Made by a program: the position numbers and the translations under genes
Shown here: positions 1 to 64,000 of the stretch, one piece after another
How the letters are laid out: each line of letters begins with the position of its first letter
Position numbering within the stretch: position 1 is the stretch's first letter
Assembly: GCA_963844965.1 (NCBI GenBank)
Contig: CAWJQC010000006.1
Location: 58,014-122,013 of the forward strand
Length of the DNA: 64,000 nt
Source of the DNA: an uncultured bacterium
Lineage (GTDB): Bacteria > Patescibacteriota > Minisyncoccia > UBA6257 > 2-01-FULL-56-20
Reading direction: 5' to 3'
Notes under the pieces: model-generated
Told to the model about the DNA's origin: nothing
What the model saw: the letters and a program-made list of their open reading frames with translations, nothing else
Databases searched by the model: none

Positions 1-306
1 CAAGCCGGCTTTTTCCAGCGCTTCAAAAAATGCCGCCTCGGATGAAAGCGCGTGCTCGCCGTCCGGACGCAAGACAGGCTGGGGTACTACGCGGCGCTCC
101 CCCGTAGGCCTGTGGTAAGGCTCAACTCCTTCGCTCTTCACGACATAGGCCAGGGCACGGATAAGCTGGCGGTCGCCCACGAGATACTTAATAAGCTCGC
201 TGTAATTTACGCGGCCGTGATAAAGATTCTTCGCGGAGTGGTAAAGATTTTGAACATCAACGAAAATACCGACGCGCTGATTGGAATAACTGGGAGTGGA
301 CTTCAT
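1..306 (-). CDS. NYN/LabA-like domain protein (5' part; runs off window start)
   Basis: Minus-strand ATG at 306 opens MKSTPSYSNQRVGIFVDVQNLYHSAKNLYHGRVNYSELIKYL..., a NYN/LabA-like N-terminal signature. No stop before position 1. The + ORF 52..417 is its shadow. Confidence 0.5.
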   Translation of the reverse strand, partial: MKSTPSYSNQRVGIFVDVQNLYHSAKNLYHGRVNYSELIKYLVGDRQLIRALAYVVKSEGVEPYHRPTGERRVVPQPVLRPDGEHALSSEAAFFEALEKAGL

Positions 307-405
307 GCCTTGAGTATAATGCGAAACCACGAACTATACATGCGAATTATGCGAAAGGGATTCGCAGCATTCGCATATACATTCGCGGCATTCGCATTAT
401 GTTTT

Positions 406-671
406 TTATTTTTTTAAGTCTAATTTTTTAATAAGCTTTTCGTATTCCTTGGGTTGTTTCTTCTTGAGATACGCCAAAAGCCGGCGCCTGTGACTCACCA
501 TCTTTAGAAGCCCGCGCCTTGAGTGGTGGTCCTTCGGATTTTTCTTCAGATGTTTCGCGAGTTCGTCAATCTGGCGGGAGATTACCGCGATCTGCACCTG
601 TGCGGAGCCGTGTCTTTTTCGTGCGCCCGATGTTCGCTGATTATTTTGGATTTAACACGCTTGGTAAGCAT
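406..671 (-). CDS. rpsO: 30S ribosomal protein S15, apparent 1-nt frameshift near 612-616
   Basis: The C-terminal 63 aa ([46 protein letters not shown]...) matches the conserved S15 core. The N-terminal [21 protein letters not shown] reads from ATG at 671 in another frame. The junction gacacggctccgca would need one extra G to restore DTGSAQVQ. Confidence 0.75.
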
Positions 672-1038
672 TCGGGTATTGCAACTTCAATCTGTATGTA
701 AATATTATAACCAATTCGTTAAAAATAAACAAAGAAAGTATCGCGCTTATAAAAATAGGGAGGGCTCGCGGGCGCTTTAGTGAATTTGCCATTGCGCGGC
801 GAGCCCTTCGTACATCGATACACACATAAGGGCTGGGGGGGCGGTTCGAATACTAGCCGCCGCCCTGCCCAATCTGCGCGCCTGCTAACTCCGCCGAGGC
901 CGCAGATCTACGCGGGGGCTCGGGCCGAGACCGCACCATTATCGGCCATTCTTACGATAATCCCTGGCCGAAAAACAGTCGGCTGCCGCTGCCCGCCGCA
1001 ACTTGGATCCGAATCCAAAGAGCAACTACTTTACCTGC

Positions 1039-1066
1039 ATTATACACGATGGAAAATATTTGTCAA
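1039..1066 (-). promoter_or_regulatory. Consensus sigma70-like promoter (TTGACA-N16-TATAAT) reading toward rpsO
   Basis: The reverse complement reads cTTGACAaatattttccatcgtgTATAATgcagg. It lies about 360 nt upstream of the rpsO ATG, with a GC-rich structured leader in between. Confidence 0.45.
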
Positions 1067-1231
1067 GTGCCAATTTTGTGATAGATGAAACGCAACTTGT
1101 CCCCACACCAACGCCATGTGCCGCGGGAGAGATTCGAACTCTCATAGTCTTACGACTGCTGGCTCATACTCGCCCCGTACCGAGCTTTGCTCCGGTGCGG
1201 GGAAGCCAGTGCGCCACGCACTAAATTTTGC

Positions 1232-1316
1232 CGGTGCCGAGGGTGGGATTCGGACCCACAACCCTTTCGGGACAGCGTCCTAAGCGCTGCGCGTATTCCA
1301 TTTCCGCCACCTCGGC
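1232..1316 (-). tRNA. tRNA-Leu (anticodon UAG)
   Basis: Reverse complement gives GCCGAGG-TG-GCG...CAGCG-CTTAGGA-CGCTG-[long variable arm cccgaaagggtt]-GTGGG-TCCGAAT-CCCAC-CCTCGGC-A. It has a 7-bp acceptor, a T-arm, a long variable arm and G37. Confidence 0.75.
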
Positions 1317-1622
1317 AAAATTTAGTGCGGTGTTCCGCCACCGCGACATTTGCGCGGGGATGAACCTGCCTACCAGCAAGCAGGCCCGCCAACCTGCCCG
1401 CACCGCTCCCATCACTGTTTATCTTAAATCCCGCCATCGTTTTATTCAACAACACGGCAGAATTCCGCAACGCCCATAAAAATGCCGGTGAGATAAAGCT
1501 CCATGGGCTTACCTGCGCTTCGCCGAGGCTGCGGCAAGGCGAGCGCCCGTGGTATCTGGAAGCTTTACCCCGCCCCGACCGCGGTCGGGGCGGGGTATTC
1601 AGCGGGGATTTAATATAAAAAA

Positions 1623-1668
1623 CCAAAAGCCCCCTCCGGCGCAAGGCCGAAGGGGGCTTTTTTCTTTT
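1623..1668. terminator. Bidirectional rho-independent terminator
   Basis: aaaaaccaaaaGCCCCCTCCGGCgcaaGGCCGAAGGGGGCtttttt: a GC-rich hairpin flanked by an A-run and a T-run, sitting between convergent units. Confidence 0.5.
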
Positions 1669-1693
1669 CTGATTTAATCTCTAAATCAGAAAT

Positions 1694-2027
1694 TTAGCAG
1701 CCGGTGAACGAAGCGCCGAGGAAGCTGCCGATGATCAGAGGAACGCCCTTCGCGAGAACGGCGATGACCACGGCGACTACGGCGTAGATAAGCGTGCTCG
1801 AAGCGCCCTTAACCTTCTCCGGATCGCCAGAGGCAGTCAAATACTTGTAGGCGGCGACGAGTATGAAAACAATCGCCAAAACGACGAGAAGCGTGAAAAG
1901 CCAGTTGACGGCGGTGCAGATAAGCGCGATAAATCCGGTTAAGCTCGTAACGGTCGTCGGCGCTGTCTGTTGGGTCCCGCCACAAAAGGCAGGGTCAACC
2001 CCAAAACCAGCGATTTTATTGACTTCA
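1694..2027 (-). CDS. T4SS pilin-like (TrbC/VirB2-family) protein, signal peptide and pilin body in different frames
   Basis: The body ...LVVLAIVFILVAAYKYLTASGDPEKVKGASSTLIYAVVAVVIAVLAKGVPLII carries the motif shared with downstream paralogs. The signal peptide MKSIKSLVLGLTLPFVAG starts at ATG 2027 in another frame. An apparent -1 shift lies near 1975-1985; the tracked ORF is 1694..1879. Confidence 0.5.
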
Positions 2028-2118
2028 TGTTAAGAATTCGGTATTGACCGGAATAATGTTTTTTTTCGACCTTTCTCCTTATATAAAAAGCATAGCACAA
2101 ACCATGCAACACTACAAC

Positions 2119-2505
2119 CTAAGGACATAACGCTACCGCTGCCGAGTTCGCACCAAAGATATTAAGAACAATCAGCGGTACGGATTTCGCAAGCAATGCC
2201 ACCACCAAGCCAACCACGGCGTAGGTAAGCATCTTCGTGGCTTCGCTTACTTTGGTCGGGTCGCCGGAAGAGGTCATATACTTATACGCCGCGACAAGCA
2301 CCAAAAGTATGACCAATGCCATGAGAATGTACCACATCCAGAAAGCAACCTCGCAAATCACATTGTCAATAAGCTGATCTGGAGTGCTATATGTCGGTAC
2401 GGGAATTACCGATTGTGCGAAAACCTTATTCGCAGAAAGGAGCAGCAACTGGGATAGAAGCAGAACACCATACCGATATTTCACGGCTGAAAATAAATTT
2501 TTCAT
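2119..2505 (-). CDS. T4SS pilin-like protein (signal peptide plus 2-TM pilin domain)
   Basis: MKNLFSAVKYRYGVLLLSQLLLLSANKVFA signal peptide followed by ...VLVAAYKYMTSSGDPTKVSEATKMLTYAVVGLVVALLAKSVPLIV. Confidence 0.6.
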   Translation of the reverse strand: MKNLFSAVKYRYGVLLLSQLLLLSANKVFAQSVIPVPTYSTPDQLIDNVICEVAFWMWYILMALVILLVLVAAYKYMTSSGDPTKVSEATKMLTYAVVGLVVALLAKSVPLIVLNIFGANSAAVALCP

Positions 2506-2631
2506 ACAATATTTTTTAACTTTATAACCGGCTGAAACGCTTATTTTCGGCCTTTTACGTTGTCTTTATCATACCACAAACTCCGAGAATTGCACTGGGG
2601 ATAAAGGTGCTGCTTAACCTACCGCACCACC

Positions 2632-2979
2632 TCAACAGCCTCCACTGACGCTACTGGCACCGACTATACTGGCGACTATTGACGGGACGGACTTCGCGAG
2701 AATTGCCACAATGATGCCTGCAGCGGCATAAGCAAGCGTCTTATGCGCCGAACTCACTCTTTCTGCGTTATCGCCGCCGGTAACATAGAGAAACCCGGCG
2801 TAAATTATCATAATCACGGAAAGCGCCATCAGAATGTAAAACATGGCAACGGCGATCGGGCAGAGAATTTTACTGGTAATATCCGAAACGCCGCCGCTGA
2901 AAGTTATGCCGGAAACGTCGGCATAAGCGCCGCTTACGCCAAAAAGTTTCAGGAAACCGAGAATCAAAACCGGCGACAT
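2632..2979 (-). CDS. T4SS pilin-like protein paralog
   Basis: ...MFYILMALSVIMIIYAGFLYVTGGDNAERVSSAHKTLAYAAAGIIVAILAKSVPSIV, the same domain architecture as the neighbouring paralogs. Confidence 0.55.
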   Translation of the reverse strand: MSPVLILGFLKLFGVSGAYADVSGITFSGGVSDITSKILCPIAVAMFYILMALSVIMIIYAGFLYVTGGDNAERVSSAHKTLAYAAAGIIVAILAKSVPSIVASIVGASSVSGGC

Positions 2980-3079
2980 TATGGTCCTCGTTTTCGGCGA
3001 GTTTCACAATGTAATTAACTATTTTCATAGTCCTTTCCTGCCTATTAATTTTAACACACCGGGCAAGTTATAAAACTAT

Positions 3080-3646
3080 TCACCCCCCGACCCCGAAAAT
3101 CGCCTGGATAAGGCTGACCACGCCTTTCGCCGCGAGAACCGCCACAAAACCGATGGCCGCGTAAAGAATCGTGTTCCTGCCGTTCTTGAACTTTTCCGGA
3201 TTGCCGCCGGCGGTTATTATCTGGAATCCGCCGTAAAGAACCATAATGGCGACTATGGGAACGGCTATCGTGATCAAAAGGTCAATGATCTTATTGGCAC
3301 AATCCGTGATGGTTGAGCACGCGCCCTGGAGAGGATTGGTAAGCGAGCCGCTGAGAGTCACGTTGCTGCCGGGTGATTGACCACTTGGCGACTGACCGCT
3401 GGGTGATTGACCGCTTGGCGACTGACCGCTGGGTGATTGACCGCCAGGCGTGCTCGCAGTCCATTGGCAAGCACCATTACCACCGAAAGCGCCAACACAC
3501 GCACTCTGGGTCGTATAAAGCGTGCAGTTGGCGGACTGACAGTTCGCGCCAGTAGTATCTTGGGTACAAGTACCTCCGCTACACGCAGCAGTGCATGAAG
3601 CGACAGTATAAGAACAGCCACCAGTGCTGCAGTAATATGGCGTCAC
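3080..3646 (-). CDS. Cys-rich protein with (SPSGQ)n repeats and C-terminal pilin-like domain, probably the C-terminal part of one gene with 3643..4806
   Basis: The C-terminus VPIVAIMVLYGGFQIITAGGNPEKFKNGRNTILYAAIGFVAVLAAKGV is a pilin domain. The reading frame stays open upstream of the GTG start (..NTGECVTTSPAGTSGGTCSAV..), continuing the repeat motif of the upstream ORF. Confidence 0.5.
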   Translation of the reverse strand: MTPYYCSTGGCSYTVASCTAACSGGTCTQDTTGANCQSANCTLYTTQSACVGAFGGNGACQWTASTPGGQSPSGQSPSGQSPSGQSPSGQSPGSNVTLSGSLTNPLQGACSTITDCANKIIDLLITIAVPIVAIMVLYGGFQIITAGGNPEKFKNGRNTILYAAIGFVAVLAAKGVVSLIQAIFGVGG

Positions 3647-4806
3647 GGCGCTACACGTGCCGCCGCTGGTGCCAGCAGGCGATGTTGTAACACATTCACC
3701 GGTAGTAGTATTGCAGTAGGGGGCGTTACTGTATGCAGCGGCGCACTGACTGTTGCTGCTACACCCAACGCATGCATTATTAACGCAGATGGGCTGGGTC
3801 TCGACCGTGCATTTGGTGCTATCAGTGCCACAGCCGCTCGGCGCGGTCGTAACACATTCACCGGTAGTAGTATCGCAGTAGGGAGCATTACTATATGCAG
3901 CGGCGCACTGACTATTACTGCTACATGCAGAGCATATATTATTGACGCAGATAGGTGCCGTCTCGCTCGTACAAATACACTACTATCACCACTGCAACTG
4001 GTCGGCGAGGTTGTGACACATTCACCGGTATTAGTATTGCAGTAAGGAGCATTACTATATGCAGCGGCGCACTGACTATTACTGCTACACCCAACGCACG
4101 TGCCACTAGAGCCACAGATGGGCTGGGTCTCGCTCGTGCATTGACTGCTATCGGTGCAGCTACCGCCGCCGCTGCATTGATTGGTGCTCGGCAAGCCGGG
4201 CGCCAGACAGCCCGAAGAACCATACCAGCCGCATCCCGCACTACAGCAGGTAGGTTGATCAATGCAATTACTGCAACTGGATAAGTTACACGAACTGCCG
4301 CCGGTGCTCGCATTGCATACTTGCCCGCCGGCGCAACCACTATCGGAGCTGCAGGAGTTGCCAACGCCGCTACTATTGGCGTTATTTGACAGACAACTGC
4401 CAATCTGGGGGGATGCCACCGCGCAAGTGCAACCGACCCCAGTATAACAATTTCCCGCCGGCGAAGCGGAAGCGCAACTGCAAGTAACCCCATCAGAATT
4501 AGTATTGCATACCTGGCCACCAGCGCAGCCGGAGTCGGTCGTGCAGTTTCCGCCGCCGTTGGATGGGTTGCAAGACACGGAACAATTACTATCGGAGTAA
4601 GCGTTGGTTCCACAGCCTGCTGGATCTAAACAATTACCGGCCAGACAGTCATCGTTCGTCATGCAACTCGAACCGCAGGCTTCATAGAACGTACTGGGAC
4701 AGGCCTGCGCGTGACTTACAGATGGTCGGCCAAAACCGAAAATAAAAGCGGCGATGACCACAAAAGCGAAAATCAGAAGCCGCTTCTTCATAATTTTATT
4801 ATACAT
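3643..4806 (-). CDS. Secreted Cys-rich repeat protein (N-terminal part of the Cys-rich/pilin fusion; frame lost near 3960)
   Basis: Signal peptide MKKRLLIFAFVVIAAFIFGFG, then about 60 Cys in repeated CxxC/GxC motifs. Three DNA tandem repeats of about 160 bp lie at 3691, 3853 and 4017. After about 3960 the translation degenerates (SVFVRARRHLSAS...), as expected for a frameshift inside the third repeat. Confidence 0.5.
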   Translation of the reverse strand: MYNKIMKKRLLIFAFVVIAAFIFGFGRPSVSHAQACPSTFYEACGSSCMTNDDCLAGNCLDPAGCGTNAYSDSNCSVSCNPSNGGGNCTTDSGCAGGQVCNTNSDGVTCSCASASPAGNCYTGVGCTCAVASPQIGSCLSNNANSSGVGNSCSSDSGCAGGQVCNASTGGSSCNLSSCSNCIDQPTCCSAGCGWYGSSGCLAPGLPSTNQCSGGGSCTDSSQCTSETQPICGSSGTCVGCSSNSQCAAAYSNAPYCNTNTGECVTTSPTSCSGDSSVFVRARRHLSASIIYALHVAVIVSAPLHIVMLPTAILLPVNVLRPRRAAVALIAPNARSRPSPSALIMHALGVAATVSAPLHTVTPPTAILLPVNVLQHRLLAPAAARVAP

Positions 4807-4815
4807 TATTTGGCG

Positions 4816-5334
4816 CTATTCGGGCAGAAACTTAGACCATAGTCCTTGCCAGACAGAGCTTTCGTTAACGAAAGCTGGCACCGTCAGGGCGACTTTCAAT
4901 AGGCAGGCCTGCGGCTGCGTAATACCCAGGGCGCTGAGAAAATCAGATTCCGCCCGACTGCGCACTTCGTTGAAAGGATTGTTAAGTATAGTGATGAGGA
5001 AGCTGCTGTCAGCAGGAAAGTAAAGAATGTGGTAATCTCCGGTGCTTCTGAACAAAACATAATCACCCGCTTCTACTCTCACGGCATTTTTATAGGGATT
5101 TTTTACTTCCACGCTGCCGTTGGGCGTACCGATGGTAATCGTATCTCCCTCGGGGACGGGGATTGGCGGCGGAGGAGGCGTTGGTGACGTGGGCGGGGAA
5201 ATCGGCGGCAAGCCGCCGGGACCGGTACTTCCGGCAGGAGAGGTCTTGTTCCTGACAACCAAAACGACAACTACTCCGACGACTAGCACAAGAAAAATTA
5301 CCGCTATAATAATTATTCTTCTCGTTTTTAACAT
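4816..5334 (-). CDS. Hypothetical membrane-anchored Pro-rich protein
   Basis: N-terminal TM helix, a PPISPPTSPTPPPPPIPVP linker, then a beta-rich domain. It sits inside the pilin cluster. Confidence 0.4.
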   Translation of the reverse strand: MLKTRRIIIIAVIFLVLVVGVVVVLVVRNKTSPAGSTGPGGLPPISPPTSPTPPPPPIPVPEGDTITIGTPNGSVEVKNPYKNAVRVEAGDYVLFRSTGDYHILYFPADSSFLITILNNPFNEVRSRAESDFLSALGITQPQACLLKVALTVPAFVNESSVWQGLWSKFLPE

Positions 5335-6353
5335 GATAACTTATGAGGACTTGGCGGGGTGAAATTGCATGTGCAGTTCACACTCCAGTTATCCCATGCC
5401 CGGGAATTGGCGGCAAGGGGACAAGCAGCGTTAATATTCGGGCTCGATTTTGTGGCGTCGGTGACACACTTTTTATACAGTGATGTATTTACAACCTGAC
5501 AATGGTAAACATGGTTTGTGCTGTCCCACTGAGCTGCGTGGTTAAAGGCGCTGGGACAGCCATCGCCGTTCACGTCATTTACGGTCAGGTTGATTTGGAA
5601 CAGTCCCCACGAGAAAACACTGTTATCTTCCGCGCACTTATCCGACGTGCTCGGCGCCGTAGGATCGCCGCCACTTTCCTTGCTGGCAATGGAGGAAGCG
5701 TCATACGGACCATTACCGATACCGCCGAAACACGAACTGTTGAGGTTGTCTTGTGAAGCATCGCCGCTTGTAAGTGGCGCGCAATTTCCACTTGAATTGT
5801 TGCACGGACTGCCCGGATCGCAACTGCCCGGATAGCAATTTGAGGTTCCTCCGGCATTACTTTGACAATCTGCCTGGCTTGAGTAATTAGCTACACACAT
5901 ATTTCCGGCGGCTGATACCTGACACAGTTGGTAAGATGTAGAGCCTCCGCTCGCCGTCGGCGCCGCCACCTGTACCGAAACACCAGGGAGCAGTAAATTC
6001 CAATTTGTCAGATTAGGATTGATGATGTTTAAAATCGTATAAGCTCCGACAAGGAGCAGGAGTCCGACTAATGCACCTTTCACCCACTCTTTTCCTTCTG
6101 TTTGGCCAGTGGGGTTTCCGGCTGCCAGCGTGTATTTTATCCCGCCATAGACGATAGCTCCGAACGCCAGAATGCCGGCAAGCATCATGGCAAATCTATA
6201 AAGATAGTCAACGAAGTTCCCCAGGCCGGAGCTGCCAGAAGGTTGACCGGGCAGATTTGTGTAGATAGTGACCTGCGCCCGCGCCACCGCGGCGTAAAAT
6301 AAACAGAAGGAAGCAAAGACCAGTGGACGTAATTTTTTAAACAAGGTTTTCAT
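5328..6353 (-). CDS. Pilin-like N-terminal domain fused to a Cys-rich lysozyme/lytic-transglycosylase-like C-terminal domain
   Basis: Signal peptide, then ...FAMMLAGILAFGAIVYGGIKYTLAAGNPTGQTEGKEWVKGALVGLLLLVGAY (pilin motif). The C-terminus holds ..AEDNSVFSWGLFQINLT.., reminiscent of the GH23/SLT catalytic segment (E-S...GLMQI). This would be a VirB1-like function fused to a pilin. Confidence 0.5.
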   Translation of the reverse strand: MKTLFKKLRPLVFASFCLFYAAVARAQVTIYTNLPGQPSGSSGLGNFVDYLYRFAMMLAGILAFGAIVYGGIKYTLAAGNPTGQTEGKEWVKGALVGLLLLVGAYTILNIINPNLTNWNLLLPGVSVQVAAPTASGGSTSYQLCQVSAAGNMCVANYSSQADCQSNAGGTSNCYPGSCDPGSPCNNSSGNCAPLTSGDASQDNLNSSCFGGIGNGPYDASSIASKESGGDPTAPSTSDKCAEDNSVFSWGLFQINLTVNDVNGDGCPSAFNHAAQWDSTNHVYHCQVVNTSLYKKCVTDATKSSPNINAACPLAANSRAWDNWSVNCTCNFTPPSPHKLSC

Positions 6354-6829
6354 TATCCCGAAACAGTGCAGTTAAACGGACCGCCGAACCCCTGGATGAA
6401 ACTTGAAAGGCTGAAAAAGTCCACGAACAATTTCACGATGACAAAGGCGAATATGACTATAAGCAAGCCGATTAAAGCGCCGGTCAGAATTTTTTTCGCG
6501 TTCTCGCGTCGAGCCGGACTGCCGCCGGAGGTAAGATACGTGATGCCGCCCCAAGCAAAGAGAATCGGCGTGAAAACGAAAAGTACGAGCGTTATGCCGA
6601 AATAAATTATGTTCACCATGGTCTGGATAATGTCGCAGACGCTCGTGCAGTATTTTTTCGCGGCTGCCTGTCCGCTGTAAATGCCCGTGCAGGACACAAG
6701 CCCGCCGGTGCCCCAATAACCACCGGGAAATATAGATGGCGTCTGAAGCACGTCGGCGGAAGCCACCAGCGGCGCGGCGAGAACGATGACAAAAAACGAA
6801 ACACAAGAGATTAGTAATAGTCTGCGCAT
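6353..6829 (-). CDS. T4SS pilin-like protein paralog
   Basis: Signal peptide MRRLLLISCVSFFVIVLAAPLVASA, then ...IIYFGITLVLFVFTPILFAWGGITYLTSGGSPARRENAKKILTGALIGLLIVIFAFVIV. The stop overlaps the start of 5328..6353 (translational coupling). Confidence 0.55.
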   Translation of the reverse strand: MRRLLLISCVSFFVIVLAAPLVASADVLQTPSIFPGGYWGTGGLVSCTGIYSGQAAAKKYCTSVCDIIQTMVNIIYFGITLVLFVFTPILFAWGGITYLTSGGSPARRENAKKILTGALIGLLIVIFAFVIVKLFVDFFSLSSFIQGFGGPFNCTVSG

Positions 6830-6881
6830 AATCGGAGAATTAATCTTTAACTTTTCATTTTTTACCTTTTATTTATTCCAG

Positions 6882-8204
6882 TTATTTCGTCGCGTGCATC
6901 AGCGCGGTTACCTGGTCCTGCGCCTGGCTCAGGGCGTGCCACGAATCAAGCTTCCCGACAAGGACGCTCTCTATCGCGCCGTTCATAATGCCGTCTATCG
7001 CTTCGTCGTCCGCTTCGTACCACGAACGCGCGGTCAGGGCCTGCTTCGCAAAAATTCCCAGGGTCGGATCGTTTTCGTACGAAGCGATAGAACTGCGAAG
7101 CGCCGGCGGTTCACCGGTGTCGTCCAAATAAGCCTTCGCGGCGTTGGCGTTCGTGGTCGCGTAGATCACAAAATCCCAAGCCCAGCCCGAAACCTTGGAT
7201 TGTTTGGAAACCGCGAGTCCCGTGTACCGAGGGAAATTAACGGCCACATTCGCCCCCGTGGGTTGGGGCATGGGAGCAACGGCGAAATTCAGGAACGGGC
7301 TGCGTCTTTTTATGTCCAACACAGCGCTCATGTAGTCAAAGATCATCGCGGTTTTCCCGTTCACAAAACTGTCAACAGAATTCTGCTGACTGTCGTTCCA
7401 TGTGTAATAAGGAGAAGCGACGTTCGCGAATTGCAGGTAAAAGTTAAAAGCGGAAACGCCGGGATCGGTCCCGTCCTCTCTCGCGGAGGCGAAGGTCGCC
7501 CCATAATTGTCCGGAGTGGTCATGCCGGCGCCGTTTTGCATTATCAAAAGCTCCAATATGTCTGTCGCGGCATCCACGCTTTGCTCCGAACCGCCGATCG
7601 CCGCGGCGGCACGCGTAAGCTGCCGGCTTGAACCGACCGTGCGCAACTGCGGCACGATTTTCAAAAAGTCATCCCAGGTCGCCGGCGGATAAACAATGCC
7701 GGCATTGTCAAAATAACTTTTGTTGTAAATCAAGGCAAGCGTATCCAAATAAAAGGGCAGGGCGTAAACCTGACTGCCGGACGCCGACGCAAAATCCTGC
7801 TCTATCGTGTATGGAAAAAGATTGCGCAACTTCACTATGTCAAATTGGCTCACGGGCGCGGGAAACAGTTTATCTTCCTGCTGCGGCAGTTCGTGGTTGG
7901 TAATTTCCAAAACATCCGGTCCTGTTCCGGCGGCAAGCGCGTTCAAAAGCGAAGTTCTATAGTCCGCGGCGTTGAGCTGCGTGTAATCTATCGTCGCGCC
8001 GGGACGAAGAACTTTATAACCCTCAATAATCTTGTTGAAAATTCCCCTGCTTTCCGTCCCCCATACCGTCAGCTTGAAATCGGTGCTTATTATGGTCGGG
8101 CGCGAATACTTAACGACAAGAACCACGAGCGTTACCGCGATAGCGACGCCGACGACCGTTATAAAGATTTGATTTCGGGAAAGTTTCATCAAAAAAATTT
8201 TCAA
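6882..8204 (-). CDS. Extracellular solute-binding protein (ABC transporter SBP family), membrane-anchored
   Basis: 440 aa with an N-terminal TM anchor and the length and composition of a family-1 sugar SBP. Confidence 0.6.
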   Translation of the reverse strand: MKIFLMKLSRNQIFITVVGVAIAVTLVVLVVKYSRPTIISTDFKLTVWGTESRGIFNKIIEGYKVLRPGATIDYTQLNAADYRTSLLNALAAGTGPDVLEITNHELPQQEDKLFPAPVSQFDIVKLRNLFPYTIEQDFASASGSQVYALPFYLDTLALIYNKSYFDNAGIVYPPATWDDFLKIVPQLRTVGSSRQLTRAAAAIGGSEQSVDAATDILELLIMQNGAGMTTPDNYGATFASAREDGTDPGVSAFNFYLQFANVASPYYTWNDSQQNSVDSFVNGKTAMIFDYMSAVLDIKRRSPFLNFAVAPMPQPTGANVAVNFPRYTGLAVSKQSKVSGWAWDFVIYATTNANAAKAYLDDTGEPPALRSSIASYENDPTLGIFAKQALTARSWYEADDEAIDGIMNGAIESVLVGKLDSWHALSQAQDQVTALMHATK

Positions 8205-8290
8205 TTTCTAATTTTCAATTTTCAATGCTTGAAAATATGGTGCTCGAAATTGTTTGAAAATTGTAAAATTGAAAATTAAAAATTTGAGTT
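8191..8290. repeat. Palindromic (TTTTCAA)n element, copy A
   Basis: aaaaaaattttcaatttctaattttcaattttcaatg ... ttgtaaaattgaaaattaaaaatttgag: inverted arms built from the TTTTCAA/TTGAAAA unit. Confidence 0.5.
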
Positions 8291-10733
8291 ATATAATCAC
8301 TGTTCCCGCCAAACGATCGCCGGCCTTGAGATTCATGATCTTCACTCCTTGCGCCGCGCGGCCGGTAACGCGCACGCTCTCCAGGCTCGTTCTTATCATC
8401 TGGCCTTTTGCCGAGAGAGCGAAAATTTCTTTTTCTTCGCCCGTGACATGCGCCGAAACCAAGGAACCGGTTTTTGGCGTGATCTTCGCCGTCTTTATAC
8501 CCGAACCGCCGCGACGCTGGATCTTGTATTCCTTGAGTCCGGTCTGCTTCGCGAAGCCGTTCTCCATGACGACGAGCAGCCTCAAATCCTTTATCTTGTC
8601 GCCCAATTCCTCAACTTTAATTATATCAAACCCCGCGACAGCGTCTCCTTTTCTCAATCTGACGGCGCGGACGCCGGCCGCGGTCCTACCCATCTCGCGC
8701 ACGTCGCGTTCGTTGAATCTGATAGATTGGCCTAGTTTTGTGGTTAGGATTACCTGGTCTTTGCCGCCCGAGAGGCGCACCCATTTCAGGGAATCGCCTT
8801 TCTTGAGGGCAATAGCGATGATCCCCGTCCGGCGGATATTTTCAAAATCTTCAAGCAACGTCTTCTTTATCAGGCCGTCCTTCGTCGCCATCACCAAAAA
8901 ATTCTTCTCCTTGCCTCTGGTCTTTTTCTCCGAATAGCTTATGAGAGCGCTGATATTCTCGTCCGTGGGGATCTCCAGGAAATTATGGACCGCCCTTCCC
9001 TTGGAAGTGCGGCTCGCGACCGGAATTTCGTGCACTTTTGTCTGAAAAACGCGGCCGCGATCCGTAAAGAAAAGCAGATTGTCGTGCGTATTCGCGCCGA
9101 AGAAATGGAGCAGGAAATCCTCTTCGGCGACCTCCGAACCGATCAGCCCCTTTCCGCCACGGCGCTGCGCGCGGAAGGTGTTCGGCGGCAGTCGCTTGAT
9201 ATAGCCGCCGGCGGAAAAAGTAACTATCACGTCCTCTTCCGGAATTAAATCTTCAACGCTCATGGCTTTGAGCGGAGTCCGCACGACTTGGGTGCGCCTG
9301 TCGTCGCCGAATTTATTTTTCAAATCCGCTACTTCGTCCTTGATAATTTTCAATATCCGCGCCGGGCTTTTCAAAATCAAATTCAAATCTTTTATCAATT
9401 CGCGTTTCTCTTTGAGCTCAGCTTCAATCCTGTGGCGCTCTAACGCCGCCAAACTTTGCAATTTCATCTCCAGGATCGCCGTCGCCTGGATGTCGGATAA
9501 TTTGAAAATTTTGACCAGATTTCGGTGGGCGTCGTCGCGGTCTTTGGACTTTTTGATAGTCGCTATCACGCGGTCAATGGAGTCGAGCGCCTTGACCAGT
9601 CCTTCCAAAATGTGTGCCCGTTCCTCCGCTCTCTTCAAATCAAACTGCGTCCGTCTGCGGACAATCTGTTTCCTGTAATCCACGTAAGCCACGACCAAAT
9701 CTTTAACAGAGAGAAGCTGCGGTTCTATGCCGTTCACGAGAGCGATGACGTTCAGGTGAAAATCTTTCTGCAGATCGGTGTGCTGGTAAAGCTGGTTCAA
9801 AATTTTCTGAGGCGGAACGTCGGACTTAAGCTCAATCACGATGCGCAATCCTTCCCTGTCCGACTCGTCTCGGATATCGCGTATGCCCTCTATCTTCTTG
9901 GCTTCGGCGAACCCCGCGATTTGCTGGATAAGCTCCGATTTGTTGACCTGATAGGGAATTTCCGTGACGACGATATCAAAGTTGCGGTTCTTCCTCTCAA
10001 CTATTTCCGCCCGAGCCCGCGTCGTAATTCCTCCTTTGCCCGAAATGTATGCCTGTTTTATGGCTTTCTCGTCGTAAATTATTCCGCCGGTCGGAAAATC
10101 CGGACCTTTGATAAATTCCATTATGTCCTCACTTGAAGCGTCCGGATTGTCGGCAACATGAAGAATGGCGTCGGAAACTTCGCGGAGATTGTGCGGGGGG
10201 ATGTTAGTAGTCATGCCGACGGCTATTCCAACGCTGCCGTTCAGAAGTAAATTTGGAAGTTTAGCGGGCAAAACTTTCGGCTCCTGCCGCGTTCCGTCAT
10301 AATTCGGTACCCAGTCAACTGTTTCCTTTTCAATATCCAAAAGCACTTCTTCGGAGATCCTTGAAAGCCTGGACTCCGTATAGCGGTAGGCAGCCGGAGG
10401 ATCGCCATCAATTGAACCGAAATTACCCTGCCCCGTGATGAGCGGATAACGCAAAGAAAAATCCTGCGCCATGCGCACTAGGGCATCGTAAACCGACAGG
10501 TCGCCATGCGGGTGATAACGGCCGAGAACGTCGCCAACCACGGTAGCAGATTTCCTATATTTCGCGAGATGGGTGAGGCCGCTGGACCACATGGACCACA
10601 AAATGCGGCGATGCACCGGCTTCAGGCCGTCCCGCACGTCGGGCAAGGCGCGCGCGACTATAACCGACATCGCGTAGTCAAGATATGACTCCCTAAGCTC
10701 TTTTGTTATTTCACGAGGCTCGATGTTTAACAT
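8289..10733 (-). CDS. gyrA: DNA gyrase subunit A
   Basis: 814 aa, [49 protein letters not shown]..., full-length GyrA architecture. Confidence 0.95.
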
Positions 10734-10749
10734 AAGTAAGCAATTCTAC

Positions 10750-10830
10750 GATTTTTAATTTTCAATTTTCAATAAAAATTCATCTACTGAAAATTGCAAA
10801 ATTGAGAATTGAAAATTTTATTGCGGCGGT
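10750..10830. repeat. Palindromic (TTTTCAA)n element, copy B
   Basis: atttttaattttcaattttcaataaaaatt ... gaaaattgcaaaattgagaattgaaaatttta: same family as copy A, on the other side of gyrA. Confidence 0.5.
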
Positions 10831-11228
10831 TTAATAATGTATTCCCTCGGCGCGTTCAGGATATCACCTAAGGCGCGGAGTTTTCCCGCGAAAACTTCGT
10901 AAAGATTGGCCACGGAACTTTTCAGTGTTTGCCAAAAAGACGCGCCGCCCGGAGAAGCCGCTGAATTCTTTTCCGGCAAAACCTGCCCAGCCTGCCCCGA
11001 ATTTTCCTGAGACGAACCGGTCTGCGGTAAGCCGACGGAATCGGTTGGAGGCGCTTGCTCTGAGCTGGCCAAGGGTGGAGCTGACTGCTGGGAGAAAGCG
11101 GCAATGAGATTATTGAAATATGCGAGCCAAACGTATATCACCACAACCATAAGAACGGCGGTTATGACCACAAGCCAGCGCCGTTTTGCCGGTTCCGAAG
11201 CGGATTGAAGTTTTTCCAAAAAATTCAT
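10818..11228 (-). CDS. Hypothetical membrane protein
   Basis: 136 aa with an N-terminal TM helix and a Ser/Gln/Pro-rich tail. Confidence 0.35.
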   Translation of the reverse strand: MNFLEKLQSASEPAKRRWLVVITAVLMVVVIYVWLAYFNNLIAAFSQQSAPPLASSEQAPPTDSVGLPQTGSSQENSGQAGQVLPEKNSAASPGGASFWQTLKSSVANLYEVFAGKLRALGDILNAPREYIIKPPQ

Positions 11229-11240
11229 GAGTGTTATGGT

Positions 11241-11816
11241 TTATGCCCTTAACATCACGACCTTGTCTTTCGTTTCTTCCAAATCCTTTTTCTTGAAAAC
11301 CAATTTCTCCACTTCCTCTCCCTTTTGGCCCATCGCTTTCAGAAATTCCGCCGGGTTTTTATAGAAGGTCGGGATGATAAAGCTTGGTTCAAGCTGTTTC
11401 GCGATTTTCGCGGCAACCGCGGCTTCCAGAAAATGCCCGCCGCCGACTGGAAGAATAAGCACATCGGGCTCATCAAGCTTGTCAATGATTTCCGCAGAAA
11501 GCGGCCGTGAAACGTGGCCAAGCAGGGCAATTTTTATTTCTTCCCAATTCACGAGGTAAACGGTCTTTATAAATTTTTCGGTGGATTCTTCCAGAACGGG
11601 AATCCCCAAAACCTCGATCCCTTTCACCTCGTATTCGCCCGAGAAAGAGATATCGTTTTGCTCCGCAGGATCCTTTTGCGCGCCCAAAAGCTCCGCAGAG
11701 GCCAAAGTACGCAAAATCAAATCCGCCTTGAAACGCGCGTTTTCTGGGTTCACGAGAAGCGACATTTCCCCGCTCTGCAATTTGAACGAACCGTTGCCTA
11801 AGTAGTTGATGACCAT
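11241..11816 (-). CDS. MBL-fold metallo-hydrolase (UlaG/COG2220-like)
   Basis: 191 aa, MVINYLGNGSFKLQSGEMSLLVNPE... resembles the start of small beta-lactamase-fold hydrolases. Confidence 0.45.
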   Translation of the reverse strand: MVINYLGNGSFKLQSGEMSLLVNPENARFKADLILRTLASAELLGAQKDPAEQNDISFSGEYEVKGIEVLGIPVLEESTEKFIKTVYLVNWEEIKIALLGHVSRPLSAEIIDKLDEPDVLILPVGGGHFLEAAVAAKIAKQLEPSFIIPTFYKNPAEFLKAMGQKGEEVEKLVFKKKDLEETKDKVVMLRA

Positions 11817-11958
11817 GCCATTACTGATAAATTTTAACAGAAATTTGCCGGAATTGCCAGTGCAGAAAAACCATTATTTGACCTCGCGCGACTCGATGTG
11901 GTAGCTTGGGGATAGTTCAATTAACACTAAGTCCCTGATTCGTCTGAAGGAGATTGCG

Positions 11959-12672
11959 ATGGATAAACCCTGCACATTCTGCGACAGGACACAATTTGAG
12001 GAACGGCTTATATACGAAAGCGATAATTTTAATATCATAGCCACGCTGGGACAGATAACCGACGGCGGCTACGTCCTGCTATCTCCAAAAGCCCATATTC
12101 TCTGTTGCGGCGCGTTTGGCAAAATCATTACTAGCGAATCGCTGTTTCTTGCCAAACGCATTTGCCGCGCACTAATCGCGGAATATAAACTATGCCGGAC
12201 CAGAAAAACATTATGGCCAGTTATAATGTTCGAACACGGTATCGTAGGCCAGACAATAAAGCATGGCCACATGCATTTTATTCCGGCGATGATGGATCTT
12301 TCCAAAAAAATAAGGGCTGATTTCCCCGCGGCAGAGATTGACACCCTACAATACGCAGCGCACCTTCAGAAACTGTATTCCGAAAATCCCGAACCATATC
12401 TCTTCTGGACAAACAAAGATGGGCGCGAAAACGTATGCTGGAATCCTCCGGCGCCGCCGCAATATCTGCGCATTCTTGCCGCGAAAGAACTCGGCCACCC
12501 AGAACGCGCCAACTGGCGCACCATGGACCAGGAACTTGACCGCAAACTGTGGCAAGAAACAGTACACCGTTTAAAACCTTATTTCATCCGAAGCCCGAAG
12601 GGGCTTCATTTTATATTTAATCACAATTTGCCTATTTCTAACGTAATTCGTATAATCGTATTCATAACTTAA
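11959..12672 (+). CDS. HIT-family (histidine triad) protein
   Basis: CTFCDRTQFEERLIYESDNFNIIATLGQITDGGYVLLSPKAH plus the HGHMHFIP histidine triad. Confidence 0.6.
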   Translation: MDKPCTFCDRTQFEERLIYESDNFNIIATLGQITDGGYVLLSPKAHILCCGAFGKIITSESLFLAKRICRALIAEYKLCRTRKTLWPVIMFEHGIVGQTIKHGHMHFIPAMMDLSKKIRADFPAAEIDTLQYAAHLQKLYSENPEPYLFWTNKDGRENVCWNPPAPPQYLRILAAKELGHPERANWRTMDQELDRKLWQETVHRLKPYFIRSPKGLHFIFNHNLPISNVIRIIVFIT

Positions 12673-13779
12673 ATGGCAGACGTAGCGGAACCAAACAACA
12701 AAACGCAGGGAACCATAACCCAGGCCATCAAAAACGAACTTCAGTCGGCCGACTGGCCGAAGGAGGGGATGGTTGTGGAGGCATTACTAATCAAGAAACT
12801 GCCGCGGCGGGCGTATTTTGATCTGGGTCGCTTCGGCACGGGAATCGTCTACGGCGCTGAAACGCTGAATGCAAAAGAAATTATCCGCGGACTAAAGACC
12901 GGAGACAAACTGCCCGCGAAAATAATCAACATGGACGGAGAGGAAGGATATGTGGAGCTTTCCCTGGCGGAAGCCGGAAAACAAAAATTGTGGCAGCAAA
13001 TAAAGGAACTCGCGGAAGCCGGCGAAGTTGTAAAAGCGAAGATTCAGGGCGCGAACGCCGGCGGTCTCATAGCGACGATCGCCGACATAGAACTTCAGAC
13101 GTTCCTGCCCGTATCCCAGCTTTCGCTTGACCACTACCCGCGCGTGACCGACGCCGACCGCCAGAAGATCGCCGAGGAACTGAAGAAATTCATCGGCCAG
13201 GAATTGAATGTGAAGATTATTGACGTCAACCCGCGTTCCAACAAAATCATCATCTCCGAGCGCGAGGTTCTCTCCGCGAACGTGAAGGAACTTCTTTCCA
13301 AATACGCAATCGGCCAGATCGTGGACGGCCTCGTCTCGGGCATTGCCGATTTTGGAGTATTCGTTCGCTTCGTGGACAATCCGGAAATTGAAGGAATGAT
13401 CCATATCTCCGAACTTGACCACCGGCTGGTTGACAGCCCGAAGGAGATAGTGAAAATAAACGACCAGCTGAAGGTTAAGATCGTGGATATCAAAGAAGGC
13501 CGCGTTTTCCTTTCGCTCAAGGCGCTCAAGTCCGACCCCTGGGATAAGGTAAGCGAAATCTACAAAGCCGGCCAGGATATTTCGGGAAAACTTTACAAAC
13601 TGAATCCCTTCGGCGCCGTAATCAATCTGGACGGTGGCCTGCAGGGCCTTATCCACGTTTCCGAATTCGGCGGCCAGGATGAAATGAAAGCCGCGCTCGC
13701 GCCCGACGTCTCACATAAATTCATGATTGATTCCATAAAGCCGGAAGAAAAAAGAATAATCCTGAAGGTGAAGAAATAA
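12673..13779 (+). CDS. rpsA: Ribosomal protein S1-like (four S1 domains)
   Basis: 368 aa with repeated S1-domain signatures (GMVVEALLIKKL..., GEVVKAKIQGANAGGLIATIAD..., GQIVDGLVSGIADFGVFVRF..., GQDISGKLYKLNPFGAVINL). Confidence 0.7.
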   Translation: MADVAEPNNKTQGTITQAIKNELQSADWPKEGMVVEALLIKKLPRRAYFDLGRFGTGIVYGAETLNAKEIIRGLKTGDKLPAKIINMDGEEGYVELSLAEAGKQKLWQQIKELAEAGEVVKAKIQGANAGGLIATIADIELQTFLPVSQLSLDHYPRVTDADRQKIAEELKKFIGQELNVKIIDVNPRSNKIIISEREVLSANVKELLSKYAIGQIVDGLVSGIADFGVFVRFVDNPEIEGMIHISELDHRLVDSPKEIVKINDQLKVKIVDIKEGRVFLSLKALKSDPWDKVSEIYKAGQDISGKLYKLNPFGAVINLDGGLQGLIHVSEFGGQDEMKAALAPDVSHKFMIDSIKPEEKRIILKVKK

Positions 13780-13789
13780 AAAAGGAGGG

Positions 13790-14026
13790 CTAATGGACGC
13801 CCTCGCCTTTTGTTACTATTCGCCTATTACCCCGCTTCTCAAGATGCCAATGATGGCCTGCCTCGCATTCGTAATCCTCAATTGGACACAGACAACCTCT
13901 TATCGCTTTGCGCCCGCAACCGGGTTCGGGACAAAGATAATAACTCTTCTTCTTGCTCCATGGCATCAATCTCTCGCCATACTTGTATGGAACTCGGCCC
14001 TTTGTAACCTTGTCAATCCATCTCAT
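13790..14026 (-). CDS. Hypothetical small Cys-rich protein
   Basis: 78 aa with CPEPGCGRKAIRGCLCP...CEAGHH motifs. Confidence 0.3.
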   Translation of the reverse strand: MRWIDKVTKGRVPYKYGERLMPWSKKKSYYLCPEPGCGRKAIRGCLCPIEDYECEAGHHWHLEKRGNRRIVTKGEGVH

Positions 14027-14142
14027 CCAAGCACCTCGCTAAAGGTTTCTGGTATTTAGTATAAACCAACGGCGGCAAAAATAAAAGCGGCGCTTTACTT
14101 TTTCCCAAAATTTTATATTCTATATTCTGTATCCTGCCTTAT

Positions 14143-14217
14143 GCCTGGGTAGCTCAGTGGTAGAGCGCAGCCCCGAAGAGGCTGGCGTCCGGTGTTCGAT
14201 TCACCGCCCAGGCACCA
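14143..14217 (+). tRNA. tRNA-Phe (anticodon GAA), CCA encoded, unusual C33
   Basis: GCCTGGG-TA-GCTC-AGTGGT-AGAGC-G-CAGCC-CCGAAGA-GGCTG-GCGTC-CGGTG-TTCGATT-CACCG-CCCAGGC-A-CCA. Confidence 0.7.
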
Positions 14218-14220
14218 AAA

Positions 14221-14252
14221 GAAAAACCCACGTTTAGTGGGTTTTTCTTTTG
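14221..14252. terminator. Rho-independent terminator after tRNA-Phe
   Basis: gaAAAACCCACgtttaGTGGGTTTTTcttttg. Confidence 0.5.
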
Positions 14253-14255
14253 TTC

Positions 14256-14345
14256 GGTCGGGCTGCCCGGATTCGAACTGGGACTAAATTTTACCCCGTA
14301 GCATCCGGCTTTAGTCGGATTGCTTCGGGGCCTCCCACCCCGCAC
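14256..14345 (-). other. tRNA-like 3' fragment (T-arm plus acceptor 3' strand CAGCCCG-A-CC) lacking a matching 5' acceptor
   Basis: Reverse complement ends ...CCCAG-TTCGAAT-CCGGG-CAGCCCG-A-CC. The best local 5' partner, CGGGGTG, has a G.G mismatch. The perfectly complementary CGGGCTG lies about 290 nt upstream in the 14524..14561 fragment. Confidence 0.35.
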
Positions 14346-14358
14346 TAAAAATTTACAT

Positions 14359-14429
14359 TCGGACTGCTGGGAGTCGAACCCAGGCCGCGTGCTCCCAAAG
14401 CACGTATACTACCGCTATACGACAGTCCG
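14359..14429 (-). tRNA. tRNA-Pro (anticodon UGG)
   Basis: Reverse complement: CGGACTG-TC-GTAT-...-CGTGC-TTTGGGA-GCACG-CGGC-CTGGG-TTCGACT-CCCAG-CAGTCCG-A. Confidence 0.7.
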
Positions 14430-14465
14430 ATAAATTTTAATCGCTTAGCTCATAAAATCGGTTCA

Positions 14466-14498
14466 TTCGGAGAAAATGAAAACCGAATTTTCATTTTC
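14466..14498. other. Perfect 14-bp hairpin (GGAGAAAATGAAAA / TTTTCATTTTCTCC)
   Basis: ggagaaaatgaaaaccgaattttcattttctcc lies between the tRNA-Pro gene and the upstream tRNA-like 5' fragment. It could act in processing or termination. Confidence 0.4.
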
Positions 14499-14523
14499 TC
14501 CTCACTGCCAATTTTAGTATGGG

Positions 14524-14561
14524 GCAAGAAGGACTCGTGCTAGCCGTTACACTACAGCCCG
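14524..14561 (-). other. tRNA-like 5' half (acceptor CGGGCTG, D-arm, anticodon stem AGTCC and loop TTCTTGC) with no 3' half adjacent
   Basis: Reverse complement: CGGGCTG-TA-GTGT-AACGGCTA-GCAC-G-AGTCC-TTCTTGC, then ccca with no matching 3' stem. Confidence 0.35.
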
Positions 14562-14689
14562 TCTCGCGCCCCTTTAACTTATTCGATTTTTGATTTAAAA
14601 TCAATGCGAGCTTCTGCCCCTATAGCTCAATATGGATAGACCTATCTGCCGGCAGGCGGGGTAGCGCTCTTCCCAGCCCACCATAATTT

Positions 14690-14761
14690 GCCCTCGTAGT
14701 TCAATGGATAGAACTCCGGACTTCTAAGCCGGATATGGGGGTTCGATTCCTCCCGAGGGCG
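14690..14761 (+). tRNA. tRNA-Arg (anticodon UCU), atypical anticodon arm
   Basis: GCCCTCG-TA-GTTC-AATGGAT-AGAAC-T-CCGGA-CTTCTAA-GCCGG-ATAT-GGGGG-TTCGATT-CCTCC-CGAGGGC-G. Position 31:39 is A.G; otherwise there is a perfect 5-bp stem around a 9-nt loop. Confidence 0.6.
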
Positions 14762-14796
14762 CGAAAACAGATATCGACTTTTTCGCAAAATTAGGT

Positions 14797-15588
14797 ATGA
14801 AACTAATCTCCCTGAACATCTGGGGCGGCAAAGTATACGAACCGCTCATAAAATTCGTAAAAGAATCGGCGCCGAGCACCGACATTTTTTACTTTCAGGA
14901 AGTTTTTTTCTCAAAATCAGGCATAAAAGAGAGCCATGGCACACGGGTGAATATATTGGAAGATCTTGCCGCGGTTCTTCCCGATTTCCGTTCTTTTGTC
15001 GCGCCCACGGCGAGCGGTTACGACAACGCAGGCCCCGTGGATTTTGACATAACCGAAGCGAAGGTGGTTTTTCTGAAAAAAAATCCGGCCTATCTCGCAA
15101 CGGCCGACGGAAATGTCTTCACCTCGGGAAACTATCGGCGTCTAAGCAGAAACGAAAAAATGGAGAATGTACCGACCAACTTTCAATACCTGCGATTGTC
15201 AGCGAATGGCAAAAAATTTGCCATTTTAAACGTCCACGGTGTATCTAGGCCTGGCGACAAGCTTGACACGTCGGAACGCCTCGCGCAGTCGCAAAAAATA
15301 GTGGACTTCCTGCGCGGCGAAGACGGCGCGAAAATTATCTGCGGCGATTTCAACTTACTGCCGCAAACGAAAAGCATCGCGATGATTGAGAACGCGGGGA
15401 TGATAAATCTGATAAAAAAATTCAATATTGAGCTTACGCGCAGCCGACTGTCCCCATTCTTCGGCAAGCCCGATTTTCAAAAATTCGCCGATTACGCGTT
15501 TGTCTCGCGGGACGTCAATGTGATAAACTTCACCGTCCCGGACATTCCGGTTTCCGACCACCTTCCGCTTGTGCTGGAGTTTTCATAG
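14797..15588 (+). CDS. Endonuclease/exonuclease/phosphatase (EEP) family protein
   Basis: 263 aa: MKLISLNIWGG...DIFYFQEV...ILNVHG...ICGDFNLLP...SDHLPLVLEF, the EEP motifs. Confidence 0.6.
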   Translation: MKLISLNIWGGKVYEPLIKFVKESAPSTDIFYFQEVFFSKSGIKESHGTRVNILEDLAAVLPDFRSFVAPTASGYDNAGPVDFDITEAKVVFLKKNPAYLATADGNVFTSGNYRRLSRNEKMENVPTNFQYLRLSANGKKFAILNVHGVSRPGDKLDTSERLAQSQKIVDFLRGEDGAKIICGDFNLLPQTKSIAMIENAGMINLIKKFNIELTRSRLSPFFGKPDFQKFADYAFVSRDVNVINFTVPDIPVSDHLPLVLEFS

Positions 15589-15737
15589 AATATATAATGC
15601 GAATAGGGCGCGGAAAGCGCGCTTAGGGCCGACGCCCCGACTAAAACAGCGCGGGGGTCGGCCTCCCGACGCCGACCAATGTCGGGCGTCGGGACTCAAT
15701 GGCGGGGCGACTCGTTTATTCACCCCGTTAGATTTAT

Positions 15738-15809
15738 GGGCACTTAGCTCAGTGGCAGAGCGACTCGCTTACACCGAGTAGGTCGGAGGTTCAATCCCTC
15801 CAGTGCCCA
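15738..15809 (+). tRNA. tRNA-Val (anticodon UAC)
   Basis: GGGCACT-TA-GCTC-AGTGGC-AGAGC-G-ACTCG-CTTACAC-CGAGT-AGGTC-GGAGG-TTCAATC-CCTCC-AGTGCCC-A. Confidence 0.8.
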
Positions 15810-15867
15810 CTAAAAAATCTAATGGGGCAAGCCGAGAAGGCTGCAGGTCCGATTCCTGCGTCGCCCA

Positions 15868-15963
15868 CAGTGGCAGAGCGACCGCCTTACACGCGGTAGG
15901 TCGTAGGCTCGCCCCGTAGCAAACCGAAGGTTTTGCTTCGGGGTTCAATCCCTACAGCGCGCA
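15868..15963 (+). other. Second tRNA-Val(UAC)-like copy, 5'-truncated, with a 36-nt hairpin insertion between T-stem and T-loop
   Basis: ..C-AGTGGC-AGAGC-G-ACCGC-CTTACAC-GCGGT-AGGTC-GTAGG-[ctcgccccgtagcaaaccgaaggttttgcttcgggg]-TTCAATC-CCTAC-AGCGCGC-A. No GCGCGCT acceptor 5' strand or D-stem 5' strand lies upstream. It is preceded by a T-arm-like GCAGG-TCCGATT-CCTGC-GTCGCCC-A fragment. Confidence 0.35.
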
Positions 15964-16009
15964 CAAAAACAAAAACGTCCAACTGGGCCGTTTTTATTTT
16001 TGTGCGCTT
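15959..16009. terminator. Long hairpin terminator
   Basis: GCGCACAAAAACAAAAACGtccaactgggcCGTTTTTATTTTTGTGCGC. Confidence 0.5.
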
Positions 16010-16120
16010 CAGAACCCTCGGTTCTGAATAATCTCCGACACGGGAGGAACCTCATACTTTCTCGCGCCAATTTCTGAAGAAATTGGCGGCGCAAGGATTA
16101 ATCAATATAATAACTAGAAT

Positions 16121-17059
16121 ATGCTCAAAGTCGGCATTTTAGGAGGCGGGCCGTCGGTGGAGCACAAAGTGTCGCTCGCAAGCGCGAGAAATGTCTACGA
16201 GTCCACTGACCGGACGAAATACGAACCGCATCTTCTGATTCTTCGGCGCGACAAAAAATTGTTTTCGGGCAAAAAAGAGCTGCCGTTCCCGCACGGGCTG
16301 AAGCAGTTTGACATCGTATTCAATGCGCTTCACGGAATGTTCGGCGAAGACGGCAAATTGCAGAAAATTTTTGATCGCACGGGCATTAAATATACCGGCT
16401 CCGGCAGCCGCGCCTCCGCGCTCGGCATGGACAAGTGGCGAAGCAAAAAACTATTCGGAAAAGTCGGCTTAGCGGTACCACAATCAAAACTGATTACGAG
16501 CCGGAAACATTCCAACATTCTGCAGAATATTAGAATATTTCCCGTTGTTTTAAAACCCAGGAATGGCGGCTCATCTGTCGGTGTTTGCATAACGCATTCG
16601 CCGGAAGAATTAAAAAGAAAAGTGGATCGGATTCTCGAGAGCGATGACGCCCTTGTTGAACAATACCTGCCAGGCAGAGAATTCGCGGGTGGCGTTTTGA
16701 AATACAACGACGAACTGCGGCCGTTTCCCATCGTGGAAATAAAACCGAAAGCAAAATACAAATTTTTTGACTATGAAGCAAAATACAAAACGGGCGCGAG
16801 CGAAGAAATAGTTCCGGCCCGCATCGATACCGCACTCGCGCGAAAAATCCAAAAAGCCGCGCTCTTGGCCCACAAAGTTATCGGCGCTAAAACATATTCC
16901 CGAAGCGATTTCATCATGCACAACGGAAAAATTTATATTCTTGAAATCAATACCCTGCCCGGCCTAACGAAAAATTCTCTCGTTCCGAAAGCCGCGCGTG
17001 CTACGGGAATTCCCTTCACGAAATTTATAAGCATCGTCATTGATTCTGCTTTAAAATAA
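16121..17059 (+). CDS. ddl: D-alanine--D-alanine ligase
   Basis: MLKVGILGGGPSVEHKVSLASARNVYE...ALHGMFGEDGKLQ...GKIYILEINTLPGLT. Confidence 0.85.
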   Translation: MLKVGILGGGPSVEHKVSLASARNVYESTDRTKYEPHLLILRRDKKLFSGKKELPFPHGLKQFDIVFNALHGMFGEDGKLQKIFDRTGIKYTGSGSRASALGMDKWRSKKLFGKVGLAVPQSKLITSRKHSNILQNIRIFPVVLKPRNGGSSVGVCITHSPEELKRKVDRILESDDALVEQYLPGREFAGGVLKYNDELRPFPIVEIKPKAKYKFFDYEAKYKTGASEEIVPARIDTALARKIQKAALLAHKVIGAKTYSRSDFIMHNGKIYILEINTLPGLTKNSLVPKAARATGIPFTKFISIVIDSALK

Positions 17060-17095
17060 AATGCGCATTTTTCTATAATCGGTTAAGATGAGATT

Positions 17096-17533
17096 ATGCA
17101 AGTTATTGCGGAAAATCGGCGGGCTAGGTTTGACTACACGATAACTGAAACCCTTGAAGCCGGCATTGAACTTCTGGGCCACGAAGTGAAAAGCGCGAAA
17201 GCTGGCCGGCTAAATCTGGCCGGAAGTTACGTGATTGTCCGCGCGGGCGAGGCCTGGCTCATAAATTCGCAAATCCCGCCCTACCAGCCGAAAAATACTG
17301 CGGCGGATTACGACCCTTCGCGCTCGCGGCGGCTCTTGCTGCAAAAGGATGAGATTGCGAAACTTGCCGGCGCGTTCAAGGCAAAGCAATTTCTGATTCC
17401 CCTCCACGCCTACATAAAAAATAATTTCATAAAAATAGAACTCGGCCTCGGAAAATCCAGAAAGAAATCCGACAAACGGGAAATTTTGAAGAAACGCGCC
17501 GCCGAAAAGGAAATAAAACAACTTGCCCCGTAG
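17096..17533 (+). CDS. smpB: SsrA-binding protein
   Basis: MQVIAENRRARFDYTITETLEAGIELLGHEVKSAKAGRLNLAGSYVIV...LIPLHAYIKNNFIKIELGLGKSRKKSDKRE. Confidence 0.9.
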   Translation: MQVIAENRRARFDYTITETLEAGIELLGHEVKSAKAGRLNLAGSYVIVRAGEAWLINSQIPPYQPKNTAADYDPSRSRRLLLQKDEIAKLAGAFKAKQFLIPLHAYIKNNFIKIELGLGKSRKKSDKREILKKRAAEKEIKQLAP

Positions 17534-17599
17534 TCCCAACTATGGGGTTAGCGGTTTCCACGCACAAAAACAAAGAAGTGGTATAACGCCCGAAACACA

Positions 17600-18244
17600 A
17601 TGAGCAGCAAAGCCATCGTTTTTCTCGTTTTAACGTTTGTGGCAGTTGTTTTGATTAACTGGTTGATCACCGGTCTTAGAAACCTCTCGCTTAACTATGC
17701 ACCAGCCAATTATGGGAATAGCGGCCTCACGGAAATCGATTTCAACTTCTTTTCCAAAAAAGAAAGCCGCAACTACATAACGCAGGGATACGGCTCCACG
17801 TATTTCTCGTTCCTTAATTACGCCGGACATTGGCACAACGGCATAGATATCGCCGCCAATTACGGCGCGCCGGTTCTGGCCGCGGCTTCGGGTGATGTTA
17901 TAGCCACCGGCAATCAGGACAATTTCTGCTACAAACGCGGCTTCGGAAAATTTGTCGCCGTAAAATCCGATAACCTCGGCCTCGTCACTTTCTACGCCCA
18001 CCTGGGAACGATTGACGTAAAAACCGGGCAAGAAATAAAAAAGAGCGGCCGAATCGGAACGGTCGGCGCGACCGGCTACGAAACGGGCACGCATCTCCAC
18101 TTCTCCGTCTTCAGCGCGAGCAGCTTCAGGATGGAAAATAAAAACGGCTGCGGGCCGGACCCTGTCGGCCAAGATTTGGACCCGTTGCAATACATAAATA
18201 AATTCATAATGTCTATCGCGCCAGTGCTACAGGTAAATTCTTAA
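17600..18244 (+). CDS. M23-family peptidase (LytM-like), membrane-anchored
   Basis: HWHNGIDIAANYGAPVLAAASGDVIATG...FYAHLGTIDVKTGQEIKKSGRIGTVGATGYETGTHLHFSVF. Confidence 0.75.
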   Translation: MSSKAIVFLVLTFVAVVLINWLITGLRNLSLNYAPANYGNSGLTEIDFNFFSKKESRNYITQGYGSTYFSFLNYAGHWHNGIDIAANYGAPVLAAASGDVIATGNQDNFCYKRGFGKFVAVKSDNLGLVTFYAHLGTIDVKTGQEIKKSGRIGTVGATGYETGTHLHFSVFSASSFRMENKNGCGPDPVGQDLDPLQYINKFIMSIAPVLQVNS

Positions 18245-18551
18245 ATCAAAACTCTGATTGCGCACAATATTCGTATACTTGCGCCCGTAGGTAATCCACG
18301 CTAAAATCACAGAGGCATAAAAAGCGGTACGATTCATGGGTGGAAAGGAGGCCTGAATCGCTTGCGGAAAATAGAATGGTGGAGGAGGGTGATGATGGGA
18401 CGAATCCCTAGGAAAAAGAGAGCATAAGAAGTGAAGGAGGTGATCCAGATTCTAGAAGGACGTTGACGGCGTCCTTCGATCCCGCGTAACCCCAACAAGG
18501 CACGCGGGAATTTTATTTTTGAAATGAGACGTTGATTATATAATTCTTAAA

Positions 18552-19055
18552 ATGATTTTAGCTACACACGCCATAGCCGGAGCCGCCATTGGGCGGCTGA
18601 CTAAAAATCCCCTGATCGCCTTTGCGCTCGGTTTCATGAGCCACTTCGTTTTGGACGCTATCCCGCACTGGCAATATGAACTCAAATCAAGGATATCAAG
18701 CGAAGATATAATGGCGGAAGACATGACGTTAAACGCCAAATTCATCCGCGACATATTTTTCGTCGCCCTAGATCTTGCTATCGGAATATTTGTGTCCCTT
18801 CTCGTCTTCGGCGGATGGGGCGCATTCATAAATCCGCCGGCGCCGATTATCGCCGGCATAGCGGGCGGCGTCCTTCCAGACGCCCTGCAATTCGTTTTCT
18901 GGAAATTCAGGCATGAACCGCTTACTACGCTCCAAAAATTCCACTCCTGGGCCCATGCCAAAGGAAGTTTCGGCTATAAATCAAAACTCGGGATTGCATT
19001 GCAGGTCGCTATCGCGGCGGTAATTATATCCGCTTCGTTGACCGTGGTTCGTTAA
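18552..19055 (+). CDS. Hypothetical polytopic membrane protein (possible membrane-bound metal-dependent hydrolase, YdjM-like)
   Basis: 167 aa with four or more TM helices. The His-containing motifs are only weakly suggestive. Confidence 0.3.
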   Translation: MILATHAIAGAAIGRLTKNPLIAFALGFMSHFVLDAIPHWQYELKSRISSEDIMAEDMTLNAKFIRDIFFVALDLAIGIFVSLLVFGGWGAFINPPAPIIAGIAGGVLPDALQFVFWKFRHEPLTTLQKFHSWAHAKGSFGYKSKLGIALQVAIAAVIISASLTVVR

Positions 19056-19101
19056 GATTCCAAGTATTCCCATTCCGCTTCAACCAGCTTAAACTAAAAG
19101 T

Positions 19102-19650
19102 ATGCGCACGATTTACTTCATAACCGGCAGTGAGGGAAAATTCAGGGAGGTGGAACATTTTTTGCGCGCGAAAAACATAAAGATAAAACGGATTAAGCTG
19201 AGTCTGGACGAAATTCAGGAACTGGACGCGGAAAAAATAATCAGGCACAAGGCGCGCGAGGCGGCAAGTAAAATAAGCGACGACTTCATCCTTGAAGACA
19301 CCTCGCTCTATATAAACGGACTGGGCGGACTGCCCGGCCCATTGATCAGATGGTTCCTGCAAGAATTAGGCAATGAAGGAATAAATTGGTTGGCGTCGCG
19401 GGTCGGCAACGGCAAAGCCCGCGCGGAAACTATTCTGGCATGCGCCAGAGGTGGCCGCGTTTTCTATTTCAAGGGCGCTACGAACGGAAAAGTTGTCAAA
19501 CCAAAAGGCAGGAATGATTTCGGCTGGGGGCCACTCTTCAAACCGAACGGCGCGCGCGAAACTTTCGGTGAGATGTCGGGAGACGAAAAAAATAAATGGA
19601 GTATGAGAATCAAAGCCGTTAAAAAATTAGCGGAATTTCTCGGCAGGTAA
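19102..19650 (+). CDS. Non-canonical purine NTP pyrophosphatase (Ham1/RdgB/ITPase family)
   Basis: MRTIYFITGSEGKFREVEHFL...ILEDTSLYINGLGGLPGPLIRWF...FGWGPLFKPNG. Confidence 0.8.
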   Translation: MRTIYFITGSEGKFREVEHFLRAKNIKIKRIKLSLDEIQELDAEKIIRHKAREAASKISDDFILEDTSLYINGLGGLPGPLIRWFLQELGNEGINWLASRVGNGKARAETILACARGGRVFYFKGATNGKVVKPKGRNDFGWGPLFKPNGARETFGEMSGDEKNKWSMRIKAVKKLAEFLGR

Positions 19651-19654
19651 ATCA

Positions 19655-20392
19655 ATGGAGCATGCTTTTTTGGAAATAGGCCACAGGGGCATGCCCGGCT
19701 GGCCAAGAAAAGGAGAAAACACGATGAGATCCTTTCGGCTGGCGCTAGCAAAAGGAGCCGACGCGCTTGAGTTTGACGTCCGCAAAACCAAAGACGGTCA
19801 ACTCGTCGTAATCCATGATTCAACAATTGACCGGACAACTGACGGCCACGGCAATGTCCACGATCTTTCTTACGGCGAACTTATGAAATTTGACGCGGGA
19901 TTCGGCGAGCGCATCCCCCGCCTCGCCGACATGCTTGATGAATTCGGCGGGAAGTGCCTCCTTAATATTGAACTCAAAGAACAAGGTATAGAAAAAGCCG
20001 TCAAAAGTGAAATCCTCGGCCACGGGCTGCAAAAGCTTCCGTACGTCAAGTCAGTCATCGTTTCCGCTTTTGACGCGGACGACAACGCTCCCAGCGCAAA
20101 CTCTTCGTGGGAACAACTCAAAGTATTCGCGCCGGAAATTCCCATCGCCTTAATCGCACGAATGTCAAAAATAGAACGGCTGGGAGACGAAGTATTTGTG
20201 CGAATCGCGAAGGAATACCGCGCCAAGGCAATCGTCCCAATGGCCGATGCCGCAACGACTGCGCTCGTGGAGCTGGCGCACGAAGAGGGACTGCTCGTTT
20301 ACACGGGTACGATTAACAACGCCGACGAAGCGGAACTCTTCCGCAAAATGGGGGTTGATGGCATCTTTTCGGATTGCGTGGAACGTTTGTGA
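19655..20392 (+). CDS. Glycerophosphodiester phosphodiesterase (GDPD/UgpQ family)
   Basis: IGHRGMPGWPRKGENTMRSFRLALAKGADALEFDVRKTKDGQLVVIHDSTIDRTTDGHG. Confidence 0.8.
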   Translation: MEHAFLEIGHRGMPGWPRKGENTMRSFRLALAKGADALEFDVRKTKDGQLVVIHDSTIDRTTDGHGNVHDLSYGELMKFDAGFGERIPRLADMLDEFGGKCLLNIELKEQGIEKAVKSEILGHGLQKLPYVKSVIVSAFDADDNAPSANSSWEQLKVFAPEIPIALIARMSKIERLGDEVFVRIAKEYRAKAIVPMADAATTALVELAHEEGLLVYTGTINNADEAELFRKMGVDGIFSDCVERL

Positions 20393-20395
20393 CAC

Positions 20396-20424
20396 TTGCC
20401 TTTTTGTTAAAATTAGATTATAAT
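20396..20424 (+). promoter_or_regulatory. sigma70-like promoter of ssrA (TTGCCT-N17-TATAAT)
   Basis: ctTGCCTttttgttaaaattagatTATAATcg, about 35 nt upstream of the tmRNA 5' end. Confidence 0.4.
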
Positions 20425-20457
20425 CGTAGCGACGATTACGGTTTGATGTTTTGACAT

Positions 20458-20771
20458 GGGGATGATCGGCTTCGATAAGGATAAGTCCTGAACTGGCAAG
20501 CCAAGAGCTAACTTGTAAATCTGGCAAAAAATCAATAACTGCCAACTCAAAAGTTGCAGCTCCAGCATTCGCTTACGCGTAACGTTGGACATCGGCTGAT
20601 CCGGGCTTCTTGGGTTAATACCGGTGTTATATAAGGAAGCTCGTTCCGAGTTGACGATTCTACGCTCGGCACTAAACACAGAATCATTTCTGTCTAGTTT
20701 AACTGGACTACGCTTGTAGAAGGTTTAAGCGATTTTATCCTTACACGGCGGTTCAATTCCGCCCATCTCCA
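20458..20771 (+). ncRNA. ssrA: tmRNA (SsrA); predicted tag ANSKVAAPAFAYA
   Basis: 5' GGGGATGATCGGCTTCGATAAGG resembles the tmRNA 5' consensus. An internal tag ORF ..GCC AAC TCA AAA GTT GCA GCT CCA GCA TTC GCT TAC GCG TAA is present. The 3' T-arm GGCGG-TTCAATT-CCGCC plus acceptor CATCTCC-A pairs with the 5' GGGGATG. Confidence 0.8.
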
Positions 20772-20948
20772 CTAAAACAAAAATACTCGCTCCTTGTGAG
20801 CGGGTGTTTTTGTTTCTTGTAAAATGGTCTGGCGGAATTGAACGAGGGGTGGGCCGGAGGGGAAACTCGGTGTCCCCTCCGTGTAGGAAATTACTCAAAA
20901 CCGAGGGTTGTGAGAGAGCGAGTTGCTGTATAGCGACTCGCGACGTGA

Positions 20949-20966
20949 AATTCCGCCCATCTCCAC
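20949..20966 (+). repeat. 18-bp direct repeat of the tmRNA 3' end (AATTCCGCCCATCTCCAC), att-like scar
   Basis: Identical to 20755..20772. A partial inverted copy (ggcggaattgaacg) lies at 20826..20840. Confidence 0.55.
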
Positions 20967-21173
20967 ATAACCAGAATTGAACTTTAGAAAACCCTCCAGA
21001 AGGGTTGAAAAATCTAGCCCGACCCTGATTTTTTCTTGGTTTTCCATTTTGCGTTTTTGAAACAGTATCACGCGAGGGAGTGAATATAAAAAAAACCGAC
21101 ACCTATTAGTGCCGGTTGTAAAGGATAGGTTTCTTTAGACAGTGATTCGACGGCTTTTTGCCGTTTTTTTTCG

Positions 21174-21956
21174 TTAAGCCGCAATCTTCTCGGCAAACAC
21201 GGACGGCGGCATCTTGAGGGCGGAGTGGATCCGCGTGTGGTTGTACTGCCACAAGGTGCTGTAGATCTCCGCCACGAGCTCGCCGAAGGTCCCGAACCGG
21301 TTGGGATCACCGAGGTCAATCTTGAACTTGTCATAGAACGATTCCTGGTAGCCGTTTTCCCATGGGGCACCGGGCCGCGACCGCGAGATCGTGATGCCAC
21401 AGTCCCCCAGTGTATCGGTGAACGCTCGTGCCTTGTACTCGCTGCCGTTGTCCGAATGGAAGATGACCGGATGCGGATGGTGGAAAAGCGCGTTGGCCAG
21501 GGTCTGTATCGTGAGGGGCGATCCTTTCCGCAACGCCACATGGACGCCCATCAATCGTCTCGTGAAAAGATCGAGTATCGTGGACACGTACACTTTCTTG
21601 CCGCGATACAGGAACTCCGTGAAATCGGTTGCCCAGACGTGGTTCGCGTACGAGGGCATGATGGCAAGTAAGAGGTTCGGAAAGGCCCGCGATGCCTTTG
21701 ATTTCCGGTATTTCCTGCCTCGCCTCCGGTACGGCCTTATGCCGAAGATTCGCATGACGCGCTGCGCTCGCGGACGGCTCACGCCCAGAGCTTGTCCCAA
21801 GCGCCGGGAACCGTATGCCGGATGGCGCTGCAATTCTTCTTCCATGCGGATCTTGAGCGCCCAATCTTTCTTGTCCTGCCGTGATACGTAGTAGAGCGAT
21901 GCCCGCGAGACGCCCATGGCCCGCGCCATGGCGGACTTGTTCCGCTTTTCCGTCAA
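21174..21956 (-). CDS. IS3-family transposase OrfB (DDE integrase core)
   Basis: ...YVSTILDLFTRRLMGVHVALRKGSPL...FHSDNGSEYKARAFTDTL...ISRSRPGAPWENGYQESFYDKFK. Confidence 0.8.
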   Translation of the reverse strand: MTEKRNKSAMARAMGVSRASLYYVSRQDKKDWALKIRMEEELQRHPAYGSRRLGQALGVSRPRAQRVMRIFGIRPYRRRGRKYRKSKASRAFPNLLLAIMPSYANHVWATDFTEFLYRGKKVYVSTILDLFTRRLMGVHVALRKGSPLTIQTLANALFHHPHPVIFHSDNGSEYKARAFTDTLGDCGITISRSRPGAPWENGYQESFYDKFKIDLGDPNRFGTFGELVAEIYSTLWQYNHTRIHSALKMPPSVFAEKIAA

Positions 21957-22216
21957 TTCTTTTTTTGGGCCTGGGAGAGCTTCACGGTGAGCTCGCCCAC
22001 CACTTCAAACAGCTCCCTGTTCTGCTTCTGGAGACGGCTGAACTCGCCCCAGGAAGGGACGCCCGATGCTCCTGCGCCTAGCCAATTGTAGATGGTGGAC
22101 TCGTGCAAACCGTGGTCCTTCGCAGCCTGCGCTACGGGGACTCCTTCTTCCTTCACCCGGCGGAGGATGTCCGCCTTCACTTCCTTCGCAATCCGATGCC
22201 CTTTTTTGTTGCTCAT
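21953..22216 (-). CDS. IS3-family transposase OrfA (HTH)
   Basis: MSNKKGHRIAKEVKADILRRVKEEGVPVAQAAKDHGLHESTIYNWL... Confidence 0.75.
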   Translation of the reverse strand: MSNKKGHRIAKEVKADILRRVKEEGVPVAQAAKDHGLHESTIYNWLGAGASGVPSWGEFSRLQKQNRELFEVVGELTVKLSQAQKKN

Positions 22217-22516
22217 GACACAATGGTAGTTTGTTTCGACCTTTGTGTCTAAATTATCCTATCCGGGTCAAAGCTTCAAGATTCGCCCACCGGTCTTTAT
22301 ACCAATTTATAATAACAGCAATAAATTACACAAACAGTTATCAGAACTCTCCAAGGAGGCTCATAAAAACTATTCCAATGAAAAAGTTATTGCCGAAATC
22401 GACCAAGAGATAAACGAAGTTTACTTGAAAGTTTGCCAGCAAGAAAATAAATAGCAATGAAAATACTCTTATAACTCTTCGAAGAAATGATGGGGATACT
22501 TAATTTAAACTAAGCC

Positions 22517-24028
22517 ATGAAAGCAATAATCTTATCTCGCGTATCAACGAAAGAGCAGGCCGATGAGGGGCAATCCATACCAGCGCAAACGGGACGGCTC
22601 ACTGAATACGTTAATAAAAAACAACTTGATCATTGGAAGGTTTTTGAGATCGCCGAAAGTTCTACGCACGATACAAGGAAAAAGTTTGATAAGGTTTTGG
22701 AGCTTATTAAGAAATCGCACGAGCCGCTTGCGCTTGTGGTTGAAACCGTTGACCGGCTGCAGCGGAGCTTTAAGGAAAGCGTTATTTTGGACGATCTGCG
22801 CAAAGAAGGCAAAGTTGAAATCCACTTTGTCCGCGAGGGCTTGATATTAACGAAGGATTCGAACAGCGCCCAGCTTTTACAATGGGATATGGGCGTGATG
22901 TTTGCCCGCAGCTACGTTTTGCAATTAAGCGATAACGTGAAGCGCAGCAATGAGCAGAAACTGAAGAACGGCGAATGGATAAGCAAAGCGCCGATAGGTT
23001 ATCGAAATATCAGGGATGAAAACGACAAGCCGGATATAGAAGTTGACCCCGAAGCATCGCCTTTTATCGTCAAGGTTTTCGAGCGCTACGCCACTGGCAA
23101 TTACTCGATGATTACGTTGGCCAAACAGATGCGCGAAGAAGGTTTTACCGGAAAACAACACGGCAATCCGATCACCGTTAGCCAGATAGAGCGCATACTT
23201 AAAAATTCTTTTTACTACGGCGTTATGGAGGTTCACGGCAAACAATATCAGCACCGCTACCCACCGCTTATCTCAATGCACCTGTTTTTGAAATGCCGCA
23301 AGGTTATAGAAAGTTGGAATAAAAAACCGTTTCAACACGCCGCGAGGCCATTTATCTTTCGAGGTATCCTATCGTGTGCAACCTGCGGTTGCGCCATTAC
23401 CGCAGAAATGGCAAAGGGCAAGTATATTTATTATCATTGCACGAATTTCAGGGGTATATGCGAGAAGGTATACGTGCCCGAAAAAGACCTTTTAAAGCCC
23501 ATAAAACGCTATCTGCGCAAGTTTGTGCTGCCGCAGGAAGGAATTGACTACGTTGTCGGTAAACTACGCACAACGACAGAAATCGAGCAGGAATACCACA
23601 ATCAGGCGATGGCTACCCTAAAAGCCGAATATGACCGCTACGAGGCCAGAATCAGCAAAATGACCGATGACAAATACGACGGCAGTATTACGCCCGAAAT
23701 CTACGACAAAAAATTGAAAGAGTATAAGGCAAAGCAGGCCGACTTATTGAATCAGATGCAGGATCACAGCAAAGCCGACGAGCAGCATCACCTTACGGCT
23801 ACGAAATTACTTGATGTTTGCAAACGCGCCGATTCAATCTTCGAAAGTTCTGAACCGGCTGAAAAACGGCAATTTTTGAATTTCGTATTTCAGAACTCGA
23901 CGCTAAACCGAAATAAGCCAATGTTTATGCTGAAACCCGTGTTTGCGGGCATAGTAAAAGCGCACGAAACTCATAAATGGGGTGCCTATCGGGATTCGAA
24001 CCCGAGCCGAGAGTGCCACAGACTCTAG
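22517..24028 (+). CDS. Large serine recombinase (resolvase N-terminus, recombinase domain and zinc ribbon)
   Basis: MKAIILSRVSTKEQADEGQSIPAQ (catalytic Ser region) ... CATCGCAI...YYHC zinc ribbon. The last ~17 codons overlap the tRNA-His gene on the opposite strand. Confidence 0.85.
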   Translation: MKAIILSRVSTKEQADEGQSIPAQTGRLTEYVNKKQLDHWKVFEIAESSTHDTRKKFDKVLELIKKSHEPLALVVETVDRLQRSFKESVILDDLRKEGKVEIHFVREGLILTKDSNSAQLLQWDMGVMFARSYVLQLSDNVKRSNEQKLKNGEWISKAPIGYRNIRDENDKPDIEVDPEASPFIVKVFERYATGNYSMITLAKQMREEGFTGKQHGNPITVSQIERILKNSFYYGVMEVHGKQYQHRYPPLISMHLFLKCRKVIESWNKKPFQHAARPFIFRGILSCATCGCAITAEMAKGKYIYYHCTNFRGICEKVYVPEKDLLKPIKRYLRKFVLPQEGIDYVVGKLRTTTEIEQEYHNQAMATLKAEYDRYEARISKMTDDKYDGSITPEIYDKKLKEYKAKQADLLNQMQDHSKADEQHHLTATKLLDVCKRADSIFESSEPAEKRQFLNFVFQNSTLNRNKPMFMLKPVFAGIVKAHETHKWGAYRDSNPSRECHRL

Positions 24029-24052
24029 TGCTGCCGTTACACCATAGGCACC
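23978..24052 (-). tRNA. tRNA-His (anticodon GUG) with G-1, C73 and encoded CCA
   Basis: Reverse complement: G(-1)-GTGCCTA-TG-GTGT-AACGGCA-GCAC-T-AGAGT-CTGTGGC-ACTCT-CGGC-TCGGG-TTCGAAT-CCCGA-TAGGCAC-C-CCA. Confidence 0.8.
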
Positions 24053-24065
24053 ATTATTCCTACAC

Positions 24066-24845
24066 TTGAAAATTTACCCGAATTCCGCATATTTTTCAAG
24101 TAAGCTGGGAAAGTTTCTGGGGCTTTGCTATAATGAATTCCAACTGAATATGTCCGTCATTTTGACGAACCTTGGGCTTCTGGCGAGCCAAAACATGTTT
24201 TTGGCTTATTTCATTATATATATCGCCACGATTTTTTTGGGTAACATTTCCGCCTTTGCCGCGTTCTGGGTAGTGTTCCACGGAGTTCTGGGATTCTGGG
24301 GCGTCCCGCTTCTTATACTCACGATTTTCGCGGCCGATATTAGCGGCGATCTCCTGTGGTATTCATTGGGTCGCGCACTTCGCGACACACGCTTCGGCAA
24401 CTTCGTAAAAAATCATCTGCGGCACCACGAAAAAATAGAACGCTCCGTGCAAAAGAACGGCGCGGGCTGGATAATCATGGCGAAGTTTCTATACGCTTCC
24501 GCCTTCCCTGTGATATTTCTAATCGGCTGGACGAGAATAAAATTCAAAAAGTTTTTCAAGACATCGCTTTTGTCGGTCGCGATTTGGCTGCCGATCCTCG
24601 CCGGCCTCGCCTACGGACTATTCTCCGGCCTCTCGCCCCTTGGCGCCGTAAGCATTTTCAAACACTTTGAACTCATCCTCTTAATCGGCTTGGTGATTTT
24701 CTTCGTGGCCGATTACTTCATTGCCAAACTCGCCAGAAAAATTCTCGGCAGGAAGCTGGGCATTCTGAATGGCAATGGCAACGGTAATAATCAATGTCCT
24801 GAAGCAAAATCAGGCGTAAATCCTAGGAGCGCCGATTGCACTTGA
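24066..24845 (+). CDS. DedA/SNARE-associated (VTT domain) family membrane protein
   Basis: 259 aa polytopic; ...FAADISGDLLWYSLGRALRDTRFGNF...IIMAKFLYASAFPVIFLIGWTRIKF. The C-terminal tail is NGNGNGNNQCPEAKSG. Confidence 0.55.
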   Translation: MKIYPNSAYFSSKLGKFLGLCYNEFQLNMSVILTNLGLLASQNMFLAYFIIYIATIFLGNISAFAAFWVVFHGVLGFWGVPLLILTIFAADISGDLLWYSLGRALRDTRFGNFVKNHLRHHEKIERSVQKNGAGWIIMAKFLYASAFPVIFLIGWTRIKFKKFFKTSLLSVAIWLPILAGLAYGLFSGLSPLGAVSIFKHFELILLIGLVIFFVADYFIAKLARKILGRKLGILNGNGNGNNQCPEAKSGVNPRSADCT

Positions 24846-24972
24846 CTTTTATTAAAATGTAGTCTATCATATGGACAGCCTGGGCCAACGGTCAATCTCA
24901 ATTAATCAACAGAAAAACCGAACCTGAGGCGTAACTTTGATAATGTAACAACGCAGAGGAGAGAGGTATGAG

Positions 24973-25635
24973 ATGAGATTCAAACTATCTTCGGTTGGCG
25001 GCGAGTATGCCAGCGTCTTTGAATTGACACACGGCGATCGGCAAATGTTGATTCTTAATCTGCGGACATTTCATAAACTTCCTGAAAATATTCCGGTTGG
25101 TGCTTCAACCGTAGTAGCCGGCATCGCGATCCCCCATTTCGGGAAAGTGGTGAAGACTGGGAGGAAACCAATCGTTTCTCATGGTGAGCGGATGCTCCCG
25201 GTCGGCAGTGAATGTTATGTTTTTTCTCCTGCCTCGTCGGGCTTTCTGACCGCGATGTTGGCCGCTGCGGCCGCCTCCGAATCGCCAGATTCATCGTTCA
25301 CTGTCCATCCGGTGATGATGCGGCAAGTTCCAAATGGAAACGGGAACGGCAATCATAAAGCCATTAAGCACGCCCTGACGGAAGCATTCGGAACTTGTTC
25401 CGAAGGATGGGGCGGCAACTTCCATATTTTCATCTGGGGAAAGATTGACGAGCCCGTCGCGCTACTTGTCCTTTGTAAGGAAGAATTTGAAGAGGAAGCG
25501 GCGCTACTGGTAGCTACTAAGGCCGCCGCGGGCGCGCTAACCCCCCTCATTGAGTCCTCCGAGTTTGAAGACTTGAAGGAAAAACGGGGATTAACGGCGT
25601 ACAACCGTGGTCCCCTCTGCCTTCTGGGGGACTAA
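24973..25635 (+). CDS. Hypothetical protein
   Basis: 220 aa, visibly GC-rich, contains an NGNGNGNH motif. No recognisable domain. Confidence 0.4.
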   Translation: MRFKLSSVGGEYASVFELTHGDRQMLILNLRTFHKLPENIPVGASTVVAGIAIPHFGKVVKTGRKPIVSHGERMLPVGSECYVFSPASSGFLTAMLAAAAASESPDSSFTVHPVMMRQVPNGNGNGNHKAIKHALTEAFGTCSEGWGGNFHIFIWGKIDEPVALLVLCKEEFEEEAALLVATKAAAGALTPLIESSEFEDLKEKRGLTAYNRGPLCLLGD

Positions 25636-25677
25636 AATCAGAGGTTAAAGTTTAAACGTACCGAGGCCTGTCCGCAC

Positions 25678-25706
25678 TTGACAGGCCTTTTTGTTTGCTG
25701 TATAAT
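25678..25706 (+). promoter_or_regulatory. Textbook sigma70 promoter (TTGACA-N17-TATAAT)
   Basis: cTTGACAggcctttttgtttgctgTATAATg; the -35 box is embedded in the hairpin ggcctgtccgcacttgacaggcc. Confidence 0.5.
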
Positions 25707-25786
25707 GTACACAGATTTAGTTAGACGTGGAATCCCAGCAACGGGATCACCACAAATTTGATAGCCAATACAAGGAGGGCCTAACC

Positions 25787-27001
25787 ATGGCCAGTAATGT
25801 AAAGAAAGCATTTGAGGAAGCTGGAATTGATGTTCCCGAAGTTCCCACCTCCGGCATCGCCGGAACGGAAACGACGGTACCACCTTCTGCTCCGGCGGAC
25901 GCAACTGCAACCGCTACAACACCGGCACCTTCCGTACCAGCAGCTACCGACACCACACCAACTGCCGACAAACAACCAGTTGTTCTTTCTTTCGGCAGAG
26001 TTGACCGGGAAGCCGCTGCCAAACTCCGCGAGCAGAAGAAGACGGAATTGGAAGCAATCCCGTCCTTCGTCGCGGAACTCGTTGTCTTGCTCAAGAACCC
26101 CCGCGAAGAGACCATACTGTCTATGACCGACGGCACCGAGCGTTCGCTCACCCTCGAAGAATTCGAGGCATACATCGCCACCGTCGTAAACGGGACCCAG
26201 CATCGCGGCGTCCGCCAATCGTTTACAACTGCCGTCGTGGAACAGATGTTGGGGCAATTTCCACCGTCTGATCATCTGTTCGGCGTCGCGTTCACGAGGG
26301 TTTCAACAGCGCTAACAGATACCGACGGAAGGGGCTTTTTCTTCGAAGTAGAGAAGGATTGGGCCCTGAAGAACCCCGGCAACGTAATCTGGATGTACAG
26401 GAGCGACGGGAGCGGCAAGGCGCCGTTCGCCTCGGTCGCACCGGACTCCACTCGTCTCATGATTGCCACCAAAAAGTGGCTGGACGAGATTGAGCGGGCG
26501 GAGAAATCCCGCATCAAAACCGGGACCAAGCCGTTCCTAGAAGCGTTTTACCAGGGCGGGGAAACCGCTTTCTTCCTCAAGAAGAAGGAGATTCCCCGCA
26601 GGGACGGCGGCACTATAATCCGAAAGGCCGGTCACTTCCGCATTCACATCGAAGACGGCAAAAACGGGAGAATCCGCCCAGTGGAGGCACTGGAATCGCC
26701 TCACCACGACCTGTTTGAGGAAATGACCTCTCGCAGGGAGTGGGTATCAATCGGCGTCCTAGCGCCGGAAATCGTCGGCGCCGACCCGGAAAATAGGCAG
26801 AAAATGATCGCCGCCTATTTCCGGGACGTGGAGAACTATGAGCAGCGCAAGCGGTTCATCCGTTTCGCGCACATCATAATCGATGGCTACATCGACGCCC
26901 TGGCATCCGAGAAGAAGGCGGCCGAGGCGCACGAAGGTGGCCGAGAAGCCGGTACCTGCGGCCAAAACTGCCGAAACCAAACCCACCGGAGAGCACCGTG
27001 A
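25787..27001 (+). CDS. Hypothetical large protein, part 1 (probably continues into 26883..27788 through a frameshift)
   Basis: The start was chosen at MASNVKK after the RBS aaggaggg. The ORF overlaps the next ORF by 119 nt in another frame. The second frame (KVAEKPVPAAKTAETKP...) looks more protein-like across the overlap. Confidence 0.45.
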   Translation: MASNVKKAFEEAGIDVPEVPTSGIAGTETTVPPSAPADATATATTPAPSVPAATDTTPTADKQPVVLSFGRVDREAAAKLREQKKTELEAIPSFVAELVVLLKNPREETILSMTDGTERSLTLEEFEAYIATVVNGTQHRGVRQSFTTAVVEQMLGQFPPSDHLFGVAFTRVSTALTDTDGRGFFFEVEKDWALKNPGNVIWMYRSDGSGKAPFASVAPDSTRLMIATKKWLDEIERAEKSRIKTGTKPFLEAFYQGGETAFFLKKKEIPRRDGGTIIRKAGHFRIHIEDGKNGRIRPVEALESPHHDLFEEMTSRREWVSIGVLAPEIVGADPENRQKMIAAYFRDVENYEQRKRFIRFAHIIIDGYIDALASEKKAAEAHEGGREAGTCGQNCRNQTHRRAP

Positions 27002-27788
27002 TTCGGCAAAAGCCGATTACATGAAGCTCGAGGAGCTGAAGCGGAGGGGGGGATACATTTCCTCGCGAAGCTTCATGCTCGACCGCAAGCCGGGCGTGGC
27101 TCTCTTCTCCGCGAAAACGGAGGAGAAGCCATCTCGCCACAAGAACAATCGTGGCGAGATGGTTGTTATCCCTGCGCTCATGGTGCGGGACAGCAGCGGC
27201 AAGAAAGTCGCCGTCTACCACAGGCTCGGTGCCGCGCTGGAACAGAACGAGAAAGGGGAGATTCGCATGATTGATTGCATCCCCTCTAACGCAAAACTTT
27301 TCGCTCCGCTCAAGGAATTTATCACCCCGGGCGAGAAGTTTGCGAATATTCCGGAGCCAGCCGCTGCCGCTCTGCGGAAGTTCTACGGCCACGAAGCTGG
27401 AGACAAGTGGAAGGACAGCTTGCGGGAAAAGCGGGCGGCACAAGCGGCACAAAATGCCGCTGGCCAGCCAGCAACTACCCCCACCCCTCCACCCGAAGCC
27501 GCGCCATCACCTGCCGCCGACAATACAATCAACACGACTGCGGCGGACGAAACAGCGGCGACGGAAGCCAATACCGCTACGGGGGAGGCTAGCCCGACCA
27601 TGGAGGAGGCCCGGGAGCCACAACCGGAAGTGGGATCTGCCGAAGTTGCTCTGACACCGCCGGTGGAAGCCACCGAGGTGATGTCGGGCAACGACACGTT
27701 GTCTGCGGCGCCGATAAAACTCGACGAAGGACGAAGGCGCCGTCGGGACAATAACCGCCGGCACCAGCAGCGCGGTCTGGCGGCGTAA
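26883..27788 (+). CDS. Hypothetical protein, part 2 (Ala/Pro/Thr/Glu-rich C-terminus)
   Basis: ...YMKLEELKRRGGYISSRSFMLDRKPGVALF...; the tail is low-complexity. Confidence 0.4.
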   Translation: MATSTPWHPRRRRPRRTKVAEKPVPAAKTAETKPTGEHRDSAKADYMKLEELKRRGGYISSRSFMLDRKPGVALFSAKTEEKPSRHKNNRGEMVVIPALMVRDSSGKKVAVYHRLGAALEQNEKGEIRMIDCIPSNAKLFAPLKEFITPGEKFANIPEPAAAALRKFYGHEAGDKWKDSLREKRAAQAAQNAAGQPATTPTPPPEAAPSPAADNTINTTAADETAATEANTATGEASPTMEEAREPQPEVGSAEVALTPPVEATEVMSGNDTLSAAPIKLDEGRRRRRDNNRRHQQRGLAA

Positions 27789-27820
27789 GTAGCTTTTTCC
27801 GCTAGAGCTCCTATGGAGTT

Positions 27821-27876
27821 TTAGCACAACCCGTGTGGTTTTCCGAGTGCAAACTCGGAAAACCCACGGGTCTTTT
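27821..27876 (+). terminator. Strong rho-independent terminator
   Basis: CCCGTGTGGTTTTCCGAGtgcaaaCTCGGAAAACCCACGGGtcttttatttg. Confidence 0.55.
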
Positions 27877-27925
27877 ATTTGTCCAAGTGAAGAAAAAGAC
27901 GGGGAATGGTTGGGGTAGCTTTGAC

Positions 27926-27955
27926 TTGACAGGTTGGAAATAAGTATGCTATAAT
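27926..27955 (+). promoter_or_regulatory. Textbook sigma70 promoter (TTGACA-N18-TATAAT)
   Basis: cTTGACAggttggaaataagtatgcTATAATacc. It shares the cTTGACAgg start with the 25678 promoter. Confidence 0.5.
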
Positions 27956-28027
27956 ACCAAGCAGTGGGTAGCTGACGGAATTGCTTCCGCTGGCGGCCGA
28001 CAAATTCATCAGCAAAGGAGGTGGCCC

Positions 28028-28657
28028 ATGGCCGCCAAAGGAATACGATCATCGGAAGCGATGCGTGTGTTGGAAGCGGACGACCCGCTTCCCTGGGAAA
28101 CCTTTTCCCGAGTCGTTCGCTTACTGATTATTGACACGAAGCTGGACGATGCCGGGAAACCCCTTCTGGATAAAAGCGGCTGGCCCGTGGAGGAGGTGTA
28201 CTTCGCCTACAACTCCTCCGACCAGACCGGTCATCGCCCGGCCGGTTACGGCCTGCCCGGGGGGCGCGCCAAGAAAAGGGAGGGGTCTCTAGACGCTCTT
28301 GAACGAGAGGTCTCCGAGGAAGTTCCGTACCCAATCTTGGGCGAACCGATCTTCCTCCTGTCCTATCGTAAGTCAATCGGAGGGCAGAGGATCGAGAAGG
28401 TTGACCTATACTTGGCGAAAGTGGACCGGACCAACACTCACGCTCTTAAAAAGGGCAGCGAGGTCGGCGACGGCCGCTTCTGGGATAAAAGGGAAATATG
28501 GAGTCAGCCCGTAGTTGACACCCGGCCTGACGCACAGGAAGCGGAAGAATCTCCGGAAAGCAAAAGAAGGGGATTCTACAAGTCGCACCTTGACTTGTGT
28601 CGGCTCGGCCTCAAAAAACGGGGCGAGCTAATAGAGGAGGGAATTATTAGGCCCTGA
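28028..28657 (+). CDS. NUDIX hydrolase
   Basis: Nudix box GLPGGRAKKREGSLDALEREVSEEV (GX5EX7REUXEEXGU). Confidence 0.7.
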   Translation: MAAKGIRSSEAMRVLEADDPLPWETFSRVVRLLIIDTKLDDAGKPLLDKSGWPVEEVYFAYNSSDQTGHRPAGYGLPGGRAKKREGSLDALEREVSEEVPYPILGEPIFLLSYRKSIGGQRIEKVDLYLAKVDRTNTHALKKGSEVGDGRFWDKREIWSQPVVDTRPDAQEAEESPESKRRGFYKSHLDLCRLGLKKRGELIEEGIIRP

Positions 28658-28663
28658 CAACTT

Positions 28664-28712
28664 TCTCCGCGCGCAAGCTCGTGAGCTTGCGCGCGGAGAA
28701 CGAACTTTTTTA
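28664..28712 (+). terminator. Palindromic hairpin terminator
   Basis: CTCCGCGCGCAAGCTCGTGAGCTTGCGCGCGGAGaacgaacttttttat. Confidence 0.5.
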
Positions 28713-28786
28713 TAATGACGGGAAACAATTTACGTTTTAAGATACTTGCTTAAAACGTTTTTTCATACTAAAATACTTCATTAGGA

Positions 28787-29062
28787 ATGACCGACGAGCT
28801 TATAAAACAATTGAAGGACGCGGGGTTCCCGCTCCACAAGGAAGCGGGCGCAACGCGGCCGCCCACGCTATCCGAACTTATCGCGGCGTGCAGCAAAGGT
28901 TTTTGGAGCTTGCGCCGGACGCCGGAGGACAAATGGCTCGCCTCCGGCCATTTTTCCGCGAAAGAAGGCCAAATTCCTTACTATGAATCGGTCGCGTATG
29001 ACGAACCGGAGGTAGCGGTCGCGGAACTGTACTTGGCAATAAAGCTGTATGAATCAGAGTAA
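28787..29062 (+). CDS. Hypothetical protein
   Basis: 91 aa; its stop overlaps the start of the next gene. Confidence 0.3.
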   Translation: MTDELIKQLKDAGFPLHKEAGATRPPTLSELIAACSKGFWSLRRTPEDKWLASGHFSAKEGQIPYYESVAYDEPEVAVAELYLAIKLYESE

Positions 29063-29498
29063 GTGCGGAAACGAACCCACTCAACAAACTTGGGGCAGGA
29101 TGGAAGCTTCGCGCGGCCACGCCGTAGCCGTACTTATAATTACGCCGCAGGGGATACCACTGATACGCGATCCCAAAAAACCTCCGCCGGTTTTTTGGAA
29201 AGCGCCGGGAGGACGCAGCGACGCGAGCGAAACGGCAAAAAGCGCCGCGGTGCGCGAGGTGCGCGAAGAAATCGGCGCGAAACTTTCCGAAAATGACCTC
29301 GCGATTGTTTCCGAAGAAGACAGAGATTCGCACATTCTCACGCTCTTTGCGGCCAAACTTCCGTCTTTGCCCGCTATAAAAGACCGTGGCGACGAAGGCG
29401 AAGAGATCCGCATATTTTCTCCGAGCGAAATTCTTGCCATGCACGATTTCTTCCCAAATCACAGGAAAGTATATGAAAAAACACTCAAGGCTCTATAG
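29049..29498 (+). CDS. NUDIX hydrolase
   Basis: Nudix box GGRSDASETAKSAAVREVREEIG. Confidence 0.65.
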   Translation: MNQSKCGNEPTQQTWGRMEASRGHAVAVLIITPQGIPLIRDPKKPPPVFWKAPGGRSDASETAKSAAVREVREEIGAKLSENDLAIVSEEDRDSHILTLFAAKLPSLPAIKDRGDEGEEIRIFSPSEILAMHDFFPNHRKVYEKTLKAL

Positions 29499-29646
29499 AA
29501 CCTCCATCAGCGTGCACAACGCCAGCCCGCTATGCTAAAATTAATAAATAACCGCGCCGCAAGCGGCGGGGTATTCGCGGGCAGATAACAAATTATACAC
29601 AAATCAGCGTCTATCATTTAAATTAACCAACTTATTAAAAATAACC

Positions 29647-31479
29647 GTGTCCAATTTCGTTAAAAACATAATCTGGGCGATAATCGCCCTTCTTGTGATT
29701 TCGGTCATATTCTCGCTGTTCATAGAACCACAAAAGCAACCGGCAACGCTAAGCTTGAGCCAACTTGCGACCAAAATAAACGCCGGCGAAATCACAAAAA
29801 TAGACGTGAACGGCGACGACCTGAACGTAACCCTGAAGGACGGAACGCAAGCGACTTCAAAAAAGGAAGCGGAACTCGGAATTACGGAAACGTTGAAAAA
29901 TCTCGGCGTGGATCCCGCGGCGCTCGATAAAATTAACATCGCGATAGTCAGCCAGTCCGGCTGGCAGTTTTGGGCCGGGATTTTGATACCGACATTGCTT
30001 CCGCTCATCGCCATCGGCGTAATTTTCTGGCTGATGTTTCGCCAGGCGAGAACTGGAGTAAATCAAGCGTTCAGTTTCGGCCGCTCCAATCTCCGCCTCT
30101 CAACGTTCAGGGACAAAGTCACGTTCAAAGACGTCGCCGGCCTGAAGGAGACGAAGGAAGAATTGATAGAAATCGTGGACTTCCTCAAAAACCCGAAAAA
30201 GTTTTTGGATTTGGGAGCGCGCATCCCGCGCGGAATACTTTTGATGGGGCTACCGGGAACCGGAAAAACGCTGATAGCGCGCGCGGTCGCCGGCGAGAGC
30301 AATGTGCCGTTCTTTTTCATCTCGGCGTCGGAGTTCGTGGAAATGTTCGTGGGAGTGGGCGCGAGCCGCACCAGAGACGCTTTCATGACTGCGAAGCGCG
30401 CGGCACCGTCAATTCTCTTCATTGACGAAATAGACGCCGTGGGACGCCAGCGCGGCGCGGGCCTCGGCGGCGGCAACGACGAGCGCGAGCAAACCCTTAA
30501 CCAGATCCTCGTTGAGCTGGATGGTTTTGACCGCGACACGCGCGTGATAGTTCTTGCCGCCACGAACCGCCCGGACATTCTTGACCCGGCGCTCCTCCGG
30601 CCCGGACGCTTTGACAGACGCGTTGTGCTTGATTTGCCGGATATAAACGACAGGGAAGCGATCCTCCACATCCACGCACAGGGCAAGGTGCTGGACAAAA
30701 ACGTTGACTTAAGAAAAGTGGCGGTGCGCACTCCGGGATTTTCCGGTGCCGACTTGGCGAATCTCATGAATGAGAGCGCGCTACTCGCGGCCCGCAGAGG
30801 TAAAAAAGCGGCCGGACAAGACGAGCTTTATGAGGCCGTAGAGAAAGTAATTCTCGGACCGGAGCGCAGAAGCCGCGTCATTTCGGAGAAAGAAAAGAAA
30901 ATCACGGCTTTTCACGAAGGCGGACACGCGCTCGTGGCGGCATCCCTAAAGGATGCCGATCCGGTGCACAAAGTTTCCATCGTCAGCCGCGGTTTTGCCG
31001 GCGGCTACACCATGAATATGCCCAACGAGGAACAACGCCTGAAAACCAAAAAGCAGTTCCTCGCGAACATGACCATGATGCTCGGCGGCTACGCTTCCGA
31101 AAAGCTCGTTTTCGGCGATGTATCCACCGGCGCTTCAAGCGACCTACGCGAGGCCTCGGAACTTGCCCGCAGGCTCGTGACAAAATACGGCATGAGCGAA
31201 TCGCTGGGTCCGCAAACATTCGGTAAAACCGAGGAATTGATATTCCTGGGACGCGAAATCGCCACCGAAAAAAATTACTCGGAGGATACGGCGAAAAAGA
31301 TAGACGGAGAAGTGGAGAAATTCATTGAACGCGCGCACAAAACCGCCCAGAAGATTTTACGGAAACACAAGAACGCCCTGGAGAAAGTGGCGAAAACGCT
31401 TATGGAAAAAGAAACGCTGGAACAGGAGGACTTCTACGCGCTTTTGAAGCCATTCAGAATAAAACCGATTGGGGTGTGA
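29647..31479 (+). CDS. ftsH: ATP-dependent zinc metalloprotease FtsH
   Basis: N-terminal TM helices, AAA Walker [13 protein letters not shown], the second region of homology, and the HEGGHA zinc motif. Confidence 0.95.
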
Positions 31480-31520
31480 TAGCAATTGAAAAACCGCCAC
31501 TCGTGGCGGTTTTTCAACTT

Positions 31521-31595
31521 TGGTGCGCGCGCCTGGATTCGAACCAGGAACCTGCCGTGTATAAGACGGATGCTCTGCCGTTGAGCTACGCGCGC
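31521..31595 (-). tRNA. tRNA-Ile (anticodon UAU, decodes AUA), CCA encoded
   Basis: Reverse complement: GCGCGCG-TA-GCTC-AACGGCA-GAGC-A-TCCGT-CTTATAC-ACGGC-AGGTT-CCTGG-TTCGAAT-CCAGG-CGCGCGC-A-CCA. A genomically encoded UAU anticodon is uncommon in bacteria. Confidence 0.6.
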
Positions 31596-31822
31596 TTCCT
31601 TTCCCCTATTCCCATTTTACAAAATAGACTCTGGTTTTGTAAGTCCTACGCGCCGCTTTTTGTTTTTAGGAAGCTGTCGGAGGCGACGCAAGCTTGGTTC
31701 CGCTGAAAGCGGATTGCGCCGCCGACCTGCCTGCCAGGCAGGGATGCAGAGCCGATTCGCCGCTGGAGCGAATCGAGCTCGATTCTCAAAAACAAAAACC
31801 GGCGCGGTTACAAAACGAGGGT

Positions 31823-32410
31823 CTACTTGCTTACTATCTTGTCAAATCTGTCCATCGCTTGCCCAGCCTGGTCGTTGAAATTATTTATGGCTTGGACTTC
31901 GGCGTTGATCTGGTCCACTAAAAGCGCGACTGTTTTGCTGTCGTAGGTCTTGCCGGTGAAATTGCTGCGCAAGGCGTCCAGAAGCTGGCCCAGGTAGCCG
32001 CTGTAATTTATGAGGCGGGAGAGAAGCGCCAGGCGATTGGAAATTGATTCAAGCGCGGCCTGTCTGGCATCAAGCGAATCTATATCGGAGAGCGCCTTTG
32101 TCATTTCCTCCACCTGACCCGAGAGCTCCACGGCCTGGTCGCGTATCTCCTGGCTTTGCTTCACGACGTCGGTGGATAAATTCAGGGCCTCGGTATAATT
32201 TCCCTGCATGTCGTATTCGTCTATTTTTGCCAAGTCAAGCGTTGACTGATTGGAAAGGTTAACGATATTTTGGGATATGAGCGCCCCCTTCATCCGCGCG
32301 TCGGTGAAGGCCTGCGGCACACCACCCGAATTCCACAAAAAATGCACGGCTGTGTAACCACCGCCTACGAGCAGAACAAAAACAATAAGCAATATTGTTC
32401 TCCGAGACAT
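31823..32410 (-). CDS. Hypothetical membrane-anchored coiled-coil protein
   Basis: 195 aa with an N-terminal TM helix and a Gln/Leu-rich, coiled-coil-like remainder. Confidence 0.4.
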   Translation of the reverse strand: MSRRTILLIVFVLLVGGGYTAVHFLWNSGGVPQAFTDARMKGALISQNIVNLSNQSTLDLAKIDEYDMQGNYTEALNLSTDVVKQSQEIRDQAVELSGQVEEMTKALSDIDSLDARQAALESISNRLALLSRLINYSGYLGQLLDALRSNFTGKTYDSKTVALLVDQINAEVQAINNFNDQAGQAMDRFDKIVSK

Positions 32411-32816
32411 CTGAAAAATGTTTCCGTTTAATTCCTTTTAGCAGATTCCGCGGAAAAAATCAATAACCGCCACTTGAGAATATACGCCTTGGAATGTAAA
32501 ATGAAGTTGGTCGGAACTGCGAACTGGCGCGATTATTACATAACTAATACGACAGAAAACATCCGTTCGGTTCGGCTCGCGGCAATTAACATTTAACGCA
32601 CAAGCGGGCCCCGCACCGAGCCGGGCACTTCGTTTTCTACAACGTCGGTGGTAAGATATTGTAACCACACCAAATTCAAAACTTGGCATCGGCAGTTTTT
32701 TTCAGGAAAATGTAAAAGTGTTGCGGTGCCCGATCTGGTGACGGGGCGGGTGTAGCACGGCGGTTAGTGCGGACCTTCCAAGCCCCGCACCAAAGAAGGA
32801 CTTGGTGAGTCATCTT

Positions 32817-32887
32817 GCGGGCGTAGTATAGCGGCAATACGTCACCCTTCCAAGGTGAAGTCGTGGGTTCAACTCCCATCGCCCGCT
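32817..32887 (+). tRNA. tRNA-Gly (anticodon UCC)
   Basis: GCGGGCG-TA-GTAT-AGCGGCAA-TAC-G-TCACC-CTTCCAA-GGTGA-AGTC-GTGGG-TTCAACT-CCCAT-CGCCCGC-T. Confidence 0.7.
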
Positions 32888-33036
32888 CACAAAACGCAAG
32901 CAGTCCTTCTTATGGTGACAGGGCAAGCAACATACGGCGGTTCGACTCCGCTCACCCGCTCAGAAGAAGGGGGTTGGGGGATAATTACCACGCAAACATG
33001 ATTAGGTGCACATTTGAAAACGGCAGTGAGGCCTTC

Positions 33037-33468
33037 ATGCGGCACACCGTAGTAGACACCATCGTGCTTAAGGACGGCAAGGTCCTTTTGGTCAAGAGAG
33101 CAAAAAAATTTCTTGAGGGCGGCAAATGGGCGCTTGTCGGAGGATTTATGGAAAAGAACTAAACTATCAAGGAGGCGGTGGCGCGGGAGGTCCTTGAAGA
33201 GACGGGGTATGAGGTGGGCGGCATTACCCTGTTCCGCATAATCGATAATCCCAATCATCCGGGCGAGGACAGGCAAAATGTTTGTTTTGTCCACTACTGC
33301 AACGCCCTCAAAAAAACCGGCGCGCCGGATTTGGAAAATGATGAACAACGGTGGTTTTCTTTTTCAGAACTGCCGCCCAAAGACGAAATGGCCTTTGATC
33401 ACCTGGAAGATATTTGCCTCTATCGGGAGTACACCGAGAAACCCCTCATTTTACCGAGAATCGGATAA
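33037..33468 (+). pseudogene. NUDIX hydrolase interrupted by an in-frame TAA at the conserved Nudix-box Glu
   Basis: ...GGKWALVGGFMEKN*TIKEAVAREVLEETGYEV: the stop at 33160-33162 sits exactly where GX5-E-X7REUXEEXGU requires Glu (GAA to TAA). The ORF track splits the gene into 32863..33162 and 33178..33468. Confidence 0.55.
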
Positions 33469-33532
33469 TGTTTTCTGCTATAATCTATAAATAAAGAAGT
33501 TAACGAAAACGAAAGTCGCCAAACAAACTACC

Positions 33533-34028
33533 ATGGACATATTCGCTTCGGTTAAGGACGTTATGATAAAGAAGGTGGTAACCGCCGCGTCTGACACGCC
33601 GCTGATTGAGGCCGTAAACCGCATGCTGGCCAACAAGTATCTCCGGGCTTCCTGTGGTTGATAAGAACAACAAAGTTATCGGGATTGTCACTGAATACGA
33701 CATAACGACGAAAGGATCTCTCGCGAATCTAACGACGTATGTGAGGCTTCTGCAAGAGTCGCGTGTGTACAAGCACGGACACGAGGAAGATTCTATTTTG
33801 GGCAGCATAAAAAGGGTGCTAAGCGCAACCGTGGGCCAAGTAATGAATCCCGAGCCGTTGGTCTTGAAACAAGATGCCTCCATCAATCAGGCGGTGCAGA
33901 CATTTGTTGAACACCACAGCGTAAACCCGATACCGATCGTTGACGACGCCGGCAAGCTGGTCGGCGTTTTAAGCAGGCACGACCTCATAAAACTTTTTTA
34001 TATTTCATCCGTTCGTCCCGGCAAGTAG
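33533..34028 (+). CDS. CBS-domain pair protein with an apparent +1 frameshift near 33634
   Basis: MDIFASVKDVMIKKVVTAASDTPLIEAVNRMLANK reads in frame 1. ISGLPVVDKNNKVIGIVTEYDI...LSRHDLIKL continues in the frame of ORF 33654..34028. The junction is aacaag-t-atctcc. Confidence 0.55.
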
Positions 34029-34340
34029 ATCCGAAATACAGCATGGCTAAAAAATAAGGCCCTTCCGCAAGGGAAGGGACCTATTGAGTGTGGCGCGTTT
34101 GCGCCGAAGAGTTTGCCCGGCAATACGCTGGGCGTATTAGTGCGAACTTTTCAGTTGTCAGTGAGCCTAATTTAATGATAGCCAAACCCGTTAACCCGTC
34201 AAACCCCGCCCTGTGGATAACTTTTTATATCATAAATCAGTCATTAATTAACGAGTTAAAGAGCTAACGAGTTGAAAAACACAATCCAACCAACCCGTGA
34301 ACTCGTTAACGCGTTAACTCATTAATCAAAAATTTATAAC

Positions 34341-35075
34341 TTACCCGTTCTCGCTCGTCGGGGCTTTTTCAACTTTGAGCGTGCCGTCATCCTCAACCGT
34401 CACAAAAAAGAAAATGTTGGAGTTGCCGCCAGTTGTAAGCGTAAATTGGGTATCATCTTCCGAAACGACGAATACCACCTCCTGATTGTCATAACTTTCC
34501 TGTGGGCCAAGCTGCGCACCGCCACTCGTGGAAAATTGAAATTGTAAGGTGTCCGGCGGCGTCATATCCCCTTCCTCGTTGAGGAGACGGCGGATTGTGA
34601 GCCCGACATCTTTATAGTCATTGGTCGGATTGGAAATTTTCAGATATAAAGTCAAAGCATCAACAACTTCGTCCGCTTTTCTGTATGCCCCGCTTGAAGC
34701 GTTGAAAACCGGCAAATTACCAACCATTCTTTCGCCCAAGGTAACACCCATAAGAGAAAAATTCACTTCGTCTTCGGTCCAAGAAACAGGATAAGGATAA
34801 GCGAAATACGCCGATTTCACGGATGACGTCGCAGCCTGCGCCGGAGTGGAGGTCACGACCTGCGTCGTAGAAGATGCCGTCTGGGGTGCATTTGCGGCCG
34901 GCGCCGATTCCTGATTCTCGGCTGTCTCCCCGACGGTTATATTTTCAACCGTCCGGCCTCTTACAAATAAAATTATAATAACGCCCAGAAGCAGAATGAC
35001 GGCGATGGATAAAATACGTATGAGTATTTTCTGCCCGTGAACCTTGTTTTCGTCCATAATTATTGATTCTACCAA
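34341..35075 (-). CDS. Hypothetical membrane-anchored extracellular protein
   Basis: 244 aa with an N-terminal TM helix, a Thr/Ser/Ala-rich linker and a beta-rich domain. Confidence 0.4.
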   Translation of the reverse strand: MVESIIMDENKVHGQKILIRILSIAVILLLGVIIILFVRGRTVENITVGETAENQESAPAANAPQTASSTTQVVTSTPAQAATSSVKSAYFAYPYPVSWTEDEVNFSLMGVTLGERMVGNLPVFNASSGAYRKADEVVDALTLYLKISNPTNDYKDVGLTIRRLLNEEGDMTPPDTLQFQFSTSGGAQLGPQESYDNQEVVFVVSEDDTQFTLTTGGNSNIFFFVTVEDDGTLKVEKAPTSENG

Positions 35076-35090
35076 AATGGCTAATCAGCT

Positions 35091-36302
35091 TCAAATTTTC
35101 ACCCTAAAGAAGTTTTTCTTGCCGATCTTCACGATTTCGCCGCCCTCTAAATCCAACCATTCGGCCGAATCTTTCTTGACAACGCCACCAATCTCAACCG
35201 CGCCCTGCTCAATCAAACGGCGCGCTTCGCTCTTGCTTTTCGCAGCACCCGAAGCGAGGACGATATCCAAAACAGCCGCACTGCTTTTTATTTTCAGTTC
35301 CGGCAAATTTGCCGGCATTTCTTTTTTGGAGAAAACTTCTATAAATTTTTCACGCGCGGCGGCAGCGGTTTCTTTTCCGTAAATCGTCTCAACAACAACC
35401 TCGGCGATATCCAATTTCGCGTCGCGCGGATTCAATTTCCCGGAAGCAACGCCCTTGCGTAATTTTTCCAAATCGGCAAGCGGCATCTCCGTGCAAAACT
35501 CGGCGACGGGGAACATGGAAACGTCGTCAAACGCCATAACCTTGCCGAAGATATCTTCGGGCGCGTCATCAAGATTTATCATTCCGCCCTCGCTCTTGTT
35601 CATCAGTTTTTTTCCGGTCTTCGGATGCTCGAGTAGTTTTGTCGTGAGGACGAACTTTTCTTTGTTCTTGTAGATTTTCATCAGGTTGCGGCCGACAAGC
35701 ATATTGAAGGTCTGGTCTGTGCCGCCGATTTCCATATCCACGTCAAGCGCGACGGAATCGTATCCCTGCATCAAGGGATAAGAAAATTCGCTGACGGCAA
35801 TCGGTTTGCCGGCCTTCAGCCGCTCGCTGAACATATCGCGTTCAATCATTTGCTGAACGGTAACGTTCGCGGAGAGTTTGAGCCAGTCGGCGAGGTTCAT
35901 TTTGGCCAGCCACTTGGAATTAAAGGCGGTTTTCGCGGCGTTTTCGCCGCCAAATCTGATGATTTTGCCGACCTGCTCCCTAAATGTCCTCATATTTTCG
36001 GCAACCTCTTTTTCAGTAAGTGCTTTCCTCGTCGCAAGTTTGTCCGTCGGGTCGCCGATGCGGGCGGTGAAATCGCCGATGAGGAATATTATCTCATGTC
36101 CGAGCGCCTGCAGTCTCTTTAGAACCAAAAGGTTTGTGAGCTGGCCCAAATGCAAATGCGGGCCGGTAGGGTCAACGCCAAGATAAACGCGGAGTTTCTT
36201 GCCAGAAAGCAAAACCTTCTCCGGCGCCTCCCGCGATGGGTATACTTTATCAACCGAACGCTCAAGGACTTCCTTTATTTTTTCCTCGGCGGTTCTCATC
36301 AC
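35091..36302 (-). CDS. tyrS: Tyrosine--tRNA ligase
   Basis: PTGPHLHLGQ (HIGH-type), KMNKSEGG (KMSKS-type), and a C-terminal S4-like region. Confidence 0.9.
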   Translation of the reverse strand: MMRTAEEKIKEVLERSVDKVYPSREAPEKVLLSGKKLRVYLGVDPTGPHLHLGQLTNLLVLKRLQALGHEIIFLIGDFTARIGDPTDKLATRKALTEKEVAENMRTFREQVGKIIRFGGENAAKTAFNSKWLAKMNLADWLKLSANVTVQQMIERDMFSERLKAGKPIAVSEFSYPLMQGYDSVALDVDMEIGGTDQTFNMLVGRNLMKIYKNKEKFVLTTKLLEHPKTGKKLMNKSEGGMINLDDAPEDIFGKVMAFDDVSMFPVAEFCTEMPLADLEKLRKGVASGKLNPRDAKLDIAEVVVETIYGKETAAAAREKFIEVFSKKEMPANLPELKIKSSAAVLDIVLASGAAKSKSEARRLIEQGAVEIGGVVKKDSAEWLDLEGGEIVKIGKKNFFRVKI

Positions 36303-36346
36303 AAAAACTTTACCACGAAACCGCTTTTTATTAAAATCTAACTTAT

Positions 36347-37204
36347 ATGGGCATACTACTTGCTGTTACCGCGTTGTTTTCGTGGGGCCTCGGCGATTTT
36401 CTCATCCAACGAAGCACAAGAAGGTTCGGCGATTGGGTGGCGCTATTTTACATCGCGGCTTTTGGGACCATTATCCTATTCCCTTTCGCCTATCCAAATC
36501 TTAGGACCGCTCTTGAAAACCATCCAACTTTGTTGCTGGTTGCCTGCCTTGTTCTTTTACTTGCCGCCCTGTTTGATTTTGAAGCAATGCGCATTGGCAA
36601 GATCTCCGTAGTGGAACCGATTTACGCTTTCGAAATACCCATCGCTGCATTCCTAGCAGCATATTTCATTAAAGAGCTGCTTACGCCAGAACAGATCTTT
36701 TTCACGGCAACTTTAATAGCGGGCATCTTTCTTGTTTCTGTTCGCTCGTTTTCCTACCTCAAAAATATTCACCTTGAAAAGGGTGTGTGGTACGCCGCCG
36801 TCGGCACTATTGGCTTGGGAGCATCCAGCTTTCTTTTCGGCTTGGGGTCGCGAGAAACAAGCCCTCTTGTGATCAACTGGTTCACGGACGCCTTTCTCAC
36901 AATAGCGACCGTTTTTTATTTGGCGGCTACTTCTCGGCTCGGAGAAATCAGATCCGGTTTTAGGAACAACAAGCGGCTGATCCTGAATGTCAGCTTCTTT
37001 GACAAGCTCGCGTGGGTTACGTTTTCTTATGCGACGCTTTTTATCCCCATCGCGGTCGTGACCGGCATCAGCGAGGGATATATCGCTTTCGCGGCGGGAT
37101 TGGGACTGTTATTCAACAAGGAAAGGCTCCGACTTCACCAGTGGATCGGCCTCATTCTCGCAACGATTTCCGTGATACTCCTTGCATTCGTCACCGTGGG
37201 ATAG
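36347..37204 (+). CDS. EamA/DMT-family transporter
   Basis: 285 aa, about 10 TM helices, two EamA-like halves. Confidence 0.65.
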   Translation: MGILLAVTALFSWGLGDFLIQRSTRRFGDWVALFYIAAFGTIILFPFAYPNLRTALENHPTLLLVACLVLLLAALFDFEAMRIGKISVVEPIYAFEIPIAAFLAAYFIKELLTPEQIFFTATLIAGIFLVSVRSFSYLKNIHLEKGVWYAAVGTIGLGASSFLFGLGSRETSPLVINWFTDAFLTIATVFYLAATSRLGEIRSGFRNNKRLILNVSFFDKLAWVTFSYATLFIPIAVVTGISEGYIAFAAGLGLLFNKERLRLHQWIGLILATISVILLAFVTVG

Positions 37205-37312
37205 GTGTAAAACCACTTTGAACTCCTGATAATCTAGCGATGACCCACAGAAAGTAAACACACCGCCGAAAGGGCGGCACGGACGTAGCGGAGAGCGCGC
37301 GGAAATGGGATT

Positions 37313-37912
37313 CTATTTATGATTCTTGATAATCTGGTCAATGATGCCGTATTCTCTGGCCTCTTCCGCTGAAAGCCAAAAGTCGCGGTCGGTGTCTTTC
37401 TCTATTTTCGCGAGCGGCTGGCCGGTATGCTTTGCCAAAAGCTGGTTGATCTTCTCCTTGGTCTTGATGATCTGTTTTGCCGCGATTTCCACCTCCACTG
37501 CCTGCCCTTCGGCCCCGCCCATAACCTGGTGCAAAAGCACTTCGGAATTCGGCAGAGCCAAACGCTTGCCCTTCTCGCCGGCGGCCAAAAGGAACGCTCC
37601 CATGGAGGCCGCGATGCCCACACACATCGTCGCCACGTCCGGCTTCACATATTGCATTGAATCGTAGATTGCCATCCCGGCCGTAACCGAGCCACCCGGA
37701 GAATTGATGTAAATCTGGATATCTTTCTTCGGGTCCTCGTGCTCCAAAAACAAGAGCTGGGCGATCACCGTGTTCGCCACCGGATCAGTGATTGGCCCGC
37801 CCAAGAAGATAATGCGTTCTTTGAGCAGGCGCGAATAAATATCATAAGCCCGCTCGCCGAATTGCGATTTCTCTATGACCGTCGGGATTAAATATTGATC
37901 GAATTCATCCAT
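37313..37912 (-). CDS. clpP: ATP-dependent Clp protease proteolytic subunit
   Basis: ...[61 protein letters not shown]... Confidence 0.9.
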
Positions 37913-38007
37913 AGTTGTAATTATAAAGGTTTTTAAAATTTAAATCAATTTCCAAAAACCGCCGAATCATCAAATTCGGCGGTTTTGTAGTTTACCAGCC
38001 GATAATC

Positions 38008-40044
38008 CTAAATAAACAAGGTCACGAGTGCCAAACTTAAAGTTGCCAAAAGTTTTATGAGAATATGAATTGACGGCCCCGCCGTATCTTTGAACGGGTC
38101 TCCTACCGTGTCTCCTGTTACCGCGGCCTTGTGCGTCTCGGAGCCTTTGCCGCCAAAGTGGCCGGCTTCAATGAATTTCTTGGCGTTGTCCCAGGCGCCG
38201 CCGCTATTATTGAAGAGTGTCGCCGTAATTATGCCGACGATTGTTCCCGTTATCATGAGCCCCGCCTCGGCTTCGGCTCTCAGAACTAAACCGACGAATA
38301 TCGGCACGGCAATAGCCAAAAGCCCCGGCAAGATCATCTGTTTCAAGGCGCCGCGCGTCGTGATGTCCACCGCTTGGTGATAATCCGGCTTCTCCGTCCC
38401 TTTCATAATTCCCGGATGCTCTTTAAACTGCCTGCGCACCTCGTTGATGATGGCGTAAGCGGCCTTGCTCACGGCGCGGATGGCGAAGGCCGAAAATACG
38501 AAGACGAGTACCGCGCCGAGCAAGGAACCCACGAAAACTTTCACATCGTCCAAATTGACCGACGAAAGGTGTGCTTCCTGAAGGTAGGCATTGAACAAGA
38601 GGAATGCTGCGAGCGCCGCGGAGCCGATGGCGTATCCTTTCGTCAAGGCCTTGGTTGTGTTGCCGGCGGAGTCCAAACGGTCCATAACGTCGCGCATCTC
38701 GCCACTTTCCCCAGCCATCTCGGCGATGCCGGCGCCGTTGTCAACGATCGGGCCGAATGTGTCCATCGCCAAAATATAAGCCGCAGTCGCGAGCATACCC
38801 ATCGTGGCGACCGCCGTCCCATAAATGCCGCCGCCCTGAACGCCGCTCATATTGCCCAGCCAGTAGGAAAGAAGTAGTGCCAGGGAAATAACGATAACGG
38901 TCGGGCCAGTGGACTCAAGCCCAACGGAGAAGCCGGTGATGATGTTAGTCGCGTGGCCGGTCTGCGACGCCTCGGCGATGGATTTCACGGGGCGATACTT
39001 GGCATCCGTGTAATACTGCGTGAGATAGACAAAGACGATACTCGTAGCTATGCCCACCAAACCGGCGTAGAAGAACCAGATGTTGCCGAGCATCTTCTCG
39101 GTGATGAAATAAAAAGCGATGGCGGCGAGAGCGCTCGTCACGAAATACCCCTTATTCATCGCCTTCATCGGCGAATCGGTCTCCTTGGCGCGGGCGAAGA
39201 AAATGCCGATGATGGAAGCCAAAAGTCCGAAAGCCCGCAGGACCAGCGGATACAAGATAATAGAAATGCCGAATGTTGGATAGAGAGCGACGCCCAGAAT
39301 CATCGCGCCGATGTTCTCCGCCGCGGTTGACTCAAACAGATCCGCTCCGCGGCCGGCGCAGTCGCCGACGTTGTCGCCAACCAGATCGGCGACAACCGCT
39401 GCGTTTCTCGGGTCGTCTTCCGGTATCCCTTCCTCAATTTTTCCCACGAGGTCGGCGCCGACATCGGCGGCCTTCGTGTAAATCCCGCCGCCCAATTGCG
39501 CGAAGAGCGCGATCAAAGACGCGCCGAAAGCATAGGCCGCTATGAGAGACGGTATCTGAACCGCCTCATAGCCGAACAGACTGAAAATGCCGAAAAGCCC
39601 GGCGACTCCAAGCAAACTCAAAGACACGATCATAAAACCGGAAACGGCGCCGCCGCGCAAGGCGATAGTCAGCGCCTCGTTAAAACTTCTTTTAGCCGCG
39701 GAAGCGGAACGGAAATTGCTCCGGACGGCGACCGACATCCCGATTATCCCGGAAACAGCGGAAGAGGCCGCACCGAAGAGAAAGGCCATTGCCGTCTGCC
39801 AGCCGGTAGTCGGCTTGCCGACAGAAACATAAGTAAGCCACAAGCCGATAGCGATAATGATGCCTATCAAGGTGATCGTTTTATATTGTCTCTTTATGAA
39901 AGCGGATGCTCCTTCGCGTATCGCCTGCGCGATTTCCTGCATCTTCGCCGTCCCTTTGTCTTTTTTGAGCAACCAAAAGATAAAATAAACAGCGACCCCT
40001 ATCGCAAAAACCGGTATCACGAGCGGAATTGCTAAAGCACTCAT
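38008..40044 (-). CDS. hppA: Membrane-bound proton-translocating pyrophosphatase (H+-PPase)
   Basis: 678 aa polytopic; GDNVGDCAGRGADLFES and the other H+-PPase signatures. Confidence 0.9.
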   Translation of the reverse strand: MSALAIPLVIPVFAIGVAVYFIFWLLKKDKGTAKMQEIAQAIREGASAFIKRQYKTITLIGIIIAIGLWLTYVSVGKPTTGWQTAMAFLFGAASSAVSGIIGMSVAVRSNFRSASAAKRSFNEALTIALRGGAVSGFMIVSLSLLGVAGLFGIFSLFGYEAVQIPSLIAAYAFGASLIALFAQLGGGIYTKAADVGADLVGKIEEGIPEDDPRNAAVVADLVGDNVGDCAGRGADLFESTAAENIGAMILGVALYPTFGISIILYPLVLRAFGLLASIIGIFFARAKETDSPMKAMNKGYFVTSALAAIAFYFITEKMLGNIWFFYAGLVGIATSIVFVYLTQYYTDAKYRPVKSIAEASQTGHATNIITGFSVGLESTGPTVIVISLALLLSYWLGNMSGVQGGGIYGTAVATMGMLATAAYILAMDTFGPIVDNGAGIAEMAGESGEMRDVMDRLDSAGNTTKALTKGYAIGSAALAAFLLFNAYLQEAHLSSVNLDDVKVFVGSLLGAVLVFVFSAFAIRAVSKAAYAIINEVRRQFKEHPGIMKGTEKPDYHQAVDITTRGALKQMILPGLLAIAVPIFVGLVLRAEAEAGLMITGTIVGIITATLFNNSGGAWDNAKKFIEAGHFGGKGSETHKAAVTGDTVGDPFKDTAGPSIHILIKLLATLSLALVTLFI

Positions 40045-40180
40045 GTTAGTTTTTTATTTATTAATTTATGCCAGCGACTTTTTTAATTAAAAATTCGCCC
40101 ACTCCAGAACCTAAGTTATCCCTCAAACCGAAAACTGCTATTCGTAATTATCACCCAATTTCTCCGCCCGCTCAAGTTCT

Positions 40181-41473
40181 TTATGCCTCGGCTGTTTCGT
40201 TCGCTTCGCCCACGTCTTCGGCATCCGCATCCACAGGCGCGGTTCCGGCGATTCCGCCCTCCTGTACTTCTTCCGGCCGCCTGTCGGAACGAACATCTAT
40301 TTTCCAACCGGTTAATTTTGCCGCAAGCCGCACGTTTTGGCCGCCCTTGCCGATTGCCAAACTCAGCTGGTCTTCCGGCACGTATACCCGCGCTTCGCGG
40401 CGCGGAAGAATTTCAACTCTCTGCACTTTCGCCGGGGACAAAGCATTACCGATGAATTTTTCCGGGTCGTCGGAATATTCAGCGATATCAATCTTTTCCT
40501 GCCCAAGCTCGTTATTCACGGACATCACGCGTGTTCCCCGCTGGCCGACCAGGCGTGCCACGGGATCCACACCCTCGCCCTTGGAAATGACCGCTAATTT
40601 GGTCCGGTTTCCCGGCTCGCGCGCGATAGATTTAACCTCAACAATTCCCTCGGCGAGTTCCGGCACTTCCATGCGGAAAAGTTCTGTGACGAATTTCGGA
40701 TGCGAGCGCGAGAGAATAATTCCCGGCAAACGCGCATCCTCCTGCACGGCAAGAACCAGGAACCGCAGACGTTCGCCGACGCGATAGTGTTCTCCGGGAA
40801 TTGATTCGTTCGCGAACATCACGCCGATGGTGCGGCCGAGGTCAATGTAAACGTGGCCGCGCTCAAATCGCTGTACGACGCCGCTTACGATGCCTCCCTC
40901 TTTGTCGCGCCATTCCGTCAAAATAGAATCCCTTTCGGATTCACGGAGTTTTTGCAGAACAACCTGCTTCGCCGTTTGCGCCGCGATTCTGCCGAAATCC
41001 TCACGCGTCTCAAGCGGAAATGTAAGTTCTTCCCCGAGTTCCGCGTCCTTTTTTATTTTCTTCGCTTCTTCCAGAAGTATGTGCCGTTCGGGATTGTAAC
41101 GCGGCAGCTTGGATTCTTCCTCGCCGAGGGCGGCTGCCGGTTTTTCTTCCGCTTTTTCGGCGCGCTTTGCGGCCGGCCCGCCTGCCGGCGAGGCAGGTGC
41201 TCCGGCTTCACCGCCGGCAGCCGCGGCCTCCTCCTCGCCCTCTTCAACAAAACGCACCGTTGTCTCGTCAACGACGGCTTTCACCTGCCAGAATTTAAGC
41301 TCGCCGGTTTTTAAATCCAGTTTCGCCTTTACGATCTCGCCGCGCTCGCCGTATTCTTTTTTATAGGCGGCGGCGATGGAAGATTCTATTGCCTCCAGCA
41401 CTTTTTCGGGCTCAAGCCCCTTTTCTTCGGCGACCTGTTTCAGCGCCCTTCCCAGATCTTTAACGTTCAACAT
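40181..41473 (-). CDS. nusA: Transcription termination/antitermination factor NusA
   Basis: MLNVKDLGRALKQVAEEKGLEPEKVLEAIE... with S1 and KH domains and an Ala/Glu-rich insertion. The tracked ORF starts 19 codons further upstream (41530). Confidence 0.85.
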   Translation of the reverse strand: MLNVKDLGRALKQVAEEKGLEPEKVLEAIESSIAAAYKKEYGERGEIVKAKLDLKTGELKFWQVKAVVDETTVRFVEEGEEEAAAAGGEAGAPASPAGGPAAKRAEKAEEKPAAALGEEESKLPRYNPERHILLEEAKKIKKDAELGEELTFPLETREDFGRIAAQTAKQVVLQKLRESERDSILTEWRDKEGGIVSGVVQRFERGHVYIDLGRTIGVMFANESIPGEHYRVGERLRFLVLAVQEDARLPGIILSRSHPKFVTELFRMEVPELAEGIVEVKSIAREPGNRTKLAVISKGEGVDPVARLVGQRGTRVMSVNNELGQEKIDIAEYSDDPEKFIGNALSPAKVQRVEILPRREARVYVPEDQLSLAIGKGGQNVRLAAKLTGWKIDVRSDRRPEEVQEGGIAGTAPVDADAEDVGEANETAEA

Positions 41474-41613
41474 GTTGATTTTATTTATTTTATCATCTGC
41501 CGCAATTCGTGAGCCATCCCTTAATAGCACAAAATCCGCTTTAAAAGCGGATGCCTATGATTCTATTATACTACGGCGGGCGGTGCAGTCAAGAACTATC
41601 GCGCATTTGTCGC

Positions 41614-42018
41614 CTAGATATTTTCGTAATATCTAATTTCTTTGTCCATCGTAATGGGATTTTTAAGAGTTATTGCCAAGAGATCAATGCGCCAGCCTTT
41701 GCGGTCCTCTATCAAATCCACGTGTTTGCCGGCAAATGCTTCGCAGGCCCGCCGCAGTTTCTTGAGCTTTGCCGCGGTCATATTGTCCTCGGGCGCCAAT
41801 CTGTCCCCCGGGCCGCCGGGATCGCCAAACGTCTTCACTTCAACAAAAACAAGTGTCCTGTCCTTCGCGCGGCAGATAATATCTATCTCATCCCATTTTT
41901 CCTTGTAGTTGCGCTTCAAAATCTTATATCCCTTGTCAACAAGATATTCACAGGCCAAATCTTCGCCGATTTTGCCGATGGTTAAATTTTTTGGCTTAGA
42001 TGTTCCACCGCTAAACAT
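41614..42018 (-). CDS. yraN: YraN-family (UPF0102) endonuclease-like protein
   Basis: LTIGKIGEDLACEYLVDKGYKILKRNY...IDIICRAKDRTLVFVEVKTF. The start is set at the second Met (MFSGG..). Confidence 0.65.
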   Translation of the reverse strand: MFSGGTSKPKNLTIGKIGEDLACEYLVDKGYKILKRNYKEKWDEIDIICRAKDRTLVFVEVKTFGDPGGPGDRLAPEDNMTAAKLKKLRRACEAFAGKHVDLIEDRKGWRIDLLAITLKNPITMDKEIRYYENI

Positions 42019-42065
42019 TTTTGTTATAATATTAGTGTAAATCAGCAAACATCGCAATCCGCCAA

Positions 42066-42512
42066 ATGATAAGCCAACGGGGGACAAAAACAAAACTGTC
42101 GTATGAGTATATAAGGGGCCTAACCGAAGGAGAGGGAACTTTTACTTTTTGCAATTCTGGCCACAGAAAGATACCGGCTTTTACTATCAAAATGCATGTT
42201 AGAGACAAAAAATTGTTGGAAGCCGTCAGGGATGTTCTTGGCTTGAAAAATAAGGTATACCAATATCATTATCCAGGAAATGATGGTTCGGCGAGGGGTC
42301 CGCAAGCGATGCTTATTGTCCGCGAAATAGGGAATCTTAAGGATGTAATAATACCCCTGTTTGCCAAAAAACTTGCCGGCAACAAGGGTAAACAATTTGA
42401 CGCTTGGATTGAAAAGATATGGGAAGACCCGGACGTGCCACGGGCTTATAAGCTAATCTATAAAATCTATAAATCCGGGTTTTATGATAGAAATCCGAAA
42501 TTTATTTCTTAG
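42066..42512 (+). CDS. Free-standing LAGLIDADG-family homing endonuclease
   Basis: LSYEYIRGLTEGEGTFTF (single LAGLIDADG-type motif), KLLEAVRDVLGLKNKVYQY, AMLIVREIGNLKDVIIPLF. Confidence 0.65.
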   Translation: MISQRGTKTKLSYEYIRGLTEGEGTFTFCNSGHRKIPAFTIKMHVRDKKLLEAVRDVLGLKNKVYQYHYPGNDGSARGPQAMLIVREIGNLKDVIIPLFAKKLAGNKGKQFDAWIEKIWEDPDVPRAYKLIYKIYKSGFYDRNPKFIS

Positions 42513-42778
42513 GAGAGGAGAATGGATGTTTGCTGAATTACAATTGTTTCGCGATTTACAAAATTTTTATAGGAATCTATATTTTTCAACGTTTCCAGGT
42601 AAGCTTGAAAAATAAGCATTGGGCGATAAACAAACAAAAATGTTTGTCAAAAATCGTGGCGAGGCTTATTTTATGGGCTTTATCGGTTTTGCCGCATTAC
42701 TTTGCCGTATTTTTGCCGTAATTTATTGCCGATGTGCCTCGCTTGACTTCTTATGCCAGCTAATTATCCTTTAAAAAC

Positions 42779-43114
42779 ATGGACCAGCAAAAACTCAACG
42801 AATATAAAAAAGAGTTGGAAGCGACGCGCGCCGAACTGCTTGCGGAGCTAAAAAAGGATGAGAAGCCGGAGGATTTTGGCGGTGACGTTGACCATGGCGA
42901 AGAGGAAGAAAACGAGACAGAAAGCTTCAGCGAGCAAGTAGCGCTCGGACAATCACACAAAGAACAAATCAACGATATTGATATTGCTCTGAGCAAAATT
43001 GAGACCGGCAAATTCGGGATTTGCGAAAAATGTGGCCGTGAAATAGAAGAAAGAGTATTGCGCATCACGCCAGAATCGCGGCTCTGTAGGGCTTGCAAGA
43101 CAAACAAGAAGTAG
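42779..43114 (+). CDS. DksA/TraR-family C4 zinc-finger protein
   Basis: C-terminal CEKCGREIEERVLRITPESRLCRAC. Confidence 0.65.
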   Translation: MDQQKLNEYKKELEATRAELLAELKKDEKPEDFGGDVDHGEEEENETESFSEQVALGQSHKEQINDIDIALSKIETGKFGICEKCGREIEERVLRITPESRLCRACKTNKK

Positions 43115-44655
43115 TGTATAAGGAGGGGGTGCAAAAAAACTTAGCGCGCGTCTATTCAGCTGAACTGGAGGGAATAAAAGCAAAACTCATTGAAGTGGAG
43201 GTGGATTTGAATGTCGGCCTCCACTCTTTTAACATCGTCGGCCTTGCCGATAAGGCACTGAACGAAGCGAAGGAACGCGTCAATTCCGCCTTGAAAAATT
43301 CCGGCATCAAGCCGCCGAACAGAGAGAACAGAAAAATAACCGTGAACCTTGCGCCGGCGGACGTGAAGAAAGCCGGCTCGCAATATGATTTGGCTATCGC
43401 CATTGGCTACCTGCTCGCAACAAAGCAAATCGTGGAATTTGACGCGAAAAATAAGATTTTCTTGGGGGAGCTCGCGCTTGACGGCCGCCTGCGGCCGGTT
43501 AATGGCGCTTTAAATATCGCCGAACTCGCGGAAAAATCGGAATTTGAATATTTGTTTTTGCCGCAACAGAACGCCAACGAAGCCGCCGTCGTAAAGAACG
43601 TGAAGGTAATTCCGCTTGAAACGCTGGAGGACGCGATAGATTTTCTTGAGGAACGCAAATCCATAAAGCCGGTGGATTTCAGTCCGCTCGCTGCCGAGGA
43701 AATTCAGGCGCCGGATTTTTCCGAAATAAAATCGCAGGAGAATGCCAAACGCGCGCTTACGATTGCCGCAGCCGGCGGACACAATCTTCTGATGATCGGG
43801 CCGCCGGGAGTAGGGAAGAGCTTACTCGCCCAAGCAATGATTGGGATTCTGCCCGACCTCGCGCTTCCGGAAGCAATAGAAATCACGAAGATATATAGCG
43901 CCGCGGGACTCAGCCCCGGAGGACTCATGAAACAGCGGCCTTTCCGTTCGCCGCATCAGACGGCATCAATCGTCGCGGTCGTTGGCGGCGGCACGGACCC
44001 GAAACCCGGCGAGATAAGCTTGGCGCACCGCGGCATATTGTTTCTTGACGAACTGCCGGAGTTCCAGAAAAACATACTGGAGGCCCTGCGCCAGCCGATG
44101 GAATCGGGAACTGTGCACGTGGCACGCGCCAAAGGAACACTTGTGTTTCCTGCTAAATTCACGCTTGTCGCCGCGATGAACCCCTGCCCCTGCGGTTTCT
44201 ACGGCGACCCGGAAAAGGAATGTAAATGCACGGCCTACGAAGTAATCCGCTACCAGAAAAAGATCTCCGGGCCGCTTTTGGACAGGATTGACCTGCAAAT
44301 CAAGGTTCCGCGCGTAAAAATCGCGGAACTGCGGGAACGTAAAAATGCTGAACCTCAAAGTCCGAGCATCAAAAAACAAATTGAGCGCGTGCGGAAAATC
44401 CAGGCCGAGCGATTTGCCCGGCTCAAGATACAGACCAACTCCGAAATGAGTTCGCGCCAGGCGGAGGAAATGATTAAATTTGAACCCGGCGCGGAAAAGT
44501 TTTTGGAAACACTGGACCGCTCGCGCCTATCACCCCGCGGCTACTACCGTTTACTAAAAACCGCCCGCACCATCGCGGATCTGGAAAATCAGGAAAAGGT
44601 TTCTGCGGAACATTTGGCCGAGGCGTTTAGCTATCGGCTGAGAGAAGAAGTTTAA
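43093..44655 (+). CDS. YifB/ComM-family Mg-chelatase-like AAA+ ATPase
   Basis: ...LLMIGPPGVGKSLLAQAMIGILPDL...LFLDELPEF... Confidence 0.85.
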   Translation: MQDKQEVVYKEGVQKNLARVYSAELEGIKAKLIEVEVDLNVGLHSFNIVGLADKALNEAKERVNSALKNSGIKPPNRENRKITVNLAPADVKKAGSQYDLAIAIGYLLATKQIVEFDAKNKIFLGELALDGRLRPVNGALNIAELAEKSEFEYLFLPQQNANEAAVVKNVKVIPLETLEDAIDFLEERKSIKPVDFSPLAAEEIQAPDFSEIKSQENAKRALTIAAAGGHNLLMIGPPGVGKSLLAQAMIGILPDLALPEAIEITKIYSAAGLSPGGLMKQRPFRSPHQTASIVAVVGGGTDPKPGEISLAHRGILFLDELPEFQKNILEALRQPMESGTVHVARAKGTLVFPAKFTLVAAMNPCPCGFYGDPEKECKCTAYEVIRYQKKISGPLLDRIDLQIKVPRVKIAELRERKNAEPQSPSIKKQIERVRKIQAERFARLKIQTNSEMSSRQAEEMIKFEPGAEKFLETLDRSRLSPRGYYRLLKTARTIADLENQEKVSAEHLAEAFSYRLREEV

Positions 44656-44755
44656 CTAAACCAACGCGGTTGGCGGCACACTTCCTGGTTTAACCTTGTT
44701 TTATTTGATTTTTTCGCCTTTCTATAGTTATAAACAGTTAATCCACAACAAGGGC

Positions 44756-44783
44756 TTGACACCTGTCGTGCATATGCTAGAAT
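44756..44783 (+). promoter_or_regulatory. Strong sigma70-like promoter (TTGACA-N16-TAGAAT) at the head of the AT-rich island
   Basis: gggcTTGACAcctgtcgtgcatatgcTAGAATc. Confidence 0.45.
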
Positions 44784-44828
44784 CTAAGCAAATAGTCGAA
44801 ATGGGTGTAATAGCAAAATACTAATCAA

Positions 44829-45068
44829 ATGGTGGAAGAAATCAATAAAAACAAGGCGGAAACGCCGCGGGAAAGGTTCGTGAGGTTGGCCACCCAAAGG
44901 ACAAATGAGGTCCTGAAACGGCTGAGGGTCTTAGGCAATTGTTCAAATCGCAGTGCCTACGAGTATGAAGAAAAGGATGTGGAGAAAATATTTGGAGAAA
45001 TTGACAAGAAAGCAAAGGAGGTTAAATCGAAGTTCCAACAATCAAAACATAGGGAATTCAAATTATAG
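44829..45068 (+). CDS. Hypothetical small basic protein (first gene of the island operon)
   Basis: 79 aa; its stop lies 3 nt before the start of the next gene. Confidence 0.4.
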   Translation: MVEEINKNKAETPRERFVRLATQRTNEVLKRLRVLGNCSNRSAYEYEEKDVEKIFGEIDKKAKEVKSKFQQSKHREFKL

Positions 45069-45070
45069 AA

Positions 45071-46954
45071 ATGACGGAATTAATCCAACCTCAAAATCGC
45101 GAGAGGGATTTAAGGGCCGCACTAGATGGTTACCGCGCCCACGTCGAGCATGATGAATGGTTCACAGAAGCATTCCAGAAAGACGTCATTCAAAATAGTT
45201 GGGACGCTAGGGAGGATAAAAAACACGGCCACGGATGGAGCTGCTCAATCTTACTCAATTCAAAAATATTTAATGGCAAGAGGGGGATTGTCATCAGTGA
45301 TGCGGGCACGAAGGGACTGACGGGGAGAATACCGACATCGCAGAATAATTTACTTCAAATTTTGAAGGATGGGCAATTCTCAGATAGACTAGCGTTCTTT
45401 TTGAGTTCACAATGGAGCGAACACGAGGAGGGGGAGGGTGGCTCACGCGGGAGGGGAAAAATGTTGCTTCTGGCGGCTTCTGAAGATTGCGAATTTTATT
45501 TTGATTCTTTAAGATTTGATGACCATCGATGTATTTTTGGACGAGTATTTTTAGACGAAAACAAAGAAATAAAAATCAACTTTGAGGTTGGCGAAAGTGG
45601 CAAAAATGAATTGAAAAAAATTCTGCCATTTCAAAAGCCGCTCGCTCAACCGGGAACGAGAATATTTATCCCCAATCCCCGAGCCGATCTAGAAAAAGGG
45701 TTCAGAAAAAACGCGGTGGCTAAATACGTTATGAGAACGTGGTGGGAAATTTTAGAGAAATATAATGCACAAATAAGTATCGGGGTTGATGACGCCATAG
45801 AAAAAGTAAATCAATGCGAGTGGCTCCCTCCATCAAGAATTGTGGAAAAAGAAAATTTAAAGGAATATCCGCCTATTCCTATTCAAAATAATTTGAAAAT
45901 CAAAAGAATTACGCTTGGTTTTTTAAAAGGTAAAAATATCCCGGACAATTATAAAGGCATTCACCTCCAGCGAGCGGGAATGATTATTGAAAGCGTTAAG
46001 CTATATGACCTAGTTCAAGAAAACTGGAACGACAAAATATATGGCATAGTAGAATTCGAACCAGAACTTGAGGAAGAAATGAAAAATCACGAGGGGGTAG
46101 AGCATTATAATTTCTTTTGGACCCACAACCCTCCAAGGTTTGTAAGGCAGATTTTAAAACAAAAAGTGTTGGAGTTCGCTAGGGAACATCATTTATTAGA
46201 AGAGGGCGCAAAACAAGCCAAAGAAATAAAGGAGGCCGAGAATAATGCAGAAAAAATACTTAATAAACTAGCAAAACAATTAAATCTCAAAGGATTTTCG
46301 AGGAAACGAAAAACGCGAACCACAAAAAAGAGGGAAAAAAATGAGAAAATAAGACTTTCAATAAGAGATTTGGAAATCCCACAATCTGGTAGGTTTGAAT
46401 TCGGCGAGTCGTTGAAGGGCGCTTATGCTGTCCCAATTAGCGAGTACGAAAATCAACTCAAAACACGGATATCGGTATCGATTTACGAAAAAAATACCGG
46501 GAGAAATATCATAAATACTTCTGAAGAGAGACTAATTAGTGTATTCAACAACAACCAAGAAGGGGTGGGCTGGAAAACCGTTACAATTGACAAAGAAAAA
46601 TTTAACAGGGGAGCGTATGTTTTTAAAGCAAAAATGATATCGCTGGAAGAAACGAGTGTCGGGTCCACGGCCGTAGAGAAAGGGGAGGAGCTTTACCACC
46701 CTGTCAGTGGAATATTTTGGGTTGACCAAGATCCGGACGAGGAGGGATTCTTTGATGTACGACGGTCAGACAGGGACGAAAAAGAAAAATTCTTTTGGTG
46801 GAGAAATGAGGGATCTGACAAAGTAGATCACTATGTTTTCTACTGGAATGGCGAACACATGGTTTTCAAAGAAATCAGGAACGATAAAACGTCGCTAGAA
46901 TCTGCGCTAGTTCGATTTGGATCAGTTAGCAGCACTTTCCGTAGCTTTTTCTAA
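45071..46954 (+). CDS. GHKL-type (HATPase_c-like) ATPase N-terminal domain fused to a large uncharacterised C-terminal region
   Basis: Bergerat-fold N box FQKDVIQNSWDARED (compare ELIxNSxDA of MutL/HSP90/MORC) and G1 box VISDAGTKGLTG. The remaining ~450 aa have no recognisable motif. Confidence 0.5.
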   Translation: MTELIQPQNRERDLRAALDGYRAHVEHDEWFTEAFQKDVIQNSWDAREDKKHGHGWSCSILLNSKIFNGKRGIVISDAGTKGLTGRIPTSQNNLLQILKDGQFSDRLAFFLSSQWSEHEEGEGGSRGRGKMLLLAASEDCEFYFDSLRFDDHRCIFGRVFLDENKEIKINFEVGESGKNELKKILPFQKPLAQPGTRIFIPNPRADLEKGFRKNAVAKYVMRTWWEILEKYNAQISIGVDDAIEKVNQCEWLPPSRIVEKENLKEYPPIPIQNNLKIKRITLGFLKGKNIPDNYKGIHLQRAGMIIESVKLYDLVQENWNDKIYGIVEFEPELEEEMKNHEGVEHYNFFWTHNPPRFVRQILKQKVLEFAREHHLLEEGAKQAKEIKEAENNAEKILNKLAKQLNLKGFSRKRKTRTTKKREKNEKIRLSIRDLEIPQSGRFEFGESLKGAYAVPISEYENQLKTRISVSIYEKNTGRNIINTSEERLISVFNNNQEGVGWKTVTIDKEKFNRGAYVFKAKMISLEETSVGSTAVEKGEELYHPVSGIFWVDQDPDEEGFFDVRRSDRDEKEKFFWWRNEGSDKVDHYVFYWNGEHMVFKEIRNDKTSLESALVRFGSVSSTFRSFF

Positions 46955-47050
46955 AGCTAAACAAAACAAAAAGGCTTTTGAAAAAATATTCAAATCGGAC
47001 GAACTACGGCTACAAGATTCTGATGATATTTTAAAGGTCATCGTGGGAAG

Positions 47051-47728
47051 ATGGGGACTATTTATGGCGTCGAAATAGGTATGATGGCGATACTTTTACG
47101 AAAAGATAACGAAAAAATTTATTTTTCAGATAAGGGGCCGGTAACTGAGGAGAAAAAAACGAAAGCCGACACTCTGGATGGAGAATTGAATAGTGGGATA
47201 CAACGATTGTTAAAACTTTTTTTAAAAATGCATCTCATCACAAAGAATGGGAGGAAAAAAGACGCACTCAGGGTTTGGTATGGTTTTGGTAAGTTTCTAT
47301 TAGATTTAGCTAATAAGTATAAAATAATCGGCAGCGGCGACGAAATATATTTCTGGCAGGCAATCTACGATCATCTGCCAAAAGAATTTCAGAAGAATCC
47401 TCCACCAAAAAGATTTCGACAACTATCTAAAAATCAATATAGAAAAGCGGCTATTATGGCTCAATATCCGTGGGATACCATCAAGAAAGTAGGAAGGTGG
47501 GCGGTTTGGAACGACATTCTAGATAATCCCAAAATCCTTAATGACAAACGGATTCTTGATTGGATTGTCCGAAAAGTTATCAAAAACCCCCTCCCTCATA
47601 AAGAGATAAGAAAATTTTTATATGCCGTGAGTACGCGTCTTCGTAAAATCGATACTAGCGTTTTAAGTCTTGAGGAGTTGAAACAAAAACTAGATACAGT
47701 GACATTAACCCCTATTTTAAATTCATAA
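47051..47728 (+). CDS. Hypothetical protein
   Basis: 225 aa, Lys-rich, no recognisable motif. Confidence 0.35.
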   Translation: MGTIYGVEIGMMAILLRKDNEKIYFSDKGPVTEEKKTKADTLDGELNSGIQRLLKLFLKMHLITKNGRKKDALRVWYGFGKFLLDLANKYKIIGSGDEIYFWQAIYDHLPKEFQKNPPPKRFRQLSKNQYRKAAIMAQYPWDTIKKVGRWAVWNDILDNPKILNDKRILDWIVRKVIKNPLPHKEIRKFLYAVSTRLRKIDTSVLSLEELKQKLDTVTLTPILNS

Positions 47729-47737
47729 GCCCGCGTA

Positions 47738-47777
47738 GAATTGAGGACATAATATCCTGAAATTAACGGCTCCGGCG
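47738..47777 (+). repeat. 40-bp direct repeat, copy 1
   Basis: gaattgaggacataatatcctgaaattaacggctccggcg; copy 2 at 49221..49260 differs at 2 positions. Confidence 0.6.
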
Positions 47778-47854
47778 GGTGGAGGCCCTGCCTGCCGGTA
47801 GGCAGGGCTAAACCACACCACTAATTCAGTAACACCCCTTCAGTAACGCCCTGC

Positions 47855-48928
47855 TTATTCGAAGAGAGTAGGATTATTGCGCGGGTCATGGCCCTCAACT
47901 CTGTCTATCATGAATCTTACCGCATCGTTCATGCTAACCGCCTGTAATTTTATTCCCGGGTGTTTCTCGTGAAAGACCCTGAAAATCTCATCGGCAAATG
48001 CCTGACCGATCATCGGAACTTTATCAAAATCAAAAATGATTGACTTGAACTTTTCCAAATTTGTGAGCACCCTTCTTGCTTGGGAACGAGAAACATGGAC
48101 TCCGCTCATGGTGTAGAGTTTCACTTTTATCTCGGTTTTGTCAAAACCATAATCCCCGTCTTTGGTGATATCGGTGTATCTTTTAAAAATGTCATTAAGG
48201 TGCCTATCGGAATCTGTATTGATCTCGAAAGAAACGGATGTCCCGCGTTTGCTTTTTTTACTGCGCGAAACAAATATGTCGCCGATACGATTATTTACAA
48301 CCATCTGGATTCCGAAACTGTCTAAAATGAAAATGTCGGCGGTTTTTGAGGTAAAGAATATGCCCTCACCAGAATGAGCTTTTGGCTGGGTGGTTGTCTT
48401 GCCCTTTAGCAATTCTTGGATGGCCTCCAATTCAGATTTTAATCCTCGCTTTCGCATCACGTTTCGGAATACCCCGATACCAGCATCAATAACCCGAAAC
48501 AGCAACCGCCTGTCTGCGATTTCAACCAGAACTTGTATGTTCTTTGACTCTGAATGTTCTATGGCGTTATTGAGCATTTCTGAGAACGCGTAAGTAAAGA
48601 TACTCCTTATGTTCTCGTGGAGTTTAAGAATCACAGGCAGTCTCTCTTCTATTTCATCTAAAACCCGATGTTCTTCCAGATTTACGTTCTTAAGAGATTT
48701 TTGTATTCTTGTCGGCAATAAATCCAGATGCTCTGTCACATATTGAGGAGAAACGTAAAATGCGCTTCTGGTTGAACCTATTTTCATTAGCTTCCTCGCG
48801 GTAATCAGATTGTTAATCAAAATCTTTGCGTATTGTCTGGAAACCCCAAGAAGCGACACTACGTCCCGTGTCTTAATCTGCTTCTTTATTTCTAAAAGAG
48901 AAAGAATTTTTTGTTCTTGATTGGTCAT
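47855..48928 (-). CDS. wHTH plus anti-sigma-kinase-like GHKL ATPase (RsbW/SpoIIAB-type) plus uncharacterised C-terminal domain
   Basis: N-terminal DVVSLLGVSRQYAKILINNL (HTH); FSEMLNNAIEHSESKNIQVLVEIADRRLLFRVIDAGIGV (N box and G1 box). Confidence 0.5.
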   Translation of the reverse strand: MTNQEQKILSLLEIKKQIKTRDVVSLLGVSRQYAKILINNLITARKLMKIGSTRSAFYVSPQYVTEHLDLLPTRIQKSLKNVNLEEHRVLDEIEERLPVILKLHENIRSIFTYAFSEMLNNAIEHSESKNIQVLVEIADRRLLFRVIDAGIGVFRNVMRKRGLKSELEAIQELLKGKTTTQPKAHSGEGIFFTSKTADIFILDSFGIQMVVNNRIGDIFVSRSKKSKRGTSVSFEINTDSDRHLNDIFKRYTDITKDGDYGFDKTEIKVKLYTMSGVHVSRSQARRVLTNLEKFKSIIFDFDKVPMIGQAFADEIFRVFHEKHPGIKLQAVSMNDAVRFMIDRVEGHDPRNNPTLFE

Positions 48929-49220
48929 GGTTCGGTTAGCTATAAGTTAATTGTAAACCAAATTAAATTCAATTGTCAACTAATTGTAAACTAATGGTTT
49001 TTACCCCAACAAAACCGCCCGAATTGCTGAGATTGCGTCACTGAAAGCTCGGGCAACCGCTGCAAACATTCTTCTGGTTCTGGTTCGACTACGCTCACCA
49101 TCTCGAGCGAAGTCGAGGGACAATAATGCCTGCCTGCCGTGCCTTCGGCAGGTGAACCGGCAGACAGGTCCGCTCATTTCCACCTATATCGGTTTTACTA
49201 TCTTAAACTCCAGCTTGGTT

Positions 49221-49260
49221 GAATTGAGGACATAATATCCCGAAATTACCGGCTCCGGCG
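49221..49260 (+). repeat. 40-bp direct repeat, copy 2
   Basis: gaattgaggacataatatcccgaaattaccggctccggcg. The AT-rich composition ends here. Confidence 0.6.
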
Positions 49261-49323
49261 CTAGGGGGACGATAACCTGGCCGAAATAAAAAGGCCGCGC
49301 GGCGAACCACGCGGCGAGAATCT

Positions 49324-49662
49324 TTAGGAAATGTGTTCGCGCCTTCTGAATCTCGCGGAAAACACAAATTTGATTAGCTCCCACAGCTCGGCGAATGCGA
49401 CCCACCAAGGGGTGAAGTCGTGGTAGGCCTCACAGTTCGAGCAGAGGAGATATCGTCTATTGATAAATCCGTGCGGATAATCCTTGCTCTCATGGCCGCA
49501 TCGCCCGCAAAAGAAAAGGAAAAATGGCAGTGGGGCGGTAAACCCCTCTTTTTGTTCGTGCCCCAATTTATACTTGATGCCGAATGCCTTTATCACACCT
49601 TGTTTCCATCTCGGCAATTTGCGCCATGCCCGTTGAGCCTCCAGATTGTACGCCAAATTCAA
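49324..49662 (-). CDS. Hypothetical Cys/His-rich (zinc-finger-like) protein
   Basis: CGRCGHE...CSNCEAYH. Confidence 0.3.
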   Translation of the reverse strand: MNLAYNLEAQRAWRKLPRWKQGVIKAFGIKYKLGHEQKEGFTAPLPFFLFFCGRCGHESKDYPHGFINRRYLLCSNCEAYHDFTPWWVAFAELWELIKFVFSARFRRREHIS

Positions 49663-49726
49663 GTTTGCCTCCTTGTCTCTCCTAGAAATTTACTGCTCAG
49701 ACCCTATCGGTCTACTTTCTCTATCT

Positions 49727-50131
49727 CTACCGTAACGTAAAATTGATGGTTTTCTCGCCGTTGACGAACGGTAGCAATTCGGCAGCAAAATCCTGTTCTT
49801 TGCTGCCGATAATGACGTGATCTGGTCCCCTGCCAAGGCCAGAAGAAAGAATGTAAAAAAGTAGTTTCGCCGTTATGGGTCGCTCTTTTTTAATATCTTC
49901 AATCGCTTTGGCGTAGTAAAGACAATCGTCATTGAAATAATTACTCACTATGTGACCAGGTCTAACAGCCAACCATATTGTGCGCGCCAAATCGTTGCAA
50001 AAAACCGCCTTGACCTCCTCGGTTTTTTCTGGGTCAAAAGGAAGCGTCACGGTCTCTGGTATCATCTCCTCCTCCTTGTCCTCCTTGTCAACGAACCGTG
50101 CTTGGGCTAAGCGCAGGTTAGTATGCTTCAA
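49727..50131 (-). CDS. Hypothetical protein
   Basis: 134 aa, no recognisable motif. Confidence 0.3.
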   Translation of the reverse strand: MKHTNLRLAQARFVDKEDKEEEMIPETVTLPFDPEKTEEVKAVFCNDLARTIWLAVRPGHIVSNYFNDDCLYYAKAIEDIKKERPITAKLLFYILSSGLGRGPDHVIIGSKEQDFAAELLPFVNGEKTINFTLR

Positions 50132-50226
50132 AAGTTATGTCAAGGTAGGTCTCACAAAGAATTCTCTTGGCTCCGGCTGGTGGAAAATATATAAAAAGGC
50201 CTCGTCGTTCTTAACGACAGGGCCGT

Positions 50227-50640
50227 TCATCGCACTACCGAATCGTAGGGCGGGGGATTCGGGAGGTCTTCCGGAGTAATCTCGGAGAGAGCAATTCCTC
50301 TTTGCGCCGCAATTTGTTTCGCAAGCGCCACTCGCTCCTTTCCTCTTCCGTTGGGAACGAATTTTCGGCAGAATGAGTCAACTACCGTGCCGCATTCGCA
50401 CACGAGGGGGAAGAAAATGGAATCCGTCGCTCGTATCCTCCCCGTGCATTGGGCTCGGGACGTATTTTGTTGAAAGGCACTGAAGCCCCACCGAAGGTCC
50501 TCGTGGTGGTGGAATGGAGAACGGTCAACGCCTTCTCCGGGCGGTACTCCCATGAATTCATAATGTTTCAATTCGCATGACCCGTCGTGCTTACAAAACT
50601 GGCAATAGTGGAAATATCCGCCCGTTAAATCTCGCTTCAT
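50227..50640 (-). CDS. Hypothetical Cys/His-rich protein
   Basis: The start was chosen at MKRDLTGGYFHYCQFCKHDG after the RBS ggagaggtagg. The tracked ORF extends to 50811 but its first 57 codons overlap a separate 58-aa TM peptide ORF in another frame. Confidence 0.3.
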   Translation of the reverse strand: MKRDLTGGYFHYCQFCKHDGSCELKHYEFMGVPPGEGVDRSPFHHHEDLRWGFSAFQQNTSRAQCTGRIRATDSIFFPLVCECGTVVDSFCRKFVPNGRGKERVALAKQIAAQRGIALSEITPEDLPNPPPYDSVVR

Positions 50641-50830
50641 CCTACCTCTCCGTGTTGATCGCACATTGCCTCTCCCAGCAACCCGCGACGATATGTTTGT
50701 CTCCGGCTCTTGCAATAAGGGCAACGCGGATACCGCCATCTCACCACAAGGAACCCTGCCGCCGTAAACACAATTGCAACGAGTAAAAGAACGAAACGAA
50801 CCATGTTTCACCTCCCTCTAAAATCTAAAC

Positions 50831-51061
50831 TCATTTGTGCTGGTCCGCAGAATGAAGCGGCCGCATTTTGCCGTGGGATTTAAGCCACCCGAAGGCGCGC
50901 TTGGCGCGAGACGCTTTTTTGCTAACGATACTTGTCGTTTTGTTCGTGGAGGACGCTGGAGATTTCTGTTTAGTATTTGCCGAGAGAAAAGAAGGGTAGA
51001 TTACCGACGCGAATACCAATATTACTATCCATATTTTTTTCATCATCCCTCCTGTTTTCAA
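50831..51061 (-). CDS. Hypothetical small secreted protein
   Basis: 76 aa with a signal peptide MKKIWIVILVFASVIYPSFLSA. Confidence 0.3.
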   Translation of the reverse strand: MKTGGMMKKIWIVILVFASVIYPSFLSANTKQKSPASSTNKTTSIVSKKASRAKRAFGWLKSHGKMRPLHSADQHK

Positions 51062-51237
51062 GCGCCTTAAACTATCTCAAATATATTACTATGCGCTTCC
51101 CGCTGTCAATATAATTCGCCGGTCTAGCCGATAAAAAATCCAGCCGCTCCGGCGGGCAAGAGGCTGAGAATCGGGGGCGCTACACTATCGTTGTTTAAAA
51201 AGAAAAAGACCGGCTTTGTGGGCTGGTCTCTGTTGGT

Positions 51238-51687
51238 TTAAAACTGTGGCGGCTGAATGTCATTCAAATACTTAAACCGGCCTCCCGGATATTTTGGTAT
51301 AAGCCGAAAGAACGAACGCCTCGTGGCTTCTCCTCCAGCGTCGGGGACAAAAACCATCAGATCATAGAACTGTTCCCCTGCGGAATCGCTTAGTATAATG
51401 CCTCCCGCGAGATGATTTTTGGCTATCTGGACAAGGGTGGAACTAGCCTCCGGTGGAATTGTCTTGTTAATGTGCGAGGAGATAAGGGCCCTCAGACACA
51501 TACCCAACTCAACTTGAATACGATCATCTTCCATGAGTTCGTCGAGTTCTTCCCAATATGCCCAAGTTGTCAGCTTGAGGGAAGCTGTTGCCGTTTTCAT
51601 TTGCGCCGAGTTTTCCATGGTTGCCTCCGTTTCTCGATTATTAGAGCCTAAAAAATTAAAGAGCTTGTCTGCTGGACATACTACCAT
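51238..51687 (-). CDS. Hypothetical protein
   Basis: 149 aa. Confidence 0.3.
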   Translation of the reverse strand: MVVCPADKLFNFLGSNNRETEATMENSAQMKTATASLKLTTWAYWEELDELMEDDRIQVELGMCLRALISSHINKTIPPEASSTLVQIAKNHLAGGIILSDSAGEQFYDLMVFVPDAGGEATRRSFFRLIPKYPGGRFKYLNDIQPPQF

Positions 51688-51782
51688 GCATTGAAAACAT
51701 TGTCAAAGCCAGCGGCTGGACGGCGCGAGGACCGACGTGATATATATAATTTAGATATTTTCAACAATAAGAGGGCTGGCTG

Positions 51783-52274
51783 ATGAAAATTCCGAGCGAC
51801 CCGAATGATGTGCAGAAAAAATTTCTCGGCAGACAAGCTGGTGAACGAGGCGGGGGGTTCTTGGAAATTACGGAATCGCCGCAAAAGACGGCGACCACGA
51901 TAATGCCGATAATTCCAAAATTACGGTCGAGCTTTAGGGTGGGGCGCTTTGTCTTGGAGGTGGTGCTGGACAATTCGTTTGAAGAAAAAGTTGATGGGAG
52001 ATGGAAATACCGTTACAAAACGGAGAGTAATTTCATCGTTTTCAAATCAAAACCAACCCGTCTTGAGCGGAATGCTTACCGGCACCTCGCAAAGTTTCTG
52101 AAGAGCCGCCGTCCATATAGGCCGATCATCACCATTAGATTGTACAAGCAAATTTCCTCAAGACCGATAGAATCTTTATCTGGCAAAAAAATAACGGCAG
52201 CAAAATGGCTGCCGTTTTTCTATATCCAAAAATTCCTGCGCGCGGCAAAACCGTTGTTCAAAATTCCCCCGTAG
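51783..52274 (+). CDS. Hypothetical protein
   Basis: 163 aa, basic. Confidence 0.3.
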   Translation: MKIPSDPNDVQKKFLGRQAGERGGGFLEITESPQKTATTIMPIIPKLRSSFRVGRFVLEVVLDNSFEEKVDGRWKYRYKTESNFIVFKSKPTRLERNAYRHLAKFLKSRRPYRPIITIRLYKQISSRPIESLSGKKITAAKWLPFFYIQKFLRAAKPLFKIPP

Positions 52275-52317
52275 GGTATAATCTAATCAGAATTTTATAA
52301 TCCGCGGGAGGGATTAG

Positions 52318-52731
52318 GTGGGCAAAAAAACAAAACACCACGCGCCCCCGCAGTGCCCGGACAATAGACCAAGATTTCTAGGCAAAAGGACAGAGGAACA
52401 TCACAGCGCGTATCATTTGCTGTTCGGCAACCCGCGAACATTCAGAGAGGCGGTCAAGATCCTGAAACGGGACTGGTGGGACCTAGGCAAGAAAAAGAAA
52501 ACCAAAATACGGAAAACATTGGAAGAACACAAGGCTTATCATGTCCTATTTAACAACGCCAAATCATTTTACGATGCGGCTCAGATATTGAGACACGACT
52601 GGTGGAATCCACCGCACCCAACGGTCTGTGATCGGCAAAAAAACGACGGTTTACAACCGCCGTCTTTTTTATTCACAGCAAATGTCAGCGAACGAATCCG
52701 GCGTTCAGCAAGCCGCGCCGGCTTGGCTTGA
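52318..52731 (+). CDS. Hypothetical protein with internal tandem duplication (EEHxAYHxLF...DWW twice)
   Basis: EEHHSAYHLLFGNPRTFREAVKILKRDWWD followed by EEHKAYHVLFNNAKSFYDAAQILRHDWWN. Confidence 0.3.
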   Translation: MGKKTKHHAPPQCPDNRPRFLGKRTEEHHSAYHLLFGNPRTFREAVKILKRDWWDLGKKKKTKIRKTLEEHKAYHVLFNNAKSFYDAAQILRHDWWNPPHPTVCDRQKNDGLQPPSFLFTANVSERIRRSASRAGLA

Positions 52732-52740
52732 CCAATTTCG

Positions 52741-53826
52741 CTACCGAGCCATTGGATTCTGCGCGCCGTAAACCTCAAAATGCACGTGACAGCCGGTCGC
52801 GTCGCCGGTCTCGCCCATAAGCCCGATCTCCTGTCCTTGCTTAACATAATCGCCGATTGAAACCAGAACTTTCTCCAAGTGTGCATAGCGTGTGCGGACG
52901 CCGTCGCCGAACGGATGTTCTATCAAAACGAAATTTCCGTAGCCGCCATTCCAGCCGCCGCCGTCGCCGCTGCCGAAATTATCGTCCGGCACAACCAAAC
53001 CCTCGGCCGCCGCCACGACCGGCGTGCCGCAAGCGTTTGCGATATCAACGGCATTATAATGGTGCAATATCCCCCAATCATATCCGTCAGCGGGTTTTAC
53101 AAAATTGGCGGAAAAATTCGGCAAAGAATTAAGAGTCGTGTATGCGAAGCTGATATTTTTTACGCCGGGTATAACAAGATTTATGCCAACACCAAGGGAG
53201 CCGAAATTTATTGACTTGTTAAACTCGGTGATTTTTTCTTCCGGAACCCCAAAATAGTTCGCTACGGATTCCAGGGTATCGCCGTCGCGCGTTGTGTAAA
53301 CGATTCCGGTCGTCGGTAAGATGTTCAGTTCGTCTCCGACGCGCAATACTTTTGCCTTCACGCCCGGATTGGCGTTCACGATCGTATCCAAAGAAACTCC
53401 GAAATAGGAAGCGATGCCGTAAAGGGTGTCTCCTTCCTGGACCTTATACGTCATGAGGTCGTCGCGAGAGGGGCCGGCAGCTTCGCCGGGATCCATCGCC
53501 GCGCCGACTATGGTATACTCCGCCGGAGAACCATATTCCGGCAAATCGCTTGAAAGGGGCGACGACCCCAGCGCCGTCGCAATCGGCTCACGCGCGAAGG
53601 TGGCGGCCGCTACGGCTAAGTTCTCAAGCGCGTTCGCTACTTTCGGTCCGCCTAGAACCCCAGTTCCGGAATTCTCCTTATCCTTGAAATAAGGCGAAAA
53701 TGCGCCAACAAAGACGATGGCGGCCAGCAAAAAAACGGCCATTCCTAATGGCTTTTTGTCTTTATTTAATTGGCCTAAAATGGTACTAATATCATTATTA
53801 TACCACAACGCTAGGAAAAATCTCAA
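52741..53826 (-). CDS. LysM-domain M23 peptidase
   Basis: Two LysM repeats (YKVQEGDTLYGIASYFGV.., YTTRDGDTLESVANYFGV..) and a C-terminal M23 domain ...GYGNFVLIEHPFGDGVRTRYAHL...GETGDATGCHVHFEV. Confidence 0.75.
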   Translation of the reverse strand: MRFFLALWYNNDISTILGQLNKDKKPLGMAVFLLAAIVFVGAFSPYFKDKENSGTGVLGGPKVANALENLAVAAATFAREPIATALGSSPLSSDLPEYGSPAEYTIVGAAMDPGEAAGPSRDDLMTYKVQEGDTLYGIASYFGVSLDTIVNANPGVKAKVLRVGDELNILPTTGIVYTTRDGDTLESVANYFGVPEEKITEFNKSINFGSLGVGINLVIPGVKNISFAYTTLNSLPNFSANFVKPADGYDWGILHHYNAVDIANACGTPVVAAAEGLVVPDDNFGSGDGGGWNGGYGNFVLIEHPFGDGVRTRYAHLEKVLVSIGDYVKQGQEIGLMGETGDATGCHVHFEVYGAQNPMAR

Positions 53827-53995
53827 CCCCAGTCGAGCACCGGACTTTGCGAGAACCCGCCTCGTTCGTCCAGCGACTCACTTCGGCTTGTCCTCGGCAA
53901 TTTGCGCCACGCACCACCAGCGCGGCGACCATGCCAAATTGCCTGCGGGGTTCTCGCAAACGGTGCTCTTCTTCAGACACAGATAATAAATTCAA

Positions 53996-55963
53996 ATGGA
54001 ACTAAATACACAACAAAAAGCCGCGGTGGAGGCGCCGCGTGGACCACTTTTAATCGTGGCCGGAGCGGGAACCGGAAAGACACGGACGCTCACGAGCCGC
54101 CTTATGCATTTCATAGAAGAAGGCACGAAGCCGCAAAGAATCTGCGCCATAACTTTCACGAATAAGGCGGCGAAAGAAATGGCCGAACGCATCAGCGACC
54201 TGAAAAACCCGAATTCCATCCGAATGACCCGGAAAAATAATTCGGGGCGTTCGGATGTATTCGTAGATTCGGGTCGCGGTCAACCTTTCATCGGAACTTT
54301 TCACGCTCTTGGCGCGAGAATTTTACGGAAAGAATGCCGGCTCCTCGGCCGAAAACCGAATTTCGTCATTTTTGACGACCACGATTCGTTTGACCTTATA
54401 AAGAAAATAACAAAAAAACTTCTGCCGCCTGGAAAATCCGACAAAGCGGACGGCGGCAAGCGAGAACGCGACGAACGGCCGGCCTACTTCGCGGAAAAAA
54501 TTTCCGAAATAAAAAACCTGAACGACGCGCTCCAGAAATTGACCGGCTCCGAGAAAGAAAAGGACAAGCTAGCCCTTAAAATATTCAAGTTGTATGAAAA
54601 ACGGCTCCAAGAAAATAACGCTTTTGATTTTGACGACCTGATAGAAAAAGTTGTTTTTCTTTTCCGAAGATATCCAGAAGTTCTGCAAAAATACCAGAAA
54701 AAATTTGATGCGATCCTGGTTGACGAATACCAAGACCTGAACCCCGCGCAATACGAGCTTGTGAAATTTTTGGCCGGCGGACACAGGAACCTGAGCGTGG
54801 TGGGCGACGACGAGCAAATGATCTACGGCTGGCGCTACGCCGATCTCAAAACATTCCTGGATTTTGAACGCGATTGGCCGGGGGCGCGAATCGCCTTCCT
54901 TGAAGAAAATTACAGGTCAACCGCGAACATCGTCGGCGCGGCAACTGCCGTCGCGGCGAACAATGTTTACCGCAGGCCAAAAAACCTCTGGACAAAAAAT
55001 GAAGCGGGAGCGCGGATAAAGATCTGCGAACTGGATGACGAAGACGAGGAGGCTGAGTGGATAGCAAACACAATTTCCAATTTCCAATTTTCAATTTTCA
55101 AAAAAAACGGCGAAGGTGAATCAACTGCAGTTCTTTATCGGACGAACGCGCAGTCGCGGGCGATAGAACAGGCGCTGATAAACAAGCAAATTTCATACAA
55201 AATTTTCGGCGGCGTGAAGTTCTACGAACGCAAAGAAATCAAGGATATTGTCGCCGCCATGCGTTTAGCCGCGAATAAAAGCGACGAGATAAGCCGCGAC
55301 CGGCTGGAAAAAAATCTCAGCAAAAGAAAATTTTCGGAACTCTGGGAAAAAATCTCCGACCCGAAGGCGGGAACCGCCGCCCCGGTGAAACTAATAAACA
55401 TTTTCCTCAAAGCCACTGCCTATGTTGAATACCTTGAAAAAAACTATTTCAACTACGACGAGAGAAAAGAGAATATAAGCGAACTCGTAAATTTCGCCTC
55501 GCGCTACGACAATCTGCCGCAATTTCTGGAAGAAATCGCGCTCGTGCAACCGACGGACGTACCGTCGGCTAGCGACAAGGAACCCGCCTACGCCAAGGCT
55601 TCGGTGGGCAGGCAAGCGACAAGCGACAAGGAAAAACCAGTTTCCAGTAACCGGTTACCAGTTGCCAGCTTGATGACCATCCATCTGGCGAAAGGCTTGG
55701 AATTTGACGATGTTTTCATCGCCGGCGGCACGGAAGGACTCTTGCCGCACGCCCGCTCAATGGAGAATGAATATCAGTTGGAAGAAGAACGGCGGCTGAT
55801 GTACGTTGCCATGACGCGCACTAAAAAAAATCTGCACATTAGTTTTTACGACACGCCTTCAAGATTTTTATCCGAAATACCGACAGAATTCACGGAGCTT
55901 GAAAACAAAATCGGCGGCTCCTCACCGCCGGATGACGAAGAAAATTTTATTTCATACGATTAG
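53996..55963 (+). CDS. UvrD/PcrA/Rep-family DNA helicase
   Basis: MELNTQQKAAVEAPRGPLLIVAGAGTGKTRTLTSRLMHFI...; helicase motifs continue throughout. A TISNFQFSIFKKNGE insertion is encoded by the (TTTCCAA/TTTTCAA)n repeat at 55071..55108. Confidence 0.85.
   Translation: MELNTQQKAAVEAPRGPLLIVAGAGTGKTRTLTSRLMHFIEEGTKPQRICAITFTNKAAKEMAERISDLKNPNSIRMTRKNNSGRSDVFVDSGRGQPFIGTFHALGARILRKECRLLGRKPNFVIFDDHDSFDLIKKITKKLLPPGKSDKADGGKRERDERPAYFAEKISEIKNLNDALQKLTGSEKEKDKLALKIFKLYEKRLQENNAFDFDDLIEKVVFLFRRYPEVLQKYQKKFDAILVDEYQDLNPAQYELVKFLAGGHRNLSVVGDDEQMIYGWRYADLKTFLDFERDWPGARIAFLEENYRSTANIVGAATAVAANNVYRRPKNLWTKNEAGARIKICELDDEDEEAEWIANTISNFQFSIFKKNGEGESTAVLYRTNAQSRAIEQALINKQISYKIFGGVKFYERKEIKDIVAAMRLAANKSDEISRDRLEKNLSKRKFSELWEKISDPKAGTAAPVKLINIFLKATAYVEYLEKNYFNYDERKENISELVNFASRYDNLPQFLEEIALVQPTDVPSASDKEPAYAKASVGRQATSDKEKPVSSNRLPVASLMTIHLAKGLEFDDVFIAGGTEGLLPHARSMENEYQLEEERRLMYVAMTRTKKNLHISFYDTPSRFLSEIPTEFTELENKIGGSSPPDDEENFISYD
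55071..55108 (+). repeat. (TTTCCAA/TTTTCAA)n element, copy C, embedded in the helicase CDS
   Basis: caatttccaatttccaattttcaattttcaaaaaaaac, in frame as ..NFQFSIFKK.. Confidence 0.45.
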
Positions 55964-56048
55964 CGATGCCGTAGCAATTCCCCATAATCCACGGCTCGCA
56001 ATTCGTCGTTTTTGGTTTGCTTCCTCACACTACCCCTCCCGAGACGCC

Positions 56049-56570
56049 TTAAAGACCGCTGCAGCTTTGCGTCGGTATGTATTGCGCAATCGCACTCAAC
56101 CCGAGAACGTCGGAGGCTCCCGAACTGCTGCCTTGCTGCGCCAAACTATTTAAACCGGCTATCTGCTGCGATATCTGGCTACACTCGGCGCTTGAGCTTG
56201 CGTTAAATTGCTGAAGCAGCTGCTGCAATTGATCGGCGGAAATCGAACCGGAAGCATTGGAAAGAACGCTAGTCAGGAAATCTTGATTCTGTGAACCCAA
56301 ATTAATCAAACTTTGGTTCAGCGCGGAAGTTGAGGTTGCGGTGGAAAGAGATTGCAAATATGCCAACTGACTGGAGTTTATGCCCTGCAGGCTCGAAATT
56401 GAATTAACAATGCTGGTAATCGCCGCATCGCTCGTAGCATTCATAAGCTGTTCTGTCAGATTCTGCGGCGAGACGCTGGTAACGTTGACCATGCCATTAA
56501 TGCCATTCAGGGTGCTCAAAAGCGACTGGAGCTCCGCTTCGTTTGTAGAAAGATTCATCAGGTCGCTCAC
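56049..56570 (-). CDS. Hypothetical Ser/Thr/Gln-rich secreted protein, C-terminal part (likely one gene with 56567..57052 through a frameshift near 56630)
   Basis: Its frame stays open upstream of the GTG start through the end of the neighbouring ORF (..GSDSSTPGAQALGLTTDAAISKYVSDLMNLS..). Confidence 0.4.
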   Translation of the reverse strand: MSDLMNLSTNEAELQSLLSTLNGINGMVNVTSVSPQNLTEQLMNATSDAAITSIVNSISSLQGINSSQLAYLQSLSTATSTSALNQSLINLGSQNQDFLTSVLSNASGSISADQLQQLLQQFNASSSAECSQISQQIAGLNSLAQQGSSSGASDVLGLSAIAQYIPTQSCSGL

Positions 56571-57052
56571 GTATTTGCTGATGGCGGCGTCCGTCGTGAG
56601 ACCGAGCGCCTGGGCCCCAGGAGTCGACGAATCTGACCCTTCAGCTCTTTGGTAACTTCCGCGACAATGTCATTTTCGGAAATATTCATCGTAGGAACGC
56701 TAGCCTTCGGCTGCGCAGGAGCGGGCTTGATATGAAGATACTCGTTATAATTCCCAGCGCCAAGAGCGGAAGAGCTGGTAGCGCTACCATAGACAAACGC
56801 ATTAAATCCTGCGGGGCTGGAAACCGCGGCGGTATTCCCTGTCTGGCCCGCCCCGCCTTGTCCGCCCGATCCTCCGGTTCCACCAGACACCCCAGTATAT
56901 GTCCCCGCCGGGAACGTCGGCGTCGGCACGGCAGGCAGGGATGGAGCGGGGGCCGTCTCGCCTCCGCGCTTCGTGAGCGTTATAAGCACAATAAGACCGA
57001 TAGCCACGACGACGGCGATACTCAAAAATATAATTTTTTTCTTATCGTCCAT
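56567..57052 (-). CDS. Hypothetical membrane-anchored Gly-rich protein, N-terminal part
   Basis: TM anchor IIFLSIAVVVAIGLIVLITL and a Gly-rich stretch. It ends within 4 nt of the start of the next ORF, which is in another frame. Confidence 0.4.
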   Translation of the reverse strand: MDDKKKIIFLSIAVVVAIGLIVLITLTKRGGETAPAPSLPAVPTPTFPAGTYTGVSGGTGGSGGQGGAGQTGNTAAVSSPAGFNAFVYGSATSSSALGAGNYNEYLHIKPAPAQPKASVPTMNISENDIVAEVTKELKGQIRRLLGPRRSVSRRTPPSANT

Positions 57053-57137
57053 AAATAATAACCCGAAGCTTTAAGGTTTTGGGCTGTCCGATAGCCCCAA
57101 GCCACAATGCCTCGTATTCTAATCATACCACACGCGG

Positions 57138-57812
57138 TCACACAATCCCGCAAACGAACAAGATAACAACGGCAATATAAAGAAAATATAAAACGAAAAC
57201 CGGCCATTCGCGGTAGTTCTTGCGATTTACGAAACAATAGGCAAGTAAAGCGGCGATGAACGAAGGGACAACAAGTCCGCTCAACCCCAAAATCAGAGGC
57301 ACGAGCAGAAATGCGAGCGCAAGCAGCGTGCCGATTACCCGCTTGCCGTTTTTTTCTCCGAACAATACCGGTATTGTTTTAATTCCTGCGGCGCGGTCGC
57401 CCTCTATGTCTTTCATGTCTTTGACGTTGTTACCCAACGTAGTTCCAACAACGATAAGGATTAAATATCGCACAGGAAAAGCCCCGATTGATTTGTCGCC
57501 GCTGAGTGTATAAAAACCGGCTAGCACAACCGCGAGAAACGCCAAGGACATCAGAAACGTGGACAGCAACGGGAATCGCCTAATCCTTAGCGGCGGTGCC
57601 GAGTAAATATGCGACAGGGCGAGCGCGACCACCACCATAAACATGGCGTAATACCCGGCCAAAAAACCGCCCACGAGTGCCCAGATGAGAAAAATAAGAT
57701 TGGCATTTTTAACATCGTCAACCGAAAGCTCGCCACGAACAAGCGGTCTTCCCGAATTTGAAATCTTATCAATGTCAATGTCGGCTATATCATTCACGCC
57801 CATCGCGTACAT
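57138..57812 (-). CDS. UbiA-family prenyltransferase (core with both Asp-rich motifs; N-terminus appears to lie in the upstream ORF's frame)
   Basis: NDIADIDIDKI (first motif) and KDMKDIEGDRAAGIKTIPVLFG (second motif). The expected UbiA N-terminal RPxxxxP...LA segment (..LKNSRPRQVVPYQLLLVAGFFLAWVL..) sits at the C-terminus of ORF 57794..58765 in another frame. Confidence 0.55.
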   Translation of the reverse strand: MYAMGVNDIADIDIDKISNSGRPLVRGELSVDDVKNANLIFLIWALVGGFLAGYYAMFMVVVALALSHIYSAPPLRIRRFPLLSTFLMSLAFLAVVLAGFYTLSGDKSIGAFPVRYLILIVVGTTLGNNVKDMKDIEGDRAAGIKTIPVLFGEKNGKRVIGTLLALAFLLVPLILGLSGLVVPSFIAALLAYCFVNRKNYREWPVFVLYFLYIAVVILFVCGIV

Positions 57813-58765
57813 GCTGGCGCAATAGACGCTGATGAAGAGCGCGATAATAGTAGAGATGTCCAGCCAGTTAAAAAGATCTGAGGACCGGTCAAAACCCAGG
57901 CCAGGAAAAATCCGGCAACGAGAAGAAGCTGGTAGGGGACCACTTGGCGGGGACGAGAATTCTTCAAGACCGCGAGCGTCTTCGCTGGACGGCTTTGATA
58001 CATGTATATGATAATCAAAATCGATATCGCTATGTAATAAATATGGGAAACGGCCACGTCAAAAAATGTCTCCGCCGCCCCCAAATACGACAACTGGACC
58101 ATCGGATGCACAAAATTTCTGACCACGATCGATGAGCTGGCGCTGTCGGCAAAAAACTGACCCACAGAACGAAGACCGCCAGCCCCAGAAAAATCCGATA
58201 CGATCTTCATAATGCTCGGCGCGAATGCCCACAAAAAAGCGACGACGTATACGGCAAAAGCCGCAGCCACGCCTTTCCAAATTCTTTTCGTCGCGTAAAT
58301 CACGTAGAATAAAACCCCGAGAATGGCCAAAATGGCTTGGATCCTCATCCCCGGAGTCACCCCGACTATCGGAACCAAACCAAAAAGATCAAAGAACGAC
58401 CTTGTGAGCCCCGACAAGGAGCCCACAAAAGGATATCCAAGATAATAGCCCGCGCCACGCGAGATTATGAAATCTAAAATCGGCGGTAACCAGCTGCCAA
58501 AAAACACTATTATTGCGATCTTTTCTCCCCTTTTGACGTTGGGCACGAAAATGCCGTGTAAGATCATAAGGGAAAGCGCGACTCCAAGATAATAAAGGTA
58601 GCCGTGGACAATGGTGGCAAAATCGGAAGCGAGCACTCCGCTCAGAGATAAACTAAAAAAATTTTCCAACAAAATTCTTACGAAAATTATGCAAAAGAAT
58701 CCCAAAGCCCAATCTTTGAGAGTAACTTCGGTGCTGTCTATCTTTTCCAAAAGTTTCCTGAGCAC
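57794..58765 (-). CDS. Polytopic membrane protein, possibly the N-terminal extension of the UbiA-family gene (frameshift near 57800-57900)
   Basis: 323 aa with multiple TM helices. The C-terminal 50 aa resemble the UbiA N-terminus. There is a 19-nt overlap with the UbiA ORF. Confidence 0.4.
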   Translation of the reverse strand: MLRKLLEKIDSTEVTLKDWALGFFCIIFVRILLENFFSLSLSGVLASDFATIVHGYLYYLGVALSLMILHGIFVPNVKRGEKIAIIVFFGSWLPPILDFIISRGAGYYLGYPFVGSLSGLTRSFFDLFGLVPIVGVTPGMRIQAILAILGVLFYVIYATKRIWKGVAAAFAVYVVAFLWAFAPSIMKIVSDFSGAGGLRSVGQFFADSASSSIVVRNFVHPMVQLSYLGAAETFFDVAVSHIYYIAISILIIIYMYQSRPAKTLAVLKNSRPRQVVPYQLLLVAGFFLAWVLTGPQIFLTGWTSLLLSRSSSASIAPACTRWA

Positions 58766-59064
58766 GGTGGTTTACATAAAAATTATACCGCCTTCACCCC
58801 ACACATACCAAAGGCATGTGTGGGGTTCACTAAAATACGAAAATATGCGAACATGCAATTAAATAGTCGGCAAGGCGCCAACGACCGCAAGGCACAAGCC
58901 TAACGACCGGGCACATTACGCGCTCAGCGCCTCACGATTAGCCAAAATTTATCCTAGCGAGAACGCCCAACCAGTAATGGTGGGGACGAGAGCGAGGTTC
59001 CGCAAGGCGGGACGAGCGAAGCTCGCGACGGATGGAACCATGGCCGTAAGGCCGTGGGAACTCC

Positions 59065-59868
59065 ATGAAACGACTCGGCCAACATTTCCTGAAAAACAAA
59101 TCGGCACTAGAAAAAATCGCGGCGGCGCTGGAATTAAAATCCGGCGACCTTGTGATCAAGATCGGCGCGGGACGCGGGGAATTGACGGAGGTCGTAGAGC
59201 GTGAAACACGAAACGCGAAACATGATGTAAAAATTATCGCGATTGAAAAGGACGGAGAACTGGCGGAATTTGTGCGAAAGAAACTCACCGCAGACAAAAA
59301 TATTGAGATCGTTACCGGCGACGCCCTAAAAGTTATTCCGCAATTAATTACACAATTGCCCAATTACCCAGCTGCAAGTTACAAACTTGTCGGCAACATT
59401 CCCTATTACATCACGGGGCGCCTTTTACGGATTATCGGCGAGCTTGAAGACAAACCCGAACTCTGCGTCTTTACTTTGCAGAAAGAAGTCGCGGAAAGGA
59501 TCTGCGCGGAGCCGCCGCGCACGAACCGGCTCGCGGCAAGCGTGCAGTTCTGGGCCGAACCGGAAATTATCACATGCGTGCCGCGAGAAAATTTTGAGCC
59601 GCAACCCGGCGTAGATTCCGCCATAATTAGATTAAAAATTAAAAATCAAAAATTAAAAATAGGCGACTCAGAATATTACTGTGCTCTGCGGGCGTTGTTC
59701 GCGCAACCGAGAAAAACAATACTGAACAATTTGGCGACGAGCGACAAGCGACAAGCGACAAGGAAAATCGAGGTAGCGGAAAAACTAAGGAAAATCGGCA
59801 TAAAACCGGATGACAGGCCGCAGGATTTGAGTGTGGACGATATTATCAAAATCGCCAAAAACTTTTGA
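59065..59868 (+). CDS. rsmA: 16S rRNA (adenine1518/1519-N6)-dimethyltransferase RsmA/KsgA
   Basis: MKRLGQHFLKNKSALEKIAAALELKSGDLVIKIGAGRGELTE...VGNIPYYITG... Confidence 0.85.
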   Translation: MKRLGQHFLKNKSALEKIAAALELKSGDLVIKIGAGRGELTEVVERETRNAKHDVKIIAIEKDGELAEFVRKKLTADKNIEIVTGDALKVIPQLITQLPNYPAASYKLVGNIPYYITGRLLRIIGELEDKPELCVFTLQKEVAERICAEPPRTNRLAASVQFWAEPEIITCVPRENFEPQPGVDSAIIRLKIKNQKLKIGDSEYYCALRALFAQPRKTILNNLATSDKRQATRKIEVAEKLRKIGIKPDDRPQDLSVDDIIKIAKNF

Positions 59869-60115
59869 CCTTAATTAGGAACTCGGTGGATAACGCGTTT
59901 TGCTGTCATTCTGAGGCCAAAGCCGAAGAATCTCCGTGGTATTTTTCAGCATCCAAAACATGGAGATCCTTCGCTATGCTTAGGACGACATCATTATTAT
60001 TCAACCAAGCTCAATTGGCGCAACTTTGGCAGGTAATACTCATATTGGCAGGTCCTTAATAAATTGTGCATAACTTCGGCATTTCGCGGCTTCCAGTGCG
60101 CTATAATTATAGTAA

Positions 60116-61996
60116 ATGGTAGATACGAAGAAGTTGATATCGGGCTTCCTGATTTTGGCTTCAATAGTGGGCTCGCTGGCTTTTATTTTTTCCAGCCGAA
60201 CCTTTAACGCAAACGAGCAAAAGCCTACTTCCGATATGTCTGCCGGCGAAAACTACGCCGCCGAACAATCGCCGGCGGTTCCCGCAAACGCCTTTGCCGC
60301 GCAATCCTTGGCCTACGTGCCAGTAAGTCCCGCTGCCTCCGTAAAACCGCTGGCCGACAGCGACCTCCCGCCATACAAGCCGACTTCAAACTTAACCGAG
60401 GCATTGTCCCAGTATCTCGCAAGGGAAATGGTTAAGTATAACCCTGACGGTCCCCAAATCACGGATGACAGCGGTGATGCAATCACGCAGATGCCGAACA
60501 TTGGCGCCATGGACAGCGAATTCGCCAATATCCCGGAAGTTAAAAATTTCAAGATTCCCGACTGGAGCGCCGAAGCGGCGGCGCTGGAACTGACGCTGAC
60601 CTCCGATACGTCGCAAGCAAGTCAGGAAAAATATGCAGAAGCTCTGAATTCAATCTACAGCGAGTATTTCCTGAATCCGGACCTCACGAGCATCGGCTAC
60701 AAGGCCTCCACGGATGTCAAGCCGGATGATTTCAAAAACGCGGCGACGGTCTCGGACAACGCTCTCCAAGAAACCAAGTCGGTGCCGACCCCGACGCCGC
60801 TTGCCGATTTCCAAAAGGCGCTCGCGACAACCATCCTATACACCAAAAATATGACCGCTCTCGGCGCGAACGCGAACGACGACCCGCTCAAGGCGGAACT
60901 CATAATGAACGCGAAGGGAAACGACATAGACATCGCCCTTCTGAATCTCCAGACGCAATTCCAAAAAGACGCGGTGCAGAAAGCGATTTCGGCGCGGCCG
61001 GAGACAAAGACCGGAGTTACGGCATTGGTAAACAATCTCCTCGGCATAAAAACCGCCTACGCCTTCTGCCCAACATGGGACTTTCCGAGCTTCGGCGATT
61101 TTCTGCGGGCGCTGGCCAAGGACATTGAGCAGATGGTCCTCAGTTTAGTCCTGCAAACGGTGAAAAATATGATCGTCCAGGAATTACAGAATGTGGCGAG
61201 GGATTTCATCCGCAACGCGGGCGCGCCGAGGTTCGTGACTAACTGGCTTGTCTACGCGGCAAACTCCCTGCAGCGAGGCGCCGTCCTGGCCCTTAACGAA
61301 GCCACGTTGGCGCTTTCAAGCGACTTCAGCGGACCAATCAAACTCGCCATGCTGTCAACCATAGGCAATCCGGCTCCGAAAAGCACAATGGCTCCGCCGG
61401 GACAGGCATTCTACAACAATATGCTTAGCGGAGGCAGCTGGGGAACGTTCGGCAGTTTGCTTGCGCCCACAAACAATTACTTCGGCGCATACCTGGCGAC
61501 GCACGACTATATAGCGCAGGAATCAGCTAAGGCACAACAGGCGGCGCATAGTGAAGTCGCTGCATCCGGCGGCTTCACGGGAGCGCGAACCGGCGAAACG
61601 CCGGGCAACCCCGCTCCCGGATTCGGGACGGAGAAAACCTGCAATAAACCTCAAACAAACGAGTTCCCGTTCAGTAGCGGCGGGAGACAAGACGCGCTTG
61701 ACAGCCTGCAAGATTGGATAGCCGATCTAGAAGCCAGGGGTGGTCTTATAGTCGGCTCGCCGGAGTGCGACACAACAGACAGCGGCAGCTGTACGGTACA
61801 GTTTTGCAATCCGGGCGACACCTCAAACACGCAAATAAAAACGCCGGGCGATGTCGTAGCGGCGATGGCCCATAACGCCGTCGGTCAGAACGGGCAACTC
61901 ACAATATCGGCCCAGAACATTGCCGGCCTTATTACCTCCATTCTCCAATCATTCCTTTCCACTTTAATAAACCAATCCCTATCAGGATTGAAATAA
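60116..61996 (+). CDS. Hypothetical large secreted/membrane-anchored protein
   Basis: 626 aa with an N-terminal TM helix and no recognisable motif. It lies directly upstream of the VirB6-like gene. Confidence 0.4.
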   Translation: MVDTKKLISGFLILASIVGSLAFIFSSRTFNANEQKPTSDMSAGENYAAEQSPAVPANAFAAQSLAYVPVSPAASVKPLADSDLPPYKPTSNLTEALSQYLAREMVKYNPDGPQITDDSGDAITQMPNIGAMDSEFANIPEVKNFKIPDWSAEAAALELTLTSDTSQASQEKYAEALNSIYSEYFLNPDLTSIGYKASTDVKPDDFKNAATVSDNALQETKSVPTPTPLADFQKALATTILYTKNMTALGANANDDPLKAELIMNAKGNDIDIALLNLQTQFQKDAVQKAISARPETKTGVTALVNNLLGIKTAYAFCPTWDFPSFGDFLRALAKDIEQMVLSLVLQTVKNMIVQELQNVARDFIRNAGAPRFVTNWLVYAANSLQRGAVLALNEATLALSSDFSGPIKLAMLSTIGNPAPKSTMAPPGQAFYNNMLSGGSWGTFGSLLAPTNNYFGAYLATHDYIAQESAKAQQAAHSEVAASGGFTGARTGETPGNPAPGFGTEKTCNKPQTNEFPFSSGGRQDALDSLQDWIADLEARGGLIVGSPECDTTDSGSCTVQFCNPGDTSNTQIKTPGDVVAAMAHNAVGQNGQLTISAQNIAGLITSILQSFLSTLINQSLSGLK

Positions 61997-62001
61997 ATCA
62001 A

Positions 62002-64000
62002 ATGCACGCTCAAAAACAAAAAAGGGCTAGAGGTGCCGGCCATGCGAAGCGGAATTTATTGATCCTCGCCGCCGTTCTTGTTCTGGCCTTAAGTTTGTTC
62101 CCGACGCACAAAGCGCACGCCTTCCTTGACGATATTGCCGGAAAAGCGGTGGGCACGCTTGTCTACGGAATAAACTACATCCTCTCTTTAATCGCTGGCG
62201 TCGCGATAATGGTTGAAGCGTGGTTCATAGGAGTGCTCCTGCAGATGAGTCAAAATGTCGTGAATGTCGATATCGTACAAACAGGATTCAGCGTCTCCCT
62301 TTCCATCGCCAACCTCGGGTTTGTTTTCGGAATCATTGTCATCGCCATCGCGACGATTATCCATTACCAGACATACGGCATAAAGCAAATCCTCTGGAAA
62401 CTCATAGTTATGGCGATTCTCGTGAATTTCGGCCTTGTCATCGCCGGAACTATAATCGGATTCTCAAACACGCTCACTAACTATTTCATGACAGCGCTTC
62501 CGGGTCAGGGAAACAACTATCTCACGTTTGCGGAACAGATGGCGGCTATATTCCAACCGCAAAGTTTAGTATTCCCCAACGCCCTCAACAACTCACAATC
62601 CACCGCGGCTAATATGATGGGACAGGCGGGAAGCACACTTGGCGATGTCATACAAAACATAGGCGGTTTGGTTTTCGGGCTTGTCGCGCTTGTAATGATT
62701 ATTGTCACTCTCGCCCTCTTCGCGGTCATGCTCATTATCCGCTACGTTTATTTTGTAATACTTCTCATACTTCTACCCCTCGCCTGGCTTTGTTATGTCT
62801 TCCCATCGTTAAGCACCCACTATCACAAGTGGTGGAATCAGTTCCTGCGCTGGTGCTTCTTCGCCCCAATCGCGATGTTTTTCATCTATCTCGTTATTAT
62901 GGCCGGCAATTCCATGATGGCCGGCTCGGCTGACCAATATGGAATATTCAAAAACGCAAACATCGCGAACTTCAGCAGCACCAATACCAACGGCGTAATT
63001 CAGGGAATTTCCAATTTTTTCGGAGCTCTGCTGACGCCGATACTCACGACCTTTATTAAAGATATCGTCCTTGTGGCCCTGACTGTGGGCGGGATTTTCG
63101 TGGCGAACTCCATGGGGCTCGCCGGCGCCGGCATGGCCATGGGCGCGGTGAATAAAGTCAGCAAATCAATGCAGGGATTCGCCGGCAAGCAAGCGGCAAA
63201 GGGCGGGCGGCGCGCCTGGCAGGCTGCAGGCGGCGAGAGAGCAGAGAAAGCGCTGCGCGAGGGAAAGATAAGCAAGCAAGTCAAAAAAATTCCCATTATC
63301 GGCGCGCCGCTTGGCTGGGTCACCGGCAGAGGCGAGAGAGAGGCCGCCTTGGGTCTCGGGAAAATTACAAAAAACGAGAGAATGGTGGGGGAGGAAAAGG
63401 GACGCCTGCGAGGAAAACCTCCGGATGAGCTAAAAGAGCTCCTTAATTCCGGCAACCTGAACACAGAAATGAAGTTCGCCGCAATAGATCTGTTAAGAGG
63501 GAAGAAAAAAGTAACCGACGATACAAAAATCGACCGCGGCACGAGCACCGCCGGCAAATTCATGTCCGACTGGGACACCATCAAGAGATATAGGCAAGAA
63601 GAGATGACCGACGACTACGACAAGCTCACAATGAGCACGGTTAACGAGAGAGCGGCGAAAAAAGCGCGCGAATCGCCGAGGTTCGAAGCGGCGGACGCCG
63701 AAGGAGAAAAATTGCGCAGGGAGGCCTACGAGAAAACGCGCACATCCCCCACGACCGAAGCGACAGCGAACAAGGAGCGCGACACGGCATATGCCGACAC
63801 GTATAAAGCGGCCGAAGAGGGAGCGAATAAAGAATATCAAGCGGCCAAAAAGGCGGAACTTGACGTTGGCAATTCAAAGGAGGAAGCGGAAGCCAGAGCC
63901 CAAGAGGCCAGAAAAAAATATTTGGAAAGGGAAGGCGTGGAGACCAAAGCCAAAGAAGCCGGAGAAAAAGCCAAACAAGAGTATATAGAATCCGAAGCTG
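62002..64000 (+). CDS. VirB6/TrbL-like polytopic membrane protein with charged C-terminal extension (3' end beyond window)
   Basis: ATG at 62002; signal/TM at the N-terminus, then about 6 TM helices (..IVIAIATIIHYQTYGIKQILWKLIVMAILVNFGLVIAGTII.., ..FVILLILLPLAWLCYVFP.., ..WCFFAPIAMFFIYLVIMAG..), followed by a Lys/Glu/Ala-rich tail. It is absent from the ORF track because no stop falls inside the window. Confidence 0.5.
   Translation, partial: MHAQKQKRARGAGHAKRNLLILAAVLVLALSLFPTHKAHAFLDDIAGKAVGTLVYGINYILSLIAGVAIMVEAWFIGVLLQMSQNVVNVDIVQTGFSVSLSIANLGFVFGIIVIAIATIIHYQTYGIKQILWKLIVMAILVNFGLVIAGTIIGFSNTLTNYFMTALPGQGNNYLTFAEQMAAIFQPQSLVFPNALNNSQSTAANMMGQAGSTLGDVIQNIGGLVFGLVALVMIIVTLALFAVMLIIRYVYFVILLILLPLAWLCYVFPSLSTHYHKWWNQFLRWCFFAPIAMFFIYLVIMAGNSMMAGSADQYGIFKNANIANFSSTNTNGVIQGISNFFGALLTPILTTFIKDIVLVALTVGGIFVANSMGLAGAGMAMGAVNKVSKSMQGFAGKQAAKGGRRAWQAAGGERAEKALREGKISKQVKKIPIIGAPLGWVTGRGEREAALGLGKITKNERMVGEEKGRLRGKPPDELKELLNSGNLNTEMKFAAIDLLRGKKKVTDDTKIDRGTSTAGKFMSDWDTIKRYRQEEMTDDYDKLTMSTVNERAAKKARESPRFEAADAEGEKLRREAYEKTRTSPTTEATANKERDTAYADTYKAAEEGANKEYQAAKKAELDVGNSKEEAEARAQEARKKYLEREGVETKAKEAGEKAKQEYIESEA

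Follow-up and report, generated by a model that had tools for sequence, protein, structure and literature searches.

Which kind of machinery is encoded by the six minus-strand genes between positions 1694 and 6829, and what do the large domains fused to two of them contribute to it? We analyzed a window of 64,000 nt (the whole stretch of DNA under study) and found by Pfam profile search that all six products belong to the T4SS_pilin family (PF18895), with scores of 33.2–46.5 bits (E 4e-12 to 5.5e-8) against a gathering score of 26.6 bits. A pilin HMM built from the six proteins detected no further member in the whole window. The array of six pilin paralogs proposed in an earlier note on this DNA is thus confirmed, and the common domain falls in the T4SS pilin family and not in an unrelated family of membrane proteins. 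The gathering threshold of the TrbC/VirB2 family (PF04956, 27.9 bits) was missed by all six, the best score being 21.3 bits (E 3.2e-4); sub-threshold matches to PF04956, some of them near full length, were obtained for four of the six (E 3e-4 to 4e-3), and another match below threshold was to NF045849, a 'pilin-like conjugal transfer protein' of a Mycoplasma ICE. The two features that the note had suggested checking were present in every pilin, namely an SPase-I-type signal peptide, with AxA-type cleavage motifs read from the sequence, and two hydrophobic helices flanking a short polar loop (hydropathy and sequence reading). The pilin domains share a mean pairwise identity of 27% (maximum 45%), and the motif quoted for all six (AAYKYLTASGDP...) fits pilins 1 and 2 well and pilins 3 and 4 loosely, but pilins 5 and 6 show only the family-level hairpin pattern. 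In the structure search the helical hairpin matched many unrelated hairpins and also an archaeal conjugative pilin. Taken together, the region is probably the pilin operon of a chromosomal, conjugation-derived T4SS of a Patescibacteria (Paceibacteria/Minisyncoccia-type) bacterium. The locus illustrates well a type of array that is already known and is not a new system.

The genes follow a fixed and conserved order: a pilin, a pilin–lysozyme fusion, a 172-aa membrane-anchored partner (np172) and four pilins (three or four short ones at that position in relatives). The operon adjoins gyrA and a solute-binding protein gene and is closed by a terminator-like hairpin on the minus strand (1625–1661, 16 pairs and then a T-run). 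Its six pilin genes do not form an uninterrupted row; a non-pilin gene that the note did not mention (4816–5334) lies among them. Bare pilins of 111–158 aa without cargo make up four of the six proteins. Pilin 3 (2632–2979, 115 aa, PF18895 E 1.5e-8) and pilin 2 (2119–2505, 128 aa, PF18895 E 9.6e-11, TrbC E 3.2e-4) contain exactly two Cys each, C40 before TM1 and the terminal residue C115 in the former, C51 and C127 in the latter, and the corrected 111-aa pilin 1 (1694–2028, E 3.9e-8 for its 61-aa ORF) also has two (C38 and C111). Pilin 6 (6353–6829, 158 aa, E 5.5e-8), a VirB2-like helical hairpin behind a signal peptide that ends in ASA before D, carries three Cys before TM1 and one in the C-terminal tail; its 362-aa orthologue in locus L001 has an additional Cys-rich C-terminal extension of ~190 aa. 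Among 77 short pilins from other loci, N-side and C-tail Cys occurred together in 42, only one of them in 4 and neither in 31 (Fisher p = 6e-17). This correlated pair is a new detail, and judging from sequence the Cys before helix 1 and the C-terminal Cys probably close the hairpin of the short pilins by forming a disulfide.

As assembled, three genes of the array are broken, each by a frameshift at a homopolymer within 3.2 kb. In pilin 1, positions 1694–1879 encode only the C-terminal half with the hairpin, and the signal peptide with its start at 2028 lies in another frame, the 1-nt shift being located at the G-run 1976–1978. Pilin 4 (3080–4806) spans 1727 nt, which is no multiple of 3, and is split into ORFs of 387 and 188 aa by a 1-nt shift at the T-run 3973–3975; the deposited record has only a truncated 382-aa ORF (P0121) at this place. 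The third shift, at an A-run around 4860–4862, lies in np172. We also considered that these lesions are real, so that pilins 1 and 4 and np172 would be pseudogenes in a degenerating locus or would vary in phase by homopolymer slippage, surface genes being classic targets of phase variation. However, the neighboring rpsO, which encodes the essential protein S15, bears the same type of lesion at a G-run, and its copy in L001 is intact. Tracts of 2–4 nt, as found at all four sites, are too short for efficient slippage, the downstream frames are fully open and conserved without secondary stops, and the L001 orthologues are intact (145 aa for pilin 1, 434 aa for pilin 4). Decay or phase variation is therefore very improbable. 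Because rpsO is frameshifted as well and all four shifts fall at short homopolymers, assembly errors explain the data better than pseudogenes, and hence the organism itself probably has intact copies of all seven genes.

The 'giant' pilin 4 gene of the earlier note is accordingly not one ORF in the assembly, although its Cys-rich repeats and (SPSGQ)5 linker are as described. Addition of one T restores a protein of 575 aa with 64 Cys, in which a signal peptide is followed by a Cys-rich extension of ~470 aa, the linker and a C-terminal pilin hairpin (PF18895 E 4e-12 for the C-terminal part). Tandem Repeats Finder (TRF) detected the 54-aa Cys-rich repeats, said to number three, as 2.6 copies of 162 nt (3678–4098, minus strand, 81% matches, score 542) and the linker as 4.9 copies of a 15-nt period (3371–3444, minus strand; supported by the translation). 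Only 3 matches to the N-terminal extension were found among 1.84 billion representatives. The extension may be a fast-evolving, disulfide-rich surface or adhesin module, which would be displayed directly at the membrane or else by a minor or tip subunit.

Pilin 5 (5328–6353, 341 aa) has the reverse arrangement, with the pilin domain first and the lysozyme after it, as had been noted. Its hairpin (aa 44–111, nt 6021–6224) was modeled by AF2 as two helices (44–76 and 81–111, pLDDT ~90), a Cys-rich linker follows (aa 125–187, low confidence in the model), and the C-terminal domain (aa 190–330, nt 5364–5786) is predicted to adopt a lysozyme fold whose best structural match is a C-type lysozyme. 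The residues E226 and S227, corresponding to the E-S motif of the catalytic Glu, and the segment G250-L-F-Q-I-N255, which fits the substrate-groove motif GLxQ(I/V), are invariant across 40 aligned sequences, and E226 ends a predicted helix (215–227). With 16.1 bits (E 0.016) against 27 bits pilin 5 itself stays below the gathering threshold of SLT_3 (PF18896), but precomputed PF18896 matches exist for many homologues that are ~35% identical across >90% of the length. The conserved catalytic motifs and the fold thus support the SLT/GH23-like segment proposed before. The fusion is kept in at least 80 species, with one hydrolase fusion per locus. The lysozyme-like domain of the supposed 'wall-lytic cargo' is therefore present; the term cargo, however, is the less simple part of the claim, and we read the domain more simply as a VirB1-like opener of the cell's own wall. 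The VirB1 role is vacant, since VirB1 profiles find mostly nothing near virB4 in Patescibacteria (PMC12102498), and the pilin–hydrolase fusion is a probable VirB1 equivalent, a further new detail.

The non-pilin gene np172 (4806–5334, minus strand) encodes an N-terminal TM helix, a Pro-rich linker and an extracytoplasmic domain of ~110 aa, for which no Pfam match and no PDB sequence match was obtained. The assembled ORF stops at 4816, the frameshift masking a conserved C-terminus (…GLSFC…). The alternative frame reads ALSGKDYGLSFCPNSAK*; the corrected frame regains the GLSFC of the family and ends in TAATG, where its stop codon overlaps the start codon (ATG) of pilin 4. In the alignment (A2) one Cys is invariant and GLSFC is near-invariant. 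A homologue lies immediately downstream of the pilin–lysozyme gene in 65 of 80 loci.

Gene order and the gyrA/solute-binding protein neighborhood were found again in at least 12 genomes. In L001, whose gyrA is 91.5% identical, gyrA and the solute-binding protein gene are found together with the same array and with rpsO. This order recurs in L002, L003, L004, L006, L013, L015, L016, L063, L064 and L068, and it holds across genomes with only ~71% gyrA identity. At the other end of the window, on the plus strand, a probable start of the T4SS core cluster (60116–64000) encodes a 626-aa secreted or membrane protein (p626) and then a polytopic VirB6/TrbL-like protein that runs past the window end. 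The gene noted before from 62002 onwards is a weak VirB6/TrbL-like candidate, with many hydrophobic segments and a sub-threshold match to TrbL (PF04610, 20.8 bits, E 3.7e-4, gathering threshold 25.9 bits). It lies ~53 kb from the array, and no VirB4-type ATPase occurs among the large ORFs of the window, in agreement with the earlier statement that none lies in between. Just upstream of the cluster is KsgA, a neighborhood reported for virB4 in the 2025 survey. The link to type IV secretion is given by other Patescibacteria, where the pilin–lysozyme gene shares an operon with VirB6-like, PrgI/VirB3 and VirB4 genes: in L009 and L058 homologues of p626 and of the VirB6-like protein head an operon that continues with an unknown gene, PrgI (PF12666, confirmed in L009), VirB4 (confirmed in both, with P-loop_TraG, AAA_10 and CagE_TrbE_VirB domains), one or two unknown genes, the pilin–lysozyme gene and a np172 homologue. 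In five other loci as well a VirB6-like gene precedes the pilin–lysozyme orthologue by a few kb.

From these data the following mechanism can be proposed. Each pilin would be exported by Sec and its signal peptide cleaved, leaving the two helices as a membrane hairpin with both ends outside. Extraction of the subunits and their polymerization into a short pilus or an envelope-spanning conduit needed for the host-dependent lifestyle would fall to a VirB4 ATPase and a VirB6 platform whose genes would lie outside the array, in the cluster beginning at ~60 kb of the window. The pilin 5 lysozyme, as the missing VirB1 equivalent, might cut the cell's own peptidoglycan at the assembly site on its ~75-residue linker tether. 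So far no Patescibacterium with such a system has been observed to bear a pilus, and polymerization is deduced from family membership only; the literature credits these bacteria with the 'potential to elaborate conjugative pili' (PMC12857230).

The fused domains could instead be directed at the host. The main task of the pilins, whether polymerized or placed on the surface, would then be to bring exchangeable enzymes and binding modules to the host cell: the lysozyme (or, in relatives, the peptidase) would breach the host wall at the contact site, the Cys-rich module would bind the host surface, and np172 would act as an assembly or protection factor. One pilin subfamily with 60–84% identical hairpins indeed bears differing C-terminal modules in other genomes: a LAS/Hedgehog-DD-peptidase-like domain (P0004, P0030, P0083), weak matches to VanY (P0041, P0110) or CHAP (P0113), PKD (P0054) or Cys-rich repeats (P0003, P0014). 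Despite the close relationship, the pilin 5 orthologue of L001 carries a peptidase-like domain and no lysozyme; the extracellular parts turn over fast, as seen for the pilin 4 extension, and an epibiotic lifestyle is assumed for these organisms (PMC11665869). On the other hand, each locus has a single hydrolase fusion, at the operon position of the VirB1-type hydrolase of Gram-positive T4SSs, and the alternative cargo domains were assigned from weak Pfam/PDB matches (E 6e-4 to 0.1). Moreover, np172 is kept where the enzyme domain is swapped (L001), which argues against a cognate immunity protein. We consider this explanation unlikely. A related and rather doubtful proposal is a modular design in which a disulfide-stapled two-helix scaffold, standing in for the head-to-tail cyclization of classical T-pilins, combines with interchangeable hydrolases (lysozyme, LAS/VanY-type peptidase, CHAP) and hypervariable Cys-rich modules; the filament would carry enzymes and adhesins to open the host wall, with np172 as dedicated assembly factor for the cargo subunit.

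The hairpin might also be a mere membrane anchor, non-polymerizing and independent of the T4SS, keeping extracellular domains and short stubs attached to the cell surface. It is hard to see how each subunit of a VirB2-type filament could accommodate terminal domains of 470 and 230 aa, the array is distant from the T4SS core genes in this genome and Gram-positive T4SSs are normally without pilus (PMC12102498). However, the four bare pilins have nothing to anchor, the cassette sits within VirB4/VirB6 operons in other lineages, and bare pilins are essential alongside the T4SS in S. epibionticum (PMC10633639), so that we regard this possibility as quite improbable and continue with the T4SS pilin operon and its VirB1-like fusion.

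A large part of bacterial diversity belongs to the Patescibacteria. Few of their systems have been shown to be essential for host-dependent growth; the T4SS with its pilin array is one of these, yet its function is called completely unknown (PMC11665869). VirB2-like pilin arrays of the phylum were published already (Wang 2023; Quiñonero-Coronel 2025), and our results leave the category of the system unchanged. What is new is the pilin–hydrolase fusion as a probable VirB1 equivalent and candidate for the 'missing' wall-opening enzyme, the swapping of outward modules between close relatives while membrane hairpins stay fixed, and the Cys pair, which may stabilize the pilin hairpin; np172, nearly always next after the fusion, is an uncharacterized partner protein. 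These are clear targets for the genetic tools that now exist for Saccharibacteria.

Comparison with known systems places the locus closest to the arrays of its own phylum. The survey of Quiñonero-Coronel et al. (2025) describes 441 arrays of 2–11 tandem, divergent pilin genes with a mean identity of 25%, some with a non-pilin interruption (PMC12102498); the window has six genes with 27% and one such interruption. As in S. epibionticum ML1, the family is PF18895, and like the published arrays that of the window is chromosomal, near replication and ribosome genes and without relaxase or coupling protein nearby. In Southlakia epibionticum both the array with its T4SS and a lysozyme homologue downstream of virB4 are essential (PMC10633639, PMC12102498, PMC12857230), and the same papers propose diversified pilins for host or cell contact and report arrays as essential for epibiotic growth, with which the contact role suggested in the earlier note agrees. 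By contrast, published descriptions do not mention the hydrolase or large Cys-rich pilin fusions, np172 or the gyrA/solute-binding protein synteny; the surveyed arrays are commonest in Microgenomatia and Saccharimonadia, whereas that of the window is Paceibacteria/Parcubacteria-like; and they lie inside the T4SS cluster, not ~53 kb from a VirB6-like gene.

With VirB1-type hydrolases (VirB1, TraG of pIP501, PrgK of pCF10) pilin 5 shares a membrane-held lysozyme/lytic-transglycosylase-like domain with a catalytic Glu and a gene that belongs to the T4SS operon or adjoins it (in L009 and L058 it follows directly on VirB4); peptidase-type hydrolases replace the lysozyme in relatives, and Gram-positive VirB1 analogues likewise combine SLT with CHAP/M23 (PMC12102498 and family knowledge). 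It differs in that its anchor is a complete VirB2-like pilin hairpin and not a single TM helix, in its closest structural relative, the C-type lysozyme, and in its SLT_3-like domain (PF18896), which VirB1/TrsG/CD419 profiles miss (PMC12102498). Gram-negative TrbC/VirB2 pilins (RP4 TrbC, Agrobacterium VirB2, F TraA) resemble the window pilins in having a long signal peptide, a short polar or charged loop between two hydrophobic helices, external termini and, for four of the six, small size, but the PF04956 scores are sub-threshold, no cyclization machinery is evident (the Cys pair could close the hairpin by a disulfide instead), and the envelope is monoderm without an outer-membrane core complex. 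In Gram-positive type IV pili, such as PilB and PilC of Streptococcus sanguinis, a pilin module with a grafted globular domain is a minor subunit that adds adhesion or enzyme activity; this is an analogy only, as neither the pilin fold nor the assembly machine, which there builds a type IV pilus and does not belong to type IV secretion, is related. The VirB2 arrays of Bartonella and Anaplasma are likewise tandemly amplified, diversified T4SS pilin genes of host-dependent bacteria, but their copies, in Gram-negative animal pathogens, are near-identical to moderately diverged and thought to serve antigenic variation. The paralogs of the window are ancient, and the conservation of their order across ~71% gyrA identity points to distinct structural roles and not to interchangeable variants.

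We observed seven co-directional genes on the minus strand, running from 6829 to 1694 with overlaps or spacers of at most 126 nt and followed by a strong terminator-like hairpin (1661-1625, minus strand). Six of the seven matched PF18895 (T4SS_pilin) above the curated cut-off in a Pfam profile search (E 4e-12 to 5.5e-8), which confirms the pilin family proposed in the earlier note; TrbC/VirB2 matches for four array genes were all sub-threshold. The tandem array of six pilins described in that note holds for the pilins themselves (pilins 1-6, pilin 6 being transcribed first), but a seventh, non-pilin gene, np172, lies inside the array between pilin 5 and pilin 4. Every one of the six pilins begins with a signal peptide whose last residues form a small-x-small motif, and contains two hydrophobic helices flanking a short polar loop. 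Pairwise identity of the pilin domains is 17-45% (mean 27%), and an HMM built from the six detected no further pilin copies in the 64-kb window. Pilins 2-6 also gave sub-threshold matches (E 6e-7 to 2e-3, 18-29 bits compared to a cut-off of 40) to NF045849 of NCBIfam, the 'Mbov_0395 family pilin-like conjugal transfer protein' of Mycoplasma ICEs. These matches hint at relatives of the PF18895 pilins within the MPF-FATA class of conjugation systems, said to lack VirB2 homologues.

The 'giant' pilin 4 gene (3080-4806, minus strand) spans 1727 nt and consists of two ORFs, with the 275 N-terminal codons in one frame and the rest in the -1 frame; the switch occurs at a T-run (3973-3975). Adding one T reconstructs a 575-aa protein with 64 Cys, ordered as signal peptide, ~470-aa extension, (SPSGQ)5 linker and pilin hairpin. 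The Cys-rich repeats, linker and hairpin of the proposed giant fusion are therefore present, but not as a single ORF. Pilin 1 is split as well: the ATG of its signal peptide is at 2028, whereas the hairpin (1694-1879) is read in a different frame, with a shift at a G-run (1976-1978). A third array frameshift is located near the 3' end of np172 at an A-run (about 4860-4862, minus strand). The other frame of np172 reads …ALSGKDYGLSFCPNSAK*, by which the near-invariant GLSFC of the family is regained, and the corrected frame ends in TAATG, a stop/start overlap with the start of the next gene. The neighbouring S15 ribosomal protein gene rpsO (406-672, minus strand) has a similar split: a 1-nt shift at a G-run (about 607-620) puts its N-terminal 21 codons in another frame, while the orthologue in the closest relative, L001 (GCA_040960625.1; gyrA 91.5% identical), is intact. 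The lesion is indicative of assembly indel errors at homopolymers. Past each shift the frames are fully open and conserved, and the L001 orthologues are all intact. From these observations on the assembled sequence we infer that the frameshifts of pilin 1, pilin 4 and np172 reflect assembly indels and not biology; the same observations make real frameshifts, through gene decay, pseudogenes or phase variation, highly improbable. Programmed frameshifting in pilin 4 was rejected, as there is no slippery heptamer, the new frame has three stops just upstream, and rpsO carries the same type of lesion. The deposited record has the same sequence, and the truncated 382-aa product of pilin 4 from the source contig is found in the database. 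A blind scan of the window for other split genes was too noisy for an error rate.

The ~470-aa extension of pilin 4 holds 62 of the 64 Cys and includes three repeats of 54 aa each (162 nt x 2.6 copies, 81% matches). A word-indexed search with the giant pilin returned itself and one orthologue and nothing more, and an exhaustive HMMER search with its N-terminal 241 aa yielded two additional marginal matches (E 6e-5 and 1e-4). Since the extension has only three matches at E <= 1e-3, itself included, among 1.84 billion representatives, it appears from these searches to be essentially an orphan without assignable fold. A Paramecium surface antigen (E 0.036) was rejected as compositional.

For pilin 5 (5328-6353, minus strand; 341 aa) we found 198 homologues in a large protein collection, many of them with ~35% identity across >90% of the length and annotated with both PF18895 and PF18896 (SLT_3, 'lysozyme like domain'). 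Among the source names are Minisyncoccia, Paceibacterota, Parcubacteria and Kuenenbacteria. E226-S227, G250-LFQIN255 and several Cys are invariant in an alignment of 40 sequences. In the AlphaFold2 model from this alignment, residues 44-111 form a helical hairpin with good confidence, residues 125-187 are a disordered linker rich in Cys, and the C-terminal domain, also confident (pLDDT ~95), has a helix closed by E226. This agrees with the order of pilin first and lysozyme-like domain second that had been read from the sequence. A profile search of PDB sequences with the fusion family gave spurious HtrII hairpin matches and nothing else. The following gene, np172 (4806-5334, minus strand; the ORF as assembled ends at 4816), codes, judging from its sequence, for a TM helix and a ~110-aa domain joined by a Pro-rich linker. 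It had no match in Pfam, NCBIfam or PDB sequences, and its AF2 model from two sequences (pLDDT 49) was set aside.

When GTDB species representatives were scanned, 80 loci were obtained. Almost all are labelled (as deposited) as Patescibacteria-type MAGs, and a handful bear other labels, for example Bdellovibrionales, Gammaproteobacteria or archaeon. The full cassette in window order (a ~165-250-aa pilin, the pilin-lysozyme, np172 and three or four short pilins) occurs in at least 10 loci, and gyrA plus a solute-binding protein gene lie immediately upstream in 12. L001 keeps the whole gyrA-to-rpsO arrangement, with seven pilins. In 65 of the 80 loci the gene immediately after the fusion is an np172 homologue; np172 seems to be a new, conserved and uncharacterised partner.

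Seven loci from other lineages have a VirB6-like gene a few kb upstream of the fusion, with all genes in the same orientation. In one of them (L009), PrgI (PF12666) and a VirB4 ATPase (P-loop_TraG, AAA_10, TraC_F_IV) are among the genes in between, and the VirB4 of another locus (L058) also matches CagE_TrbE_VirB. Both loci have a homologue of the 626-aa protein in front of the VirB6-like gene, the same as in the window (60116-64000, plus strand). Because this pair likewise stands ahead of VirB4 there, gene order suggests that the right end of the window is very probably the start of a T4SS core cluster, with KsgA (59065-59868, plus strand) just upstream; VirB4 would then lie beyond 64000. Scanning the genome contigs with the VirB6-like fragment of the window revealed no relative. 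Also just upstream of the pair is a LysM + Peptidase_M23 wall hydrolase (52741-53826, minus strand). M23/LysM 'VirB1-like' proteins and KsgA are listed as frequent T4SS neighbours in Patescibacteria by the 2025 survey, which also reports KsgA in virB4 neighbourhoods (PMC12102498).

Elsewhere in the window, an ORF for a UbiA prenyltransferase (57138-58765, minus strand) begins at position 35 of the profile, and the end of a 323-aa multi-TM ORF upstream of it, read in a different frame, overlaps it; a further assembly frameshift or a fused membrane protein may explain this. After a tmRNA gene (20458-20772) come an IS3-like transposase ORF (21177-22004, minus strand), a large serine recombinase (22517-24028) and, beyond it, GC-rich (58%) orphan ORFs (25721-27785), which may also be frameshift-split. 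The region 20458-28000 has the appearance of a mobile element inserted at this tmRNA gene. A low-GC island (42000-49000; 40-46% compared to ~50% elsewhere) contains a 627-aa orphan (45071-46954) and a HATPase_c + DUF4325 (STAS-like) protein (47855-48928, minus strand) and could represent an accessory island, for defence or otherwise.

At the pilin-lysozyme position L001 carries a fusion of a pilin hairpin, 67% identical to that of pilin 5, and a Cys-rich domain (8419-9351, plus strand; also the database homologues P0030 and P0083). PDB matches of this domain are solely Hedgehog N-domains and weak (E ~0.09), and because they span an H-x-x-G-x-A-x-D zinc motif they indicate a putative LAS/DD-peptidase-like fold. 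In other members of the pilin 5 subfamily we found Cys-rich repeats, PKD domains or weak matches to VanY or CHAP, and the L001 orthologues of pilins 6 and 3 have C-terminal Cys-rich tails that the window copies lack. The exchange of extracellular modules on a conserved pilin scaffold seems to be new. Each of pilins 1-3 has two Cys and no more: the first directly precedes helix 1, and the second is located at the C-terminus. Among 77 short pilins of other loci, in which the second position is at or near the C-terminus, 42 have both Cys, 4 a single one and 31 neither (Fisher p = 6e-17). Since the two occur or vanish together, the pair would fit a disulfide tying the two outward-facing hairpin ends. 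TrbC and VirB2 undergo head-to-tail cyclisation, and we consider it possible that the disulfide is its functional counterpart.

Taken together, the observation in the earlier note is largely right and its interpretation is supported. In the best-supported model, which we consider reasonably probable as a whole, the hairpin pilins would be exported by Sec and serve a VirB4/VirB6 machine as subunits of a short pilus or conduit, the lysozyme tethered in pilin 5 would open the cell's own wall, and pilin 4 would display a variable disulfide-rich module. The swapping of cargo rather favours a host-directed display or weapon system; neither the operon position of the fusion nor the retention of np172 speaks for it, and we regard it as unlikely. 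As np172 is kept although the enzyme domain changes, a role as cognate immunity protein is also argued against. That the pilins are a membrane anchor only, without polymerisation, is less probable still, as this would leave both the four cargo-free pilins and the T4SS linkage unexplained.

The pilin array is of a kind already published (Wang et al. 2023; Quiñonero-Coronel et al. 2025), and it is a clean example rather than a new system. Quiñonero-Coronel et al. (2025) searched 3,035 genomes for PF18895 and PF04956 and state that VirB1 is undetectable in most pilin-bearing genomes and that other glycosidases may take that role (PMC12102498). The function of the system has been described as completely unknown (PMC11665869). 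We found no mention of PF18896 or of pilin fusions in the literature; 'fusion' in PMC12102498 refers to VirB3-VirB4 alone. The pilin-lysozyme as VirB1 candidate, np172, the swapped modules and the Cys pair are useful new details. The pilin 5 fusion is a strong candidate for a VirB1 equivalent, because it occurs once per locus, has an invariant catalytic motif and holds the place at which Gram-positive T4SS operons carry a wall hydrolase.

Follow-up and report, generated by a model that had tools for sequence, protein, structure and literature searches.

Correia repeat-enclosed elements, which are MITEs of Neisseria, have unique inverted-repeat arms, a TA target duplication and a defined consensus, and they are co-transcribed as hairpins. 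The omega (ribbon-helix-helix, RHH) operators of inc18 plasmids and the ParG/ParR-type iterons consist of contiguous 7-8-bp units, direct and inverted, that overlap promoters. Rickettsia palindromic elements (RPE; Ogata et al. 2000) reportedly occur both in spacers and in frame at tolerant surface loops of proteins.

The TAACTGA repeats of Beggiatoaceae end shortly, within a few nucleotides, before start codons without Shine-Dalgarno motifs, are almost all direct (1 of 170 sets is indirect), and have been proposed to originate by slippage in 7-nt steps (PMC4679880). In Xanthomonas, convergent arrays of one heptamer, GGGAATC, occupy opposite strands of an intergenic region, with 70-75 pairs per genome, and related genomes keep the repeat type while varying in repeat length; these G-rich arrays were studied as G-quadruplex (G4) formers, and a promoter-like reading or start-codon adjacency is unreported (PMC4692102).

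Here we describe palindromic heptad elements in a 64,000-nt stretch of DNA from an uncultured bacterium; "the window" denotes this whole stretch. Like the heptanucleotide LSSRs (Mrazek 2007), the cyanobacterial STRR heptamers and TAACTGA, the elements are tandem, strongly intergenic 7-nt units, arranged head to tail beyond chance, with period 7 over-represented in spacers. They differ from these repeats in forming inverted array pairs with a 15-40-nt loop, in their TTTTCAA/TTGAAAA unit and in their Patescibacteria host. As in Xanthomonas, both arrays of one heptamer lie on opposite strands of a single intergenic region, but the TTTTCAA/TTGAAAA unit is AT-rich and has no G runs, so that G4 is impossible. 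With Correia elements and other bacterial MITEs (reviewed in PMC10969869), they have in common a palindromic form of about 100-150 nt with terminal inverted repeats (arms of 23-32 nt in the copies beside gyrA), an intergenic location, many copies and a position often adjoining genes. The outward-facing -35/-10 hexamers in the element ends are also Correia-like, whereas tandem-heptad arms and unit turnover between orthologous sites are not. The occurrence of heptad palindromes both in spacers and in frame in uvrD, within a variable loop of a conserved protein, recalls RPE, to which these heptad-built elements have no sequence relationship. Finally, two or more contiguous 7-bp units, direct or inverted, sit at promoter-like sites as in omega/ParG/ParR arrays; unlike those, the elements are chromosomal, number dozens or more and have a central non-repeat loop, and their unit does not match the omega unit (A/T)ATCAC(A/T). 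This heptad-repeat spacer family is apparently undescribed. In our reading of the sequence, the two copies beside gyrA are spacer elements of a heptad microsatellite/MITE-like kind and probably carry promoters; we give this reading about an even chance of being correct.

Palindromic heptad elements on both sides of gyrA

The first-pass annotation had reported that palindromic (TTTTCAA)n elements with common arms flank gyrA. Alignment of the arms bore this out, the spacer at either end of the gene being filled with inverted (TTTTCAA)n/(TTGAAAA)n arrays (Table 1). Copies A and B are collinear, lie in like orientation relative to gyrA and are 81% identical across their arms; they have an 8-nt unit in common (TTTTACAA / TTTTGCAA), and their loops are unrelated. 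TRF gave a 7-nt period, with 3.3-4.4 unit copies, for every arm of copies A and B and for a third array, copy C. Copy A (4.3 copies) spans the whole spacer from the gyrA stop codon (8289-8291) to the start codon of a minus-strand gene for a solute-binding protein (SBP; ATG at 8187-8189). Its 32-nt arms (8194-8225 and 8254-8285) are 81% complementary around a 28-nt loop (8226-8253), the left arm being made of TTTTCAA-type units and the right arm of TTGAAAA-type units, including one 8-nt unit, TTGTAAAA. Copy B occupies the spacer from the stop codon of the 136-aa ORF (10818) to the gyrA ATG (10731-10733), with a left arm at 10751-10773, a loop at about 10774-10787 and a right arm at about 10788-10817; the arm cores of 17-19 nt are 89-94% complementary. 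Synteny of the SBP gene was kept in three relatives (L001-L003), and an ortholog of the 136-aa ORF, which had no Pfam match, was found in L001 and L003. No transposase was present among the scanned window ORFs.

Table 1. Heptad elements, neighboring genes and promoter-like matches in the window
Feature	Coordinates	Strand	Description
SBP gene	6882..8189	-	Extracellular solute-binding protein; PF01547; directly downstream of copy A
gyrA	8289..10733	-	814 aa; Pfam PF00521, PF03989; copies A and B on either side
136-aa ORF	10818..11228	-	Stop codon adjoins copy B
UvrD/PcrA-like helicase gene	53996..55963	+	Pfam-confirmed; host of copy C
Copy A	8194..8285	.	Palindromic heptad element, complete; TRF, arm alignment, RNA/DNA folding
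Copy B	10751..10817	.	Palindromic heptad element; TRF, arm alignment, RNA/DNA folding
Copy C	55071..55101	+	One-armed in-frame heptad array inside uvrD; TRF, UvrD alignment
Promoter-like, copy A toward SBP gene	8197..8225	-	TTGAAA (8225-8220), 17-nt spacer, GAAAAT (8202-8197); 9/12 consensus
Promoter-like, copy A antisense into gyrA 3' end	8269..8297	+	TTGAAA, 17-nt spacer, TATAAT; 11/12
Promoter-like, copy B toward gyrA	10743..10772	-	TTGAAA (10772-10767), 18-nt spacer, TAGAAT (10748-10743); 10/12
Promoter-like, copy B antisense into 136-aa ORF	10809..10838	+	TTGAAA, 18-nt spacer, AATAAT; 10/12

The third array had been placed in frame inside the UvrD-like helicase gene, where we indeed found it in one-armed form. 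By TRF it comprises 4.4 heptads (CAATTTC x2, CAATTTT x2) on a single strand; we looked for an inverted partner and for a predicted fold of copy C and found neither. The array is translated as ISNFQFSIFKK, in a variable UvrD loop directly before the conserved VLYRTNAQSR motif.

The elements might be a chance product of AT-rich intergenic composition, as the first-pass annotation had cautioned; the intergenic DNA is AT-rich, and the window contains many AT-rich islands. However, TTTTCAATTTTCAA with at most 2 mismatches had 16 matches in the window, 13 of them in copies A, B and C, versus 2.31 ± 1.48 expected from 100 dinucleotide-preserving shuffles, none of which reached 16. Therefore, generic composition does not account for the motif, which is moreover absent from the other AT-rich islands of the window and recurs in stereotyped copies at 120 or more loci elsewhere. 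The shuffle enrichment and the metagenome scan described below thus refute this explanation, which we find hardly credible.

A family preferentially just 5' of start codons in Patescibacteria

A metagenome scan with the exact pattern TTTTCAATTTTCAA-N10-40-TTGAAAATT returned at least 120 loci, so that enumeration of the motif, which had been proposed as a check, carried the family beyond the 16 window matches. Among the matches listed, nearly all were long palindromic arrays of CAATnnn/nnnATTG heptads, with medians of 35 nt for the arm, 29 nt for the loop and 105 nt in total. The TTTTCAA family was seen in four named Patescibacteria loci (L025, L026, L041 and L055), and taxonomy was established for a minority of the metagenome contigs. 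Read outward from the center on both strands, the units are (TTGAAAA)n with TTGTAAA, TTGATAA, TTGGAAA and other variants. This heptad vocabulary was constant across contigs with GC contents from 0.3 to 0.59 and lineages of different classes with 57-64% GyrA identity.

Elements were placed preferentially at gene starts. With symmetric 120-aa thresholds, the matches listed had 79 gene-start-facing versus 44 gene-end-facing flanks, 26 none/out versus 5 in/none arrangements and 5 divergent versus 1 convergent; by flank class, the matches listed comprised 40 in/out, 37 none/out, 7 out/out, 8 in/none and 0 in/in. An element between co-directional genes extends from the stop codon of one to the start codon of the next, the stop distance being mostly -6 to +3 nt. 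The downstream genes encode ATP synthase gamma, HisRS, SecY, MurG, Ddl, ParB, transketolase, PFOR, pilus components and others. Of the 64 gyrA-flanking spacers outside the window, 6 contained palindromic arrays, versus 36 of 741 other spacers, which is not a significant difference. Given this and the diversity of downstream genes, no particular tie to gyrA or to DNA topology, such as the first-pass annotation had suggested, was supported. Altogether, the family is widespread in Patescibacteria, lies preferentially just 5' of start codons and is unrelated to gene function.

Promoter-like hexamers in the arms

In sigma-70-type promoters, the -35 and -10 hexamers are 16-18 nt apart, and the -10 hexamer has A as its second and T as its sixth base. 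Between 8100 and 10900, 8 sigma-70-like matches were found versus 2.5 ± 1.6 in shuffles; five of them, matching 9-11 of 12 positions, fall within copies A and B, where they face outward on either strand. In copy A, the GAAAAT hexamer, which has no T at -12, is followed by 7 nt (TTTTTTG) and the SBP-gene ATG (8189-8187). The start of the SBP gene has no Shine-Dalgarno motif, and the geometry of the site agrees with that of leaderless promoters of the clade. On the opposite strand, the TATAAT -10 hexamer overlaps the gyrA stop codon. In copy B, 9 nt separate TAGAAT from the gyrA ATG.

Each element, ∼100 nt in total, is a pair of inverted arrays with about five heptads apiece. The observations are consistent with a model in which the arrays would arise and be homogenized through 7-nt slippage and the palindromy would result from inverted duplication and/or MITE-like spread. 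In this model, each arm in the TTTTCAA family may act as an outward-facing sigma-70-type promoter: because three heptads plus 2 nt make 23 nt, the TTG of one unit precedes by 17 nt a GAAAAT, GATAAT or TAGAAT hexamer in a later unit. The terminal hexamer would lie about 6-10 nt before the ATG, which would suit the leaderless or near-leaderless, Shine-Dalgarno-less initiation common in these genomes. On this reading, gyrA would be served by a promoter in copy B and the SBP gene by one in copy A, and each copy would also fire antisense into the 3' end of the upstream gene. We infer this promoter activity from consensus matching in AT-rich DNA.

An SD-like motif preceded only 3% of element-adjacent genes, while the general gene set peaked at 4-7% per position between -13 and -9. 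The pattern TTGnnn-N16-18-nAnnnT stood at leaderless distance in 59% of element-adjacent genes versus 16% of genes in general, and a phase-shift control gave 29-61%, so the geometry of the pattern relative to the ATG is not sharp. In 26 of 59 cases, the last -10-like hexamer had its first base between -16 and -12. TANNNT was found 6-8 nt before the ATG in 172 of 777 genes, and in 40 of these 172 a TTG lay exactly 23 nt upstream of it. Other results count against the promoter reading, as does the missing T at -12 in GAAAAT. The terminal heptad was kept at 57% on the ATG side versus 53% on the stop side, which fits a symmetric element better than selection for one promoter, and where both flanking genes run in one direction, transcription from the second arm would be antisense. 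In addition, the GC-rich elements at the orthologous spacers of L001 and L002 had no hexamers resembling a promoter in the direction of either gyrA or the SBP gene; therefore, promoter function cannot explain the architecture in general.

Since contiguous inverted 7-bp units overlap promoter-like hexamers beside start codons, the arrays could instead be operators for an oligomerizing DNA-binding protein exerting global, possibly supercoiling-sensitive, promoter control, gyrA included. The protein might be an omega/ParG-type RHH regulator, which binds 7-8-bp units in direct and inverted orientation and whose heptad operators this architecture resembles, or a nucleoid-associated protein targeting AT-rich AATT-containing tracts; an AATT core is common to the AT-rich unit classes of many genomes (e.g., CAATTTT and CTAATTn). 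The conservation of unit and orientation rather than of arm-to-arm pairing would also agree with operators. However, no candidate protein was identified, no RHH protein was found beside the elements, and topology genes are not enriched. Moreover, the units differ wholly from one element to another within a genome and also across orthologous spacers, so the operator reading would need many binders. We consider operator arrays improbable.

Pairing between the arms

RNA folding of copy A gave z = -4.0 on the minus strand and -1.9 on the plus strand, and that of copy B gave z = -3.0 (minus) and -4.9 (plus). The DNA fold of copy A had a z of about -4, and that of copy B was weak (z from -1.5 to -2.2). 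Folds more stable than shuffles, with z of -3 to -5, are what would be expected of an RNA hairpin in a polycistronic transcript. Such a hairpin could be an intercistronic terminator or insulator, a stem for RNase III processing or stabilization, or a coupling device in which the downstream start is hidden until a ribosome terminating at the adjoining stop codon melts the 5' arm. Co-directional elements do run exactly from stop to start codon, and on the sense strand a U7 run comes after copy A. Furthermore, three elements among the matches listed sit between rplO and secY in the spc operon, which is usually co-transcribed.

Against an RNA hairpin, elements also occur in divergent spacers or with no upstream gene, and convergent spacers, where terminators would be expected, are nearly devoid of them; neither strand is consistently better folded. 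The complementarity of an arm to its own partner was 0.61 versus 0.51 to arms of other elements, and the mismatches comprised 55 of the G·U type and 45 of the A·C type. Own-arm pairing is thus not element specific and shows no G·U bias, which argues against a required hairpin. Rfam gave no match in the window at the gathering threshold and none at an E value of ≤1 between 8100 and 10900. Intrinsic terminators, in which a U tract comes immediately after a G+C-rich stem, were rejected on the grounds that copies A and B had no terminator-like match, that their stems are almost pure A-T and that T7 is present only at copy A. A functional RNA hairpin therefore appears to us quite unlikely. In the model of promoter-bearing heptad elements, the palindrome would be a by-product of element formation or an aid to bidirectionality.

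Unit turnover and mobility in relatives

We then compared 84 related gyrA loci. Intergenic tandem arrays of period 7 (n = 86, 47 per 100 kb) outnumbered those of period 6 (n = 12) and period 8 (n = 23), and their density in coding DNA was 4.9 per 100 kb. An inverted partner accompanied 36 of 120 intergenic period-7 arrays (control, 4) and 26 of 53 arrays of period 8-9 (control, 0); we looked for such an excess in coding DNA and found none. Intergenic heptad arrays are thus in excess throughout the clade, and many form inverted pairs; the TTTTCAA family is one instance of this. Comparison of the gyrA flanks, which the first-pass annotation had suggested, showed that the palindromic architecture recurs at the spacer between gyrA and the SBP gene and that the units differ: three relatives had a like architecture with other units, the palindrome units across four relatives being TTTTCAA, CGCAGACnnn, AACGAAT or TTAGCTn. 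Unit sequences therefore change fast at orthologous spacers.

Spacers were filled in some relatives and empty in others. At the copy B site, the spacer of L003 is 4 nt long (CAATAA|ACTTATG); in the window, copy B and 14 extra nt take up this position. The three dispersed copies of a sister family in L062 are >90% identical, loops included, with unrelated flanks. TA borders all three, the borders having been picked after viewing the alignment; the in-frame copy of L206 has no TA flanks. A 'TTA' followed the terminal unit at 42% of ends, not clearly above background, and the compared relatives offered no clear target-site duplication or clean empty site. Some arrays open with a duplicate of the last 7 nt of the upstream gene, a feature that favors growth in place over insertion. 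In L001, an identical A·C mismatch is present in all four units, the arms having been homogenized separately.

These features would suit a selfish or neutral repeat without host function, produced by 7-nt slippage and fold-back (template-switch) duplication and/or by small non-autonomous mobile elements, with spacers and surface loops as the only places that tolerate it. The promoter-like hexamers would be an accident of the TTGAAAA unit. Such a repeat would explain the period-7 excess everywhere, coding DNA included, unrelated units at orthologous spacers, filled and empty spacers, arrays seeded by the last heptad of the upstream gene, separately homogenized arms, the dispersed near-identical copies of L062, the in-frame copies in uvrD and the symmetric conservation of both element ends. 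It would not account for the single heptad vocabulary maintained despite GC contents from 0.3 to 0.59 and GyrA identity of about 60%, the strong preference for positions 5' of genes with avoidance of convergent spacers, or the lack of Shine-Dalgarno motifs in downstream genes. In streamlined genomes with very short spacers, useless 100-nt inserts should also be purged. We regard a repeat without function as rather unlikely.

Among the three options of the first-pass annotation, a REP/MITE-like repeat comes closest, given a true repeat family, the L062 copies, filled and empty spacers and the in-frame uvrD palindromes. A regulator-binding array, though conceivable, has nothing specific in its favor. 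Recombination sites were not supported: by inspection, copies A and B have no cores of integron attC (RYYYAAC...GTTRRRY) or 28-bp dif sites, and the flanking genes are conserved housekeeping genes, syntenic in relatives. REP/BIME proper were rejected; they are RAYT-associated imperfect palindromes of 20-40 nt with a GTAG or CGTC tag at one end, whereas the elements are 70-130 nt long without tags.

At the copy C site, uvrD orthologs contain comparable arrays, with a two-armed in-frame palindrome in L206 and L207 and one arm in the window and L208. The full 90-nt palindrome of L206 is translated as IFNYQLSIINKNEAMVANKVENCKLKIEN, and in the UvrD alignment the extra residues are confined to one loop. 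Under the heptad-element model, copy C would be a decayed, one-armed, in-frame remnant of a like element. (TTGAAAA)n of three or more units has TGA in all three frames; therefore, only short or mutated right arms are translatable, which may explain why copy C has a single arm.

Palindromic heptad arrays on both sides of gyrA

The first-pass annotation had described a palindromic (TTTTCAA)n family flanking gyrA, with a further copy inside a helicase gene. Our reading of the sequence confirmed these sites: inverted arrays lie on either side of gyrA, and another array lies within the gene of the UvrD-like helicase (see the table). All genes around gyrA, namely a Lactamase_B_3 gene, a 136-aa ORF, gyrA itself, a solute-binding-protein (SBP) gene and T4SS-pilin genes, are on the minus strand. 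Copies A and B each consist of an inverted pair of arrays of 7-nt units, with 32-nt arms (81% complementary) around a 28-nt loop in copy A and arm cores of 17 to 19 nt (89 to 94% complementary) in copy B. They are collinear, share their orientation with respect to gyrA and are 81% identical, and they have an odd 8-nt unit in common; their loops are unrelated. With up to 2 mismatches allowed, the 14-mer TTTTCAATTTTCAA matched 16 times in the window versus 2.3 ± 1.5 times in shuffled sequences, and the many other AT-rich islands of this DNA, which has a G+C content of about 50%, lacked the motif. Thus, the motif is not an effect of AT-rich composition, the explanation that the annotation had named as refuting its own proposal.

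The best matches of this GyrA were from Patescibacteria (Paceibacteria, Liptonbacteria and Ryanbacteria). The close GyrA homologs P0005, P0010, P0015, P0028, P0070 and P0111 are 990 to 1270 aa long and contain intein domains (PF14890 and PF14528), which the GyrA of the window lacks.

Heptad elements, promoter-like sites and other features of the window
Feature	Position	Strand	Description
Copy A	8194-8285		occupies the whole 99-nt spacer from the gyrA stop to the SBP ATG
Copy B	10751-10817		occupies the 84-nt spacer from the 136-aa ORF to the gyrA ATG
Copy C	55071-55101	one strand only	4.4 units; in frame (ISNFQFSIFKK) in the UvrD-like helicase
Promoter-like site, copy B		minus	TTGAAA-18-TAGAAT, 9 nt before ATG, toward gyrA
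Promoter-like site, copy A		minus	TTGAAA-17-GAAAAT, 7 nt before ATG, toward the SBP gene
Promoter-like site, copy A		plus	TTGAAA-17-TATAAT (11/12), antisense into the gyrA 3' end
Promoter-like site, copy B		plus	TTGAAA-18-AATAAT, antisense into the 136-aa ORF
Promoter-like site, copy A	8254-8283	plus	TTGAAA-18-AAAAAT (9/12), arm shared with the TATAAT site
gyrA	8289-10733	minus	
SBP gene	6882-8189	minus	3' of gyrA
Wrongly extended ORF	8204 (TTG start)		runs into copy A
ORF	52-417		no Pfam match
Palindromic array, ~9-nt unit	316-400		ATTCGCAGC / ATGCGAA, then a T-rich run; overlaps the end of ORF 52-417; fold -49.5 (minus strand) and -36.5 (plus strand) kcal/mol
Palindromic array, 8-nt unit	34244-34329		AACTCGTT; convergent spacer between a CBS-domain gene (plus) and a 244-aa ORF (minus); fold -35.1 (minus strand) and -20.2 (plus strand) kcal/mol
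DnaA-box-like site	34213-34221		lone perfect TGTGGATAA, beside tyrS and CBS genes
T4SS-pilin-like ORF	3080-3646	minus	15/30-nt tandem repeats at 3371-3444
Adjacent ORF	3643-4806	minus	no Pfam match; 162-nt tandem repeat, 2.6 copies, at 3678-4098
tmRNA gene	20458-20774		
Terminator-like hairpins	14216-14252, 15959-16007, 20775-20815		examples
NUDIX hydrolase gene	32863-33162, 33178-33468		split into adjacent ORFs
Low-GC island	44000-49000		GC 0.40-0.45; 627-aa and 225-aa ORFs without Pfam match
HATPase_c + DUF4325 (STAS-like) protein gene	47855-48928	minus	in the low-GC island
Direct 11-nt repeats	48948-48995		TAATTGTAAAC, 4.4 copies, just upstream of the HATPase_c/DUF4325 gene
Period-7 arrays in uvrD	55613-55668		(CAAGCGA)2.6 and (ACCAGTT)4.7
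ksgA/rsmA	59065-59868		period-7 stretches, (ATTAAAA)n and (GCGACAA)n, at 59631-59660 and 59734-59762

The architecture recurs in relatives while the unit changes

We compared the locus with those of its closest relatives, L001, L002 and L003 (GyrA identity of 92%, 89% and 82%, respectively), and with 80 species-representative gyrA loci from a GTDB scan (identity of ≤76%), a set of 1.47 Mb including the window. Among the relatives, synteny around gyrA was kept and the spacers were not. In 4 of 4 genomes, short tandem units arranged as a palindromic array made up the gyrA-to-SBP spacer, each genome having its own unit: TTTTCAA in the window, CGCAGACnnn in L001, AACGAAT in L002 and TTAGCTn in L003. 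Before gyrA, L001 had an AAGCGTC-type palindrome, L002 a CTATACC array and L003 a spacer of 4 nt; an extra AGCGACA palindrome occupied an L001 spacer whose counterpart in the window is 12 nt. Spacers may therefore be filled or empty, and the architecture recurs while its sequence turns over.

We ran TRF on all loci and aligned the reverse complement of each array to its own flanks, accepting partners that scored at least 14. An inverted partner was found for 46 arrays, versus 4 in a reversed but not complemented control, and there were 38 to 53 palindromic array elements in 24 of the 86 loci. Period 7 dominated the intergenic tandem repeats, with 86 arrays (47 per 100 kb) versus 12 of period 6 and 23 of period 8, and was the most frequent period even in coding DNA. 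The inverted partners belong to intergenic DNA: they accompanied 36 of 120 intergenic arrays of period 7 (control, 4) and 26 of 53 of period 8 to 9 (control, 0), and coding DNA showed no excess of them.

The TTTTCAA family precedes diverse genes

An exact-pattern scan of JGI metagenomes with TTTTCAATTTTCAA-N10-40-TTGAAAATT returned at least 120 loci. Nearly all of the matches listed were long palindromes drawn from one vocabulary, with one side made of TTTTCAA, TTTACAA, TTATCAA and TGATCAA and the other of TTGAAAA, TTGTAAA, TTGATAA and further units. Among these matches, the median arm, loop and total lengths were 35, 29 and 105 nt, and the G+C content of the host contigs ranged from 30 to 59%. 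Strict regular-expression and TTG-chain definitions of the arms miss most copies, A and B included. Named Patescibacteria loci (L025, L026, L041 and L055) carried the family as well, and one element lay upstream of a gyrA only ∼64% identical to any other in the comparison set. BLAST against the proteins of the gyrA loci gave matches for 39 of 109 metagenome loci at a median identity of 42%, which is weakly informative on taxonomy, and the taxonomy of most metagenome contigs carrying TTTTCAA elements is unproven.

Of 111 family members listed, 40 lay between a stop and a start, 37 adjoined only a start, 7 lay between two starts, 8 adjoined only a stop and none lay between two stops. When symmetric 120-aa thresholds were applied to the matches listed, flanks facing gene starts numbered 79 versus 44 facing gene ends, start-only contexts 26 versus 5 stop-only, and divergent spacers 5 versus 1 convergent. 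The elements listed usually extended from the stop codon, often inside the first unit, to 0 to 15 nt from the next ATG. The genes downstream were ordinary and diverse among those listed: ATP synthase gamma, HisRS, SecY (three times), MurG, a Mur ligase, Ddl, ParB, PFOR, transketolase, pilus and secretion genes, and one more gyrA. Furthermore, of the 64 spacers that flank gyrA outside the window, 6 had palindromic arrays, versus 36 of 741 other spacers, a difference that is not significant. In view of this diversity and the lack of significant enrichment, we rejected a site specific to gyrA or to DNA topology, a possibility that the annotation had raised.

Promoter-like arms and apparent leaderless initiation

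A consensus scan of positions 8100 to 10900 detected 8 sigma-70-like sites, versus 2.5 ± 1.6 expected, and five of the eight fell in copies A and B, facing outward on both strands. These sites matter in view of the apparent abundance of leaderless mRNAs in the clade. Judging from upstream motifs, leaderless mRNAs and leaderless-type promoters appear common in these Paceibacteria: among 777 genes having an upstream region of 45 nt or more (84 gyrA loci, L001 to L085, plus the window), 172 had TANNNT 6 to 8 nt before the ATG, and 40 of those 172 had TTG exactly 23 nt upstream of TANNNT. Shine-Dalgarno (SD)-like motifs were weak and infrequent in the same set, peaking at 4 to 7% per position between -13 and -9, and were found in 3% of the element-adjacent genes listed. 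The pattern TTGnnn-N16-18-nAnnnT occurred at leaderless distance in 59% of the element-adjacent genes listed, versus 16% of genes generally, and the last -10-like hexamer started at -16 to -12 in 26 of the 59 cases listed. As three heptads plus 2 nt make 23 nt, a TTG and the GAAAAT, GATAAT or TAAATT of a later unit would keep the spacing of a promoter whatever the register.

The promoter pattern was not sharply positioned relative to the ATG, since its phase-shift control gave 29 to 61%, and the terminal units of the elements listed were equally conserved on the ATG side (57%) and the stop side (53%). In L001 and L002, the GC-rich elements in the equivalents of these spacers lacked hexamers resembling a promoter directed at either gyrA or the SBP gene. 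Together, these results indicate that promoter function could explain at most the wide spread of the TTTTCAA family, and that it does not account for the general architecture of palindromic heptads. Our working model, most likely in our judgment and held with moderate confidence, is that of a heptad spacer element whose arms would serve as outward promoters for leaderless genes; its main rival is a selfish or neutral repeat with no function.

Hairpins, terminators and recombination sites

RNA folds of the elements beat shuffles (z of -3 to -5), and the DNA fold of copy B was weak. A strand-specific RNA structure was rejected, since the better-folding strand was inconsistent between elements and G·U-type mismatches (55) roughly balanced A·C-type mismatches (45) in the elements listed. 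Arm complementarity in the elements listed was barely higher within an element (0.61) than with the arms of other family members (0.51). The L001 arms were homogenised separately, with one A·C mismatch repeated in all four units, so that the antisense strand folds 9 to 11 kcal/mol better. The unit and its orientation are conserved, and pairing is not. The strand, mismatch, arm and L001 results, like the lack of a terminator signature and of an Rfam match, argue against a required hairpin.

We also rejected an intrinsic terminator, as copies A and B bore no signature of one and the TTTTCAA family was nearly absent from convergent spacers among the matches listed. The window contains a tmRNA gene and eight tRNA genes, and classical A-tract/GC-stem/T-tract hairpins adjoin some of these, showing that ordinary terminator-like hairpins are also used by this genome. 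No Rfam match to a known RNA family was obtained in searches of the window or of positions 8100 to 10900. An oriC- or DnaA-related element was discarded (GC skew was uninformative and no dnaA lies nearby), and the lone DnaA-box-like site likewise has no dnaA nearby. The defining motifs of attC, dif and REP were absent from copies A and B. The recombination sites listed in the first-pass annotation are not supported, and its REP/MITE-like repeat is the nearest of its readings.

In-frame copies and heptads in coding sequences

UvrD homologs of ∼60% identity had heptad-encoded peptides at the copy C loop (NSQFSISKK, NLQFPIFN and NFRFPISN). The uvrD gene of locus L206 contains a complete in-frame two-armed palindrome (AATTTTC, three AATTATC, loop, TTGAAAA, TTGTAAA, two TTGAAAA), that of L207 a complete palindrome of another unit (GAATTAA/GAATAAA), and those of L208 and the window a single arm. 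These in-frame palindromes parallel the Rickettsia palindromic elements. Because (TTGAAAA)n of three or more units has a TGA in every frame, right arms are translatable only if short or altered, which may explain the one-armed copies. The additional period-7 arrays of uvrD lie in its C-terminal variable region, which aligns poorly among homologs. For ksgA, heptad insertions were rejected, since its length is unchanged relative to the L207 homolog, which points to heptad-periodic codon usage.

Origin of the arrays and relation to known repeats

The L001 array before gyrA (9926-9960) opens with a second copy of CAATAAG, the 7 nt, stop included, that end the upstream ORF. Likewise, the L002 array after the SBP gene (3920-4040) comprises 14 direct heptads, the first being the gene's own terminal CATGTAA (stop included), and has no inverted partner. 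These gene-end-seeded arrays argue for growth in situ. Evidence suggestive of dispersal coexists with it: L062 has three 120-nt copies more than 90% identical, loops included, with unrelated flanks, and L081 has one of them conserved before its gyrA. A duplicated TA target may be present but is unproven.

In many bacteria, long simple repeats are most commonly arrays of heptanucleotides, for which an origin by slippage has been proposed. Xanthomonas genomes carry 70 to 75 inverted GGGAATC pairs each (PMC4692102), and in Beggiatoaceae, TAACTGA repeats closely precede start codons that lack an SD motif (PMC4679880). In the open-access literature, neither a report of elements of this kind in CPR/Patescibacteria nor a paper containing the sequence was found. 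We therefore file the finding with intergenic heptad simple-sequence or MITE-like repeats, from which its inverted arrays, promoter-like unit, start-codon adjacency and in-frame copies set it apart.

A broader proposal, which we regard as rather unlikely, is a clade-wide, undescribed system of self-generating, bidirectional and portable heptad promoter cassettes for leaderless genes, or else of arrays read by a dedicated heptad-binding global regulator. Such cassettes would be slippage-proof, every register of the 7-nt array retaining TTG-N17-(G/T)AnAAT; they would spread or regrow in spacers, swap for other unit families at one site and at times be captured in frame within proteins. 

Patescibacteria represent a large share of bacterial diversity, and the transcription and initiation of their genes are almost unknown. 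If the elements are what they resemble, they would mark leaderless-gene promoters across many uncultured lineages, account for much of the scarce non-coding DNA of these streamlined genomes and offer a concrete, testable case in which a mutational process, 7-nt slippage with inverted duplication, gives rise to regulatory DNA. The in-frame UvrD copies would then be a second natural case, after the Rickettsia elements, of palindromes translated in essential proteins. Even neutral elements would record an unusually strong heptad-slippage regime in the phylum. In practice, the elements recurrently cause assembly breaks and wrongly extended ORF calls.

Elsewhere in the window, the split of the NUDIX hydrolase gene might be due to a frameshift, to pseudogene formation or to a sequencing error.

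Follow-up and report, generated by a model that had tools for sequence, protein, structure and literature searches.

The tRNA gene fragments in the window, by which we mean the whole stretch of 64,000 nt that was analysed, are best explained as resident tRNA genes that were split at the DNA level by mobile hairpin elements, inserted serially and equipped with a replacement tRNA. We assign this reading a probability of roughly three in four. Nests of this Russian-doll kind are common among bacteria of the CPR (Patescibacteria), and we found no description of them in the published literature. The window bears marks of a bacterial host (tmRNA and SmpB). The intact tRNA-Phe, Pro, Arg and Val reported in a first-pass annotation of the sequence were all found by ARAGORN and Rfam, and they are listed in Table 1 together with the pieces and inserts that surround them.

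At the tRNA-Pro locus, the joined segments 14561-14529, 14337-14331 and 14289-14258 are recognized by ARAGORN as tRNA-Pro(tgg) and are identical at 72 of 73 positions to the uninterrupted tRNA-Pro of L004, one of the loci fetched for comparison (L numbers) and syntenic with the window. This is the decisive test that the two acceptor halves belong to one gene. The L004 orthologue has neither the 191-nt element nor the 41-nt hairpin, and removing both inserts in silico restores the exact tRNA. Piece 1 is identical along its length to L004 3206-3134, and the sole difference is an A-C mismatch in the T-arm that breaks a T-stem pair. The acceptor strands CGGGCTG and CAGCCCG do pair 7/7, as had been claimed, a given 7-mer being expected ca. 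0.05 times per 800 positions. The orphan 5′ half described earlier is real, but it ends at U33 (14561-14529) and not at 14524, the apparent loop TTCTTGC being made of U32, U33 and the CTTG end of the inserted element. Similarly, the 3′ T-arm and acceptor fragment is present, but as two exon pieces (14337-14331, 14289-14258) that are split by the 41-nt hairpin (14330-14290). Between the halves lie, as had been noted, a tRNA-Pro and a perfect 14-bp hairpin, the latter (14469-14501) with no copy in any fetched locus. The arms of the element (14512-14524 and 14338-14350; 13 nt, 85% complementary) bracket the inner tRNA-Pro(UGG) at 14358-14430, presumably the working gene, and its right end is GGGGCAAG on the + strand. 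The short motif that had been seen to recur, ATGGGGCAAG, is found exactly at 14519 and 15822 only, and represents the right end of the element, conserved as GGGG-CAAG.

Two broken genes, X and Y, surround the inner tRNA-Val, which is itself bracketed by the inverted-repeat arms of its element (15723-15735 and 15815-15827). The outermost, Y, folds as a perfect tRNA-Val(tac) when 15617-15626, CT (15695-15696), 15868-15907 and 15944-15963 are joined. The first-pass annotation had described it as a second Val copy with a 36-nt hairpin in the T-arm and no 5′ end; this copy spans 15868-15963 and the hairpin is there, between G53 and T54, but the "missing" 5′ end exists 240 nt upstream, at 15617-15626. 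X folds as tRNA-Val(tac), with two acceptor mismatches, from 15617-15626, 15695-15718, CA and 15832-15867. This further broken gene (15695-15718 plus 15832-15867) had gone unnoticed, as had the two D-arm hairpin inserts H1 (15627-15663) and H2 (15664-15694). The GCGCGCTTAG 10-mer also heads the outer Val in L003, L004, L036, L042, L050 and L127, both H1 and H2 are at the equivalent position in L004, and L003 and L021 have inserts at the same tRNA position as the 36-nt hairpin (G53/T54). That H1, H2 and the GCGCGCTTAG piece are all kept in L004 as in the window is more than would be expected of neutral remnants at 65% protein identity.

Table 1. tRNA genes, gene pieces and inserts in the window.
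Feature	Position	Strand	Description
tRNA-Leu nest	1119..1347	-	outer Leu-like pieces 1347-1331 (5′), 1216-1203 (middle) and 1168-1119 (3′) around intact tRNA-Leu(UAG) 1316-1233
tRNA-Phe, intact	14143-14217	+	ARAGORN and Rfam
Outer (resident) tRNA-Pro(UGG), piece 3	14258..14289	-	A41 to A73: remaining anticodon stem, variable loop, T-arm, acceptor CAGCCCG, A73
Mini hairpin insert, 41 nt	14290..14330	-	CCCCGAAGCA...TGCTACGGGG-TAAA; in 3′ strand of outer anticodon stem, between G40 and A41
Outer tRNA-Pro, piece 2	14331..14337	-	U34 G35 G36 G37 A38 G39 G40 (TGGGAGG)
Inserted element, 191 nt	14338..14528	-	CTTG-CCCC...GGGG on the tRNA strand; between U33 and U34 of outer tRNA-Pro
tRNA-Pro(UGG), inner, intact	14358-14430	-	ARAGORN; Rfam tRNA 59.5 bits; cargo of the 191-nt element
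Perfect 14-bp hairpin in Pro element	14469..14501		GGAGAAAATGAAAA / TTTTCATTTTCTCC
Outer tRNA-Pro, piece 1	14529..14561	-	positions 1-33: acceptor CGGGCTG, D-arm, 5′ anticodon stem, U32 U33
tRNA-Arg, intact	14690-14762	+	ARAGORN and Rfam
5′ end of outermost tRNA-Val Y	15617..15626	+	GCGCGCT TA G (GCGCGCTTAG); pairs 7/7 with AGCGCGC at 15956-15962
Hairpin inserts H1 and H2	15627..15694	+	between G10 and C11 of broken Val; arms 11 nt and 10 nt
Rest of 5′ half	15695..15718	+	CTC AATGGCG GGGC G ACTCG TTTA; CT needed by Y, remainder is broken Val X
Canonical element, 113 nt	15719..15831	+	TTCA-CCCCGTTAGATTT...AAATCTAATGGGG-CAAG; in anticodon loop of broken Val X, replacing C36 A37
tRNA-Val(UAC), inner, intact	15738-15810	+	ARAGORN; Rfam tRNA 72 bits; cargo of the 113-nt element
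3′ half of broken Val X	15832..15867	+	C38, CGAGA, AGGCT, T-arm GCAGG TCCGATT CCTGC, GTCGCCC, A; detected as orphan T-arm
Val Y, middle	15868..15907	+	C13, D-loop, intact anticodon arm (ACCGC CTTACAC GCGGT), 5′ T-stem GTAGG
Hairpin insert, 36 nt	15908..15943	+	CTCG-CCCCGTAGCAAA...TTTGCTTCGGGG; between G53 and T54 of Y
Val Y, 3′ end	15944..15963	+	T-loop TTCAATC, 3′ T-stem CCTAC, acceptor AGCGCGC, A73
tRNA-Gly nest	32746..32960	+	outer Gly-like pieces 32746-32782 (5′) and 32928-32960 (3′) around intact tRNA-Gly(UCC) 32817-32888

The canonical element consists of TTCA-CCCCGTTAGA plus 4-6 variable pairing bases at one end and TCTAACGGGG-CAAG at the other, with a CCCC...GGGG core. Its ends are inverted repeats able to pair as a long stem and it has no coding capacity. 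The variable bases of the arms covary between loci with the pairing kept, and the interiors are mutually unrelated and arbitrary. Within the window there is a single copy with canonical ends and no nuclease or transposase gene of this family. A metagenome scan for both ends found the element at more than 120 loci among the matches listed (TTCA heads in 136 and CAAG tails in 134 of ca. 165 copies), and a scan of genomes found the Val junction in several CPR lineages. Among the matches listed, 59 of the 109 unique copies carried tRNA cargo (Val, Ala, Pro, Leu, Arg), a fraction (54%) that is not a population estimate, as the spacing in the search pattern was fixed at 75-105 nt and favours tRNA-sized interiors. 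Copies with cargo usually sit within a broken tRNA of the same anticodon, and among the matches listed not one of 50 cargo-less copies interrupted a tRNA. When TTCA..CAAG was exchanged for CA in silico, 51 of 71 copies yielded a tRNA spanning the junction, and in 33 of the 71 the restored outer tRNA matched the cargo in anticodon and strand. Besides tRNA genes, the element is found in intergenic regions, at gene ends and in coding sequence, some of the interiors being AT-rich, and the copies in ligA and in a radical-SAM gene are in frame, stop-free and located within Pfam domains. In L069 a copy breaks up an ORF resembling a tyrosine recombinase.

Comparison with uninterrupted sites (flanks matching with at most two mismatches per 18 nt) indicates that 2 or 4 bases of the target, in most cases CA, are exchanged for the element; the empty sites have "ca" (or "cgca", "caca", "taca", "caaa") at the position of the element. 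The window's own tRNA-Arg and tRNA-Val are empty versions of sites that are occupied elsewhere, and a filled/empty polymorphism outside tRNA genes was found between L154 and L159-L166. At the compared sites there was no target-site duplication, 2 or 4 bases being lost instead. Like MITEs and the Rickettsia palindromic elements (RPE), the element is short, has terminal inverted repeats and no coding capacity, and exists in many copies at unrelated sites, with both filled and empty versions. It is MITE-like in form and yet probably not DDE-driven, because target bases are lost and none duplicated. The insertion sites share little beyond CA, which argues against the long recognition site of a homing nuclease. 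Nest depth varies among syntenic relatives, with two levels in L003 and four at both the Val and Pro loci of L001. Despite these differing nests, L001 and L003 have an identical neighbouring protein, so nest turnover must be fast. Inner and outer tRNAs of the same locus are no more similar (0.76) than pairs taken across loci (0.77); therefore the cargo is not a fresh local duplicate and must come from elsewhere. Viral contigs gave no matches as a vector for the tRNA cargo.

We propose that a short non-autonomous element would land in a loop of a resident tRNA gene, replacing 2 (sometimes 4) bases. CPR genomes presumably contain about one gene per tRNA, and an insertion in a single tRNA gene should be lethal unless the element supplies a working copy. 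Selection would in this way filter for cargo, and this would be the reason why copies in tRNA genes carry an intact tRNA of the same anticodon and orientation. The inner tRNA would then take over the function and the outer halves would become a pseudogene, free to decay and to gather mini hairpin inserts in the D-, anticodon- and T-loops, and the new inner gene could be the target of the next cargo-bearing element, giving rise to nests of 2 to 4 levels. As in tRNA pseudogenes, the outer copies are interrupted and have stem defects, and inside each there is an intact gene of the same kind. The defects affect 9 of 52 outer stems versus none of 51 inner ones (Fisher p = 0.003), and halves are missing or chimeric in L001, L005, L012, L015 and the Val locus of the window.

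There is an alternative in which the outer genes are functional. The nest would be transcribed as a whole, RNase P and RNase Z would release the inner tRNA or RNase III the long stem, and the remaining halves would be ligated or work as a two-piece tRNA, in effect a bacterial counterpart of the archaeal multi-intron or split tRNAs. The exact restoration of the outer tRNA-Pro when its two inserts are removed would fit with it, and so would the many outer tRNAs that are well formed after in-silico repair, the covariation of the arms and the conservation of the GCGCGCTTAG piece, H1 and H2 in L004. However, joining the halves gives a complete tRNA for the window's outer Pro and Val Y but not for most copies elsewhere, where no excision in one piece yields a 7-nt anticodon loop (CA is absent, or TT and AG are left over). 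No bulge-helix-bulge is present at the junctions read, which have an asymmetric 8-nt/5-nt internal loop instead of two 3-nt bulges 4 bp apart, and no group I or group II intron was matched in Rfam at E <= 10 in 13900-16200, whereas our positive control, the genuine group I intron that interrupts tRNA-Phe in L004, scores 73 bits. The stem defects are confined to the outer copies, some of which lack a half, the cargo supplies the same anticodon and makes the outer gene redundant, and in protein-coding genes the element is read through in frame. Bacteria are not known to have a tRNA-splicing endonuclease. Functional outer genes are thus very improbable, and of the two readings offered in the first-pass annotation, which held that the sequence by itself does not decide between them, the split or intron-containing tRNA is left unsupported on these grounds, the comparative data favouring serial insertion with decay of the outer copies.

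The arms could also be host signals for the processing or expression of the enclosed tRNA (e.g., an RNase III stem) and owe their conservation to this role, the broken outer tRNAs having originated by local duplication and replication slippage at hairpins. The stems directly adjoin the inner tRNA, their variable part covaries and very few copies in the window lie outside tRNA loci, all of which would be expected. Still, copies with these ends occur around unrelated AT-rich interiors in intergenic DNA, at gene ends and in coding sequences, units with a GIY-YIG ORF share the ends, sites exist in filled and empty versions (one of them non-tRNA), inner and outer tRNAs are not local duplicates, and differences in position between close relatives were partly seen at non-tRNA sites, which together make this explanation unlikely. 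Classical scars of phages or islands would require tyrosine or serine integrases acting at tRNA genes (attL/attR) and later deletion of the island. The tRNA genes, notably their anticodon and T-loops, are indeed standard integration sites, and the interrupted ORF of L069 is recombinase-like. But an integration event would leave a second copy of the tRNA 3′ part and a hybrid gene, and here complementary halves surround another, complete gene whose acceptor stem is different. With lengths of just 113-191 nt, the inserts are ORF-less and have inverted and not direct repeats and no duplicated core, and there is no integrase nearby, the neighbours being housekeeping genes. Att-site scars were rejected by the complementary halves, the inverted repeats, the short ORF-less inserts and these neighbours, and we give this origin hardly any credence. 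The integration scars suggested previously hold as far as serial insertion is concerned, but they would come from short inverted-repeat elements with a whole tRNA gene and not from integrase attL/attR events.

A candidate mobilising enzyme is encoded between related ends. In L099, L095 and L154 (three copies) repeats of this kind exactly enclose ORFs of ca. 83-103 aa, and in all 11 loci checked for two 85-aa homologues TCCCGTTACAAAT...ATTTGTAACGGGA surround the ORF. The 85-aa protein is a GIY-YIG nuclease reduced to the catalytic domain, related to UPF0213 and Slx1, with 3,933 homologues, mostly on contigs <2 kb. At their ends, short copies from L068 and L144 have 25-28 nt in common with the terminus of the GIY-YIG unit of L099, and one GIY-YIG ORF is located within the Val nest of L004. 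Judging from the association and the shared ends, this protein may move the elements, and the ca. 290 bp unit, with related inverted repeats around a stand-alone nuclease, is likely the autonomous relative. It is possible, at somewhat less than even odds, that we are dealing with an undescribed class of mobile DNA, in which an autonomous unit of ca. 290 bp (inverted repeats plus a structure-specific 85-aa GIY-YIG nuclease) inserts with loss of 2-4 bases and has ORF-less derivatives that captured tRNA genes and act as tRNA replacement ("addiction") cassettes. Such cassettes would knock out the single resident copy of a tRNA gene and put their own in its place, could from then on not be lost, and would drive a continual replacement of tRNAs by foreign copies across the CPR.

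Parts of this picture are reminiscent of known systems. RPE occupy intergenic regions and RNA genes as well as protein-coding genes, in which they lie in frame and are translated, and their mobilising enzyme is not obvious. Following Ogata et al. (2000), these and similar MITEs (Correia elements) are reportedly short (ca. 100-150 bp) and multi-copy, with pairing ends and no ORF. The present elements are likewise short and ORF-less with pairing ends, at the same kinds of sites, but their ends differ in sequence with no shared ancestry shown, their insertion removes 2-4 target bases and duplicates none, many bring a whole tRNA gene into a tRNA of the same kind to form nests, and they have a candidate autonomous GIY-YIG form. 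Integrative elements are likewise selfish DNA with tRNA genes as landing sites, and they spare the host by carrying the displaced 3′ portion as a substitute for the disrupted part; these are kilobases long, encode an integrase and supply only the duplicated segment, whereas here an element of ca. 110 bp supplies the whole tRNA gene. SegB, a free-standing GIY-YIG endonuclease in the tRNA cluster of phage T4, has been linked to the inheritance of tRNA genes through cleavage and repair between phage genomes.

Within the same host group, CPR rRNA genes have non-intron inserts at the tips or bases of stem-loops; none of those encoding a GIY-YIG protein matches a group I or group II intron, and many ORF-less ones are <200 bp (PMC11270868). 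Those are also structural RNA genes, but the inserts are described for rRNA only, without inverted-repeat ends, tRNA cargo or nesting, and none of 20 loci scanned here contained rRNA. Group I introns of Patescibacteria interrupt tRNA anticodon loops and hide the genes from annotation tools; they are ribozymes of 200-300 nt that self-splice precisely and match RF00028 (PMC13011429). L004 has a true example in its tRNA-Phe. The phylum and the type of loop are the same, but the present elements have neither ribozyme core nor Rfam match, and in most cases taking them out does not give a normal loop. The disrupted tRNAs of archaea (multi-intron, split, permuted), for which a model in Caldiarchaeum invokes a mobile element that broke the gene and left a 5′ fragment astray (PMC3293823), are similar in having breaks at several positions, including the D- and T-loops, and halves with complementary acceptor strands. 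The archaeal pieces, however, are rejoined by a splicing endonuclease at the bulge-helix-bulge and remain a working gene; here, in a bacterium, the motif is absent and the function would pass to the cargo gene.

If our interpretation is correct, the tRNA genes of a whole bacterial radiation have been repeatedly overwritten by copies carried in tiny selfish elements, a route of gene replacement not described before and a natural case of a mobile element surviving in an essential gene solely by carrying a spare. The nests provide a concrete route, at the DNA level, to tRNA genes broken in the D-, anticodon- and T-loops, which bears on the debate about the origin of split and intron-containing tRNAs. 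A stand-alone GIY-YIG nuclease with inverted repeats would be a candidate minimal transposon, and the ca. 290 bp unit would then be among the smallest self-contained transposable elements. There is also a consequence for annotation, since standard tools see the innermost gene only, and what surrounds it, outer halves and hairpins alike, may be taken for introns, split tRNAs or intergenic structure without explanation. Two further nests in the window, around tRNA-Leu and tRNA-Gly, had not been noticed before. In the outer Gly the 3′ strand of the anticodon arm is lost and ARAGORN detects nothing, but its acceptor strands GCGGGTG and CACCCGC pair 7/7 and the element ends with GGG-CAAG at 32921-32927. 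The arms of the tRNA-Leu nest are 17 nt long and perfect, and it contains a 34-nt mini hairpin at 1202-1169.

The tRNA loci of the window and of its relatives show a short inverted-repeat element that has inserted into the loops of resident tRNA genes, with the loss of 2–4 bases. Where a copy interrupts a tRNA gene, it brings a tRNA of that same kind (the inner tRNA, or cargo); the interrupted resident (outer) genes decay, and the process recurs. The tRNA fragments described by the first-pass annotation are all present in the sequence, and the pieces of the broken tRNAs fit together exactly, which goes beyond what that annotation saw. The region is part of a bacterial chromosome (the window contains gyrA, a ribosomal S1-like gene, ddl, smpB and tmRNA) and has four intact tRNAs, Phe, Pro, Arg and Val, on which ARAGORN and Rfam were concordant. 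A gene for an endonuclease/exonuclease/phosphatase-family protein separates tRNA-Arg from tRNA-Val; the exact protein had no database record, its homologues were used to find relatives of the window, and the named ones belong to the Candidate Phyla Radiation (CPR; Giovannonibacteria, Liptonbacteria, Daviesbacteria and others).

Positions and ends of the nested tRNA genes of the window and of GIY-YIG units in other fetched loci (L154, L099, L095)
Feature	Position	Strand	Details
Nested tRNA-Leu(UAG)	1233-1316	minus	inside outer Leu-like gene 1347-1119, split in D-loop; perfect 17-nt arms, 1217-1233 / 1313-1329
Outer tRNA-Pro, piece 1	14561-14529	minus	tRNA position 1 to U33
Outer tRNA-Pro, piece 2	14337-14331	minus	U34 to G40
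Outer tRNA-Pro, piece 3	14289-14258	minus	A41 to A73
Outermost broken tRNA-Val (Y), 5' end	15617-15626		GCGCGCT then TA G; partner of AGCGCGC
Two D-arm hairpins inside Y (H1, H2)	15627-15694
Second broken tRNA-Val (X), inside Y	15695-15718 and 15832-15867
Truncated Val copy (3' part of Y)	15868-15963		36-nt hairpin between G53 and T54; acceptor 3' strand AGCGCGC
Nested tRNA-Gly(UCC)	32817-32888	plus	inside outer Gly-like gene 32746-32960
L154, three tandem GIY-YIG units			CTTGtCCCGTTACAAAT...ATTTGTAACGGGaTGAA
L099, GIY-YIG unit			CCCGTTAGAGATAGG...CATCTCTAACGGG
L095, GIY-YIG unit abutting tRNA			GCCCCTCACCTAGAA...TTCTAGGTGAGGGGC

When joined, the three pieces of the outer tRNA-Pro form a tRNA-Pro(UGG) accepted by ARAGORN. 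The same tRNA-Pro stands uninterrupted at the same place in L004, a syntenic relative whose neighbouring protein is 65% identical, and is 72/73 identical to the joined pieces, the sole difference breaking a T-stem pair in the window. The outer tRNA-Pro is therefore the ancestral resident, and has received two inserts: a 191-nt segment between U33 and U34, with inverted-repeat arms, ends CTTG-CCCC...GGGG and the intact tRNA-Pro within, and a 41-nt hairpin within the anticodon stem. Its exons are still perfect because the Pro copy lacks the TT (AA read on the tRNA strand). An exact-pattern search found no copy of the 14-bp hairpin of this element in the fetched loci. At the Val locus, the pieces of Y together with CT at 15695-15696 make a perfect tRNA-Val(UAC), and the anticodon loop of X is interrupted by a 113-nt element, TTCA-CCCCGTTAGATTT...AAATCTAATGGGG-CAAG, enclosing the intact tRNA-Val. 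Both outer Val genes have a common 5' piece and X has two acceptor mismatches, as would result from a deletion that joined one D-arm to the other, similar one. Exact copies of the short motif noticed earlier as recurring, ATGGGGCAAG, start at 14519 and 15822 and at no third site, and the hairpin stems CCCCGTAGCA/TGCTTCGGGG were located at 14294-14330 and 15912-15943. Two further nests bring the nested genes to 4 of the 8 tRNA genes in the 64 kb. In the outer Leu-like gene the anticodon loop contains a 34-nt mini hairpin (1169-1202); after repair the anticodon reads TAT, and so is damaged or altered. The outer Gly-like gene, with acceptor strands GCGGGTG / CACCCGC pairing 7/7 and an element end GGG-CAAG, has lost its 3' anticodon strand and could not be rebuilt by ARAGORN.

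Nests of different depth were found in the other syntenic relatives. In L003 there is a single outer Val, again the GCGCGCT...AGCGCGC gene; its D-loop and T-loop contain hairpins and its anticodon loop a stem-flanked Val. Both the Val and the Pro loci of L001 are four levels deep, despite a neighbouring protein identical to that of L003; some of the 5' halves in L001 are now without a 3' partner. The arms differ between the window (CCCCGTTAGATTT) and L003 (CCCGCCCACCTTTT), with pairing retained. A scan for the Val junction in one genome per species gave true matches in CPR lineages only (Niyogibacteria, Portnoybacteria, Parcubacteria and Saccharibacteria-labelled bins), again as nests, the remaining matches being chance ones within coding sequence. 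In metagenomes, at least 120 loci matched two element ends spaced 75–105 nt. When all half-sites in ca. 1 Mb of fetched DNA were compared, the tetranucleotides bordering the core were TTCA in 136 and CAAG in 134 of about 165 copies; the 4–6 bases inside the core vary yet still pair, and interiors are otherwise unrelated between copies. The matches listed gave 109 unique copies, 59 with an intact tRNA inside (Ala-CGC 17, Val-CAC 14, Val-UAC 12, Pro-UGG 7, Pro-CGG 3, Leu-CAG 3, Val-GAC 2, Arg-UCU 1) and 50 with AT-rich sequence. Cargo-bearing copies are flanked by the two halves of another tRNA: when TTCA...CAAG was swapped for CA, ARAGORN called a tRNA spanning the junction for 51 of the 71 copies, and the rebuilt outer tRNA matched the cargo exactly in anticodon and strand in 33 of the 71.

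The insertion rule comes from empty sites, sought within the fetched loci by joining the flanks of filled sites with 0–8 bases (52 matches). Uninterrupted Val-UAC, Val-CAC, Ala and Arg (D-loop) genes have "ca" at the position of the element, and a second class of uninterrupted tRNAs has "cgca", "caca" or "taca". The window's own tRNA-Arg and tRNA-Val are empty counterparts of sites occupied elsewhere, and a site outside tRNA genes is filled in L154 and empty in L159-L166 ("caaa"). From these bases, TTCA...CAAG takes the place of 2 or 4 bases of the target, and no target sequence is duplicated. Known mobility models did not account for the junctions. An IS200/IS605-like insertion 3' of TTCA is contradicted by empty sites that have CA, not TTCA, and by the absence of separate end hairpins; the junctions predicted by an IS91-like model (CTTG target), an integron attC-like model (GTTRRR/YYYAAC) and a serine recombinase with a 2-bp core were not seen. 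Carriage by phages was also rejected, the element having no match in viral contigs.

The first-pass annotation had left two readings, a split or intron-containing tRNA, or scars of serial integration and decay. The first would have the outer pieces spliced into a functional tRNA. Group I introns in tRNAs of this phylum have already been published (PMC13011429), and the L004 orthologue of tRNA-Phe (2824-3061) agrees, with a true group I intron in its anticodon loop (RF00028, 73 bits), unlike the window tRNA-Phe, which has none. In the Pro and Val nests no intron family matched, whereas that intron scores 73 bits; at permissive E-values Rfam returned for 13900-16200 just the four intact tRNAs and chance-level matches, and neither intron nor ribozyme. 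Intron-tolerant and low-threshold ARAGORN proved unsuitable for detection, its calls being inconsistent and implausible and missing the nests. The geometry of the junctions does not fit a bulge-helix-bulge. For most copies, a 7-nt loop cannot be obtained by any single excision. Even in the best-preserved subset, 9 of 52 acceptor or T stems of outer genes were defective vs none of 51 in inner ones (p = 0.003); 20 of 71 outer genes were beyond rebuilding, several loci have missing or chimeric tRNA halves, and outer genes accumulate additional mini hairpins. By the excision, stem-defect, rebuilding, lost-half, mini-hairpin and intron-family results, the outer genes are not alive. One family of these mini hairpins, of 34 nt (CCCC-GCACC...GGTGC-GGGG-CAAG), was recovered by a fuzzy search in the D-, anticodon- and T-loops of outer genes of the window and of loci L001, L002 and L021; the exact pattern had no match in the fetched loci. 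Serial insertion and decay is borne out by the filled and empty sites, the deeper nests of relatives and the stem defects of outer genes. Nesting by local duplication of the cargo was not supported, as the identity between inner and outer tRNAs of the same locus (0.76) equals that between tRNAs of the same anticodon at different loci (0.77). The same Val variants (GGGCACT..., GGACGGT..., GGGCGTT...) are inner in some loci and outer in others. Instead of duplication in place, this fits cargo that arrives again and again from a common pool.

None of the 50 cargo-less copies among the matches listed interrupts a tRNA. They are intergenic or at the 3' ends of genes, where the frame TTG CCC CGT TAG gives the stop. 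Two independent cases lie in frame and stop-free within conserved domains of NAD-dependent DNA ligase and a MiaB-like radical-SAM enzyme, an argument against removal of the elements at the RNA level. Rickettsia palindromic elements (RPE) behave in the same in-frame way within coding genes. The additions (L056 in ligA, L113/L158 in the radical-SAM gene) are of ca. 37 residues, starting ..CPVRE/HPVRE and ending ..ISNG(V/A). No rRNA was present in any of the 20 loci scanned for it. Three copies with identical flanks within 7 kb of L087 (113-7101) suggest a tandemly repeated segment carrying the element.

A candidate driver is a small GIY-YIG nuclease. The search for an autonomous copy, which covered ends paired over distances of up to 6 kb, gave just 2-level nests; the GIY-YIG units were found through protein search, and in the fetched loci the homologues lie exactly between repeats of the element's kind. 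The 85-aa protein is a bare catalytic domain with UPF0213 proteins and the structure-specific nuclease Slx1 as relatives. Its 3,933 database homologues are mostly on contigs <2 kb, as expected if repeats break assemblies. All 11 loci that were checked have TCCCGTTACAAAT...ATTTGTAACGGGA on the two sides of the ORF, whose stop codon falls within the right arm, and in some of them the unit splits an IS5-type transposase gene. There (L171, 175-1428; L172; L167-L174) it sits between the DUF772 and DDE_Tnp_1 parts, one mobile element within another. Two short copies have ends in common with the end of the L099 unit over 25–28 nt. The Val nest of L004 contains (4800-5221) a GIY-YIG ORF, annotated as 107 aa with a nuclease-domain match of ca. 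87 aa, between the old Val 5' fragment (GCGCGCTTAG, H1 and H2, then CTCAG) and the intact tRNA-Val, in whose first bases its stop codon falls; this may be a unit with both nuclease and tRNA. We propose that cargo-less insertion into a single-copy tRNA gene would be lethal, leaving only cargo-bearing copies there, and that the cargo would then render the element indispensable. The GIY-YIG nuclease would make the cuts, and the 2-nt staggered cleavage typical of the family would fit the 2-base loss. The ability of their DNA to extrude hairpins would make tRNA genes frequent targets, and adjacent insertions, as in L095 and L004, suggest a possible route for a tRNA to come between the arms.

Literature searches by sequence and by concept gave no description of bacterial tRNA genes nested in tRNA genes, of the element's repeats or of inverted-repeat GIY-YIG units. 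The closest known systems are palindromic elements (for example RPE), tRNA-targeting integrative elements, group I introns in tRNAs of this phylum (PMC13011429), archaeal disrupted tRNAs, including a mobile-element model (PMC3293823), and inserts in CPR rRNA genes. A survey of the latter (PMC11270868) reports non-intron inserts that encode GIY-YIG proteins, and numerous short ones without an ORF at the tips of stem-loops; these may belong to the same family. The element is a short non-autonomous one with inverted-repeat ends, its new features being the tRNA cargo, the nesting and the loss of target bases, and it may belong to a wholly new class of element.

Some minor observations concern the surroundings of the nests. 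H1, H2 and the preceding GCGCGCTTAG keep position and stem sequence between the window and L004 (about 4817-4880), more than expected for a dead remnant with a neighbouring protein just 65% identical; they come just after the upstream gene's stop codon and might serve to terminate transcription. Directly upstream of the intact tRNA-Arg there is a degenerate tRNA-Arg-like sequence (14616-14675, GCCCCTATAGCTCAATATGGATAGA...), with an alignment score of 32, which 2 of 500 shuffled sequences also reached (mean of the shuffles, 17), in which neither arms nor a 3' partner were seen. T-loops with TCC (C at position 55), not the near-universal TTC, occur in the window (1243-1259, 15843-15859) and in L001 (5164-5237), the intact tRNA-Leu being among their carriers. 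Finally, between tRNA-Phe (plus strand) and the Pro nest (minus strand), a hairpin at 14218-14252 (AAAAGAAAAACCCAC GTTTA GTGGGTTTTTCTTTT), flanked by A-runs and T-runs, looks like a bidirectional terminator.
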